Assembly (NCBI GenBank): GCA_051362555.1
Contig: CM120642.1
Span: 6,696,001-6,760,000 of the forward strand
Reading direction: 5' to 3'
DNA from: Lingula anatina
Lineage: Eukaryota; Animalia; Brachiopoda
Length of the DNA stretch: 64,000 nucleotides
Shown: positions 1 through 64,000 of the stretch, one piece after another
How the letters are laid out: each line of letters opens with the position of its first letter
Position numbering within the stretch: position 1 is the stretch's first letter
Made by a program: the position numbers and the translations under genes
Notes under the pieces: generated by a model
Database searches by the model: none
What the model was told of the DNA's origin: nothing
Seen by the model: the letters and a program-made list of their open reading frames with translations, nothing else

Positions 1-768
1 ATTATATGAAGTATATTACCCGGTATATAGGATTACTTCAATAGAAGCCATATTTGCCTTGTGCACTTCTTACCAATTTACTTGCAATTGTACTCTCTGG
101 TGTTGTGAACACTAAATACTGAATCGGAATATATTGCTTTAGTTAGTCGTCTTGTTTTACGACCTTAAGGCCTTTTCAGATTCATTTCGTCTAGGCTCAT
201 ACCAGAATCCCCTCGTTGGTTACTTACAAGGGGTCACACAGAGAGGGCAGAGAAAATCCTACGCTGGGCCGCCAAGGTCAACAAGAAAACCCTTCCTGCC
301 AATATCTTTGACGAGAAAACACTCGAGAAAACGGAATATGTGAGCCCGCTGGAGATGCGCAAGACTCCAAGGCTCCTTCTACGAACCTTGATTGGGATGT
401 TTGTCTTGTAGGTTTAGCATAGAGAAAACATGAAACATGAAAGGTGCATGCATTGTAACATACATTTACCTCCGTGATCAGTAACAGGGTTGGCAGCGTT
501 TTAATCCCCCACATGCATTACTTAAGTAATGTGATTGTTTGTGCCGTGGGCTTCATTCTCTAAATAAATAACAGTCATGAACAATCGGAGTTTAAGGCAA
601 AATGGATAGAAGAAATCGGGAATCTATGTAGGCCCCTATTCGTTATCTTCTTTTTGAAAATGCCTAGGGGCTTCAATTCGGACACTCTCTCTCCCTGTCG
701 GCTGCTGGTGTGATTTATTAATTTATTTATTGAACTATGAGGATGCCATTCTTACATGTATTTTTCAG

Positions 769-2049
769 TTTTGTCATAGCTTTGGTATGGTATGGTCTCG
801 CCCTAAACCCGGGCACTCTTGCCGGTGATCTCTTCGTGAATTATTTCCTTATGGCCATAACTGAATACCCGGCTTACTGCATTTGTTTCGTCATCAATAA
901 ATTGGGAAGAAGATGGCCACATGCTATTAGCATGATGGTCGCCGGAGTTGCTATGATCTCCACTATATTTGTCGAGCTCTATGCTCAGAAAGGTAATACC
1001 AGTAAATGTTTTTGATATGCGCAGCGTCTACAAGTATACGAAAGCTGTATCAGATATATAATGGAAAAAGAACATCATTTATTAGCATAATATTGAGACC
1101 TTTGTTTCTATAAACAAATTGTCAGTAATTGGATAAGTATTCTTGGGCAATCTCATAGAAAAGAATAGTAATTTGAAATATATGTAAACTTGAACGTGCA
1201 AATTTTTGATAAATATACAATTTCGTAATAGTTACAGAAAATGCTCTTCCTCTTTCACATTGTTTTGAGGGCAATGAAAACGTTACCTGGTACCAAATTA
1301 TGATTTACATATTCTCTCCATGCTTCATATATCAGGGATACTGTCAACGGACGTTGCTCAAACCTCTCTCTTTATGCTTGGCAAAACTGGAATCACCACA
1401 GCCTTCGCCATTTTCTTTATGTGGAGTGGGGAATTTTCCCCGACGCCCCTGAGAAATTTCGTGGTAGGCATGTGCAACGTGAGTGGTAGGGTGGGCGCCG
1501 TGTTTGCACCGCTGATAGTGGTACGTTTTTTTTTTCACTTTTTTTAATTTTCATGGTAATTCATAACACTATGATAATTATGATTTAATTAAAACCACAA
1601 CAAATAAAGGTTGAAGTAGTACAAAGTAATTTGTAAATGTACAATGCGCTTTAGATCCAGCAAAAAAATTTGAAAATTTTCTGACGATTTTTTGCTATAT
1701 CTGAAACATAAAAGTATGTCACTACACATGTACTTTGATAATTTTTTTATGGTATTTTGTATATTTTTATTTAAATCTGTATGCAGTATTTTAACCATTA
1801 AACCGTTCAACAGAGACGAATAAATTAACAACTCTCTTTTTTCAGGAAGCATTTGAAAAAAACGCCCAACTTGGGAACACAATACCATGGATAATATTTG
1901 GCGTGATGGCGTTGCTTGCCGGAATAAGCTCCCTTTTTCTGCCAGAGACTCGTAACAAGCAACTCCCAGAAACATTGATGGATGCTAATGATGTTGGTGT
2001 GAAACCAACGTAAGGATTTCAAAGCATTTCTCTTCTCTTTCTCCTTCTT

Positions 2050-2081
<32 letters not shown>

Positions 2082-2302
2082 AAGCTGCCCATGCTAAATG
2101 AACAAACTGTATTTTACGTATATCATAACTTATTAAGGATAGTTGCTGTTATGTCATAATGTCAGAATTTTCAAATTTTTTCAGCAGCGGGTCCAGTTTA
2201 CCAGATCCAGCACACGGCATATCCCTCATGACAGAACAGCCACCAGGAGATCTTAAGGATGAAATCATGCTACAAGATAAGACAAACTCTAAAGCCATCT
2301 AG
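769..2302 (+). CDS. SLC22-family organic cation/anion transporter (MFS), last four coding exons: 769-992, 1336-1520, 1846-2009, 2185-2302; the 5' part lies outside the window
   Basis: All exons have AG/GT boundaries and consistent phases (1, 0, 2). The joined protein has SLC22 hallmarks: WYGLALN..L.GDLFVNY, INKLGRR, GK..IT.AF...FMWSGEFSPTPLRN, SGRVGAVFAP, LFLPETRNKQLPET. Stop TAG at 2300-2302. Confidence 0.9.
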
Positions 2303-3026
2303 GAAATTAATTTGCGCCGCAACGAAATTTACTGTTCGCTTCAGTGTAAAACGATAGAACGAAACTCGCAGTTGGTTGAACAAAGCGATGACACGCACTC
2401 AGGGCTTGGTGTTTCACTTACTGAAATTACCAGTAGATTTGTGTGTAAATTTTTCTTGCTACTCTTTTGTAAGCAAATTTTAATCAACCCTTAAATATTA
2501 TAGTTGATATTTTAAAGACATGTACAGTAATGGGTTTAGTTTTCATTGAGCCTGTTCAGTCCAATATGGTTTCGGTGTACCGTATCATGTTTTAATCTTC
2601 GTTTATCTGTCTTTACACACGCACACGTACAGGGGTATGGGGATTGAACTGTCAGAGCAGTCTGGGCTACCGAGTTGACTGTAGTACATATATATAAATA
2701 ACTGTTTTGTAGCGTGGTCAGTTCATTATGAAGCGACCAAGGGTACTGGTGTTTGGCGATTATTTTACATGTACATGTAGTTATGAAGGTTCGGGTTACC
2801 TTTAGATTTGCAGGTCTATTTTTTTTTTTTTTTTTTTTTTTTTTTTGCAAGATATTTTGATGCAACTAAGAAACGAGCTTATGCAGGTTTTAGTGTCATT
2901 CTTTGTGGTGCATATTTTTGTAACATTTTTAAAACAAAGCAGAAAATGTAGTGTAATTTAAATAAGGTACGTAAAAGCTGTTTGCAATTGAATTTATACA
3001 CAAAACTGTTTTATGCCCATTTCTAT

Positions 3027-3029
<3 letters not shown>

Positions 3030-3079
<50 letters not shown>
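3030..3079. repeat. (AAT)n microsatellite
   Basis: Uninterrupted aat repeats; source of the poly-N stretch in ORF 2982-3344. Confidence 0.95.
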
Positions 3080-3080
<1 letters not shown>

Positions 3081-3184
3081 GTTGTTGTTGCAGACTTGGG
3101 TAAACTACCTGTCCACCCCAGTAGCGGACTTAATGGTCCTGCCCCCCCCCCCCCCCCTTCGGTTTCTGAAAAAATCACAAATTA

Positions 3185-4890
3185 CTATTTGATCCGAATA
3201 CAACTAACAAAGCTGCCTTGTCTCCGTGGTAACCCCGCCGTCCTGGACACAGCTAGACATTTATACGCGGGTTCGAATCCTAAGATTTTCAGTGTGACTT
3301 TTTTGCTCGAAATGATTTCAAAAATTTGCGTTAGATTACTATAAGAGGAAACTCGTACGTGCGGACGGTGGGCGGTTCACTCACGGCGCAGTCGGTTTCG
3401 TGCTTGGTTGCAAAAAATACTTAGCCATCAGAAAAGCATGGTAACAGCAAGTCACGAGTTCAAATCCCAGGTGACGCATGTTCACCATAACAACGACCTG
3501 GCCCTGCAATCGAAAACAAATGCAACCTCTCATGTGTCCCAGCAAATTACCTTTTGCATAAAAATGCGTTTTAGTTTAAAATTAATGATCGATTTTGACA
3601 ACAAATTATTGCTCGTCATTATCATAAAGTCTGCGACGTCAGTTACATTTCTTTTCTCTTTGCTTTGCTTTACCTAATCATACATTTGTTTTTTCATCCT
3701 CTCCCCCCCCTCCCCATTTGGTCTTGCTTATCAAAACTATACATATATTCATACAGCACCCGGGCAACTCCCCAGTAGACGTTTGAAATGGCAAAGACTA
3801 CTCACAACTAAAACCGCCAATTTCTGAACCGCCTTTGGCTCTCATCGTGCTCTAAATATTACGTCACAGGTGAAGTCAAACGTAAACTCAGTGTAACACA
3901 AAATGAAATTAAAAGCACTTGAAGTCATATAGCTAGGAACAAGGCAGGCAGGCTAAGCAATAAAAGGGGCCGAAATTGAAATGTTTCAGTAACTTTCCCT
4001 GTATACAGTAGAATCACGTCACTTCACCCGTAAACCGCATTCAAAATGAAAATAACAGCATCTGAAGTAATCTAAATAGGAACGTTCCTGGCAGGCTTAT
4101 AAAAAAGCTACGTCACTTGAATTGATTCAGTAGCTTTCTGCGGCCAGCAGAAAAAATTGGGATCTTCCCGCCGAAATTATTTGCCAAATATATATATTTT
4201 CAAAATTGCCTTCATCGCAATTGCTTGAATGGAAAGCGCATCAGCTTATACATATATTTGAAGTTTTTTAACGGTTCCCTCTTCTAGTGGGGTTGCTAAA
4301 ACTTAAACCGTCCCATTGTGCTCTTCAGCGTCACTGGTGAAGCCAACCTAAAGTTCAGCATACAACAAAGTCATGGTAAAAAAAAGGTAATCTATCTAGG
4401 AACGCTCCGTGTCGACTTCTCAAATAAGTGCTCGTGTACATGATGAACTTTAATAACAACGTTGATGATAATTCCCTGTTCGAAGACCCGCGATGTGCAG
4501 GATGAAATACATATGTACAGCTCACGGCCTGCTGATTGTTATGGCAGATATATACATGTACAGCCAAACTGGCCCTTCTCTGTGAGAAAGTTGAAAGTTT
4601 CACATTTGATCCAAACTCCACCGACGAAGCTTCCTTGGCTCCGTGGTAACTCCGCCGTCCTGGACACAGCTAGACATTTATACGCGGGTTCAAAAGAATC
4701 CTGAGAATTTCAGTGTGGCTTTTTTGCAGTGTTTGCTCGAAATAATTTCAAAAATTTGCGTTAGATTACTATAAGAGGAAACTTGTACGTATGGTGGTTG
4801 GGCGGTCTGACACAGCGGAGTCGCTAGCGTGTTTGCTTCCAAAAAAAACAGCAAGCCATAAGCAAACCATGAGTAGGCCTACCTAGTAGG
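3185..4890 (+). repeat. Diverged, partial older copies of the 1626-bp array unit
   Basis: Shares ordered motifs with the array unit, e.g. ctccgtggtaac...tacgcgggttcgaatcc (3222-3279, 4639-4692), cacggcgcagtcgg (3382), ggcaaagactact, gtaactttccctgtatacagtagaat, gaatggaaagcgca. Confidence 0.85.
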
Positions 4891-6969
4891 TGCAGTTATT
4901 TGTCGAATATGTTTTTTCCTCAAATTTTGCATCATCGCAATTGCTAGAATGGAAAGCGCACCAGTCTTTGAACATTTGAACTTTTTTAAAGATTCCCTTT
5001 TCATAGGGGCTTGCTTAAACTAAAACCGTCCCGGTGTAAACGGCCTTTGATACCATTGCGTCTTTTTACCGTCATAGTTGAAGCAAACAGTTTCTCAATG
5101 ACTGAAAGTAAAAGAAAGTCATCTATGTAGGAAGGCTCCGTTCCAGGTTGTCAAACAAGGTATAGTGGACGTGACAAACTTCAACGTTCATGAGAAGACC
5201 ATGTTCGTGGCCTGGCGTGGCTCCGGAAAGAAATGCATCACCCTGGCTATCGATCGTAACTGGAGATATATATACGTGTATATCCAAACTGGTCCTCTCC
5301 GTGAGAAGGTAAAAGGTTTCCATTTGATCTCCCGTCAACTAACCAATCTTGTCTGGCTCCGTGGTAACTTTGCCGACTGGAAAACAGACAGATCCACGTA
5401 CGCGGGTTCGAATCCCAGGATGCGACGAAATTTTTTGTATTCCAGAAATAATTTGCAAAAATTGAGTTCGATTACTATAAAAGGAAACTCGTAAGTAAGG
5501 ATGGTGGGCGGGTCTGTCACGGCGCAGTCGGTAGCGTGCACGGCTGCAAAAAAACAAATGCAAAAACGTCGAGTCACGGGTTCGAATCCCAGAAGACGCA
5601 CGTCAGTTCACCACAACAACGTCATCGAACTGGCGCTGGGAGCGGGAAGCCACAGGAACGAATGCGCAGCCTCTTGTGGGTCCTCGCAAATTATCTTTTG
5701 CACCATTAATAAAAAAAGTTGTTGTCACAGTGGTGCATCTATGAAGATCTTACATCTTTTTTTAGTAGATTTATTACTTAAAGATAAATACGGTGATTTG
5801 ATATGAACCTTTCGCATAAAAAAACGGCATAGTTTACAATAAGTGATCGACTTGACATAGACTTTTTGCTGGTCATTCTCATCAAGACTGCATCGTCAAT
5901 AACACTTCCTTTCTCTTCACTTAAAAGACCTCAAAATGGTGTTGACGAGGGTAAGCTCATTGAACTCTATCTTTTTCCAGGTACGTCACATGTCAAACTT
6001 GAATCGAGTCAATTGCTGACCCGATACGGCGCCATGCATGTAAGACTGCCATTTCATCGAAAAGTCCTTTTTTTCTCGGTGGGATAATCTGCAAGAAAAG
6101 TTCTCAATTTTTTTTTTTCGAAAGTAGCGTTGCCGCTATTGGTTTGCCCATTCATACATTTTTTTCTCATGTCCTTTGCCTATCAAGACTATTCGTATGG
6201 TCACACAGTCCCCGGGGCAATTCCACAGTCTGCATTTCAAATGGCAAAGACTACTCCAAACTAAAATCGTCAAGGTGTAAACCGCTTTGGATCTCAACGT
6301 GCTCTGTAACGCCACAGGCGAAGTCGAACGTAACCTCAGTGTAACACAAAATGAAAATAAAATCACTTGAAATCATATAGCTAGGAACCTGACAGGCAGG
6401 CTTATCAATAAAAGCGACCGAAATTGATATGATTCAGTAACTTTCCCTGTATACAGTAGAATGACGTCACATCACTCGTAAACCGCATTCAACAGAAAAA
6501 GATGGTACCTTGTGGGTGGAGTTATATGCCAAATATGTTTTCTTTTCTCAAATTTTGTATCCTCCCAATTGCTAGAATGGAAAGCGCACCAGACTTACAC
6601 ATTTGAATTTTTTTAACGATTCCCTTTTCATAGGGGCTTGCTTAAACTAAAACCGTCCCGGTGTGAACGGCCTTTGATACCATTTCGTCTTTTTACCGTC
6701 ATAGTTGAAGCAAACACTTTCTCAATGACTGAAAGTAAAAGAAAGTCATATATGTAGGAAGGTTCCGTTCCAGGTTGTCAAACAAGGTCTAGTGGACGTG
6801 ACAAACTTCAACGTTCATGAGAAGACCATGTTCGTGGCCTGGCGTGGCTCGGGAAAGAAACGCAGCACCCTGGCTATCGATGGTAACTGGAGATATATAT
6901 ACGTGTATATCCAAACTGGCCCTCTCCGTGAGAAGGTAAAAAGTTTCCATTTGATCTTCCGTCATCTAA

Positions 6970-7064
6970 CCAAGTTTGTCTGGCTCCGTGGTAACTTTGC
7001 CGACTGGAAGACAGGCAGACCCACGTACGCGGGTTCGAATCCGAGGATGCGACGAAATATTTTT
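6970..7064 (+). ncRNA. Putative Pol III small RNA cassette A (~95 nt), shown for array copy 2 and present in all 11 units
   Basis: A-box-like TGGCTCCGTGGT 6981-6992, B box GGTTCGAATCC 7032-7042, T5 terminator 7060-7064, short closing stem tttgtc/gacgaa. Transcription is inferred, not shown. Confidence 0.5.
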
Positions 7065-7136
7065 ATTCCAGAAATAATTTGCAAAAAATTGAGTTCGATT
7101 ACTATAAAAGGAAACTCGTAAGTACGGAGGGTGGGC

Positions 7137-7324
7137 GGGTCTGTCACGGCGCAGTCGGTAGCGTGCACGGCTGCAAAAAAACAAATGCAAAAACGTCGAG
7201 TCACGGGTTCGAATCCCAGAAGACGCACGTCAGTTCACCACAACAACGTCATCGAACTGGCGCTGGGAGCGGGAAGCCACAGGAACGAATGCGGCCTCTC
7301 GTGGGTCCTCGCAAATTACCTTTT
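7137..7324 (+). ncRNA. Putative Pol III cassette B (~185 nt): tRNA-like head plus two 3' hairpins, shown for array copy 2 and present in all 11 units
   Basis: TATAAAAG at 7103-7110 (~30 bp upstream), D-arm/A box GCGC-AGTCGGTA-GCGT at ~7149-7164, CTGCAAA anticodon-like loop, B box GGTTCGAATCC 7206-7216, hairpin cgtcagttc/gaactggcg (7228-7262), second hairpin 7269-7312, TTTT at 7321-7324. Confidence 0.5.
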
Positions 7325-10300
7325 GCACCATTAATAAAAAAAGTTGTTGTCACAGTGGTGCATCTATGAAGATCTTACATCTTTTTTAGTAGATTTATTA
7401 CTTAAAGATAAATACGGTGATTTGATATGAACCTTTTGCATAAAAAAACGGCATAGTTTACAATAAGTGATCGACTTGACATAGACTTTTTGCTGGTCAT
7501 TCTCATCAAGACTGCATCGTCAATAACACTTCCTTTCTCATCACTTAAAAGACCTCAAAATGGTGTTGACGAGGGTAAGCTCATTGAACTCTATCTTTTT
7601 CCAGGTACGTCACATGTCAAACTTGAATCGAGTCAATTGCTGACCCGATACGGCGCCATGCATGTAAGACTGCCATTTCATCGAAAAGTCCTTTTTTTCT
7701 CGGTGGGATAATCTGCAAGAAAAGTTCTCAATTTTTTTTTTTTTCGAAAGTAGCGTTGCCGCTATTGGTTTGCCCATTCATACATTTTTTTCTCATGTCC
7801 TTTGCCTATCAAGACTATTCGTATGGTCACACAGTCCCCGGGGCAATTCCACAGTCTGCATTTCAAATGGCAAAGACTACTCCAAACTAAAATCGTCAAG
7901 GTGTAAACCGCTTTGGATCTCAACGTGCTCTATAACACCACAGGCGAAGTCGAACGTAACCTCAGTGTAACACAAAATGAAAATAAAATCACTTGAAATC
8001 ATATAGCTAGGAACCTGACAGGCAGGCTTATCAATAAAAGCGACCGAAATTGATATGATTCAGTAACTTTCCCTGTATACAGTAGAATGACGTCACATCA
8101 CTCGTAAACCGCATTCAACAGAAAAAGATGGTATCTTGTGGGTGGAGTTATATGCCAAATATGTTTTCTTTTCTCAAATTTTGTATCCTCCCAATTGCTA
8201 GAATGGAAAGCGCACCAGACTTACACATTTGAATTTTTTTAACGATTCCCTTTTCATAGGGGCTTGCTTAAACTAAAACCGTCCCGGTGTGAACGGCCTT
8301 TGATACCATTTCGTCTTTTTACCGTCATAGTTGAAGCAAACACTTTCTCAATGACTGAAAGTAAAAGAAAGTCATATATGTAGGAAGGCTCCGTTCCAGG
8401 TTGTCAAACAAGGTCTAGTGGACGTGACAAACTTCAACGTTCATGAGAAGACCATGTTCGTGGCCTGGCGTGGCTCGGGAAAGAAACGCAGCACCCTGGC
8501 TATCGATGGTAACTGGAGATATATATACGTGTATATCCAAACTGGCCCTCTCCGTGAGAAGGTAAAAAGTTTCCATTTGATCTTCTGTCATCTAACCAAG
8601 TTTGTCTGGCTCCGTGGTAACTTTGCCGACTGGAAGACAGGCAGACCCACGTACGCGGGTTCGAATCCGAGGATGCGACGAAATATTTTTATTCCAGAAA
8701 TAATTTGCAAAAAATTGAGTTCGATTACTATAAAAGGAAACTCGTAAGTACGGAGGGTGGGCGGGTCTGTCACGGCGCAGTCGGTAGCGTGCACGGCTGC
8801 AAAAAAACAAATGCAAAAACGTCGAGTCACGGGTTCGAATCCCAGAAGACGCACGTCAGTTCACCACAACAACGTCATCGAACTGGCGCTGGGAGCGGGA
8901 AGCCACAGGAACGAATGCGGCCTCTCGTGGGTCCTCGCAAATTACCTTTTGCACCATTAATAAAAAAAGTTGTTGTCACAGTGGTGCATCTATGAAGATC
9001 TTACATCTTTTTTAGTAGATTTATTACTTAAAGATAAATACGGTGATTTGATATGAACCTTTTGCATAAAAAACGGCATAGTTTACAATAAGTGATCGAC
9101 TTGACATAGACTTTTTGCTGGTCATTCTCATCAAGACTGCATCGTCAATAACACTTCCTTTCTCTTCACTTAAAAGACCTCAAAATGGTGTTGACGAGGG
9201 TAAGCTCATTGAACTCTATCTTTTTCCAGGTACGTCACATGTCAAACTTGAATCGAGTCAATTGCTGACCCGATACGGCGCCATGCATGTAAGACTGCCA
9301 TTTCATCGAAAAGTCCTTTTTTTCTCGGTGGGATAATCTGCAAGAAAAGTTCTCAATTTTTTTTTTTCGAAAGTAGCGTTGCCGCTATTGGTTTGCCCAT
9401 TCATACATTTTTTTCTCATGTCCTTTGCCTATCAAGACTATTCGTATGGTCACACAGTCCCCGGGCAATTCCACAGTCTGCATTTCAAATGGCAAAGACT
9501 ACTCCAAACTAAAATCGTCAAGGTGTAAACCGCTTTGGATCTCAACGTGCTCTATAACACCACAGGCGAAGTCGAACGTAACCTCAGTGTAACACAAAAT
9601 GAAAATAAAATCACTTGAAATCATATAGCTAGGAACCTGACAGGCAGGCTTATCAATAAAAGCGACCGAAATTGATATGATTCAGTAACTTTCCCTGTAT
9701 ACAGTAGAATGACGTCACATCACTCGTAAACCGCATTCAACAGAAAAAGATGGTATCTTGTGGGTGGAGTTATATGCCAAATATGTTTTCTTTTCTCAAA
9801 TTTTGTATCCTCCCAATTGCTAGAATGGAAAGCGCACCAGACTTACACATTTGAATTTTTTTAACGATTCCCTTTTCATAGGGGCTTGCTTAAACTAAAA
9901 CCGTCCCGGTGTGAACGGCCTTTGATACCATTTCGTCTTTTTACCGTCATAGTTGAAGCAAACACTTTCTCAATGACTGAAAGTAAAAGAAAGTCATATA
10001 TGTAGGAAGGCTCCGTTCCAGGTTGTCAAACAAGGTCTAGTGGACGTGACAAACTTCAACGTTCATGAGAAGACCATGTTCGTGGCCTGGCGTGGCTCGG
10101 GAAAGAAACGCAGCACCCTGGCTATCGATGGTAACTGGAGATATATATACGTGTATATCCAAACTGGCCCTCTCCGTGAGAAGGTAAAAAGTTTCCATTT
10201 GATCTTCTGTCATCTAACCAAGTTTGTCTGGCTCCGCGGTAACTTTGCCGACTGGAAGACAGGCAGACCCACGTACGCGGGTTCGAATCCGAGGATGCGA

Positions 10301-13300
10301 CGAAATATTTTTATTCCAGAAATAATTTGCAAAAAATTGAGTTCGATTACTATAAAAGGAAACTCGTAAGGACGGAGGGTGGGCGGGTCTGTCACGGCGC
10401 AGTCGGTAGCGTGCACGGCTGCAAAAAAACAAATGCAAAAACGTCGAGTCACGGGTTCGAATCCCAGAAGACGCACGTCAGTTCACCACAACAACGTCAT
10501 CGAACTGGCGCTGGGAGCGGGAAGCCACAGGAACGAATGCGGCCTCTCGTGGGTCCTCGCAAATTACCTTTTGCACCATTAATAAAAAAAGTTGTTGTCA
10601 CAGTGGTGCATCTATGAAGATCTTACATCTTTTTTAGTAGATTTATTACTTAAAGATAAATACGGTGATTTGATATGAACCTTTTGCATAAAAAAACGGC
10701 ATAGTTTACAATAAGTGATCGACTTGACATAGACTTTTTGCTGGTCATTCTCATCAAGACTGCATCGTCAATAACACTTCCTTTCTCTTCACTTAAAAGA
10801 CCTCAAAATGGTGTTGACGAGGGTAAGCTCATTGAACTCTATCTTTTTCCAGGTACGTCACATGTCAAACTTGAATCGAGTCAATTGCTGACCCGATACG
10901 GCGCCATGCATGTAAGACTGCCATTTCATCGAAAAGTCCTTTTTTTCTCGGTGGGATAATCTGCAAGAAAAGTTCTCAATTTTTTTTTTTTTCGAAAGTA
11001 GCGTTGCCGCTATTGGTTTGCCCATTCATACATTTTTTTCTCATGTCCTTTGCCTATCAAGACTATTCGTATGGTCACACAGTCCCCGGGGCAATTCCAC
11101 AGTCTGCATTTCAAATGGCAAAGACTACTCCAAACTAAAATCGTCAAGGTGTAAACCGCTTTGGATCTCAACGTGCTCTATAACACCACAGGCGAAGTCG
11201 AACGTAACCTCAGTGTAACACAAAATGAAAATAAAATCACTTGAAATCATATAGCTAGGAACCTGACAGGCAGGCTTATCAATAAAAGCGACCGAAATTG
11301 ATATGATTCAGTAACTTTCCCTGTATACAGTAGAATGACGTCACATCACTCGTAAACCGCATTCAACAGAAAAAGATGGTATCTTGTGGGTGGAGTTATA
11401 TGCCAAATATGTTTTCTTTTCTCAAATTTTGTATCCTCCCAATTGCTAGAATGGAAAGCGCACCAGACTTACACATTTGAATTTTTTTAACGATTCCCTT
11501 TTCATAGGGGCTTGCTTAAACTAAAACCGTCCCGGTGTGAACGGCCTTTGATACCATTTCGTCTTTTTACCGTCATAGTTGAAGCAAACACTTTCTCAAT
11601 GACTGAAAGTAAAAGAAAGTCATATATGTAGGAAGGCTCCGTTCCAGGTTGTCAAACAAGGTCTAGTGGACGTGACAAACTTCAACGTTCATGAGAAGAC
11701 CATGTTCGTGGCCTGGCGTGGCTCGGGAAAGAAACGCAGCACCCTGGCTATCGATGGTAACTGGAGATATATATACGTGTATATCCAAACTGGCCCTCTC
11801 CGTGAGAAGGTAAAAAGTTTCCATTTGATCTTCTGTCATCTAACCAAGTTTGTCTGGCTCCGCGGTAACTTTGCCGACTGGAAGACAGGCAGACCCACGT
11901 ACGCGGGTTCGAATCCGAGGATGCGACGAAATATTTTTATTCCAGAAATAATTTGCAAAAAATTGAGTTCGATTACTATAAAAGGAAACTCGTAAGGACG
12001 GAGGGTGGGCGGGTCTGTCACGGCGCAGTCGGTAGCGTGCACGGCTGCAAAAAAACAAATGCAAAAACGTCGAGTCACGGGTTCGAATCCCAGAAGACGC
12101 ACGTCAGTTCACCACAACAACGTCATCGAACTGGCGCTGGGAGCGGGAAGCCACAGGAACGAATGCGGCCTCTCGTGGGTCCTCGCAAATTACCTTTTGC
12201 ACCATTAATAAAAAAAGTTGTTGTCACAGTGGTGCATCTATGAAGATCTTACATCTTTTTTAGTAGATTTATTACTTAAAGATAAATACGGTGATTTGAT
12301 ATGAACCTTTTGCATAAAAAAACGGCATAGTTTACAATAAGTGATCGACTTGACATAGACTTTTTGCTGGTCATTCTCATCAAGACTGCATCGTCAATAA
12401 CACTTCCTTTCTCTTCACTTAAAAGACCTCAAAATGGTGTTGACGAGGGTAAGCTCATTGAACTCTATCTTTTTCCAGGTACGTCACATGTCAAACTTGA
12501 ATCGAGTCAATTGCTGACCCGATACGGCGCCATGCATGTAAGACTGCCATTTCATCGAAAAGTCCTTTTTTTCTCGGTGGGATAATCTGCAAGAAAAGTT
12601 CTCAATTTTTTTTTTTTTTTTCGAAAGTAGCGTTGCCGCTATTGGTTTGCCCATTCATACATTTTTTTCTCATGTCCTTTGCCTATCAAGACTATTCGTA
12701 TGGTCACACAGTCCCCGGGGCAATTCCACAGTCTGCATTTCAAATGGCAAAGACTACTCCAAACTAAAATCGTCAAGGTGTAAACCGCTTTGGATCTCAA
12801 CGTGCTCTATAACACCACAGGCGAAGTCGAACGTAACCTCAGTGTAACACAAAATGAAAATAAAATCACTTGAAATCATATAGCTAGGAACCTGACAGGC
12901 AGGCTTATCAATAAAAGCGACCGAAATTGATATGATTCAGTAACTTTCCCTGTATACAGTAGAATGACGTCACATCACTCGTAAACCGCATTCAACAGAA
13001 AAAGATGGTATCTTGTGGGTGGAGTTATATGCCAAATATGTTTTCTTTTCTCAAATTTTGTATCCTCCCAATTGCTAGAATGGAAAGCGCACCAGACTTA
13101 CACATTTGAATTTTTTTAACGATTCCCTTTTCATAGGGGCTTGCTTAAACTAAAACCGTCCCGGTGTGAACGGCCTTTGATACCATTTCGTCTTTTTACC
13201 GTCATAGTTGAAGCAAACACTTTCTCAATGACTGAAAGTAAAAGAAAGTCATATATGTAGGAAGGCTCCGTTCCAGGTTGTCAAACAAGGTCTAGTGGAC

Positions 13301-16300
13301 GTGACAAACTTCAACGTTCATGAGAAGACCATGTTCGTGGCCTGGCGTGGCTCGGGAAAGAAACGCAGCACCCTGGCTATCGATGGTAACTGGAGATATA
13401 TATACGTGTATATCCAAACTGGCCCTCTCCGTGAGAAGGTAAAAAGTTTCCATTTGATCTTCTGTCATCTAACCAAGTTTGTCTGGCTCCGTGGTAACTT
13501 TGCCGACTGGAAGACAGGCAGACCCACGTACGCGGGTTCGAATCCGAGGATGCGACGAAATATTTTTATTCCAGAAATAATTTGCAAAAAATTGAGTTCG
13601 ATTACTATAAAAGGAAACTCGTAAGTACGGAGGGTGGGCGGGTCTGTCACGGCGCAGTCGGTAGCGTGCACGGCTGCAAAAAAACAAATGCAAAAACGTC
13701 GAGTCACGGGTTCGAATCCCAGAAGACGCACGTCAGTTCACCACAACAACGTCATCGAACTGGCGCTGGGAGCGGGAAGCCACAGGAACGAATGCGGCCT
13801 CTCGTGGGTCCTCGCAAATTACCTTTTGCACCATTAATAAAAAAAGTTGTTGTCACAGTGGTGCATCTATGAAGATCTTACATCTTTTTTAGTAGATTTA
13901 TTACTTAAAGATAAATACGGTGATTTGATATGAACCTTTTGCATAAAAAACGGCATAGTTTACAATAAGTGATCGACTTGACATAGACTTTTTGCTGGTC
14001 ATTCTCATCAAGACTGCATCGTCAATAACACTTCCTTTCTCTTCACTTAAAAGACCTCAAAATGGTGTTGACGAGGGTAAGCTCATTGAACTCTATCTTT
14101 TTCCAGGTACGTCACATGTCAAACTTGAATCGAGTCAATTGCTGACCCGATACGGCGCCATGCATGTAAGACTGCCATTTCATCGAAAAGTCCTTTTTTT
14201 CTCGGTGGGATAATCTGCAAGAAAAGTTCTCAATTTTTTTTTTTTTCGAAAGTAGCGTTGCCGCTATTGGTTTGCCCATTCATACATTTTTTTCTCATGT
14301 CCTTTGCCTATCAAGACTATTCGTATGGTCACACAGTCCCCGGGCAATTCCACAGTCTGCATTTCAAATGGCAAAGACTACTCCAAACTAAAATCGTCAA
14401 GGTGTAAACCGCTTTGGATCTCAACGTGCTCTATAACACCACAGGCGAAGTCGAACGTAACCTCAGTGTAACACAAAATGAAAATAAAATCACTTGAAAT
14501 CATATAGCTAGGAACCTGACAGGCAGGCTTATCAATAAAAGCGACCGAAATTGATATGATTCAGTAACTTTCCCTGTATACAGTAGAATGACGTCACATC
14601 ACTCGTAAACCGCATTCAACAGAAAAAGATGGTATCTTGTGGGTGGAGTTATATGCCAAATATGTTTTCTTTTCTCAAATTTTGTATCCTCCCAATTGCT
14701 AGAATGGAAAGCGCACCAGACTTACACATTTGAATTTTTTTAACGATTCCCTTTTCATAGGGGCTTGCTTAAACTAAAACCGTCCCGGTGTGAACGGCCT
14801 TTGATACCATTTCGTCTTTTTACCGTCATAGTTGAAGCAAACACTTTCTCAATGACTGAAAGTAAAAGAAAGTCATATATGTAGGAAGGCTCCGTTCCAG
14901 GTTGTCAAACAAGGTCTAGTGGACGTGACAAACTTCAACGTTCATGAGAAGACCATGTTCGTGGCCTGGCGTGGCTCGGGAAAGAAACGCAGCACCCTGG
15001 CTATCGATGGTAACTGGAGATATATATACGTGTATATCCAAACTGGCCCTCTCCGTGAGAAGGTAAAAAGTTTCCATTTGATCTTCTGTCATCTAACCAA
15101 GTTTGTCTGGCTCCGCGGTAACTTTGCCGACTGGAAGACAGGCAGACCCACGTACGCGGGTTCGAATCCGAGGATGCGACGAAATATTTTTATTCCAGAA
15201 ATAATTTGCAAAAAATTGAGTTCGATTACTATAAAAGGAAACTCGTAAGGACGGAGGGTGGGCGGGTCTGTCACGGCGCAGTCGGTAGCGTGCACGGCTG
15301 CAAAAAAACAAATGCAAAAACGTCGAGTCACGGGTTCGAATCCCAGAAGACGCACGTCAGTTCACCACAACAACGTCATCGAACTGGCGCTGGGAGCGGG
15401 AAGCCACAGGAACGAATGCGGCCTCTCGTGGGTCCTCGCAAATTACCTTTTGCACCATTAATAAAAAAAGTTGTTGTCACAGTGGTGCATCTATGAAGAT
15501 CTTACATCTTTTTTAGTAGATTTATTACTTAAAGATAAATACGGTGATTTGATATGAACCTTTTGCATAAAAAAACGGCATAGTTTACAATAAGTGATCG
15601 ACTTGACATAGACTTTTTGCTGGTCATTCTCATCAAGACTGCATCGTCAATAACACTTCCTTTCTCTTCACTTAAAAGACCTCAAAATGGTGTTGACGAG
15701 GGTAAGCTCATTGAACTCTATCTTTTTCCAGGTACGTCACATGTCAAACTTGAATCGAGTCAATTGCTGACCCGATACGGCGCCATGCATGTAAGACTGC
15801 CATTTCATCGAAAAGTCCTTTTTTTCTCGGTGGGATAATCTGCAAGAAAAGTTCTCAATTTTTTTTTTTTTCGAAAGTAGCGTTGCCGCTATTGGTTTGC
15901 CCATTCATACATTTTTTTCTCATGTCCTTTGCCTATCAAGACTATTCGTATGGTCACACAGTCCCCGGGGCAATTCCACAGTCTGCATTTCAAATGGCAA
16001 AGACTACTCCAAACTAAAATCGTCAAGGTGTAAACCGCTTTGGATCTCAACGTGCTCTATAACACCACAGGCGAAGTCGAACGTAACCTCAGTGTAACAC
16101 AAAATGAAAATAAAATCACTTGAAATCATATAGCTAGGAACCTGACAGGCAGGCTTATCAATAAAAGCGACCGAAATTGATATGATTCAGTAACTTTCCC
16201 TGTATACAGTAGAATGACGTCACATCACTCGTAAACCGCATTCAACAGAAAAAGATGGTATCTTGTGGGTGGAGTTATATGCCAAATATGTTTTCTTTTC

Positions 16301-19300
16301 TCAAATTTTGTATCCTCCCAATTGCTAGAATGGAAAGCGCACCAGACTTACACATTTGAATTTTTTTAACGATTCCCTTTTCATAGGGGCTTGCTTAAAC
16401 TAAAACCGTCCCGGTGTGAACGGCCTTTGATACCATTTCGTCTTTTTACCGTCATAGTTGAAGCAAACACTTTCTCAATGACTGAAAGTAAAAGAAAGTC
16501 ATATATGTAGGAAGGCTCCGTTCCAGGTTGTCAAACAAGGTCTAGTGGACGTGACAAACTTCAACGTTCATGAGAAGACCATGTTCGTGGCCTGGCGTGG
16601 CTCGGGAAAGAAACGCAGCACCCTGGCTATCGATGGTAACTGGAGATATATATACGTGTATATCCAAACTGGCCCTCTCCGTGAGAAGGTAAAAAGTTTC
16701 CATTTGATCTTCTGTCATCTAACCAAGTTTGTCTGGCTCCGCGGTAACTTTGCCGACTGGAAGACAGGCAGACCCACGTACGCGGGTTCGAATCCGAGGA
16801 TGCGACGAAATATTTTTATTCCAGAAATAATTTGCAAAAAATTGAGTTCGATTACTATAAAAGGAAACTCGTAAGGACGGAGGGTGGGCGGGTCTGTCAC
16901 GGCGCAGTCGGTAGCGTGCACGGCTGCAAAAAAACAAATGCAAAAACGTCGAGTCACGGGTTCGAATCCCAGAAGACGCACGTCAGTTCACCACAACAAC
17001 GTCATCGAACTGGCGCTGGGAGCGGGAAGCCACAGGAACGAATGCGGCCTCTCGTGGGTCCTCGCAAATTACCTTTTGCACCATTAATAAAAAAAGTTGT
17101 TGTCACAGTGGTGCATCTATGAAGATCTTACATCTTTTTTAGTAGATTTATTACTTAAAGATAAATACGGTGATTTGATATGAACCTTTTGCATAAAAAA
17201 ACGGCATAGTTTACAATAAGTGATCGACTTGACATAGACTTTTTGCTGGTCATTCTCATCAAGACTGCATCGTCAATAACACTTCCTTTCTCTTCACTTA
17301 AAAGACCTCAAAATGGTGTTGACGAGGGTAAGCTCATTGAACTCTATCTTTTTCCAGGTACGTCACATGTCAAACTTGAATCGAGTCAATTGCTGACCCG
17401 ATACGGCGCCATGCATGTAAGACTGCCATTTCATCGAAAAGTCCTTTTTTTCTCGGTGGGATAATCTGCAAGAAAAGTTCTCAATTTTTTTTTTTTTTTC
17501 GAAAGTAGCGTTGCCGCTATTGGTTTGCCCATTCATACATTTTTTTCTCATGTCCTTTGCCTATCAAGACTATTCGTATGGTCACACAGTCCCCGGGGCA
17601 ATTCCACAGTCTGCATTTCAAATGGCAAAGACTACTCCAAACTAAAATCGTCAAGGTGTAAACCGCTTTGGATCTCAACGTGCTCTATAACACCACAGGC
17701 GAAGTCGAACGTAACCTCAGTGTAACACAAAATGAAAATAAAATCACTTGAAATCATATAGCTAGGAACCTGACAGGCAGGCTTATCAATAAAAGCGACC
17801 GAAATTGATATGATTCAGTAACTTTCCCTGTATACAGTAGAATGACGTCACATCACTCGTAAACCGCATTCAACAGAAAAAGATGGTATCTTGTGGGTGG
17901 AGTTATATGCCAAATATGTTTTCTTTTCTCAAATTTTGTATCCTCCCAATTGCTAGAATGGAAAGCGCACCAGACTTACACATTTGAATTTTTTTAACGA
18001 TTCCCTTTTCATAGGGGCTTGCTTAAACTAAAACCGTCCCGGTGTGAACGGCCTTTGATACCATTTCGTCTTTTTACCGTCATAGTTGAAGCAAACACTT
18101 TCTCAATGACTGAAAGTAAAAGAAAGTCATATATGTAGGAAGGCTCCGTTCCAGGTTGTCAAACAAGGTCTAGTGGACGTGACAAACTTCAACGTTCATG
18201 AGAAGACCATGTTCGTGGCCTGGCGTGGCTCGGGAAAGAAACGCAGCACCCTGGCTATCGATGGTAACTGGAGATATATATACGTGTATATCCAAACTGG
18301 CCCTCTCCGTGAGAAGGTAAAAAGTTTCCATTTGATCTTCTGTCATCTAACCAAGTTTGTCTGGCTCCGTGGTAACTTTGCCGACTGGAAGACAGGCAGA
18401 CCCACGTACGCGGGTTCGAATCCGAGGATGCGACGAAATATTTTTATTCCAGAAATAATTTGCAAAAAATTGAGTTCGATTACTATAAAAGGAAACTCGT
18501 AAGGACGGAGGGTGGGCGGGTCTGTCACGGCGCAGTCGGTAGCGTGCACGGCTGCAAAAAAACAAATGCAAAAACGTCGAGTCACGGGTTCGAATCCCAG
18601 AAGACGCACGTCAGTTCACCACAACAACGTCATCGAACTGGCGCTGGGAGCGGGAAGCCACAGGAACGAATGCGGCCTCTCGTGGGTCCTCGCAAATTAC
18701 CTTTTGCACCATTAATAAAAAAAGTTGTTGTCACAGTGGTGCATCTATGAAGATCTTACATCTTTTTTAGTAGATTTATTACTTAAAGATAAATACGGTG
18801 ATTTGATATGAACCTTTTGCATAAAAAACGGCATAGTTTACAATAAGTGATCGACTTGACATAGACTTTTTGCTGGTCATTCTCATCAAGACTGCATCGT
18901 CAATAACACTTCCTTTCTCTTCACTTAAAAGACCTCAAAATGGTGTTGACGAGGGTAAGCTCATTGAACTCTATCTTTTTCCAGGTACGTCACATGTCAA
19001 ACTTGAATCGAGTCAATTGCTGACCCGATACGGCGCCATGCATGTAAGACTGCCATTTCATCGAAAAGTCCTTTTTTTCTCGGTGGGATAATCTGCAAGA
19101 AAAGTTCTCAATTTTTTTTTTTTTCGAAAGTAGCGTTGCCGCTATTGGTTTGCCCATTCATACATTTTTTTCTCATGTCCTTTGCCTATCAAGACTATTC
19201 GTATGGTCACACAGTCCCCGGGGCAATTCCACAGTCTGCATTTCAAATGGCAAAGACTACTCCAAACTAAAATCGTCAAGGTGTAAACCGCTTTGGATCT

Positions 19301-22300
19301 CAACGTGCTCTATAACACCACAGGCGAAGTCGAACGTAACCTCAGTGTAACACAAAATGAAAATAAAATCACTTGAAATCATATAGCTAGGAACCTGACA
19401 GGCAGGCTTATCAATAAAAGCGACCGAAATTGATATGATTCAGTAACTTTCCCTGTATACAGTAGAATGACGTCACATCACTCGTAAACCGCATTCAACA
19501 GAAAAAGATGGTATCTTGTGGGTGGAGTTATATGCCAAATATGTTTTCTTTTCTCAAATTTTGTATCCTCCCAATTGCTAGAATGGAAAGCGCACCAGAC
19601 TTACACATTTGAATTTTTTTAACGATTCCCTTTTCATAGGGGCTTGCTTAAACTAAAACCGTCCCGGTGTGAACGGCCTTTGATACCATTTCGTCTTTTT
19701 ACCGTCATAGTTGAAGCAAACACTTTCTCAATGACTGAAAGTAAAAGAAAGTCATATATGTAGGAAGGCTCCGTTCCAGGTTGTCAAACAAGGTCTAGTG
19801 GACGTGACAAACTTCAACGTTCATGAGAAGACCATGTTCGTGGCCTGGCGTGGCTCGGGAAAGAAACGCAGCACCCTGGCTATCGATGGTAACTGGAGAT
19901 ATATATACGTGTATATCCAAACTGGCCCTCTCCGTGAGAAGGTAAAAAGTTTCCATTTGATCTTCTGTCATCTAACCAAGTTTGTCTGGCTCCGCGGTAA
20001 CTTTGCCGACTGGAAGACAGGCAGACCCACGTACGCGGGTTCGAATCCGAGGATGCGACGAAATATTTTTATTCCAGAAATAATTTGCAAAAAATTGAGT
20101 TCGATTACTATAAAAGGAAACTCGTAAGTACGGAGGGTGGGCGGGTCTGTCACGGCGCAGTCGGTAGCGTGCACGGCTGCAAAAAAACAAATGCAAAAAC
20201 GTCGAGTCACGGGTTCGAATCCCAGAAGACGCACGTCAGTTCACCACAACAACGTCATCGAACTGGCGCTGGGAGCGGGAAGCCACAGGAACGAATGCGG
20301 CCTCTCGTGGGTCCTCGCAAATTACCTTTTGCACCATTAATAAAAAAAGTTGTTGTCACAGTGGTGCATCTATGAAGATCTTACATCTTTTTTAGTAGAT
20401 TTATTACTTAAAGATAAATACGGTGATTTGATATGAACCTTTTGCATAAAAAAACGGCATAGTTTACAATAAGTGATCGACTTGACATAGACTTTTTGCT
20501 GGTCATTCTCATCAAGACTGCATCGTCAATAACACTTCCTTTCTCTTCACTTAAAAGACCTCAAAATGGTGTTGACGAGGGTAAGCTCATTGAACTCTAT
20601 CTTTTTCCAGGTACGTCACATGTCAAACTTGAATCGAGTCAATTGCTGACCCGATACGGCGCCATGCATGTAAGACTGCCATTTCATCGAAAAGTCCTTT
20701 TTTTCTCGGTGGGATAATCTGCAAGAAAAGTTCTCAATTTTTTTTTTTTTCGAAAGTAGCGTTGCCGCTATTGGTTTGCCCATTCATACATTTTTTTCTC
20801 ATGTCCTTTGCCTATCAAGACTATTCGTATGGTCACACAGTCCCCGGGGCAATTCCACAGTCTGCATTTCAAATGGCAAAGACTACTCCAAACTAAAATC
20901 GTCAAGGTGTAAACCGCTTTGGATCTCAACGTGCTCTATAACACCACAGGCGAAGTCGAACGTAACCTCAGTGTAACACAAAATGAAAATAAAATCACTT
21001 GAAATCATATAGCTAGGAACCTGACAGGCAGGCTTATCAATAAAAGCGACCGAAATTGATATGATTCAGTAACTTTCCCTGTATACAGTAGAATGACGTC
21101 ACATCACTCGTAAACCGCATTCAACAGAAAAAGATGGTATCTTGTGGGTGGAGTTATATGCCAAATATGTTTTCTTTTCTCAAATTTTGTATCCTCCCAA
21201 TTGCTAGAATGGAAAGCGCACCAGACTTACACATTTGAATTTTTTTAACGATTCCCTTTTCATAGGGGCTTGCTTAAACTAAAACCGTCCCGGTGTGAAC
21301 GGCCTTTGATACCATTTCGTCTTTTTACCGTCATAGTTGAAGCAAACACTTTCTCAATGACTGAAAGTAAAAGAAAGTCATATATGTAGGAAGGCTCCGT
21401 TTCAGGTTGTCAAACAAGGTCTAGTGGACGTGACAAACTTCAACGTTCATGAGAAGACCATGTTCGTGGCCTGGCGTGGCTCGGGAAAGAAACGCAGCAC
21501 CCTGGCTATCGATGGTAACTGGAGATATATATACGTGTATATCCAAACTGGCCCTCTCCGTGAGAAGGTAAAAAGTTTCCATTTGATCTTCTGTCATCTA
21601 ACCAAGTTTGTCTGGCTCCGTGGTAACTTTGCCGACTGGAAGACAGGCAGACCCACGTACGCGGGTTCGAATCCGAGGATGCGACGAAATATTTTTATTC
21701 CAGAAATAATTTGCAAAAAATTGAGTTCGATTACTATAAAAGGAAACTCGTAAGTACGGAGGGTGGGCGGGTCTGTCACGGCGCAGTCGGTAGCGTGCAC
21801 GGCTGCAAAAAAACAAATGCAAAAACGTCGAGTCACGGGTTCGAATCCCAGAAGACGCACGTCAGTTCACCACAACAACGTCATCGAACTGGCGCTGGGA
21901 GCGGGAAGCCACAGGAACGAATGCGGCCTCTCGTGGGTCCTCGCAAATTACCATTTGCACCATTAATAAAAAAAGTTGTTGTCACAGTGGTGCATCTATG
22001 AAGATCTTACATCTTTTTTAGTAGATTTATTACTTAAAGATAAATACGGTGATTTGATATGAACCTTTTGCATAAAAAACGGCATAGTTTACAATAAGTG
22101 ATCGACTTGACATAGACTTTTTGCTGGTCATTCTCATCAAGACTGCATCGTCAATAACACTTCCTTTCTCTTCACTTAAAAGACCTCAAAATGGTGTTGA
22201 CGAGGGTAAGCTCATTGAACTCTATCTTTTTCCAGGTACGTCACATGTCAAACTTGAATCGAGTCAATTGCTGACCCGATACGGCGCCACGCATGTAAGA

Positions 22301-22755
22301 CTGCCATTTCATCGAAAAGTGCTATTTTCTCGTTGGGATAATCTGCAAGAAAAGTTCTCAATTTTTTTCAAAAATAGCGTTGCCGCTATTGCTTTACCCA
22401 TTCATACATTTTTTTCCTTGTCCTTTGCCTATCAAGACTGTTCGTATGGTCACACAGTCCCTGGGGAAATGCCACAGTCTGCATTTCAAATGGCAAAGAC
22501 TACTCCAAACTAAAATCGTCAAGGTGTAAACCGCTTTGGATCTCAACGTGCTCTATAACGCCACAGGCGAAGTCGAACGTAACCTCAGTGTAACACAAAA
22601 TGAAAATAAAATCACTTGAAATCATATAGCTAGGAACATGACAGGCAGGCTTATCAATGAAAGCGACCGAAATTGATATGATTCAGTAACTTTCCCTGTA
22701 TACAGTAGAACCACATCACATCACCCGTAAACCGCATTCAACAGAAAAAGATGGT

Positions 22756-23050
22756 AGGCCTATCGCCAACTCATGAGTTCAAATCCTAGATGACGCAGAT
22801 GTCAGTTCACCACAACAAGAACGAGCTTGCCTCGTATGCAGGCGTTCGTGTGTCCGGAAAAATTACTTTTTGCATAATAATCCGGTATAGTTTAGAATTA
22901 GTGATCAATTTTGACAACAATTTATTGCTCGTCATTAACATAAAGTCTGCATTCTCAATTATATTTCTTTTCTCTACTTTGTCTTCAAAATGATGCTTAG
23001 GCGGGGATGGTTTAGAATAACTGATCGATTTGACAACAACTGGTCATTAT
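22756..23050 (+). repeat. Diverged partial unit at the right edge of the array
   Basis: gagttcaaatccta...gtcagttcaccacaacaa...aattactttttgcata...gtgatcaattttgacaacaa matches unit and relic sequence (3455-3660). Confidence 0.8.
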
Positions 23051-23077
23051 CTTAAATTCACGATTTTGCATCCGCGG

Positions 23078-23078
<1 letters not shown>

Positions 23079-23109
<31 letters not shown>
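23079..23109. repeat. (GT)n microsatellite
   Basis: Run of tg dinucleotides; another at ~24067-24092. Confidence 0.9.
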
Positions 23110-23112
<3 letters not shown>

Positions 23113-24936
23113 GGTTCACTTGCAGGCACTTTTGCAGTTCCCACCCCATATAACTCCGTGATCATGATATATTTCAATGTCTTATTTTAATAAATTTGTG
23201 CAGTGACTTTGTACAATGTCTCCGCTAGTCAAAGAAATTAGTTTGGTAATTCATTTACTGATTTTAAGATGTTTTTTACACGAAACTCTAAAGACTTTAT
23301 GCCTTCCAAATATTACAAGATCCGAGGTTATCGCTGGGATGAAAATTTGCTGTAACCTCATTGGTAAAAAAATTTTCGAAAGTTTATTTTAAAAAAGATT
23401 TAAAAATAAGTAAGTAAATTTGCAAAGTAATTTATTTGAATAGCAGCAACATTAATAAAAAATAATTCATTTCTTTTAACCGCGCGTCTGAGCAGTGCTG
23501 GCCTATATAAAAACCTAAACAACACAGAAAAATTAAAAACTAATATAAAAATAATTAACTAAAAACACAAGTTAATCAAAGAAGCAGCATTTAAATTAGT
23601 CTAAACAGGCATCGATCTATATCTGCGCTTAGCCTACTTCTCCGTACTCTTCTCATGAGGTGCTTAGATCTATTTTCAGCGGAGAATCCAGCCTCGGTTT
23701 AAACATTCACAGTGATGACGTCATGGGAAATCACCTTCCTTGATGGTGCAACCGCTGCTACGACTCCATGCATGTTTGTGAAAAGGTAAAAACTTAGGCA
23801 TGCACTTGAGCTTCTCACGCATGTCTTATAGGCGTTTTATTATATATTGCATGATGTTCAATTTTTATATGATAAATCAGTGAAATGATTTGCAGAGGAT
23901 CGGTTTGGATACACGTTCTTGTACATGTACTCGAGCTACCAGTACAGTACATGTACAGGGCCTACTGTACGTACTCAAGACTGTGTGCCTCAACTCAGTC
24001 TCTAGTCAAAGTTTACATCAATGTATTACTACAATATTAGTAATGGTAATGATGGTAATGAGAACCGTGTGTGTGTGTGTGTGTGTGTGTGTAGGGGGTA
24101 CAAATGTCTATTTTTACCCACAGTTAAAGCTAGCTGGATTGGAAGTGGGAGAGGAATCCCTACGGCTACTGGTACATTTGGTGAGATATCATTGATGATT
24201 TATGCATTAGTGATTACCTCTCCTCCCACCTCCCCCCCCCCCCAGTTGCAGTACTATTACAATGTATGTACATTAATTTAGTAAACCTTATATCAGTCGG
24301 CTCTACTGGGTATATGCCAAGGTAATATTTATATAATGAAAACTGATACAGAATAGCTGATCACAGATTTACCATGTCATATGGTGGTGGTGGTGGTGGT
24401 GGTGGGGGGGGGGGGGGGGGGTAATGTTTTTGTGATGTATGCAGTGTGTAAGGAAATGTGCAATACTTACCATTATATTATAGTCAGACACAATCATTTC
24501 CATTTTATATGAATTGCCACTTTATTTATGATGTTTATATATACAGTAGTCAAAGTTTCCTGTGTCTAGCACACTTAGTTTAAGTTTTATATATCTAATA
24601 CATTCCATATTTTAGCATGCAGGTACCAGTACAAATAAAAATTAAACAAATATTAAAATTATGCAGGAGAAGTCCTAATTGAAGTCTGATAATTTAGACT
24701 AAACAGTTACACATGTACAGTGATGATCTACCTGACATCTACAAGAGGGCCTTGGTAGCTATACCCAGTAGGCAGTAGCTATACCACCTAGCAGTCAGTG
24801 AGTAACAACATCTACTCACATCGGTCTGATGAAGACCTACACCCAGTTTGGCTGGACGCTAACAGTACTAAAATATTTCAGCTTGTGTTTTATAATTATC
24901 ATATGTGAACAGTGACAAATTTCAGAAATCAAGATC

Positions 24937-27574
24937 ATGGGTGACTTGGCTAGAGTAGACATCAACCTGTACATAGGGAGCAGGGACGATGCCAGTGACA
25001 CAGAGACATTACAACAGAAAGCAGTGACACACATTCTGACCATTGATGTGAAGCCACTGCCTACTACACAACAAATGACATTTCAGTGTAAATTCATCCA
25101 TGCTCTGGATGACCCAGAGACTGACCTTCTGAGTTATTTTGAAGAGTGCATTCAGTTTATTGAGGATGGAGTGAAGATGGGAGGAGTGCTGGTGCATTGG
25201 TATGTTTGGTATCTTCACAAATTAAAATAACAATGGATAATAATTGCATAATTAGTATTTGTTTACAGCTCAGAAAAAAACCTATCGTGTAACTGCATAG
25301 ATTATGAAGTTGAGTAAAGAAATATAGGTCTTTCCAAGAAACAGCAAATGTACATGTTAACATGAATGTTTTGAATTCCTCAATGAAGCCATCATAGCTG
25401 AATTAAAAGTGAAATAGTATAAGGTGAATGGCAGAACTGTAAAATTAATGTATTTAATCACTGCTTCAGTGGATTATTTGTCTTCAATAATACATTTAAT
25501 TCTTCTGTATTATTACTCAGACTATTTATTAATTTTTATTTTCACTTCAGTGCAGCAGGGGTGTCTAGGAGTGCCACCATAACAGCAGCTTATCTCATGA
25601 GAAAGCACAATATAGGCGTTGAGGAAGCTCTTGGCAAAATTGAAGAGAAGAGACATGTTGGGTACTGTTTTGATTCTTACAAAATATCATTAACAAATAA
25701 TTTTTAAAAATATTTTTATCATATAGATTGTGCAACATTTTATTCATAACAGGATATGGAAGGCAGAACTGTTAGTTAGTTTACTAGTAAATATCTGATT
25801 TATTTTAGGCCAAACCCAGGATTTATGCAACAATTACACTTATTCGAAGAAATGGGTAGTAGACTTGACCAGAAACATCCAAAGTATAAAATTTATTTCT
25901 GGAATAAATTGTCTGCCAGGGTACAAACAGGTAACTAGGTGGATTCCTAAACACGCTTCCTCTTAGTTGCTTTTTTTTTTTAATTTTCTTACATCATATC
26001 CAAGCAAATGAAACCAAAAAGCTATTGTTTTGCTTTTCTTTTAATTAAAAACTTAGTATTTTAAGAGTATAGTAAGAGTAGGTCAGATCCCACTGCATAT
26101 TTTTAGACTTCACTGAAAGGCAGTCTCATCTTTGATTACATGGCATTCATGAAGACTCGATGGAGAAAAACGATGAAAATATTCAGTATATTTTTTAATG
26201 ATTTGCTTTTCTAATCATTTTTGGCACAGCACGTTCCTTAGAAGACATTAATGCAGATACATTAGAACCTGATCCCTCTGTGGGAGGAACTGGTGGCGAA
26301 ACAGTGTATAGATGTAAAAAGTGCAGGCAAGTAGTTCACATATGGGTGTAGAAAAAGGTAACTCACTTGTAGCATCATTTAAGGCAAACTTTTTCATATT
26401 TTTCACCTTTTTCTGCTAACTGTATGTGAATTAGCATTACAGCCTGCATGAATGTTTAGACCATGGTCCTGTGGTTGATATTCCAAGATTATTGTGTTTA
26501 ACATTATCAAAAGACTTATTTGAGAAATTTATAACTATCCAACCAAGAAAAATGATTAACAACTGAGATTTGAGACAATTTGAGACATTTTATATTAAGA
26601 TACAGGAATTTTGGTTAAGGTTGAAACGTCATGCCACATATGAAAAAAAAATAATGTCCAATCAACTTATAAAAACAATTCTCTTTGTCACTGCTAAAAT
26701 TATGTTGTTGCATTTCAGACGCATTCTTTTCAAACAGACCAGCTTTTTGTCTCATTCTGAGGGTATAGGCGAAGCTGCATTTGACTGGAGGCGAGACAGT
26801 ATAAAACATGATGGCAGCCATAGCAGTAGTGATGAAAAAGAGACCATGTGCTCACAGTCTTACTTCATAGAACCAGTGCAATGGATGTCTGACTGTATCA
26901 GTAGTCTAGAGGGGAAAGTGAGTATACTTCACTGGCAGATTGGGGGGAAGGGGCACACAGACGAATTATAAAATTTATAAAATGTTTCTTTCTTAGTTTT
27001 TTCTTTCATATAATAATAAGCCATTTGCTATGCAGACTCACAGAATGATACATAATACAAATGTTGTAGATTGATCAGTTATATTTCCCTTCCAGCTTTC
27101 TTGTCCGAAGTGCAATGCCAAACTAGGGTCTTTTAATTGGGCAGGTAGGTACACTGTACTTACAAATGGTCAGTATTCTGCAAAATTCTATGTAATGATT
27201 CTCCTTCGACAATGTTTTAAAAATCACTCTCAGCAAATAGCAAAGGAAAAAAATCCACAAGGTTTGCATGTGATATACAATGAGGGGTATAAGGTGATGA
27301 GTAAAATAAGGGTTTGTAATATTAAGAATTCTGTGTATAGAGAGCACTTATTTTTTTCCTCTTATGTGATATCACACTACTGGTTGCATTGTAACATGAA
27401 TTCTCAAATTGATGTCCTGTTTACATTTTAGGGGAGAGATGCCCATGTGGAGCTTGGATCACACCTGCTTTCCATGTTCAGATACAGAAAGTGGACAAAT
27501 CAAGTCCTAGAAGTCTACCAGTCACAGTGCCCCCTCAGTGTAGAACTACTGCTAATCAAACAACATTAACTTAA
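24937..27574 (+). CDS. DUSP12: Dual-specificity phosphatase 12 (DUSP12/YVH1). Exons: 24937-25199, 25551-25661, 25809-25930, 26230-26326, 26719-26917, 27096-27144, 27432-27574
   Basis: Spliced frame is continuous: LYIGS...THILT...DDPETDLLSYF...GVLVH|CAAGVSRSAT (HCxxGxSR active site), PNPGFMQQL.LFEEMG, and a C-terminal zinc-binding domain YRCKKCR|RILF...C..YFIEPVQWM...LEGK|LSCPKCNAKLGSFNWAG|ERCPCGAWITPAF. TAA at 27572-27574, AATAAA at 27632. Confidence 0.93.
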
Positions 27575-27654
27575 GCCCTGTATTCCACTGGGCACTGAAT
27601 GAAAATTTGATACAGACTGCGCTGCATTTTGAATAAAGATTTTAATTTTTTATT

Positions 27655-27979
27655 TAAATAAACAGTCTGAGTAAAAATACAGAAGAATTAGATGTATTAT
27701 TAAAGACAAATAATCCACTGAAGCAGTGATTAAGTGCATTAATTTTACAGTTCTCTATGCCATTCACCATTTTCTACTTTCACTTTTGATTCAACCATGA
27801 TGGCTTCATTTAGGAATTCAAAACATTCATGTTAACATGTACATTTGCTGTTGCTTGAGAAGACCTATATTTCTTTACTCAACTTTATAATCTACTGTCA
27901 CACAAGTTTTTTCCTGAGCTGTAAATTAATAATTATCATCGAGAAATTTTAACAAAATTTGTGAAGATACCAAACATAC
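27655..27979 (-). repeat. Inverted copy of DUSP12 intron 25200-~25532
   Basis: Reverse complement aligns along its length, e.g. gtatgtttggtatcttcacaaatt, gttgagtaaagaaatataggtct, cagcaaatgtacatgttaacatgaatgttttgaattcct, aatcactgcttcagtggattatttgtctt. Confidence 0.92.
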
Positions 27980-28389
27980 AAACTTTAGTGAGTATATAAT
28001 GGATCCAATGCTGCACTACTGCGTAGGGCATACAAATCATAAGTTCAAATTGAACACGTTCATTTGCGTTATATAATTACATGTACGGCCATAAAACGAG
28101 TCGCATGCACAAGCAAGCGACTGTATTAAGTTAATATACGAGTCTGGGGGTTATTTTTGTGAACTGAACACACCTTCCTTTTTACCCCCCCCCCCCCCCC
28201 ACCCCCACCCACCCCAAAAAAAGTTTTTCCTTTAATCACGTTGGGGACATTCAGTCTAAATTAAGAGTAAAGTACGTTATTAAAATTGCACATTTTTAAA
28301 GCTAGTCCAGGAGGAAAACCAGAGATAAAACCCTTTTATATATCTTTCTTTATGAACATGGCGAAAACGGCTCTGGAAACCGGGCAATT

Positions 28390-29310
28390 GAGCGCAGCTG
28401 CGCACGCCAACGACAGCGCTGTGCCTGACCCACCTGCCCACCGTATATACGTTATACTTCTTATAGTTATATATTCAATTTTCAGAAATCATATAGAGCA
28501 AAATTACTGCATTACACACTCTAGCATTCGAACATGAGGACAAGGGTATAGCTGTGTTTAAAACAGCGGAATTATCAAGAAGTCGCAGAGGCTTCGATGG
28601 TAGATCTTAGACCAAATGGAAACCTACCTTGTCACGCAGAAGGCCAGTTTGGTTGTACACGTTTACATCTGCATTTACAATCGATAGCCCGGGTGCCGTA
28701 CAGATGTATTTCATCTTGTGATACGCCAGTCCCCGAACATGGTCTTATCATCACCGTCGAAGTTCACAATGTTCACAGGGCCTTGTTTGAGAAACCGACA
28801 CGGAGCGTTTTTTTCTGTGACTATGTTTTGTGCTGAGATTTAGTTTGGGTTCACCTAAGACGTTAAAGAGCACAATGGGATCAAAGTCGGCCCGGTTTTG
28901 GCTTAAAGGGATAATAACTCTTCGTATGAGATCTATATATCATAATAAAAATATTGTGAACAACTCATAGAAATATAATATATTCTGTTTTACCACAAAA
29001 CGGCAGTTATAGCTATTATTCTGATATCTAAAGTTGTCTTTAGACCACGTGACCTCCATTGATGGCCATAAAAAACTTTTTAGAAAAAAATTCCAGGGAC
29101 TAACTTTGAATGTAAAAATGGACTCATTAACCATTGGTAAGTATGGGAAAATTAGTTTACTCCAGGAAAATTCATTTTTTGGCCAAAACGAAGAGTTATT
29201 ATCCCTTTAAGCAAGCCCCTATAAGAAGAAGGAATCATTTCAAAACGTTCAAACGTGTACAAGCAATTGCAACGATACGAATTTTAAGAAAAACACATTT
29301 GTTAAATAAT
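28390..29310 (-). repeat. Diverged inverted copy of part of the array unit, interrupted by a MITE
   Basis: Reverse complement matches unit/relic segments: ccaaactggcc, accatgttcg, cgctccgtgtcg, cccattgtgctctt, ataggggcttgcttaa, caattgct, ggtgggc..gcgtgc.c.gctgc. Confidence 0.8.
28907..29206. mobile_element. 300-bp MITE with TTAA target-site duplication and AGGG...CCCT termini (Kolobok-type)
   Basis: TTAA at 28903-28906 and 29207-29210; perfect 19-bp TIR agggataataactcttcgt/acgaagagttattatccct. Removing it restores the unit sequence ...ttaa gcaagcccctat. Confidence 0.85.
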
Positions 29311-29365
29311 TTTGTAGAGAAGATACCGTTCTCGTCTGCAGATCGCGATATACAGGTGGTAAGAC

Positions 29366-29644
29366 AGGGGCGGATACAGGATTTGAAGGGGGGTTTGTTT
29401 TTTACGAATGACAGGCCTCGGATTCGAAGCCGACCCTCGTCCCCCTTGTGGTAGGGTTCGGGGCCTGCTTAAGGGCCCCAGTATATTTTGGTGTTTTGAA
29501 AGTCAAGCGGTGCCATTTGGAACGGTGAAGAACTATAAATCATCTAGTAAAAATTCTTATTTCTAGAGGGGAATCAGTGTGATTTTTTTCAGAAACCGAA
29601 GTGGGAGTCAGGACCCCCCTGACCCCCCACTAAATCCGCCACTG
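29366..29644. mobile_element. hAT-like MITE
   Basis: Termini caggggcggat ... atccgccactg; no clear 8-bp TSD remains. Confidence 0.55.
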
Positions 29645-30535
29645 ACCCCCACCCACCCCCACCCTCAACCATCCGTCCGCATAGCATGTCGATCGTTATG
29701 TCAAAACCAAAAATATTCATGCTAACGAAGTATTTTCATTGGTTCATGTTTTATCGCGAGGTTATAGGTACAGAAACATTCAGAATGCAAAGATGAAAGT
29801 TCTCGGACTAATACTGATATCTGCGTTGCTAAACTAGTACGGGGATATAGCTAAACGCTGAAACCAGATTGTCGTTAAGTTCCTGGTCGTCTAACGTGCC
29901 AGTTTTCATGATAATAAATTACTAAGATACAGAGTTATATCGGAAACCGATCAGTATCTCAAACCAATTTACAAAGCGGAATTGGCTATTAACGCGTGAC
30001 CACCCTATGCGCAGAATCGAGTGAGGTGCTGAGAAAAGGAACAAAAAAATTAAATAAATAAATAAATAAAAAATAAGTTTCATGTATTAAAATTCTTATT
30101 TAATTGCCACAATATCTCGATACATATCTCACGTAAAAGAAAACGGGAAATTAGCTATTTTCCCCAATATAGGCCTTGATACCGATACCCCTTAATAGTT
30201 CATGTTTTTTGGTTATCAAATTACATGTATGTAACAACATATAGAAAAAGCTTTTTTCTTGAAAGCTATGAAAGCTGGATTGAGAAAATGTGGCTCTTTA
30301 AATATTCTAAACTTTTCTACATAAATGTAAAACATATATGTATAATTATAATTAATGTATGTATATACGGTAGGACCGGGATGTCGGCCTTGTTCTGACA
30401 TATACATGTTAAAATCATGTCAATCTTAACGCAGTATCTCGTCTTCTTTCTTTGGCAAGTCTGTTTTTAAAGCCCAGTTACAACCTCTTATAAGAAAATG
30501 ATAATCATTTCATTGCAGTGAATGGTTGGTGAACT

Positions 30536-33500
30536 TTAATGTAAAAGTTTCTGTCGCATTAATGTGATGGCAGCTTTTTCTCTGCGACGAGCCCGGAAGT
30601 AGACGACGTATATGGCAACTGTTCCCACGAGCACCGTTCCAATTATGCACCCAAGAATGATTTGGTGTATTATAGCCGCATTTAATTTTGCCATCAGGTC
30701 TGTGGATGGGAAAAAAAGAAGAATATAGAAAGACATGGGTGTAAACCAGAACAGATAAGGAAATATAAAATATCTTTATCAACTAAGAACTCAAGTTTGT
30801 CTTCAAATAGTTCCTCAATTAAAAGATACATGTTAAACCTAATGTAATATGTAATGCAAATGTTATGTCAAACCCAAAGTATATCATTAATATGAACCTA
30901 ATTAATTGCATTTTGTCCATGGTAGAAAGAAACAGCACGAAAATTCATGCACTAACATTAATTCTTATATACGGCCCCGGCTATGCATACTGTTAGCACA
31001 ACCGTACATAACAGAAACCGTTTACAGGAATGCAAAAGCATGGATTTTTTTTTTTTGCCAAGAGATAGACAGAGAAAGAGAAGGGAGGGGTTGACAAATG
31101 CTTTGCAGCAAAACAAACCTGAATTTATACTTTCTGCATCCATTTGTTCCCCATTAAACTGGTAAAACCAATCGATGGTAACGTGTTGTATCCTATCAGT
31201 AAAGGGGGCCTTTGTAACCAATGATTGGGTACTAGTTGGACTTGGCTGTCTTCCAGGACGCACTTGCACCATTGCCATGGTGTCACCTTTCTGCCCTTTC
31301 TGTCCAGTCACACTCATCCCCTTCATCCCTTTAATGCCCTTCATCCCCTTCAAGCCCATTTCTCCTGTCGCACCAGAATTTCCCACGTTTCCCGTCATGC
31401 CCTTCTGGCCTTTTTGGCCTTTGACGTCCCCAGGCTGACCGACTGCGCCTTCCAACCCTGTAAATTAAGTTTTACTTATATTGGTAACACATTCTTTTCG
31501 TAGTCGAGGTCCCGCACATACTGGTACAATAATAGCACTAGGAATCTTTATGATATGTAATTTAAGATTTTAATCTTTTTCTCCATTCTGTTAGGCTTTA
31601 ACTAGTTTATAAATAGTATAGTTATGACGAAGATTTTAAGAAATGTTTGAAATGTATTAATTTTATTCCTGACTTGCACATACAAGTGCAAATTGTAATT
31701 TAAACCCTAATTTGTACATTGTTTAACCATACTCCCCAAGCAAAAAAGTGTCACCTCTAAGGCAATTCGTAAAGTGATACAGAAAAATCATGTCGCGAAC
31801 CAATGTTCTTCTTTCAAATTTCCACAGAAAAAAATCAAAGCGACATTTTAGTGCTTAGTATACCAGTAGCATCTTCTGGATTGGAGGACGCACCTATTGT
31901 GTCTGTGAGTGGAGTCAAAAGTTTGCACAGTTTAGGCGTTCCACATTACGGTGCAAAAATACAGTAGTATGAGATCGTTTTGGTTAGCGGAGAACCAGAG
32001 GCAGAAAATTCGGAACATACGTCTTACCACCTGCTCTCCTTCTGACAATGTTTCACCTGCTTTCATCTGGGAACAGTATGAATGCCCAGTTTTGGGCTGG
32101 TGTCCATTCCAGAGTTCCAGTATGCAATCTGACTCAACTTAGGCGGTTTCTGGCAGTGATCATTGGTTTCCTCACAGAAACCCTACCAAAATAACGACGA
32201 TTGTGCACACGTCTTTGTGTTCTGCTTTTGTGAAATGTTGAAGTCAAGTTCCAAAATGTCATGAAACGTTTTCTACGAGGAAGGCGTATCAATCGGCAGG
32301 TCAAAATTACCTCTGGTGTCGACCGCTTGGTTAAAAAAATGCATTCCTCTCACTGAAGAGTCGCATATTAAAAATAATTGGTATTGGTGTATTTTAATGG
32401 TTACGCTAGGTACGTCAATTTTCTACTTCTCACATCCCCAATTTACACGATAACCACTTGCCTCTTTGTTATATAATAGTAAAATTAAACCTATGGTACC
32501 CTAGTAGTAATAACTGTACAAAAATGTACATACCGGGGTAGTTGCGGTAGGAGTGGCACCTTTTTGACAGGGGTGTATACAATATATCAAATAATGCCAT
32601 GCAATCAAAGCAGTTACGAAAGAGACGTCGTAGGATACAGGGTTAAACAATATTTGATCATAAGAATATTTTTCCCGAGAAATATAAAAAGGAGCACGTT
32701 TTTCTGCTTCTTTGAAGAAAATAGGGCATCTTAAATTTCAGATATACCGGGTAACTAGCTAAATAACAGTATTGGAGATGGGGTTTCTCTTACCTTTGGG
32801 TCCTGCTGTCCCTGGTGGCCCACCAGTGCTTATTCCTTTTGGACCTCCTCTTCCTGGTGGCCCTCCTGTTCCAGAAGGCCCCCTTGCACCTGATGGCCCT
32901 CCTGTTCCAGGCGGTCCTCCTGTGCCAGGATGCCCTCCTGTTCCTGGGGGTCCTCCTGTTCCAGGTGACCCTTCAGTTCCCGGAGGGCCTCCTGTTCCTG
33001 GTTGGCCTCCTGTTCCTGGAGGACCACTTCTCCCAGGCGGCCCCTCTGTACCCATTGGTCCACTTGTTCCTTGTGGCCCTCCTATACCCGCTGGCCCTCC
33101 AATTCCAGATGGCCCTGCTGTTCCCGGTGGCCCTGCTGTTCCCGGAGATCCTGCCATTCCTGGCGGCCCTCCTGTACCTGTTGGCCCTCCTGTTCCATGT
33201 GGCCCTCCTGTTGCGGGTGTCCCTACTGTTCCTGGGGGGCCACCTGTTCCGGTTGTCCCTGTTGTTCCTGGTGGACCTTCTGTCCCTTGAGGACCACTTT
33301 TCCCAGGCGGCCCCGCTGTACCCATTGGTCCACTTGTTCCTGGTGGCTCTCCTGTACCTGGCAGTCCTTCAGCTCCGGGTGGCCCTCCTGTTCCAGGTGG
33401 CCCTACTGTTCCAGGAGACCCTATTCTTCCAGGAGACCCTACTGTTCCGGGTGGCCCTGCTGTTCCTGGTGGGCCTCCTATCCCGTTTGGCCCTAATCTC

Positions 33501-36500
33501 CCTGGTGGGCCTCCTATTCCCGGTGGACCATTTGTCCCAGGGTATCCCACTGTACCCAATGGTCCAGTTTTTCCTTGTGGCCCTCCGATACCTGGTGGCC
33601 CTCCTGTTCTGGGTGGTCCTCCTGTTCCTATCGGTCCTGCTGAGCCTGGTGATCCTCCTGTTCCTTCTGGTCCTGTTGTACCTGGTGGGCCTCCTGTTCC
33701 TGTTGAAAAAAAAAATGAAAAAATTAACTTCAGCATCTTTCTTTCAAATATCCAAGAAACTTGGAGGGAGATTTAAAAAAAACATGCTTCTTCATTTTTT
33801 TTATTTCGGTAATATTGCAGAGAATGCTATATCGATAATAATAATAAAACGAAGATAATGGATAAATAATAATGATTACACGTTGCGGCTTTGGTTTTAA
33901 TTTTCAAGTCACTTAAAGGGATTGCCCTGTCCCCGCTACTTATAATGACTATCAGTACTGGTTGATGACTCCCACTGTTAATGAGCAAACTCTTTAGTAA
34001 ACAAAATAATTCAACATCTAGTCATCTAGCTGCAAAAGGCCTATTTCAGCGGATCACCGAGCTCGGGCTTGGGTGCACAGATACCTGACATACCTGGATA
34101 GCGCTTTCTTATTAAAACCGAACGTGGAGCAGGTAATTATGTTCAAAACGAAGTCAAAAGCAGATGGAAGCACAGCACGTGCTATTTAAACCATGCAGTT
34201 CACATACCAGGCTCTCTACACATTTCTTCGGCCTGTTGGATCTGTTCTGCAGATAAAACAGTCACGTACCATTGGACACATCTCATGGCACCAGGGAAAT
34301 ACCTCGTATCTCCCGTGGAGCTGCGCCTGGCTCCCATACGGACATCTGTGTCGGTGATATGGTTCAGTTGAGGGGTGTCTTGAAACTGACCCACCTCGAT
34401 TCCGTCCTTCCACAACCTAACCACCCCAGTCTGGAAATCGTACGTAAAGCCGACATACGTCCATTCAGTATCACTAAGTACAGGTAGAGAGTGGGCTGAA
34501 GAAAAACTGTACGGATCCTTTTGTACAAGACGAAGAAATAACTGCCCATTTCCTGTAGACCATATGTGAGTACCGTAATCATAATCGTCCACGCTCCGGC
34601 GAAAGTGAAAAAGTGGGCCCTGGTTCGCCAAGTCTTGTAGGCGCACCTCAGCCAGCCATGTAAAAGAGTCAGCCTTTAATGCTCCATTGTTTGGAATTTC
34701 GATGAAGGAAGTAACTGAGCCTTCAAATTTAGCTGAGCCTTCGCCGATACCGTAAATGCCTAGTTTAAAAACATGTAAAAATATGAAAGGTATATCATAG
34801 GTTTCCTGTCTTTGTATTTGAGTTACTAATGCCCCTATTTCACACAGACCACGAATCCCACGAATCGCCAGGAATTGACAAATTTCAGGATTCGTGGTTG
34901 AATCGTAATCAGTTCGTGAAGTTATTAACAGATTCGAATATATATTCGTAGTCAGTTCTTGCAATTCTTGATCAATCACGAACTGATTAAGACGCGTGGG
35001 GAGGCGTGTGAGAGGCGGAGAGACCTTTACAGGATGAAACGGTCTTCCTTTCATGTAGTTCCGCCATATTTAGATCGCGGCCTTACTAGCGCTTGGCTCT
35101 TCTCAATCTGAATGGTCCCTGTTACAGTTAAGTGATGGCAACAGGTACGCAACAGATACTGTAAAACATGAAGAACAAATTAGATATTTGACTTTATATG
35201 CACCACGGAAGAAGAGAAAATGAATACGATTGGGTTAGTACAGATTATCTCATCAACACGGAAAATAAACTGGATAATTGTTGCTCGTAATGGCTGTAAT
35301 TTTAACAATGGGGGCAATCACAAGATGAATTAAAAAAAAAAAAAACACTCACAGTTACAAAAATAGTGTTCGTGAGCTTATTTGAAGGTTAACTAGTCTG
35401 ACCAGTACTACATGCACATTGATGGCATCAGCTCGAGCGATCTGTCGCTTGACATATGCATCGGGAACGCATCAGTTCTCGTCAGCTTACCTTATTATGT
35501 AAACCATATAAGTACCTACTTCTATGTGTAAACTTACTTCATGTGTTATACCAGTATGCATGGTTTGAAAGTAAACGAACAAAGGTTAATACCCCCGTCA
35601 CACTAGAGGCGGAATGAGCAAGAATGCCGTTGGAAAGACAGTTCTTTGTGCGTTCCTGTATATTCGAAGAGCATTCTAAAAATTCCGAGTGCATTCCAAA
35701 TATTTTTACCCATTCTTGTGGCCGGCCCAAATGTTTTGCTCATGTTAAAAACTTTCGAAGTGCATTCCAAGTGGAAAATTATCGAATGGCATTTGAATTG
35801 TATTCTAACTGCACTATGACTGCATTCTAAATATTCTCACGGCATTCCGACAGCATTCGAAACATTCGAGGGAGAACCGAAATGGCAAGACACTTCAAAT
35901 CCTGCTAGAATGAGCCGGAATGCAACTCGAATGCATCTCGATCCTATTTCAGCCAGCAATCGAACTACACTCGTGCGGCATTCGAAGTGTATTCTAAATA
36001 TTCTGACTGCATTCTGACAGCATTATTGATATTCCTAGTTTTCCAACTACATTCGAGCTGCATTTGAGAGCTAATACAGACTAAATGTGCAGGAATCATT
36101 CCAGGCGGATTCAAGCGCATTCTGAGTATTCCAAGGTCAATTTGAGTTTTCTTCCCGAATGTAGTACGAATTTTTAAATTTAGTCATTCCGGCTGGTTCT
36201 GCTTGATTCCTGCTGATTCCGAATAAGTGTGACGGGGGCTTAATATAAATCAAGATGGGATAACACATACGTGTAGAACACTTTTAAAAAAAAAACTCCA
36301 ATTTTCACTAGAGGATCAGAGAGGCGATACCGCCTCTGGATATTGTACCACCAGCTGGAGTAAGCGCATTCGTATGGACCCCCCCCCCCCCCAAAAAAAA
36401 AAAAAAAAAAAATTGGACACCACCACCAGTCTTGTGCTTGACAAGTTCTATAAATGCAATAAAAGAGTTCTCAAAATATGAAAAAAAAAAATTGAAAAAA

Positions 36501-38412
36501 CATAATAGTTAAAATGGTCCAATCAAGGAGATGTTCAAATTGACCTGTATTTTCCTAACACTGATCACTCCTGTGATTTTCTGGACAATAGGCCTATTGG
36601 TTTTCCTTGAAATGCATTATCAGTATTGCATATACCGGTATGCTGACAAAAGAGAAAACCTAGCGACAACACTGGGCAGATCTCTGCTAGTTTTGAAGAT
36701 ATGAAGGGCAAGAAAATATGCAGAGTTCAGTTTGTGGTTAAAAAGTAGGTCAAAGGTCAATTTCAAGGTCACAGTATATGACTTGCTATATAAGTTCAAT
36801 AGTAGCTATGGGCATTTCTTTGCCAATGTTGGAGATATGAAGGCCAGGAAACATGCAAAGTGCAATTCATCATAAATAGTAGGTCAAAGGTCAATTTCAA
36901 GGTCACAGTAAGATTGCCAGTATATGACTTCCTATTCAAGTTGAACAGTATCTATGGGTGTATCTCTGCCAGTTTTGGAGATAAAAGGGCTGGAAAATTT
37001 GCAAAGTTCAGTTCATGGTGAAAAGTAGGTCAAAGGTCAATTTCAAGGTCACAATAAGAATGCCAGTATATAACTTCCTATTCAAGTTTAACAGTACCTA
37101 TGGGTGTATCTCTGCCAGTTTTGGAGATATAAGGGCTGGAAAATTTGCAAAGTTCAGTTCATGGTGAAAAGTAGGTCAAAGGTCAATTTAAAGGTCACAG
37201 TTAGATTACCAGTATATAATTTCCTATTAAAGTTCAATAGTAACTATGGGTGTATCTCTGCCAGTTTTGGAGATATAAGGGCTAGAAAATTTGCAAAGTT
37301 CAGTTCATGGTGAAAAGTAGGTCAAAGGTCAATTTAAAGGTCACAGTTAGATTACTTGTATATAACTTCCTATTCAAGTTCAATAGTAACTATGGGCGTA
37401 TCTTTGCCAGTTTTGGAGATATAAAGATCAGAAAACTTCAAAGTGCAGTTCATCATGAAAAGTAGGTCAAAGGTCAATTTCAAGGTCACAGTTAGATTAC
37501 CAGTATATGACTTCCTATTCAAGTTCAATAGTAACTATGGGCATATCTCTGCTAATTTTGGAATATTTAATATTTTCCCCACTGAATATTGCAATGTTGT
37601 AATTTTTGATATAGCGCAATGCCTAAACCATATAGTCCAGTGGCTTAGGGTAAAAAAATGGCCAAATCGTTACACGGCGGATAAAAGCACCAAATTTTGC
37701 ATGTGGGTACCTTTTGACATACTAAATCAAATTAGAGCCGTAGCCCACGGAAAAAAGTTACCGTTTGGCCAAAAAATCCAAAATGGCCGCCAATTTGTGA
37801 AATTCTATAGAAATATAAACATACCTATGTTGATTTTTATCAAATAAATTATTTTCTCAGAGTTTTCCACACCCTTATTACCCATATTATGCATACATGT
37901 CAGATAACAAACGACTGTCCTTGGACTTTTTGAAAAATCCAAGATGGCCGCCGTATGGCATAGGAATACTAGAACAAGGGTTTTCAACTAATGCCAACTA
38001 TAGGTTCCAAGATACATTGCCCACTATCTAATTTATTTTGTTTCTGAGTGCCTTATTACACAAATAATATATTTGTGGTGAGTAACTAACGTTTATTCTG
38101 AGGCATTTCGAGAAAATCCAAGATGGCCGCCATATCAATACTAGTATACACATAGGGCTTCTTCTGCCATGGAGATATAATATTAATTGATAAAGTAGGT
38201 TTGTTTCTGAGTATTTTCCACATCTTTTTAATCCACATAATATAGGTGATGAGAATGTTATATGTATCCTTTTTGAAAACAAAACAAAGCAAAATGGCTG
38301 CCATTAGCCATAGAAGGAGGGGTTCAGTTAATACCTGCGAGAGATAGGCTTCCATATAAAATGAAGCTGAATTCAGTTGTTATTCTGTCTTTTATTATTA
38401 TTATTATTATTA

Positions 38413-38445
<33 letters not shown>

Positions 38446-39373
38446 CCCATGATACATATTTGTTAGGTAATTAATGTCCATATTTCATCATTTTGGGTAA
38501 ATCCAAGATGGCCTTCTTTTCCCCGTAGGAAAACTGGTGCATTGGATTTTACAGGCACTTCTTAGGCAAATGAGGGTAATCATGATATTTTGCCAAAATA
38601 CTAAAGGGTACACACTTGTTACCCACCAGATAGATATCTCAAAGTCCAAAAAGAATGTGGGAAATACCGAGAAACAATATTCATTTTATATTGAACCCAA
38701 AGTAGTTGACTGTACTAATCCTATTGTGAATTGCAGCAATCTTGAATTTTCTCAAATACGCAAGATGCACACTTGCTTCACACCAGATTTATATAGAGTA
38801 AGGTTAATAAGGATGTCAACATGTTTGAACATCAAACGGCTTTATTTCATGTTGGAATCATTGTCTGAACTGTTCCAATAATTGACACCTACTGTATGTG
38901 CATTTGAATGATATATTCCTATGACAACTGGCAGCTATCTTGGGTTTTCTTCGAATAGTACTCAAGGATACATACACTTCCTACACACACAGAGTCTTTC
39001 ATAAGGATAAACAGGATATGAAAAACATTTAAAACGATCTAAAGTTAACTACATTTAAATTGTACTCAGTGTATCTCTGGCATTATTTGATTATGTGTAC
39101 GAATATTCTAATGACAAAAGGCAGACATCTTGAAATTTTTTCAGAATACCCAAAGATACACACATGCTACAGACCAGGTATACATCATAGGGGTAATAAT
39201 AAATGGAATGAAAAAAATATATTATTTTTAAAACAAACCCATGGTAATGTAATTGTATTGTGAACCATATGCCTCTCTAGCAGCAATTGAAACCCACCCA
39301 TTAGTATTCCTATGTCAAATTGAACTCATCTTGGATTTTCTCAAAATATCCAAGGATGCACACTATTTACCTA

Positions 39374-39439
<66 letters not shown>

Positions 39440-42400
39440 TAGGACTAATAAGGATGGACAAAACATGATGAGCAAACACAATTTCACCCTGGTAGTAGAT
39501 GAAAAGCCATGGATGTGCAGTTGTAATTCCAGTAGTATTCCTATGCATGGCCAATGACGGCCATCTTGGATTTTCTCAAAATGATCAAATATGCGCATTT
39601 ATTACCTGCTAGATATGTATCACAGTGTAATTATAATGTGTAAAACACTGAAAAAATATACTGAATTTGATAGTGAATTATGTTTTTCCTAGCTGGCATT
39701 AGTTCCAACCCTTATAATACTAGAAGTATTCCAATGACATATGGCGCCATCTTGGATTTTTCTCAAAATGCCCAAGAATACATGTTAGTTACTCACCACA
39801 TACATATTGTGTGGGCGGAAAGGATGTGGAAAACACTCAGAAACAAACTTAATTTGATAGTGGAAAATTATCTTTTCAGTTGCCATTAGTTGAATCCCCC
39901 ATATACTAGAATTCTTGTGGCAGCCATCTTGGATTTTCCAAAATGCCCAAGAACACTTCGTAGTTACTTACCTCAAACATATTATGTGAGTAACAAAAAT
40001 CTGAGAAACAGACTTAATTTGATAGTGGACAACGTATCTTTCTAGCTGGTATTAGTTGTGCACTAGTATTCCTATGGCTGTTTCTATGGCATATGACAGC
40101 CATCTTGGATTTTTTAAAAAAATCCAAGGGAACTTGTTTGCTATCTGACATTCATGAATAAAATGGGTAATAAGGGTGTGGAAAACTCTGAGAAAATAAT
40201 TTATTTGATAAAAATCAACATAGGTATATACATATTTCTATAGAATTCCATAAATTGGCGGCCATTTTGGATTTTTTGACCAAACGGTAAACTGTTTGAG
40301 AGGGCTACGGCTCTAATTTGATTTAGAATGTCAAAAGGTAACTACATGCCAAATTTGGTGCTTTTATCCGCCGTGTCACGATTTTTTCCTTAAGCCACCG
40401 GACTAATATGGAAAACAAAAAATTGGACACCACCTCCAGTATTGCACTTGTCAAGTTCTACAAAATGCGATGAACAAAAGGTCTCTGGCGTTTACCATTC
40501 CAGAATAAAAGCAAGTTTTCAGTTTCGGTATCTAATGGCTGCTTCTCCCGTGAAAATGCACCAATTGACCCCAAACTCCCAAAGATGAAAGGAGTCCCCA
40601 ATTGTAACCCCTCACTACAACAGGAGAGCTTAGATCTGTGTAGTTTCCAAAAAATAGCACAAACGAATATTTTTTTGCAGAAAATTCCCATTTTTAGAAA
40701 ATTTTGGCTTGTTTGATCTTGAAAAAAAGGTCAAAAGTCAAATCCAAGGGCATATTTGGAATCTCCACATATGACTTTCGGTCAGACTTCTGTAGTAATT
40801 TTTCCCATAATTCCTTTGGTTTGGGAGATATTTAGCCTTGAATTTTCAAAAATTTTGACAAGGGTGGGTTTCAACAAGTGTCACGCCCAGGCCAATGCAC
40901 CGACAAAAACAAAAAAAACCAGGGTGTTCAAGTTGAGATTATATGTGACCTTAATCCAAGAGATGGGGACACAGGTCCTGGCGGTCTAGGAGGAGAAGCG
41001 GTAACGGTGACTTGTTTCCGGCGCCCAACTGCGGAGCCGGCGGAGCTGTACGAGACGGGTTGGGACTAAAACCATGAGTACCGCCAGCGTATACGCTGGT
41101 GGTACTAATTAGTGTCACTGGGCAATAAGTGTTGACTACAAGGACATACCTGCATTAAAATCAACTTCTTGCGCTATGCCATTGTTACCGTTCCCACTGA
41201 TGTCCATGGCTTCATATTGTTTGGTGAGTGGCCAAAACCCAGCGGGAGGAGGCAAAACCACTGAGTTATAAAAAACATTGTATTAGACACAAAACAAAAA
41301 ATTTGTTATTATGGAGATTGATCGATCCTGTTAGATCGATCTGGGCAAGGGAACCCAGTCTTAAGGACCATTCCCAGACCCTATCGTACTAACTTTGGAT
41401 CGATCTATCTTCTAAATTGCTATCAACTTAAACGGCGTAAATATCTGTCACGCCTACTGAAGCTGCTATGGGGTAATTAATTATTGTTTAACAGCTTCAG
41501 TAGGCGTGCCAGACATCTAAGCCGCTTAAGTTGAAAGCAATTTAGCGAGAAACTCCTTGGAGAAGGATCGATCCTGTGAGGTCGATCTAGGTATGGGAAC
41601 CCAGTCTAAGTCTCATCTACTGCTGAGCCACAGTTTGAGGAGCTCTCTTATCCCGGACGGTTGGATTGCACTCTTCCCACAGGGTCCCAGAGTATTATAT
41701 TGCACAGTATTTTGATGGACCTCTGCGGCCGATTTCATAAAGGAGGTTTAACTAAACCTAGTTTAAGGCTAAAACCTAGGCTAGCAAAACCTGGTCTAAC
41801 TCAAGACCTAAATTGCATTTCACTAACAGTGTAGGAAAGCCAGAAAACCAGGTTTAGCTAAACCAGTTTTAACTTGTCCTTGACCTCCTGTTGAATGTAA
41901 CAGGATTACATAGACGAAGAAATCACTGAACTGTGTCAATCAGGTAGGCGTAAATGAATAGATGAAACACACTAGTGTTGAAGCAGATAAGCTGTTTAGC
42001 TCATATGAGAAAAAACTTTGGAAGTAACGAGCACGTGAAAATGAGCCGAAAGAAAGCGGAGAATTTTTCTGCTGAAGAGAAGGGGTACATCTCAGAACTA
42101 ATAAAGGAGAAGTCCAACATCACTGAATAAAAAAATGATGTCACATCAAGTCAAAGAAAAAATGAGGCGTGGAAAGAAATTCTAACAAGATTGTCAGCAC
42201 ATTTTCCACAAGCCGGGAAAAGAACTGAAAGGCAGGTGAAAGACTTCTGGAAACGAGCGAAAATGAAAGCTAAGAAAGAATTTGCAAATGTTAAAAAAAC
42301 TGCAAAAAAGACTGGAGGGGGGGCAAAAGAGGTTGAATTAAGTCAAGAAAATCAAGCAGTGATAGATCTTTTTTCCAAGCTACAGAGGTAAACCTGGATA

Positions 42401-42940
42401 TGACCAGGTTTATTTTTAGACTTGGTATGAGTCCATAATCCGGGTATCAAAAACTTAGACCTCAATTATGAAACACAATCCTGTCTAGACCAGGTTTAGA
42501 ATGATGTTAAGCCAGGTTTTACTAGACCACTGGTCCAATACTAAAACCTCCTTTATGAAATGCAGGCAATCCCTAAAACTGGTGTAAACTCACTTTAGAC
42601 CAGGTTTAACTTTAAACTTCCTTTATGAAATCAGCCGCTGATGTCAGAGGGTATGGCGTATGCGGGGTAAATGAACGTAATGTCAGGCGGCACCAATGTC
42701 CTCTTTGAAGGACACAGATACCCAGTGGTGCCTGTAGCAGGACTTTTTTTATCAACCATTCAATGAAAAAACTTATTTATCAAACATGCAAACGCGTATG
42801 GAAAAATCCAAAGAACTGCAATAATCGCACACATAGATAGATTTATAGACAGATAGATAGATGGATAGAATTCTATTACCTAGATATACCTCTTGCACAA
42901 AACCACAAAGGAGTACAACTTTAAGACTGAGTAGCTGCAT
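30536..42940 (-). CDS. Type-I membrane protein: signal peptide + LamG/ConA-like domain + collagen-like Gly-X-Y + TM. Exons (minus): 42880-42940, 41150-41260, 34208-34759, 32794-33699, possible 30-nt exon 31864-31893, 31119-31457, 30536-30699; ~710-720 aa
   Basis: All introns are GT-AG and phase 1, and the frame stays open across joins. Sequence: [20 protein letters not shown] / [12 protein letters not shown]...DISGNGNNG / [17 protein letters not shown]...SFTW...[21 protein letters not shown]...[19 protein letters not shown] (LamG-like) / (GTGGPP)n / GQKGQKG..GMKG / [27 protein letters not shown] (TM plus basic stop-transfer). The first exon and the micro-exon are less certain. Confidence 0.8.
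32794..33699 (-). repeat. Coding 18-bp minisatellite (~50 units) encoding GTGGPP
   Basis: Plus strand repeats ccctcctgttcctggtgg-like 18-mers throughout the 906-nt exon. Confidence 0.9.
35590..36240. mobile_element. PIF/Harbinger-type MITE in an intron
   Basis: TIR cccccgtcacact (35592-35604) / agtgtgacggggg (36226-36238), flanked by TAA on both sides; interior rich in gcattc/gaatgc short repeats. Confidence 0.7.
36680..37565. repeat. ~6 copies of a 146-bp tandem repeat
   Basis: aaaagtaggtcaaaggtcaattt recurs at ~36741, 36875, 37021, 37167, 37313 and 37458. Confidence 0.9.
37633..40405. mobile_element. Non-autonomous DNA transposon with >300-bp terminal inverted repeats (TAGT...ACTA ends, 3-bp ATA TSD; Academ-like)
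   Basis: 37633-~37965 is the reverse complement of ~40085-40405 (tagtcc.gtggctta.gg...acacggcggataaaagcaccaaattt.gcatgt...). ATA flanks both ends. No transposase ORF. Superfamily assignment is tentative. Confidence 0.75.
41320..41610. repeat. Small hairpin-containing repeat (probable MITE relic)
   Basis: ~54-bp imperfect stem ctaaattgct.tcaacttaa.cggc...cacgcctactgaagctg / cagcttcagtaggcgtg...ttaagttga.agcaatttag, bracketed by two direct copies of gatcgatcctgt..g.tcgatct.gg...gggaacccagtct. Confidence 0.6.
41725..42638 (+). mobile_element. Internally deleted PIF/Harbinger transposon retaining a disrupted Myb/SANT-like DNA-binding ORF (42041-42391)
   Basis: TIR gcggccgatttcataaagga / tcctttatgaaatcagccgc. 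[17 protein letters not shown]...LIKE...*...RKNEAWKEI...[19 protein letters not shown]...KTGGG fits the Harbinger Myb-like protein, with one in-frame stop. Confidence 0.8.
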
Positions 42941-44021
42941 CCTGTATTTAATCTGCATGCAGGTAGTTTGTTGGTCGATTTTCTTTCAGCTGTAAGGCAA
43001 AGTACTGCTAAATATTTAGATCAAACAAAGCAAAAAAATCACTTGCGAAAGGAAAAACACGCAAATTTGTTTTGAAAAGTATTTTAAGTTATTGGATATT
43101 GAGATAGTAGCTTTGAGGCTTGTCCCCAATTCAGTTATTGTGGGTCATTATCGTTTTCTTTTTTACACATGTGCGTGTACCCAATAGATGATCAATTCTG
43201 CTTTGATTTATCAACAATATGTAACATTTATCTCGTTTGGTGTGAAGTTTTGAGCTCAATGCAGAAAATTGTAAACCAGTAGTATAAGCAATTAATTGGA
43301 AACCGTTTTATATTAATACGTAGAATGCCAGTTCAGTCGTAAATGATTATAGATATTCAACGGTACGCAAATAATATTTGCGTGCACACATGATATTTTT
43401 CTAAGTGAGCTAGAGACTTGAAATATGGTACACAGACAGCCATACATTTGAGTATGAATAATAAATTAAAATTTTTAATCTATCATATTTAGATCAAAAG
43501 TTATTCAAGTTTTAGTAACACCATGTTTGTTCTTTTTTTCAGGCGCCATTTTCAAAAATTTAGCACACATTAAGTATAGAGGTTGGGCATTAACCCATAG
43601 TTTAAATTTTGGTTCTAGAATTTTCCTAAGCAGAGTTATGTGCATGTGAATTAAGCAAAATAAAGGAATTTTTTGACGGTAAATGCTAGAAAATACACAT
43701 TTCTTAGGTTTTATTCATCAACAAGACTAACTCTTGGTAGAATAGTTGTCTTACATATGAGTATTAGTACAAAATTAATAGTATAAGTGGCAAATTGTCA
43801 TTGTGAAAAAAATAGAATCATTCAAACTCAGGAACAACCCACACCCTGGGGATCATAGGGTTATTCTTGCATATGTACTCTTACTCCTTAGTATCGAACA
43901 CATATGTATAGTATGTACATGGCACACAATTTTCTTTTATGATAAACTTCCCGCAAAAAATAAAAATGCCCCAACTTCTGAGGATGTTACCCCCATGCAT
44001 ATTTCCATCACCCCTAGGGGT

Positions 44022-44147
44022 GACAACTGCTGGAGAGAGAGAATTTTATTACAAACTGCCTTATCAGCATTTGTAAACAGCTAGCTAGCTGTTTACAAAT
44101 GCTGATAAGGCAGTTTGTAATAAAATTCTCTCTCTCCAGCAGTTGTC
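44022..44147. repeat. Perfect 126-bp palindrome with no spacer
   Basis: 63-bp arm gacaactgctgg...gtaaacagctag is followed immediately by its exact reverse complement; centre at 44084/44085. Confidence 0.97.
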
Positions 44148-44859
44148 TTGATATTAGTATAAATCAAAATTTAATTATATATTTCATGTCAGAAAACAAT
44201 ATCTGGTGAGCTTGAAAGAAAATAAATCCAGCTATATACATGTAGCACCTGTGATACTACTATTTAAACCTACTAGTAATGCATAAATGTTCCAAAGCTT
44301 AAATATCATTGAAAATTAACTCGCCACGTATGAATGATAGACTTAATTTATATAATTCATGTGACTAAGCAGAGTTTTCTGATCCAGGATTATATTGAAA
44401 AAGTATAAGAATTATCTGCTACAATATTTGTGCTTCCCATTTGTCTACCAATTAAAGTAAAGAATACACAAATCTGATTTAACCATTGTTATAGGGAATT
44501 CTTGCACCACCTGCATATATAAAAAGTAAATATATCAATACAAATGACAGTAAGTTTTAGCTATTTGAAGTCTTTGGCACGAAGATATATAAAAACAACA
44601 TTAAATCACAAAGAAAAAAAATGGATAACTTATTCTCTCTTGTTGGCTTCCTCAAAAAGTTTTTTTTTTTTAATTTTATTTCAATGTACGTCCATCTCCT
44701 AAAGTTCTAGATATAAATATAATTATATACATATACTTTCATCTAAAGTTCTTCACACAAATACCTATACATAGAAATTTCCAAAAGGGACTTGACAATA
44801 TTCACACCTTCAAGGTCATTTGAAGTCTTTGGCAAAGATGTGTAAACAGAATACATAAA

Positions 44860-44890
<31 letters not shown>

Positions 44891-45365
44891 TAAATAAATA
44901 AATAAATAGATAAATAAATAAATTAATTAATTGATAAATAAATAATTAATCTGTCAAAGCTCCATTAAGACCTTTATAATCAGTCTGAGACGCTAAACCC
45001 AAGGAGTTACAACTCCTTGCTAAACCAGACAACCAAGAAGAAGAGTCAGGATGGTCAACGAGAACGAGGCCAAGGAGGAGACAACGACCGTTGCGCTCCT
45101 AGAATTTCTTCCAAATTCAAAAAATCGGTAGAAATATTAAAGCTATGGATAATAAATGTGTGAATACTAACTGTCTCCTGCGAATGAAAGCTGCTTATCT
45201 GACTTGGTTTTTGTCATCAAGCTTTATTTGACATTCATCATAACGTATACCATAACTATACAACTGACAATAGATCGTGACAAGTGCGCTTCAGTACAGG
45301 TGCATAGGTGAGTACTGCTCACCGGATAACAATAGATTCAAGTCAGCCTTATTGCCTCGAAAATA

Positions 45366-45451
<86 letters not shown>

Positions 45452-46748
45452 AATGAGCTCAAATAATAAATCAAAATACTTTGTCATGAACAAAGAGTCA
45501 AAGAGCTCTATGACAGACAGAATGAAAACCACAGCTGACAAGAAATCCACCAGTCAGCCAGCAAAAAGATCCCACAGTGAAGTTTCCAACACAAGCATAG
45601 AAGAAACATCTTTAATCTTGATAAAGCTAGACAAAATAGAATCTGAAATCAAAAATACTGTAAAAACAAATGATCTAAAAGACATTGTGCAAGAAATGGT
45701 CGCGGAAACTGTCACTAAACTTTTACTTAATTTCAAAGACGAAATCGGGACAAATCTAGAAAAATTAGAAGACAAGCATAAATTGGATATTGGACAGCTA
45801 AGGGAAAGAATCGATTCACTGGAATTAGAAAAATGACGCTCTCCGAGAACAGCTAGCGGGAAAAGAAAAGTCTCTCAGAAAGCTCACGGAAACAGTGGAG
45901 CAAGCAAACTATGCGTCAAACAATGCTATCAAAATGGCGAACTATAATAAATATTCCCGGAAAAATAACAAAAATCTACGGGGTGATAGAGAAGGAACAT
46001 GAAAACACTCGGGATGTTGTGTGCAAGGTGCTTAAGGAACAGGGAGAAGTACAGCTGATGACATCATGGCGGTGCACAGAATTCCCGGTCGGCAAGGGTC
46101 TCCCCGGCCAATTCTCATGCATGTTAAAAACACGGAAATCAAGGTACGTATAATGCGGAGTAGATCTACCTTGAAAAGGCATGACAAAGGTGTTCGGCTG
46201 GCTGACGATATTACCAAACTAAACGCTCAATTACTGCAGCGCCTAAAGGAAAACGAGCAAATTGAACAGTCGTGGTTTTATAATGGGAGCGTGTAACCTT
46301 AGTTATGCTATGTGAGGAGGAGACGTGGGTATGTTGCTCTCGGAATTTGATGCTATTTTGGCAACTTCAAGACAATGCAGGCTATTGATTTGTGGGAGAC
46401 ACCTTCGTAAGTTGGTCGGGGTCGGTTCACAGTTTTCGGCGTGACTATTCGAAGTATTGCCGACGAGATATTTGAAAAACAAATTCGTATATATATATTC
46501 GGACTTGGTAAGATAACGGCAGATATAGGTCAACATCTACTCACTTTTACCATGCATTTTGGTGACAGCAATTGTTGCATATAACCCATAGCAATTACGG
46601 AAATAATGAGGGGCAAACGCCAGGTAGCACAGAGAGCGGGTGTTGTAGTAATCATCGTCGTCAACCAAAACGGGAACAATATCAACCAAAAAAGTGTTCA
46701 AGACATTGTATGTATTTACCGCATAACATTATAAGCTACTAACTTCTG

Positions 46749-47720
46749 GTGGTTTATTATTTGCAAATGCCCAAAACAAATAGGAAAAAGAGAAGCAGAG
46801 GAAGCACGGAAAGTGTAAATGAAAACAACGCAAAGAAAGAGTGCCAGGTCGAAAGCCCAAAGGAAAATATGAAGGCGACTAGTGAGATACTCCAGGAAGC
46901 AAACAGTGTCCTACACGATTCAAAAATCCACGATAACCCTCCAGTTTTTAGCGTATCCGAAACCCCTAACCAAGCGCTGTTTAAAAAAATGGACACTTTA
47001 TTAAAAGCTGTAACAGATTTAAAGGACAACCAAGATCAGATGAGAAAATCATTTGACTTAAAACTAAACCACTTAGAAGAAGAAATGAAAGGAATGAAAA
47101 TGCAATTTGCAGAAATCCTAACGGAAATAAACGTGCAAAAAGAAGAGCAAAATAGGATGAAAGCAGAGGTGATCAAAATAAACAACACACTTGATAAAGT
47201 CACCGACATAATTAGTGGCCAGCAACTATATTTAGAAAAACTTGACTCAAAGCAAAGAGAAAAGAATCTCATTGTGATCGGTATGTCGGAAAATGAGAAT
47301 TATGGAGATGTAGTTGGGGATGCGGAAAAAGTTAAATATGTTTTAGAAGCGATCACCGCCACTCAACTTGCAAATAAACCTGTTTGCAAACGCTTGGGTC
47401 AGCCAAGGCAGGATGGCACACCCCGCCCGATTCTCGTAACGCTCGGCAGCGAATCCCTGAGGAGGGACATCCTCCAAAAATTGGCACAAAGGAACGGCGG
47501 GCAGGGAGAGCTTCAGATCCCGCATGTTAACGACACACTGAGGATAAAACGTGACCAACACCCAGCAATAAGAGCTGAGTGGGGACGCATGTTCAGGGCA
47601 CTGGACACAGAAAAGCAAAAGCCAGAAAATATGGGCCATGAGATCTTTTTCGATAAAAAGAAAAGAGTAATTACCAAAGATGGTGAGGTAATCGACCGTT
47701 GGAGTGCAAATTTTGTATAA
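46749..47720 (+). CDS. LINE ORF1 protein (coiled-coil / RNA-binding type)
   Basis: 323-aa open frame directly upstream of and overlapping the APE-RT ORF; likely start at the ATG of MPKTNR. Confidence 0.75.
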   Translation: MVYYLQMPKTNRKKRSRGSTESVNENNAKKECQVESPKENMKATSEILQEANSVLHDSKIHDNPPVFSVSETPNQALFKKMDTLLKAVTDLKDNQDQMRKSFDLKLNHLEEEMKGMKMQFAEILTEINVQKEEQNRMKAEVIKINNTLDKVTDIISGQQLYLEKLDSKQREKNLIVIGMSENENYGDVVGDAEKVKYVLEAITATQLANKPVCKRLGQPRQDGTPRPILVTLGSESLRRDILQKLAQRNGGQGELQIPHVNDTLRIKRDQHPAIRAEWGRMFRALDTEKQKPENMGHEIFFDKKKRVITKDGEVIDRWSANFV

Positions 47721-50700
47721 GCGAGCAGAACAGAAAGTTGACTATAGTTACATGGAATATAAATTCTGTAAAAAATAAACTAGAAAACAAAAAGGTGCAA
47801 GAACTTTTAAGTTTATATGATATAATTTGTTTAAATGAAATTAAGTCAAATGTTGAGTTCTCCTTACCAGGATACCATACTTATATGAGTAAAAATGAAA
47901 ACGCAAACCGAGGAGGTTGCGGTGTTCTCATAAAAGATGGGTTAAACAGATCTATAATTGAACTTGTGTGTGGTAAAGACGACTATATTTATTTCAGACT
48001 TAAGGAACACCCACAAGTAATATTTGTGGCTATTTATGTTGCACCAAAGAGTTCACCATACTTTTCAATGGAGGTGTTAGCTGATTTGAGTGCACTCCTC
48101 ATGAATAGACCTAACCATACTTTTATAATAGTGGGAGACACAAACTGTCGATTTTCTTATTTGAGAGAAAGATTTGTAGACTCCATAAAGGGAATGTTTC
48201 CTGATGTTCGGTATAGTGAATCGCCTGATAAATTAAGGATTCCTAACGAAAATGCACGACTTGTTAACGGGATTCTAAAACCGTTAGTATTACTAAACGG
48301 TTTATGTTTTAACAACGTGCAATTACCACTAAAACTAACATTTAGACAAAGGGATCGATGGGTCTCAGAATTGGACCATTGCTTTGTCTCCCCGAGCCTC
48401 GTAGCCGCAACATCTAACATGATAATTCATGACAGCGTGGATTTACCATCGAACCACGCCCCAGTAGGCATTACTTTTTTTAAGGAAAAGCTCTCATCAA
48501 CCGCAGACATCCTGAACTCTCTACTGTACCGCGTATCACAGCTAGATGATCATACACCGACAAGGGACACACACCCATCATCATGTAGTAATCGGCAAGT
48601 TAAATGGACTGATATTGATTCTACCTTATTTAAGGAGATTCTGGGAAACGCCGAACCGCCGAACCTACGTTCATATGATAACTTGGACCAGGTTTTCTAC
48701 GAAACTGACTGCATTATGAGATCAAGTCTAGATCGTGCAAAGATTCACCAATCAAACCAAATTGAGCAACAACGACCAATAACAAACCGCTGGGAAGCGC
48801 TTCACAGCATGAATGATCATCGCAAGATATGGCAGGCGATCGGTTGGAGTGGGACGCTAGAATTAAACGACGCAGCAAAAAAGCGACCGACGGACGAGGA
48901 TTTCAAGGAGCATTTTGAAAAGCTGCTTTCACCTAACGACGCTGACCCCGTTTTCACGCCGCTCCCAGGGGAATGCCCTTATATACCAATGACTGATGAC
49001 CAAATTACTGAGAATGAGGTACGGGACGCCATTAAAGCAGTTCAACCGAATAAAAGTGGAGGACCCTCCGGCATCCCCCCCGGAATACTTAAGACCTTGC
49101 CACAGCGGTGGATAACTTTTCTAGTACTTACATTTTCTATGATTTTGAGCACCACATTGATCCCAGCGAAATGGGCGTTGTCCCGCTTAGTTATACTATA
49201 TAAGAAAGGACCTAGAACGGACACTGGAAATTACAGGGGCATTGCAGTTATGGACACATTTTCTAAACTGTTTGATGTTATACTATGCAAACGTTTAGAA
49301 AGATGGTTTAAACCCGAAAGAGAGCAGGCGGGCTCTCAGAAGGGAAGAGGGTGCCTAGAGCATATATATCTCTACGCTTGGCTATTGATTATGCTATGTC
49401 CAAAAAAGAAAAACTGTATATAGTTTATGTGGATTTTGTTAAAGCATACGACAAAGTCCCACGTGGGGCGCTCATCCGCAATTTGATCCGCTACGGTTGT
49501 GGATACTCTATGGTAAAAATATTAGCCGCAATCTATAGTAACACTAGCATGGCCCTGGGTGCAGCCAATATATCAGCTTCGTTAGGTGTGCGGCAAGGAT
49601 CTCCAACCAGCTGCTTTTTATTCACTCTGTATATCAATGACCTAGTGAGGGAGTTAAGAAAGTGCCAAGATGACGGTTTTCTTATGTGGTTGCACTGTTT
49701 ATTGTTAATGGATGACACTGTTATCTTAGCAACGTCCCGAAAAGCATGCATAGAAAAAGTAAAAATACTAAAAAAATTCTGTGCCCAGTCAGGGATGGAG
49801 ATGAATCAGAGCAAAACCAATATAATGGTTATAAACGGTACCGTTGAAGATAAGGAGGACCTCGAGGTGGAAGGTCTAACAATTAAGACCTGTGACAAGT
49901 ATTGTTATCTCGGAGCAATGTTCACTCAAGATGGAAAAAGTGATACAGCAGTAAGGGAACAAATGGACATGAAGCAGTGTCATGTTATGAAATATACAGC
50001 ATTTGTTACAAAGAACGTTGATTTCCCCTTCAGCATAAAGAGGAAGGTGCTCGACGCCGCATTGTTTGCATCCATTCTTTACGCATGCGAGTCATGGATA
50101 GGAAACAGTATAGATACGGCAAACCCCATGTACATAAACAGTGTAAAAGCGTTATTAGGTGTACGGGCATCAACGAGAAACGACACCTGTCTCCTCGAAT
50201 TGGGCTTGCCCACACTAAAGGCACGCGTAATGGACGCTCAACGTAATTTTCTGGAGAAATTGTTGCAAGAACGCAAAGACATGGAGGACGACCCTTTCAT
50301 ATTCATGTGGAAAACTTGTGCAGATGCTAAGACAAAAGCGTCAACGTACTATCAGAAAGTGTTAGCAACATCCGATCATATTTACTTGGACATTGAAAAC
50401 CTAAAAGATCAACTTAAAAATTCGAATCAAACAAAAGCAACGACTTATTTAGAAATGAACCCCAATCTGGAAGTGTGGGATATGTACGCAAACCGCTTCG
50501 ATATCCCGGAATATCTACGTATAGCTACTACTAGGTTTAGGCTAAGTTCTCATAGATTGGCAATCGAAACGGGTCGTTGGTGTCGTAAAGAGAGGAACGA
50601 ACGTGTCTGCAAGTGTGGTGAAATGCAAACAGAGCTACATGTTATAAGCAAATGCGAGCTCACATCAGCGATGCGTTCAGCCTACCCTGAACTGGTATAT

Positions 50701-50787
50701 ACGTCCTTAGGGGATCTATTTTCAAAGAACAATTTGCACTTAGTCGTTTCATATGTATGCAAGGTCTTGAAAATATCAGAAACGTAG
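47699..50787 (+). pseudogene. LINE ORF2 (apurinic endonuclease + reverse transcriptase), one frameshift
   Basis: ORFs 47699-49423 and 49351-50787 join at ~49360 (catatatatc) to give a continuous APE-RT. Confidence 0.85.
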
Positions 50788-53700
50788 CTTTTAAAAACGG
50801 TGTACCGAACTATAAGTTTTTGTCATGGTATTGTATTGCGCTACATATTATACTTGTAATGCCTTTATTGATCATTTATCCCTGTATGTAATGTTCTGCT
50901 CGCTAGATATTTATTATGTAATCATACGCATACAGTGATGATAATAAACTACTACTACTACTACTACGGTAAAGTGAAACACACTGGCCAGAGAATGAGA
51001 TTTTCTATTGACGATGACATTGACAAGAAAGTTAAAATAAGAAAATAAAACATTAAACCAAACATATTTTGATTAAAACGAATATATGATGAGTAACATT
51101 CCATTCTCCCTCTATACAAATATGTGTTTTACGTATACCTCTCTGAAAGACCTGATATATATGAGACTTAGTGGATGTATGTAAAAGAGTAACGGATGGC
51201 TTTACCGCAGCCTGAACTCATTATGCCAATTTTTTAAGAAATTAATCTACATATACGGAAATGAGATTATGTGAATATTGGATAATTACATGAACATTGT
51301 TTTTTGCAGAGACAGAGGGGTTTTCCTGTTTGTACTGTATATAGTCATGCTATAATTCGCAGGATAGACAACAGCTGTCTGAAGAGGAGGCCTCCTGATA
51401 TATGTGTTTACCACTCAGTGTTGTACCGTTAATGTTTGTCTGTGGTGTCGATTTGTGTGAATGGGTGAATGTATGTGTTTATAATTACGTGTTGATAATG
51501 CCTAGACTACTTGCGGAAGTATCGTCCTTTTTTTTTGGTTAAATGTTTGTTATTAGATTCTAAGTAATGGTTAAAATAGTAAGTCTGAATTGTCGAGGAC
51601 TCAGTAGCAATATTGTGAAAAGGAGAGATATTTTTTTCATAAATGCAGGTCCAAATATGGCATCGCTATATTGATTGATACTCACAGTGAGAAGACAAAC
51701 GAAAGCTTGTGGAAAAATGAATGGGGTGGGGACGCGGTTTTTTGTTCACTAACTAGTTACAAAAGAGGTGTTGGCATCTTATTCAAATCTTCCTTTGACT
51801 TTAAAATCCACAAAGAGATTAAAAGATCCTAGAGGTAGTTACCTATTACTAGACATTGAAATTCAGGGTACGAGACTCACGCTAGGCGCTATTTATGGAC
51901 CAAACAATGACGATCCGTCTTTCTTTAAGGAGATCCAAAATAAAATTGAAGTAATTGGAACTACCTCGATAATACTTGGGGGTGACTGGAACGTCCCACT
52001 TGATTACATAACTGACACCGATAACTATCTACACAACAACAACACAAAGGCAAATCGAGAAATTGTCCGCATAATGGATAGTTTGGATTTAATTGATATC
52101 TTGCGAGAAATGAATGCGGAATGTAGAAAACTTACGTGGATTGGACCAAATAAGAAAGAAAGCAGACTTGACTATTTTTTTTATTTCTTCTGATTTACAA
52201 GACATAGCTGTTGCTGCTGGCATGGATTTTACTTATAAATCAGACCACTCTCCAGTAAACATGGAGATTAATTTTATTCAAATTGAGAGAGGAAGGGGGA
52301 CGTGGAAATTCAACAACAGTCTGTTAGGTGATTGGAATTATGTAGACTTAATTAAAAAAAAACATAAAAGAAGTGATAAAGCAGTACAGGACAGACGATA
52401 ATGAAAACGTGGAAATGGCAGAATTTAATATTGACGATTGTTTGCTATGGGAAACCTTAAAATTTAGTATTAGAGGTGAAACGATTAAGTACGCATCCTT
52501 TAAAAAGAGAGAAGCAGAAAAAGAAGAAAAAATAATAAGTGAAGAATTGAACAAATTATATGACTCTCTAAACAACAGGGATGATGAGACTATTCGGTTG
52601 GCAATTCAGGGAAAAGAAGATGAATTAAAAAGTATACGTGACAAAAAAATTGAGGGGATTATTTTAAGGGCAAAAGCAAAATGGAAAGTAGAAGGAGAAA
52701 AAAGTTCAAAATATTTTCTTAATTTAGAAAAAAGGAATTATTGTGAGAAATCGATACCTAAATTGAGGAGGAAGAACGGAAAAGAAATAACAAATATCCA
52801 CGATATCTTAAAAGAACAAAAAAGCTACTATAGCGATTTATACCAATCAAAAGACACTCTAATGGATAACGTCCATAGTTATACCTTTTTCAATGACGAA
52901 AATCCATTTATTAAAATTTCCAGTAGAAAAAAGATTACTATGAATGGCTCTCTGTCCCAAACAGAATGTCTCAAAGTACTTAAGAAAATGAAGAATGGAA
53001 AATCTCCTGGTTTAGATGGCTATACGGTAGAATTTTATAAATTCTTTTGGACTGATCTCAAAGAGCCTCTGCTTAGGTCACTGAATAAATCCTTTGAAGT
53101 ACATTGTACAGTCAATGTCTACATCTCAACGCCAAGGTATAATCAAGTGTATACCAAAGGAGGGGTAGGAGAAAGTATTCCTTAAGAATTGGCGTCCAAT
53201 TACTTTGCTGAATGTTGATTACAAACTTGCTTCTGCTTGCATATATAGCAGCCAGAATCCAATTACACATTGACGATATCATCTCTTTTACACAGGCTGG
53301 ATTTGTTAAAGGTCGCTATATAGGCGAATGTTCCAGAACTATTCAAGATATCATCCATAAAACAGAAAAAGATGACATTTTAGGAATTTTATTAATGCTA
53401 GATTTCGAAATCTAGCTTTTGATATTGTAGAGTGGGCATATATTTTACAGTGTCTTAAATTCTTTAATTTTAGTGAAGATATTCAAATCTGGTTCAAAAC
53501 CCTTTACTCTAATGTTTCCACTGCAGTGGAAAATAATGGACATCTAACAGAATTCTTTAATGTCACTCGGGGTGTTAGACAGGGTGATCCTCTGTCCCCT
53601 TACATATTTATTATCTGCATAGAATTGCTCAGCGCGGCGGTCAAATTTGATCCAAACATAAAAGGGATCTTACTGAATAACTCAGAATACGTCATTACAC

Positions 53701-55377
53701 AATACGCAGATGACTCTACGCTCCATCTAGCAGATGATAGAGGGTCATTGAATGCAGCTCTGGATATGCTAGAATTGTTCTCTCAATTTTGAGGATTGAA
53801 AATAAATTTTGAAAAAAGCCAGGCTGTTTGGATTGGAGCAAAGCGCTGCTGTGGTGAGGAGCATCAAACCTCTAAAAGTATATTTTGGAATCTTAGTGGA
53901 AAATTTAAACCACTGGGTATTTGGTATAACCTAGCAAAGGATGACATTTAAGAAGAAAATTTAGAGAAAAATTACATTCCATCAAATCGTTGTTAAATGA
54001 TTGGTCGTTCCGTCATATTTCACTCCTAGGTAAAGTAACTGTTTTAAAATCCTTGGCACTCCCTACCATCATCCAAATATTAACTGTCCTTCCTATGCCT
54101 GCTGATCATTTCTTTAAAGAATTGGAGCGTGTTTTTTATCGCTTTATCTGGAACAGTAAAAAAGATAAAGTTAAGAGAAATGTTATGATTAATTCTTATG
54201 AAAACGGTGGATTAAAGGTCCCCGAGGTGAAATCCTTCTGTAAAGCTCTTAAATTGATATGGCTAAAGAAATTGGTATATCCACATAATTGTTCTTCGTG
54301 GAAAACTCTTTTGATGGATGAGATTGCGGAAATCGGGGGAATTGACGTATTGCTACTTCCATTGCAGGGCCTACAGTCTATACGCAATATTAATATACTA
54401 AATAGGCCTACTTTATGCAAAGAGATTTTGGGAATATGGGCTTCTGTGCAACAATTTTCTACTACTTCTCCGGATGATATCCTAGCACAACCTTTATGGG
54501 GAAATGATCATATTAAGATCAATAAAAAGATAATCTTCTATAAACCTTGGTTTCGAAAAGGAGTGCTTTACGTTAATGACCTGATTGATAATACTGGTTC
54601 AGTAAAAAGTCTAGACGTTTTTTGTGATGAATATAATATAGATAGTAATTTCCTTGACTATCAAGGCGTCATCAGCGCTTTACCTTCTGCCTGGAAAACT
54701 GTTATAAGAGGGTATCAAAAGAACCTTGCAGCAATAACAAATAAAAATCTCGTATTATTAAATCGAAAAACAAATTAACGAAACTTTTTTACCCGAAATT
54801 TATTTCAGATAAGGAAGCAATACCTTTTAACATCCATGATAAGTAGAGGGAAAAGCTGAACATTGATTTTCCAAGTGAAAAGTGGAAGCTAGTTCATGCA
54901 TTGCCCTTTCGAGAAACAAATGATCATAAACTTCTCACATTGCAATTTAGAATTTTACATAGAATTTATTTTACGAATTCGATGCTTTTTAAATATAATA
55001 TGTTAGAACATGAGCGATGCACTTTCTGTAATGACCCAAAAGAAACTTTATTGCATATTTTCTGGGACTGTACATATGTTCAAGCTATTTGGACTTGTCT
55101 CATTCAGAACATACGTACACAGTACTCTGTTGAATAACAACAACAACCATGCCTGTTTATATTTGGAACCCTGGACGACAGCCCTCTCTTAGGTATTAAT
55201 CTACTACTTCTCTATATAAAGATATATTTCACTCTATGTAGACAGAATAAAATTACACCTCTTTGGTATGCCTGCAAAAAGTATTTGGAAAAGCAAAAGG
55301 AGATAGATTTTCAATCTTTATACCTACTGGGTCCTCAAAAGGCAGATAATTTAAGAAAAAAATTGGGCCGGTATAGA

Positions 55378-57257
55378 AACAAGGCAGCAAAGCTGTCAAA
55401 TGTACAGACAAAAAGCAGGAAATAACAATGCAAAAAATAGGCTACTGTCAATTCTGATGTAAAAATACATTATGCTTAACTACAAATTCAACATCAAATT
55501 TTAATTATGCTAAACAGGTAATACCAATGTAAGTAAAATGTGTGACAAGCATAAGGCTTCAGGCCCATGGGAGTTCAAGTTCACACTTTGAAAATGCCAG
55601 AATGAGAAAAATATAAATTTCACACAAAATTGCATAAATTCAATAATAAATGATAACCCAATTGAGCTGGCTTTCTAATTTGAACTGCATGCCAATCTTA
55701 AAAATCATACTTGTAAGTTAAAAATAATAAGTAACACAGTTTTCTTTTCATAATGTTTGTAGTAGCAGTGCAAAAAGATTTCTGTCCATTTTGATGTAAC
55801 ATTACGTAATACATTACAGAATAATTATCACCAATTTTTGATTATTGACTATAAATAGCAAGGACATGTACAAAATTTCCATACCATTCAGCTTCATGTC
55901 CATGGGAGCTCTGAGTCCCACAATGAATATGCCACACGATAAAAATGAATATTTCACTAAAATTTATAACTTCCAGAAAAAGAAGCCAATTAGACTGCTT
56001 TTCCAACTCAGGCTGCATTTTAGTCCTGTGTTTCTTTTTTGAAAGTTTGACAACCATAAGTAACATGGTTTTCCCATAATGGTCATCATGGCAGCAGCAC
56101 CCAAAATTGTGTTTTCTTCTATTTTAATGCAATATTACATAATGCTTAACAGCATAATGACCATCAACTTTTAATAGTAAAATAAGTGTATAATGGATTT
56201 TCACAAAATATGACTAGCATGGGTCTTCAAGCCCGTGGAGGTTCTAAGTCACACCTTGAAAATGCCAATATGTGAAAAGTTAAATTTTCACAAAAAAACT
56301 GTTTAATTGCCAGAAAAATTTACCAAAAAGACTGCATTGCTTACTGAAGCTGTATTTTAGTCCTGTGTTTCTTTCCTGTAAGTTTGAGAACAGTAAGTGA
56401 CATGGTTTTCCTTAAATGGTCATCATGGAAGCAGTGCCCAAAATAGGAGTTTCTTCAAATTTTGATGCAATATTACATAATGTTTAACAGCATAATGACC
56501 ATCAATCTTAATAATAAAGTATTAGTATCATGGATATTCAGAAAAGGTGACTAGCAAAGGTATTCAGGCCCATGGAACTTCAAAGTCACACCTTGAAAAT
56601 GCCAAAATGTAAACAAGACAGCACTGTTCTGAAATGGGTGTTTTCCCATTTTTAACAATTTTTAACATAAAACAAAATCAACAGTTTACTGCCATTGTTA
56701 TATGATCAACTAAGAAAATTGATGAGATGGGAAAAATATCAATAGAATAGTGTTAAATGTCCAATTTCCTCCATTCTGAAATTCTGAACATAGTATGATT
56801 CAATCTGACAAACTGCAATGATATGAGTTTATTTCCATTTTTGAAACTTTATTACACAATGCACGATAACAAGTTTACCATCATTTTTACAAAATCAACT
56901 AACAATGTTGTAAAGATGCAGGAAATGTCAAACAAACACTTTTACGTATCTTATTAGTTTAATAATGAGACTGTTAACATGCCTAAGAATTGAATCTGAG
57001 GAAATGTGAAAAATATGCTGAAAAGTGAAAAAAACAGCATAACTTCTACAATAATGGCCCGATCATGCTGATTTTCGAACTTGACCTGCGTTTTATGAAT
57101 ATTCATCAGCTCTGTAAATATAAAGCCAAAAAGTAAAACTGCCCTCCACTTATCGTGTTTACAAGGAAAGTGCACGGCGCCGGCATCGGCATCGCCATCG
57201 GCGACGACAGACGCAGGTGATGGCAATATGTACAGACACATCTGTGTCTGTACATAA
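55378..57257 (+). mobile_element. Non-autonomous Helentron-type (HINE-like) element inserted in the 3' end of Tx1 ORF2
   Basis: Starts aacaagg with sub-terminal atgtacagaca (55400), ends in hairpin atgtacagacacatctgtgtctgtacat (57228-57255). Has internal ~337-bp tandem repeats and a ggcatc/gacg microsatellite. Removing it restores LINE frame WAGIE|NIDMNR. Confidence 0.75.
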
Positions 57258-59302
57258 AAATATTGATATGAATAGAAAAGAACATTTGTCGTAGCCTAGG
57301 CCTACTAAGATTCTTTTATTTAAAAAAAATTCTACATGTATTTTTAATCATCATTTGTAAGAACTTTTGTTTGTAGTGTGTGAATGGTGTGTGGAAGGTG
57401 TATTTGTCTCTTATTGTGTTGTAAATGTCCTGTATTAATTTTCGTGAATAAAAAAAAAGAAGAAGAGTCAGGATTATTCAATTTATTGGTGGCCTTATCA
57501 CATTATATACCGCAAAACGGATGAAAACACCTGCTCAGAGTTAAATAATTATGTCAAAGTCCACTCAGGGTTTAACTTTTTAGTGCATTTCACCATGATT
57601 CCCAACAAACTCATCACAATCAGGATTTCCTCTGTTATTATCACTTCTAACTGATATATGCAAACGATGTAACATTTTTGTTAAGCGTACGCAGTAAAAA
57701 TTGACCTCGACAGGCAGCGGGGACAACAAGCGTGTGCGAAGGGGGGGGGGGGACGTTGAAATAAATTACAAAAACAATATTTGCTCAAATTTGCCCAAAA
57801 ATCTGAAATGTTGGTTAGAAACCTTAGTCCTGTTCTTCTACATGGCATATATTTTGTCTTGCCGCCCTTTGCCGACTTCAAAAAATAAATCAGTTTAAAA
57901 GTTTGCCCTTAAAATTTTCCACTTCTGACCTCTCGTACATCGCGAAAACATTACCCTAAAGGAAGTAACAGCTGTTCTCTATCACGTGTCAATGTAGGGC
58001 TGTTCCCGATGCAGTAGTTGAAACACGCCGTGCATTGTAAGAGCGGGTTGAAATCTGATACTCTTGGGGACAGTTTAATGGCGCTTCGCGAAATAGAACA
58101 ACTAACGCCACCTAGGGACGTCTGCGCTTGCGTTACTGTCGCAAAAGTTTGCTATTTACCTTGCCGTTGCTGGTTGTATAGTCAACTTGATGGTACGGTT
58201 GACATGTGTAGTCACTCCTCTCTATGTGCTGCCTCTGTGTATAAATTGATCAGTATTTCTATTATCTGTTTGTGCAGGTTCGTGTAGTCTCAGTGAATTA
58301 ACCTTTTTGATCTTTTGCGGAAATACGAAGTGCGCATGACAGGAACCGCGCGCCACAGTGGTCATGGTAGTCCTCTGCTGTTTCCAGCATGGCAATGCTA
58401 GGTGTATAATAGATGTACAAGGTGCGCATATAAAAAGGTCGTTTGAAGCGTGCACTGCTTTCTGTCAAACTAAAAAGGTGGCTGAAGCACAAAAATACGT
58501 AAACTGTAGGCAAGAAACAGCTATTTGGACGGAGAATCAAGCAATTAAATGTTTTCTTTCTCAGTTTAAATACGATGCGCTGTACAACTAGTGTTACGAA
58601 TAAGCAAACTTCTTTAGTCTTTTTCACATCTATTTCATTTGCTTGTCATTGAAATTGTCACGTAGAAACTGAAATGAACAAAATACATCAAATTAAGAAA
58701 TTATTTCAAAAATTAAATGAGATTTATTGAAATTTAATTGAAATTCTATGAAGTTTCTAATACAAATGAGAGGTCATACGAGATTTCCGTTTTTGCGAGA
58801 GCACTTGCGCACGAAAGTCACTATCTCGAGTGACCAGCACTGCATACCAGAAAATTGATGCAATTGTAATACCACTATACAATAAAAGGAATATACATGT
58901 AAAATCCTTCTCAGATAAAGTATATCCTTCTCATCCAGCTAACTAAATGAAGATAATATAAATAATTATCTTAGGTGCATTATAAATACCAACCCAAAAT
59001 ATGGTTTTACATGTTTCTATGTAAACCAGGCACTGCCCCCCCCTTTTTGCTGTGGAATAGGGGAGGTGGGTGGGCGTATGACCTCTCATTTGTATTTAAC
59101 TATTAGAAACTTCATAGAATTTCAATTAAATTTCAATAAATCTCATTTAATTTTTGAATTCTATTTCGATTCTATACAAATGAGGTCTTACGAGATTCCC
59201 GTTTTATGCGAGAGCATATGCGCACTTGCGCACATCTTCACAGTTCGAAGCTTGCTGGTCACGAGAGCAACTTGGCTCTGAACATAGTACTACATACCTT
59301 TT

Positions 59303-60514
59303 CTAATTATTTAAAACTGCGTCAGCAAACTCTTTCCCTTTAATTGGTTTATTATAGTACTTTGCAAAAGTCTTGCTTGAAGACCATCCAGCTACTTTCA
59401 AAATATCATCTACGGGAACTTTTGCTCTTTCTGCTGCCGACACTGCTGCAGCTCGGGTTAAATGAGCCTTAAATGATTCCTCTACACCTGCTTGGTGCAT
59501 CAATATCCGAATCCATCTGGATATTGTATCTTTTGAAACGGATGAGAAAGGTTTTCTATAACTAATAAAAAAATTTTCTTGTCCATTTCTCAATGGCTTT
59601 GTCCTTTTTAAATATTCCTTAACATATGTCAATGTACACAATCTCCTATCTGGAGGGTACGATTTAAATTGTATAGATATTGTACCAATTCCTGGTCGTG
59701 TTTGTTTCAAAGTTTCTTTTATTTTAAATAAAACATAGTTTTTGTGAAGTTCTAACTCTTGGAACTTCAGTAAATGCAACGTTTGTGCTCTCTGTGCAGA
59801 TGTAAGAGACATAAGCATGATCAACTTCATTGTTAGATCTTTCAGTGATAACTGCCTTGCTGGTGACAGTTTCCTCATGTAATTTAAAACAATTGATACA
59901 TCCCACACTTGTTGATATCTGGATGCAGTAGGTCGAGTGTTAAAAACTCCTTTCAAAAACCTTACAATCAAAGGATGACTCCCCACTGTTGAAGCACCAA
60001 TGGTAATAAATGTTGATAATGCACATCTTGCAGTGTTTATAGCACTGTAACTTGAGCCATCTTCATAGAGATGTACTAAAAAATCTAGCACATTCGCTAC
60101 AGTTGGTCTATAAAAATTGACCTTCCTTTGATTTGAAAACATTCTCCACTTTTTAATATAGACTGAATATTGGTTCTGAGTGGATTTTCTCCATGATTGA
60201 AATATGATTTCGATAGCTCTCTCTGAAATTCTATCTGATTTGAGAGTTTTCCGGATACTTTGCATGCCAACAGTTTCAAGTGATTTCCCATTGGGTGTGT
60301 CACCCCTTTCTGGTGTGGAAGTGATAATACTGTTGTTGTTGGCGGTAACAGAATAGGGATGTCTACTAACATTTCCATTAATGGAGTGAACCATGCTTGT
60401 GTCAACCAAAAAGGTATCACAACTAAAGCATCTGCCTGATCTTCCCGAATCTTCTTGATTATCCTGGGAATCAGGCTGAAAGGAGGAAAAATGTATGAAT
60501 ACATATTCTCCCAA
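59303..60514 (-). CDS. DIRS tyrosine recombinase
   Basis: SWRKSTQNQY, SYSAINTARCALS, HPLIVRFLKG, WDVSIVL, SAQRAQTL (R), KAHLTR (HxxR), GWSS..TFAKYY (Y nucleophile). Confidence 0.88.
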   Translation of the reverse strand: MGEYVFIHFSSFQPDSQDNQEDSGRSGRCFSCDTFLVDTSMVHSINGNVSRHPYSVTANNNSIITSTPERGDTPNGKSLETVGMQSIRKTLKSDRISERAIEIIFQSWRKSTQNQYSVYIKKWRMFSNQRKVNFYRPTVANVLDFLVHLYEDGSSYSAINTARCALSTFITIGASTVGSHPLIVRFLKGVFNTRPTASRYQQVWDVSIVLNYMRKLSPARQLSLKDLTMKLIMLMSLTSAQRAQTLHLLKFQELELHKNYVLFKIKETLKQTRPGIGTISIQFKSYPPDRRLCTLTYVKEYLKRTKPLRNGQENFFISYRKPFSSVSKDTISRWIRILMHQAGVEESFKAHLTRAAAVSAAERAKVPVDDILKVAGWSSSKTFAKYYNKPIKGKEFADAVLNN

Positions 60515-62172
60515 GATATTGAAAAGGCATTAATGTATTTAGCACCAGGTTCTGGTTTCCAAGAAGCAAATACTTCTAATTTGCTATTCAATCTTGATGC
60601 AAATAGATCTATACATGGCATACCAAATATATCTGTCACTTTTTTAAATACATCAATATCTAGTGACCATTCAGTTCTAATATTCACCTTTCTTGATTCC
60701 CAATCTGCCTCTACATTTAATATTCCAGGCAAATATTCAGCAGTAAGCCATATGTCATTTTCAATGCATTTATTCCATATGTCTGATACTATTTCATCAC
60801 AAACTGGGGATTTCAAACCTCCCATATGTGTAATGTATGCAACTGCTGTAGTATTATCAGATCTCAATAAAACTACCTTTCCTTTGATTTCTTGAATAAA
60901 GGTATGTAAAGCCATTTTTATAGCAAGCAATTCAAATGCATTGATATTATCATGACAGAATAAAATTTTTTCTTCAGTAAAGAATCCACCAATTCTTGTA
61001 TCTCTACATATAGCTCCCCATGCTAAAGGAGTAGCATCTGATTGAATTTCAATCTGTGCATTGCCATGATAAATTTTATTTGTTGCAAACAATATATTAC
61101 TAGACCACCAGTCTAAATCTACTTTCATGTCATCTGTAGTATCCATTGCAGCTTCATAATCATCTTTATTTTGTTTCAATGCATTAATTTTTGCTCTCTC
61201 TAGTTTTCTATAATGCAATGACCCGTATTGGACTCCAGTCAAACATGATATTAATATTCCTAATATTTTTGCAATTTCTCTAATAGATGCATCATCTCTT
61301 CTGATTGAATCATCAATCATTTCTTTATAAGCTCGTTTCTTTTCATTGGTCAGTTGCACAGTCATATTTCTAGAGTTTATTTTAAATCCCAAAAATACAA
61401 TTTCTTGAGTTGGGATTAATGCTGACTTTTCGTCATGGATCAAAAATCCACAAGTTTTGAATAACTTAACCGTTTCTTGTACTGCCCATTGACATTCATT
61501 TTCTGAACTAGCTTGTATATAAATGTCATCTATGTAAGATATCATAATAATCCCTTTCCTTCTTAAGGATGCACATAATGGTTTTAATAATTTTGTGAAT
61601 GCTCTTGGAGCATCTGAATAGCCATTTGGAAGGGCAGTATACATATATTATTTATTTCTCCATTGAAATTTGAGAAACTTCTGATGCTCTTTGTAAATTC
61701 TAACCATATAATATGCATCTCGTAAATCTATGCGTGCCATGTATGCTTTATGACACAATAAATTCAAGACTGTCTTTAAAGTATCCATTTTAAACTTATG
61801 GTACTTCATAAATTTGTTGAAAGGTTTAAGATTTAATATCATTCTTCTTGTGCCATCTTTTTAAGGCCTAGTAAATATTGTATTGACAAATTGTCCTTCT
61901 TCATTTTGTGTTTCAACAATGACACCTTTACATAATAATCTTGAAACTTCAATATCAATCAATTTTTCTTCAGATTCTGTGAATCTTATTTCTCTTAATG
62001 GTGTCGTCTGTTTAGGATAATTATTATCCACAATTTCCAATCTTAAACCTCTAACAGTCTGTAACACCCAAGCATCAGATGTCAGCAATTCCCATTGGGA
62101 AATAAACTTTGATATTCTACCAGCAATGTTATGTTGAGGACTTACCTCAAAAATTTTCTTCAACTTTTCCAC
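60097..62172 (-). pseudogene. DIRS reverse transcriptase / RNase H / adenine-methyltransferase-like ORF, frameshifted at ~61645 and ~61860
   Basis: RMILNLKPFN, IDLRDAY, LPNGYSDAPRAFTK, YIDD, FLGF, SDAT..AWG, INAFELLAI, SDNTTAV, DLFASRLN, YIFPPF. Confidence 0.85.
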
Positions 62173-62174
62173 AT

Positions 62175-63406
62175 CTAATGATGCAGAGTTGCAAGGCAGT
62201 TTTTTAAATCTTGCTGCCTGTGATAGGTCCTAATATGACCTCTACTGGTGCCACTTCTTGCACCTCTAATGCTCTTAGGAGGAAAACTTCTTCCCCTAGC
62301 TCGCATGTTGGTTCTTCTTCCTCTTTCTCTGGGAGTCCCAGAATATGATGGACCAGTGTTTTTAAACACTTGGTGACTCATTTTGTTGACATCAGACATG
62401 TCACGGATTCTTTTTACTATTTCATCCCCAAAAAGCCTATTTGTATATGGGATGGAACTCGCACACAAATGTGAATATTGCTTATCAATGTGAGGTCTTA
62501 AAGCCTCTTTCCTTCTTGTGCAAAGTTCAAAGTTTGTGCAACCAAATGCTCGAAGTGCATTCGTAGCATCATTGATTATTTCTTCAAAATCTTCTTCTTC
62601 CAAATTTTTAGTATCTGAATCCCATTTACTAATGAGTTGTTCATTGCAACTGCCATTGAGGAAATGCCCTTTATCAAGCAATTTGCACTCTCTGAAGATT
62701 TAAATCTTGTGTTTTAGCATCATGACTAATGCTAGGCCATATTTCCTCGTTAATTATAATTGGTTGCAAACCTTCACAGTTGGAAGGAGCTAAAATTTTC
62801 TCAAAAAGAGCTTTGGTCTCTTCTTCCATTGGTTTAGACCTCATGAAAGCTGTAATGTTGTCAGCTAAGGTTGTGTTAATTTCAGGCCCTTTGGGCTCAG
62901 ATTTTTTAGCTGTTTCAGTCATTTTCTTCAAAACTTTCATTTTCTTTTCCGGAAGAAGTTCTTCCTCTATGTGTCTTTTACTTGTACTGGGATTTTCATT
63001 ATGGGCAGTGTCTGCCATTTCGAACACTTGGTCTGAATCCCGAGCCTCACTAAGAACTGACGTGTCGTCATAAACTGGCTCTTCATAATACTCTTGAGGA
63101 TATTCATACCTTATTTCGTTTTTAAAATCCTCCATTTGCTTTTGAAGATTATCTTGCATATTCTTCATTGTGCCAGCTATAATGTCAAGTGCTGCACTAA
63201 TTTTATGATCCACAGTCGTGGCATTATCGGCACTAGTGGACGCGCCATTTTCATTTTCCACATGAACGCTACTCTGCGTCAGAGTTTGAATCTCTGTTAG
63301 AAATTGTGGTGAGTCACCACTTTCTTTTGACTTCCCGTCGGAAGATTTCTTGTGGCCGTGCGTACTTTTCTTAACTTTGGGTCTACTTTCGACCTTTTCA
63401 GCCATA
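62175..63406 (-). pseudogene. DIRS gag-like ORF, frameshifted at ~62678
   Basis: ORFs 62674-63543 and 62175-62681 (PSNC..LQP..INEEIW, D..LQRVQ, RRKE.LRP.I...Y..LC, LFG) lie upstream of RT, the usual DIRS ORF1 position. Confidence 0.7.
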
Positions 63407-64000
63407 ATATTATAATATTTTTGAAATTTTTGTGCCACTATTTTGCCACACGTGCCGTGCTCGCTCGAAAAAAAACCGGAATTGAAGATGTGCGCAAGTG
63501 TGCATATGCTCTCGCATAAAACGGGAATCTCGTATGACCTCATTTGTATAGAAACGAAATAGAACCTTAAATTATGTTACAATTACAACTTATAAAGTTC
63601 TTATTAACTGTTTAAATTGCTAAATGATTCATAAAGTCTTACCTCATTGCGCGTGTGTCACGGGTCTATCCTTGGATTCTCAAATATCATTGGACGACCG
63701 CATGAAGTGATGACGTCATCACACAATTACGCAAAAACACCGGCACATCTAAAGCAATGCTGAAGTGAAATTGAGAAAGTTACCATCTCGATCGGCTTTT
63801 TCCGTAATTGTTATCCCAAGCGAAATAAATATTTTTCATAAGGCTCTTCGGGGCACGCACTTTAATTTTCCAAAAAAGACCATTCTTATAATAAGCTTTC
63901 TTTATATATATATAATATATATATAACATATTATGTTATATGTTGAATTTTTATTATTTTAAAACACTTAGATGAAAAATTGCCTTTGATGCATATGTTG

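What the first reader, a model, noticed from the sequence alone, without database searches (positions are those of the whole stretch)
4890..22755. Homogenised 11-copy array of a 1.6-kb unit carrying paired Pol III small-RNA cassettes: candidate undescribed ncRNA gene cluster
Seen: the unit has no credible protein ORF, yet each copy holds two complete type-2 Pol III architectures in tandem, ~75 bp apart and on the same strand. Each has an A box, a perfect GGTTCGAATCC B box and its own oligo-T terminator; the second has TATAAAAG ~30 bp upstream. That makes 22 cassettes. Known: tandem, concertedly evolving kb-scale units are how 5S, snRNA, SL-RNA and tRNA genes are arrayed, and paired A/B-box RNAs occur in adenovirus VA I/II and EBV EBER1/2. 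I recognise no 5S, U-snRNA or intact tRNA here. Inference: this is an amplified gene array for two unannotated small RNAs, or a dense TFIIIC-binding boundary between the SLC22 and DUSP12 genes, rather than inert satellite.
Basis: partly seen in the sequence, partly recalled or inferred. Interest (0 to 1): 0.85.

Follow-up and report, generated by a model that had tools for sequence, protein, structure and literature searches.

The report
Brachiopod tandem repeat carrying tRNA-relic promoters
This is a real, recently expanded run of eleven near-identical 1.6-kb repeats in the lamp shell Lingula, each carrying two tRNA-like promoter relics; it belongs to an old, scattered repeat family and is most likely satellite-like repeat DNA rather than a cluster of working small-RNA genes, though small-RNA data were not available to settle that.

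Summary
The array is real: 11 head-to-tail units of 1617-1629 bp at 4881-22755, the inner nine differing by 0-6 substitutions, in a brachiopod (the flanking DUSP12 exon is 99% identical to Lingula anatina). All 22 B boxes are perfect. Both A boxes miss one consensus base, and unit 11 has lost the second terminator. A third old copy lies inverted at 28.4-29.3 kb. In four DNA runs, 962-1471 contigs each match the family. The A/B boxes are better kept than their surroundings (86% vs 73%), but the would-be RNA bodies are not, and they show almost no covariation. Four RNA-seq runs show only traces of sense reads, but none is recorded as a small-RNA library. No Rfam, tRNA, vault, Helenus, Helentron or inverted-repeat signature was found. 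Best reading: a satellite-like repeat with tRNA-derived Pol III promoters, of the OAX / PolIII-TAN / 4.5SH-array kind, likely pasted in as a circle and expanded by unequal exchange. A functional RNA gene family remains possible (about 0.17).

The parts
4881..22755 (+). Young tandem array, exactly 11 units of 1617-1629 bp, head to tail; start and end are in the same register of the unit
4874..4881 (.). TAGGCCTA at the left end of the array (6-bp duplication plus a TA shared with the unit junction)
   Evidence: sequence
22755..22762 (.). TAGGCCTA at the right end of the array
   Evidence: sequence
6970..7064 (+). Cassette 1 in unit 2: A box 6981-6991 (one mismatch to consensus), perfect B box 7032-7042, five T at 7060-7064; no upstream TATA
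7103..7110 (+). TATA-like box 44 bp upstream of A box 2; start of a module of about 67 bp that is the most widely shared part of the family
7137..7324 (+). Cassette 2 in unit 2: A box 7147-7158 (one mismatch), A-rich variable spacer, perfect B box 7206-7216, four T at 7321-7324; tRNA-like, 50 of 73 positions match a metagenomic tRNA-Met gene
3187..4871 (+). Older tandem copies of the same family (period about 1.4 kb, 67-83% identical to the young unit); the second copy is interrupted by the array between its A2 and B2 boxes
22763..22980 (+). Continuation of the interrupted older copy (B box 2, T run and downstream part)
28394..29340 (-). Inverted, decayed family copy (67% identical), itself interrupted by a MITE with terminal inverted repeats and a TTAA duplication at about 28905-29210; lacks B box 2

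Best explanation
The array is a young expansion of an old, dispersed Lingula repeat family whose unit carries two tRNA-like A/B-box modules, and it is most likely satellite-like repeat DNA rather than a cluster of working RNA genes. Shown: a whole-number multimer sits inside an older copy of the same family between two TAGGCCTA motifs. The unit-to-unit junction is ordinary internal family sequence, also seen in the older copies. The two end units diverge by about 4.7% on their outer sides, while the inner units are almost identical. Inferred: a circle of at least two units was looped out of another array, was opened at an arbitrary point and reinserted at a break, helped by a TA microhomology. 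Unequal exchange then multiplied the hybrid unit made from the two founders. Inferred: what the family keeps is the promoter (boxes, TATA, T runs), not an RNA fold. Any short Pol III transcripts would be by-products, and intact promoters may persist because they favour amplification of the unit (the link between Pol III sites and recombination is recalled, from no call).
For: Insertion into an older copy: the sequence left of 4874 and right of 22762 aligns as one continuous cassette-2 copy. The junction is shared with the old copy at about 4160-4177, with the inverted copy, and with a different contig variant in run X1, so it is not a transposon end. No terminal inverted repeat (7-8 of 20 matches), no LTR pair, no subterminal inverted repeat of 11 bp or more apart from one A/T-rich arm. 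Dispersed family: 1168, 1408, 962 and 1471 contigs lie on 2900-6506 at 80% or more in 4 of 4 DNA runs. RNA bodies are not conserved: body 1 matches 25/40, 26/40 and 23/40; a non-cassette stretch matches 270/318. Pairs with a change on both sides: 1 of 12 (5 copies) and 0 of 50 (3 copies). Folding z-scores run from -1.71 to +0.99 in 7 of 7 folds. RNA lay on 21139-28100: sense depth in the two bins over the cassettes is 0/0 (X14), 0/0.39 (X15) and 0.32/0.20 (X11), although all units would pile onto this one, while DUSP12 bins reach 4, 7 and 130 with spliced reads. Whole-number reinsertion of circles and insertion of a young satellite into an older one by microhomology are described for Drosophila Rsp-like (PMC7403614, passages).
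Against: The boxes are better kept than the surrounding 680 bp: 107/124 vs 994/1359 aligned positions over three older copies, binomial p 3e-4. Caveats: the copies are related, alignments anchor on motifs, and one B box with a 4-nt insertion was counted as 11/11. Both T runs survive in the two old forward copies. The TATA-to-A-box module has 8-17 times the summed contig depth of the cassette-1 bin. A distant locus matches it over 67 nt at about 92% while its flanks fail to align at the 90% cut-off (loose ends at 21731 and 21797). Something is therefore constrained. The RNA runs are poly(A), oligo-dT or unspecified libraries of 150-nt reads, read at about 6% (three runs) or 25% (one), from animals not shown to carry the array; a 95-190-nt RNA could be missed. 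Only three older copies could be aligned, and the true extent of the family unit is unknown because no genome was held.
Confidence: 0.6

Rival explanations
1. A multicopy Pol III small-RNA gene family of Lingula (4.5SH-like, or a divergent vault RNA) evolving by birth and death, with this array as a currently active locus. Cassette 2 is the better candidate promoter; cassette 1 has the vault-like size.
For: TATA, A, B and T-run geometry fits type-2 genes with a TATA-like box (PMC7279448, passages; positions). Boxes are conserved above background, with a variable spacer between A2 and B2, which is the pattern described for vault RNAs (PMC7058938, passages). 4.5SH genes sit in 4-5-kb tandem units. 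The array is multicopy in four samples of three studies, roughly 10-18 times single-copy contig depth (the tool warns that depth is a poor copy count).
Against: No Rfam family, vault included, at gathering score in 64 kb or with any relevance at E up to 10 in three short scans. No conserved fold or terminal panhandle. Bodies are 58-81% identical between copies. Only trace sense reads. The insertion split an older copy between its boxes.
Confidence: 0.17
2. The unit is, or is part of, a non-autonomous transposon of an unrecognised class (circle-forming tyrosine-recombinase type, rolling-circle type, or a TA-targeting element inserting in tandem) that carries Pol III promoters, with real ends that the window does not show.
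For: Many diverged copies with reshuffled modules (joints that skip or go back). A 6-bp duplication at the insertion. Units are separated by TA. Tandem double insertion of transposons is published (PMC5932611, search listing only). Box conservation without RNA structure is what Helenus shows (PMC10886601, sections).
Against: The junction is not better conserved than other sequence. No TIR, LTR or subTIR. No hammerhead core. 15 runs of four or more T on the + strand would stop a unit-length Pol III transcript. No similarity to the tyrosine-recombinase retroelement at 59-63.6 kb. TAGGCCTA occurs three more times in the window, against 0.35 expected in all, so it is a common local motif and not diagnostic.
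Confidence: 0.18
3. The array works as a TFIIIC-binding boundary between SLC22 and DUSP12.
For: 22 perfect B boxes end about 1 kb upstream of the first DUSP12 splice donor at 23783; boxes are conserved above background.
Against: The array is a recent insertion and expansion, so it cannot be an ancient boundary. Older copies at the same place have lost boxes by insertion and substitution. Nothing here tests binding.
Confidence: 0.05

Closest known systems
tRNA-derived Pol III tandem repeats: Xenopus OAX / satellite I, newt PolIII/TAN, Rana/polIII (PMC10702118, Background section)
   Same: Head-to-tail repeat with a tRNA-derived segment and no matching SINE identified.
   Different: Here the unit is 1.6 kb with two cassettes and a TATA-like box; the array is short (11 units) and lies between genes; no transcript is shown. 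The host is a brachiopod, not an amphibian. No sequence comparison with those families was possible.
Rodent 4.5SH RNA gene arrays (PMC7279448, abstract and passages)
   Same: kb-scale tandem unit with a type-2 promoter and a TATA-like box about 30 bp upstream.
   Different: 4.5SH derives from 7SL/B1, has hundreds of tandem copies and gives an abundant RNA; here the cassettes are tRNA-like and no abundant RNA was seen.
Helenus (TRIMp3), including three Lingula families (PMC10886601, parts 1-3 of 6 and supplement search)
   Same: Same host; tRNA-like A/B boxes conserved without tRNA structure; tandem arrays are reported for one fish family.
   Different: Lingula Helenus-1 is 323 bp with 132-bp LTRs and a 4-bp duplication. 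The unit has no LTR pair or matching primer site, and 0 of 5 unit motifs occur in the supplement.
Drosophila Rsp-like euchromatic satellite clusters (PMC7403614, passages)
   Same: A young repeat inserted into an older satellite at a microhomology; arrays whose truncated ends add up to a full monomer; local expansion by unequal exchange.
   Different: No Pol III cassettes are described in the passages read; here the host repeat is an older member of the same family.
Vault RNA genes (PMC7058938, passages)
   Same: A and B boxes conserved around a variable centre; upstream elements; small clusters.
   Different: No Rfam vault match and no terminal stem predicted across copies; the cassettes are embedded in a repeat family.

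Membership tests
tRNA-derived Pol III tandem repeat (OAX / PolIII-TAN kind) | Head-to-tail tandem array with concerted evolution | tested here: met
   11 units, inner nine 0-6 substitutions apart; junction also in contigs of runs X2 and X7
tRNA-derived Pol III tandem repeat (OAX / PolIII-TAN kind) | tRNA-derived segment with A and B boxes | tested here: met
   Two A..B pairs per unit, 0 of 1000 shuffles with two. Cassette 2 matches tRNA-Met gene L007:681-753 at 50 of 73; L007 was found with a cassette-2 motif, so the isotype is only a lead. Cassette 1 does not beat shuffles against that tRNA.
tRNA-derived Pol III tandem repeat (OAX / PolIII-TAN kind) | Transcription by Pol III into a discrete RNA | tested here: inconclusive
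   Trace sense reads in four runs that are not recorded as small-RNA libraries
tRNA gene array | Intact cloverleaf tRNA genes | tested here: not met
   ARAGORN 0 genes in 64 kb; no Rfam tRNA hit
Vault RNA | Type-2 A and B boxes with a nearby oligo-T terminator | tested here: met
   Cassette 1: T run 28 nt after the start of the B box; cassette 2: 115 nt
Vault RNA | Match to the vault model and a conserved terminal stem (the stem is recalled, from no call) | tested here: not met
   No vault hit at E up to 10; the consensus fold pairs no 5' end with a 3' end in cassette 1. The model's reach into brachiopods is unknown.
Vault RNA | Association with the vault particle | not testable with these tools
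   Needs immunoprecipitation of the major vault protein
Helenus / TRIMp3 | Two LTRs with primer-binding site and polypurine tract, 4-bp duplication | tested here: not met
   the duplication here is 6 bp (8 with the shared TA)
Helentron / HINE | 11-15-bp subterminal inverted repeats, 3' stem-loop, insertion in TT, no target duplication (PMC4067079, passages) | tested here: not met
   No such inverted repeat or stem-loop at the array ends; flanks are TAGGCCTA, not T-rich. True family ends are unknown, so a larger carrier element is not excluded.
SINE | Homology begins at the tRNA-like head; tail of simple repeats | tested here: not met
   Homology between copies runs about 600 bp upstream of cassette 2, through the TATA box and cassette 1; no simple-repeat tail in the array
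SINE | Sequence match to the Lingula SINE LinSINE1 or to other Repbase Lingula families | not testable with these tools
   LinSINE1 is named in PMC4824008 (one passage), but its consensus is in a figure; Repbase is not held
Cut-and-paste DNA transposon (MITE) | Terminal inverted repeats | tested here: not met
   7-8 of 20 terminal positions complementary in 4 of 4 units tested

The most novel reading that the evidence does not exclude
Lingula has an undescribed family of Pol III small-RNA genes, hundreds of copies strong at its TATA-to-A-box module, that spreads as DNA circles carrying two linked RNA genes; this 11-unit array is its freshly amplified active locus and could encode the brachiopod vault RNA or a 4.5SH-like regulator.
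Probability: 0.15. Interest if true: 0.65.

Novelty: new member of a known kind. Interest (0 to 1): 0.35.

Why it matters
As a repeat, it is a clean snapshot of how kb-scale arrays are born: a whole-number multimer inserted into an older relative, with the two founder units still visible at the edges. It extends tRNA-derived Pol III tandem repeats to a brachiopod. It also warns that perfect B boxes in tandem do not by themselves make an RNA gene cluster. If discrete RNAs were found, it would add a lineage-specific Pol III RNA family in a phylum where my searches listed no description of one.

Tried and rejected
No genome was held, so no genome-wide search was possible. No RNA holder was listed by the run index; this says nothing about expression. 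Assembly artefact: rejected, because the head-to-tail junction appears in 2 of 4 DNA runs among the joints shown and unit-like contigs are multicopy in 4 of 4. Protein-coding repeat: 0 of 4 unit ORFs scanned hit Pfam, out of 17 ORFs of 50 aa or more. Known RNA families: 0 at gathering score; 7, 5 and 2 chance-level hits in three E-value scans. Hammerhead core: absent on both strands. Relatives elsewhere: 0 hits for the TATA module in metagenome contigs and 0 for the A2 motif in viral contigs. A looser TATA-gap-A pattern gave 9 loci: 3 of 9 are tRNA genes at the match and none matches the unit beyond 15-20 nt of box sequence. A literature search for the flanking octamer gave only irrelevant primer hits. 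Search 19 assumed an echinoderm host, which overturned. Pfam did not recognise 3 of 3 short SLC22 exons; the PDB search of one did. Earlier-findings look-ups by sequence and by place returned nothing.
Full report
Host and setting. An exon at 24925-25200 translates without a stop and is 99% identical to Lingula anatina DUSP12, so the window is from a brachiopod. An exon at 1338-1520 matches SLC22 transporters in the PDB (best E 1.7e-7). RNA reads splice DUSP12 from a donor at 23783 onward, about 1 kb beyond the array. No whole genome was held.

The array. Eleven units of 1617-1629 bp run head to tail from 4881 to 22755. Units 2-10 differ by 0-6 substitutions plus homopolymer lengths. Unit 1 differs from them by 44-46 substitutions, nearly all in its first 940 bp. 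Unit 11 differs by 23-27, nearly all in its last 480 bp. That is about 4.7% on each outer side. I infer that two founder units had diverged by that much and that the hybrid between them was multiplied recently. The array is not an assembly artefact. Contigs of runs X2 and X7 contain the head-to-tail junction (2 of 4 runs among the 15 joints shown; 191 were not shown). Unit-like contigs have roughly 10-18 times the depth of presumed single-copy contigs in 4 of 4 runs from three studies. The tool warns that such depth is a poor copy count, and one study may be the source of the assembly.

The cassettes. Every unit has A1, B1, a run of 5-6 T, TATAAAAG, A2, B2 and, in 10 of 11 units, a run of 4 T 115-117 nt after B2. 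Both B boxes match the consensus in PMC7279448 (passage); each A box misses one conserved base. Two strict A..B pairs were found in 0 of 1000 shuffles. ARAGORN finds no tRNA and Rfam no family. Cassette 2 aligns to a tRNA-Met gene from a metagenome locus at 50 of 73 positions with an A-rich insert in the anticodon region. That locus was found with a cassette-2 motif, so tRNA origin is likely and the isotype is only a lead. Cassette 1 did not beat shuffles against that tRNA.

The same family lies on both sides of the array and inverted 5.6 kb downstream. The sequence at 3187-4871 is an older tandem with a period of about 1.4 kb, 67-83% identical to the young unit. Its second copy stops between A2 and B2 at 4874 and resumes at 22763. 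TAGGCCTA stands at both ends of the array; the other old copy has no such motif at that place. So the array is a later insertion into an older relative. It starts and ends in the same register, yet that junction is internal family sequence: the old copy, the inverted copy and a variant contig in X1 all run through it. There are no terminal inverted repeats, LTRs or subterminal inverted repeats. A whole-number array cut at an internal point is what reinsertion of a circle looped out of another array gives, as described for Rsp-like satellites (PMC7403614, passages); that step is inferred. TAGGCCTA is itself over-represented here (three further sites, 0.35 expected in all), so it may mark an old break rather than a specific target.

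Family size. In 4 of 4 DNA runs, 962-1471 contigs lie on 2900-6506 at 80% or more, with many skips and returns between modules. Summed depth in the cassette-1 bin is about 22-35 times single copy. In the TATA-to-A2 bin it is about 250-400 times. These are rough figures, but they show a dispersed family whose most widely shared part is the promoter module of cassette 2. RNA reads from another locus match that module over 67 nt, antisense, with unaligned ends on both sides.

Promoter or RNA? Over three older copies the four boxes match at 107 of 124 positions and the rest of unit positions 140-818 at 994 of 1359 (p 3e-4; the copies are related and one interrupted B box was scored as intact). The bodies do not: 25/40, 26/40 and 23/40 for cassette 1; 29/37 and 26/36 between A2 and B2; 68/84 and 61/79 after B2; against 270/318 for a stretch with no cassette. 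Consensus folds have 1 of 12 and 0 of 50 pairs with changes on both sides (only 5 and 3 sequences, so weak). None of 7 single folds is clearly better than shuffles (z -1.71 to +0.99). In two of three old copies boxes are broken. Conserved boxes without RNA structure are also what Kojima reports for Helenus (PMC10886601, parts 1-3 of 6).

Expression. Four RNA runs (4 of the 9 listed) were laid on unit 11 plus DUSP12 at 90%. In the three runs that behave as stranded, sense depth in the two bins over the cassettes is 0-0.39, about one read or pair, while DUSP12 bins reach 4, 7 and 130. X17 looks unstranded and shows only low partial matches. The libraries are poly(A), oligo-dT or unspecified, were sampled at about 6-25%, and the animals were not shown to carry the array. 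This argues against a very abundant, library-competent RNA and does not exclude a short one.

Comparison. It is not a tRNA array, SINE, MITE, Helenus or Helentron by the features tested. It is built like the tRNA-derived Pol III tandem repeats OAX, PolIII/TAN and Rana/polIII (PMC10702118, Background) and, in layout, like 4.5SH arrays. Vault RNA was taken seriously because of the box-plus-variable-centre pattern (PMC7058938, passages), but there is no model match or conserved terminal stem. Searches (Lingula with SINE, repeat, satellite and Pol III terms; the top 20 of 75 and 15 of 110 papers were listed) showed Helenus and MetaSINE papers but no description of this family. Repbase and the LinSINE1 consensus could not be seen, so it may already be catalogued. 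PMC4233971 (passages) added nothing beyond naming 4.5SH; PMC5932611 was seen only as a listing. Earlier scan notes describe similar paired or tandem tRNA-relic repeats in other genomes; they are unchecked leads and are not counted as support.

Verdict. Observation largely right, interpretation partly. Best reading (0.6): a satellite-like repeat with tRNA-derived promoters, likely spread as a circle and expanded by unequal exchange. Rivals: unrecognised non-autonomous transposon (0.18), functional small-RNA gene family (0.17), boundary element (0.05). New member of a known kind; interest 0.35.

Noticed in passing
window 59159-63576, minus strand: A tyrosine-recombinase (DIRS-like) retrotransposon: gag-like ORF, RT with a Dam-like methyltransferase stretch, phage-integrase ORF, and inverted repeats of 82 bp at 59159-59240 and 63483-63564. 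No similarity to the array unit.
   Followed up: partly
window 46743-50787 and 51753-54778, plus strand: Two LINE-type elements with frameshifted ORFs; the first has Pfam endonuclease and RT hits, the second was read from the ORF list only.
   Followed up: partly
window 28905-29210: A MITE of about 300 bp with terminal inverted repeats and a TTAA duplication (Kolobok- or piggyBac-like; label recalled) interrupts the inverted family copy.
   Followed up: partly
window 3120-3180 and 29370-29640: Related GC-tract MITE-like sequences (hAT-like ends; label recalled) sit directly before both the first old family copy and the inverted copy, hinting that the two arose by an inverted duplication.
   Followed up: no
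window 25197-25530 and 27657-27982: An 84% identical inverted duplicate of a DUSP12 intron lies near the gene's 3' end.
   Followed up: no
window, outside the array: TACATGTA (11 seen, 1.4 expected) and TAGGCCTA (5 seen including both array ends, 0.35 expected) are over-represented in 46 kb; possibly transposon footprints.
   Followed up: partly
window 7318-7439 (each unit): About 105 bp with two hairpins, flanked by a 10-bp direct repeat, is present in the young unit and absent from the older copies.
   Followed up: no
window 6644-6760 and 7884-8013: A module of about 110 bp occurs twice per unit at 66% identity, so the unit itself grew by internal duplication.
   Followed up: no
window 36673-37566: A separate 146-bp tandem repeat, 5.4 copies.
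   Followed up: no
window 30958-35069, minus strand: Collagen-like gene with a Laminin G3 domain.
   Followed up: partly
L001:1215-1276, L002:475-536, L005:494-555, L006:1898-1959: Four near-identical metagenome loci with a TATA box, an A-box-like and a B-box-like motif but no tRNA call; unrelated to the Lingula unit beyond the boxes, possibly another Pol III element.
   Followed up: no
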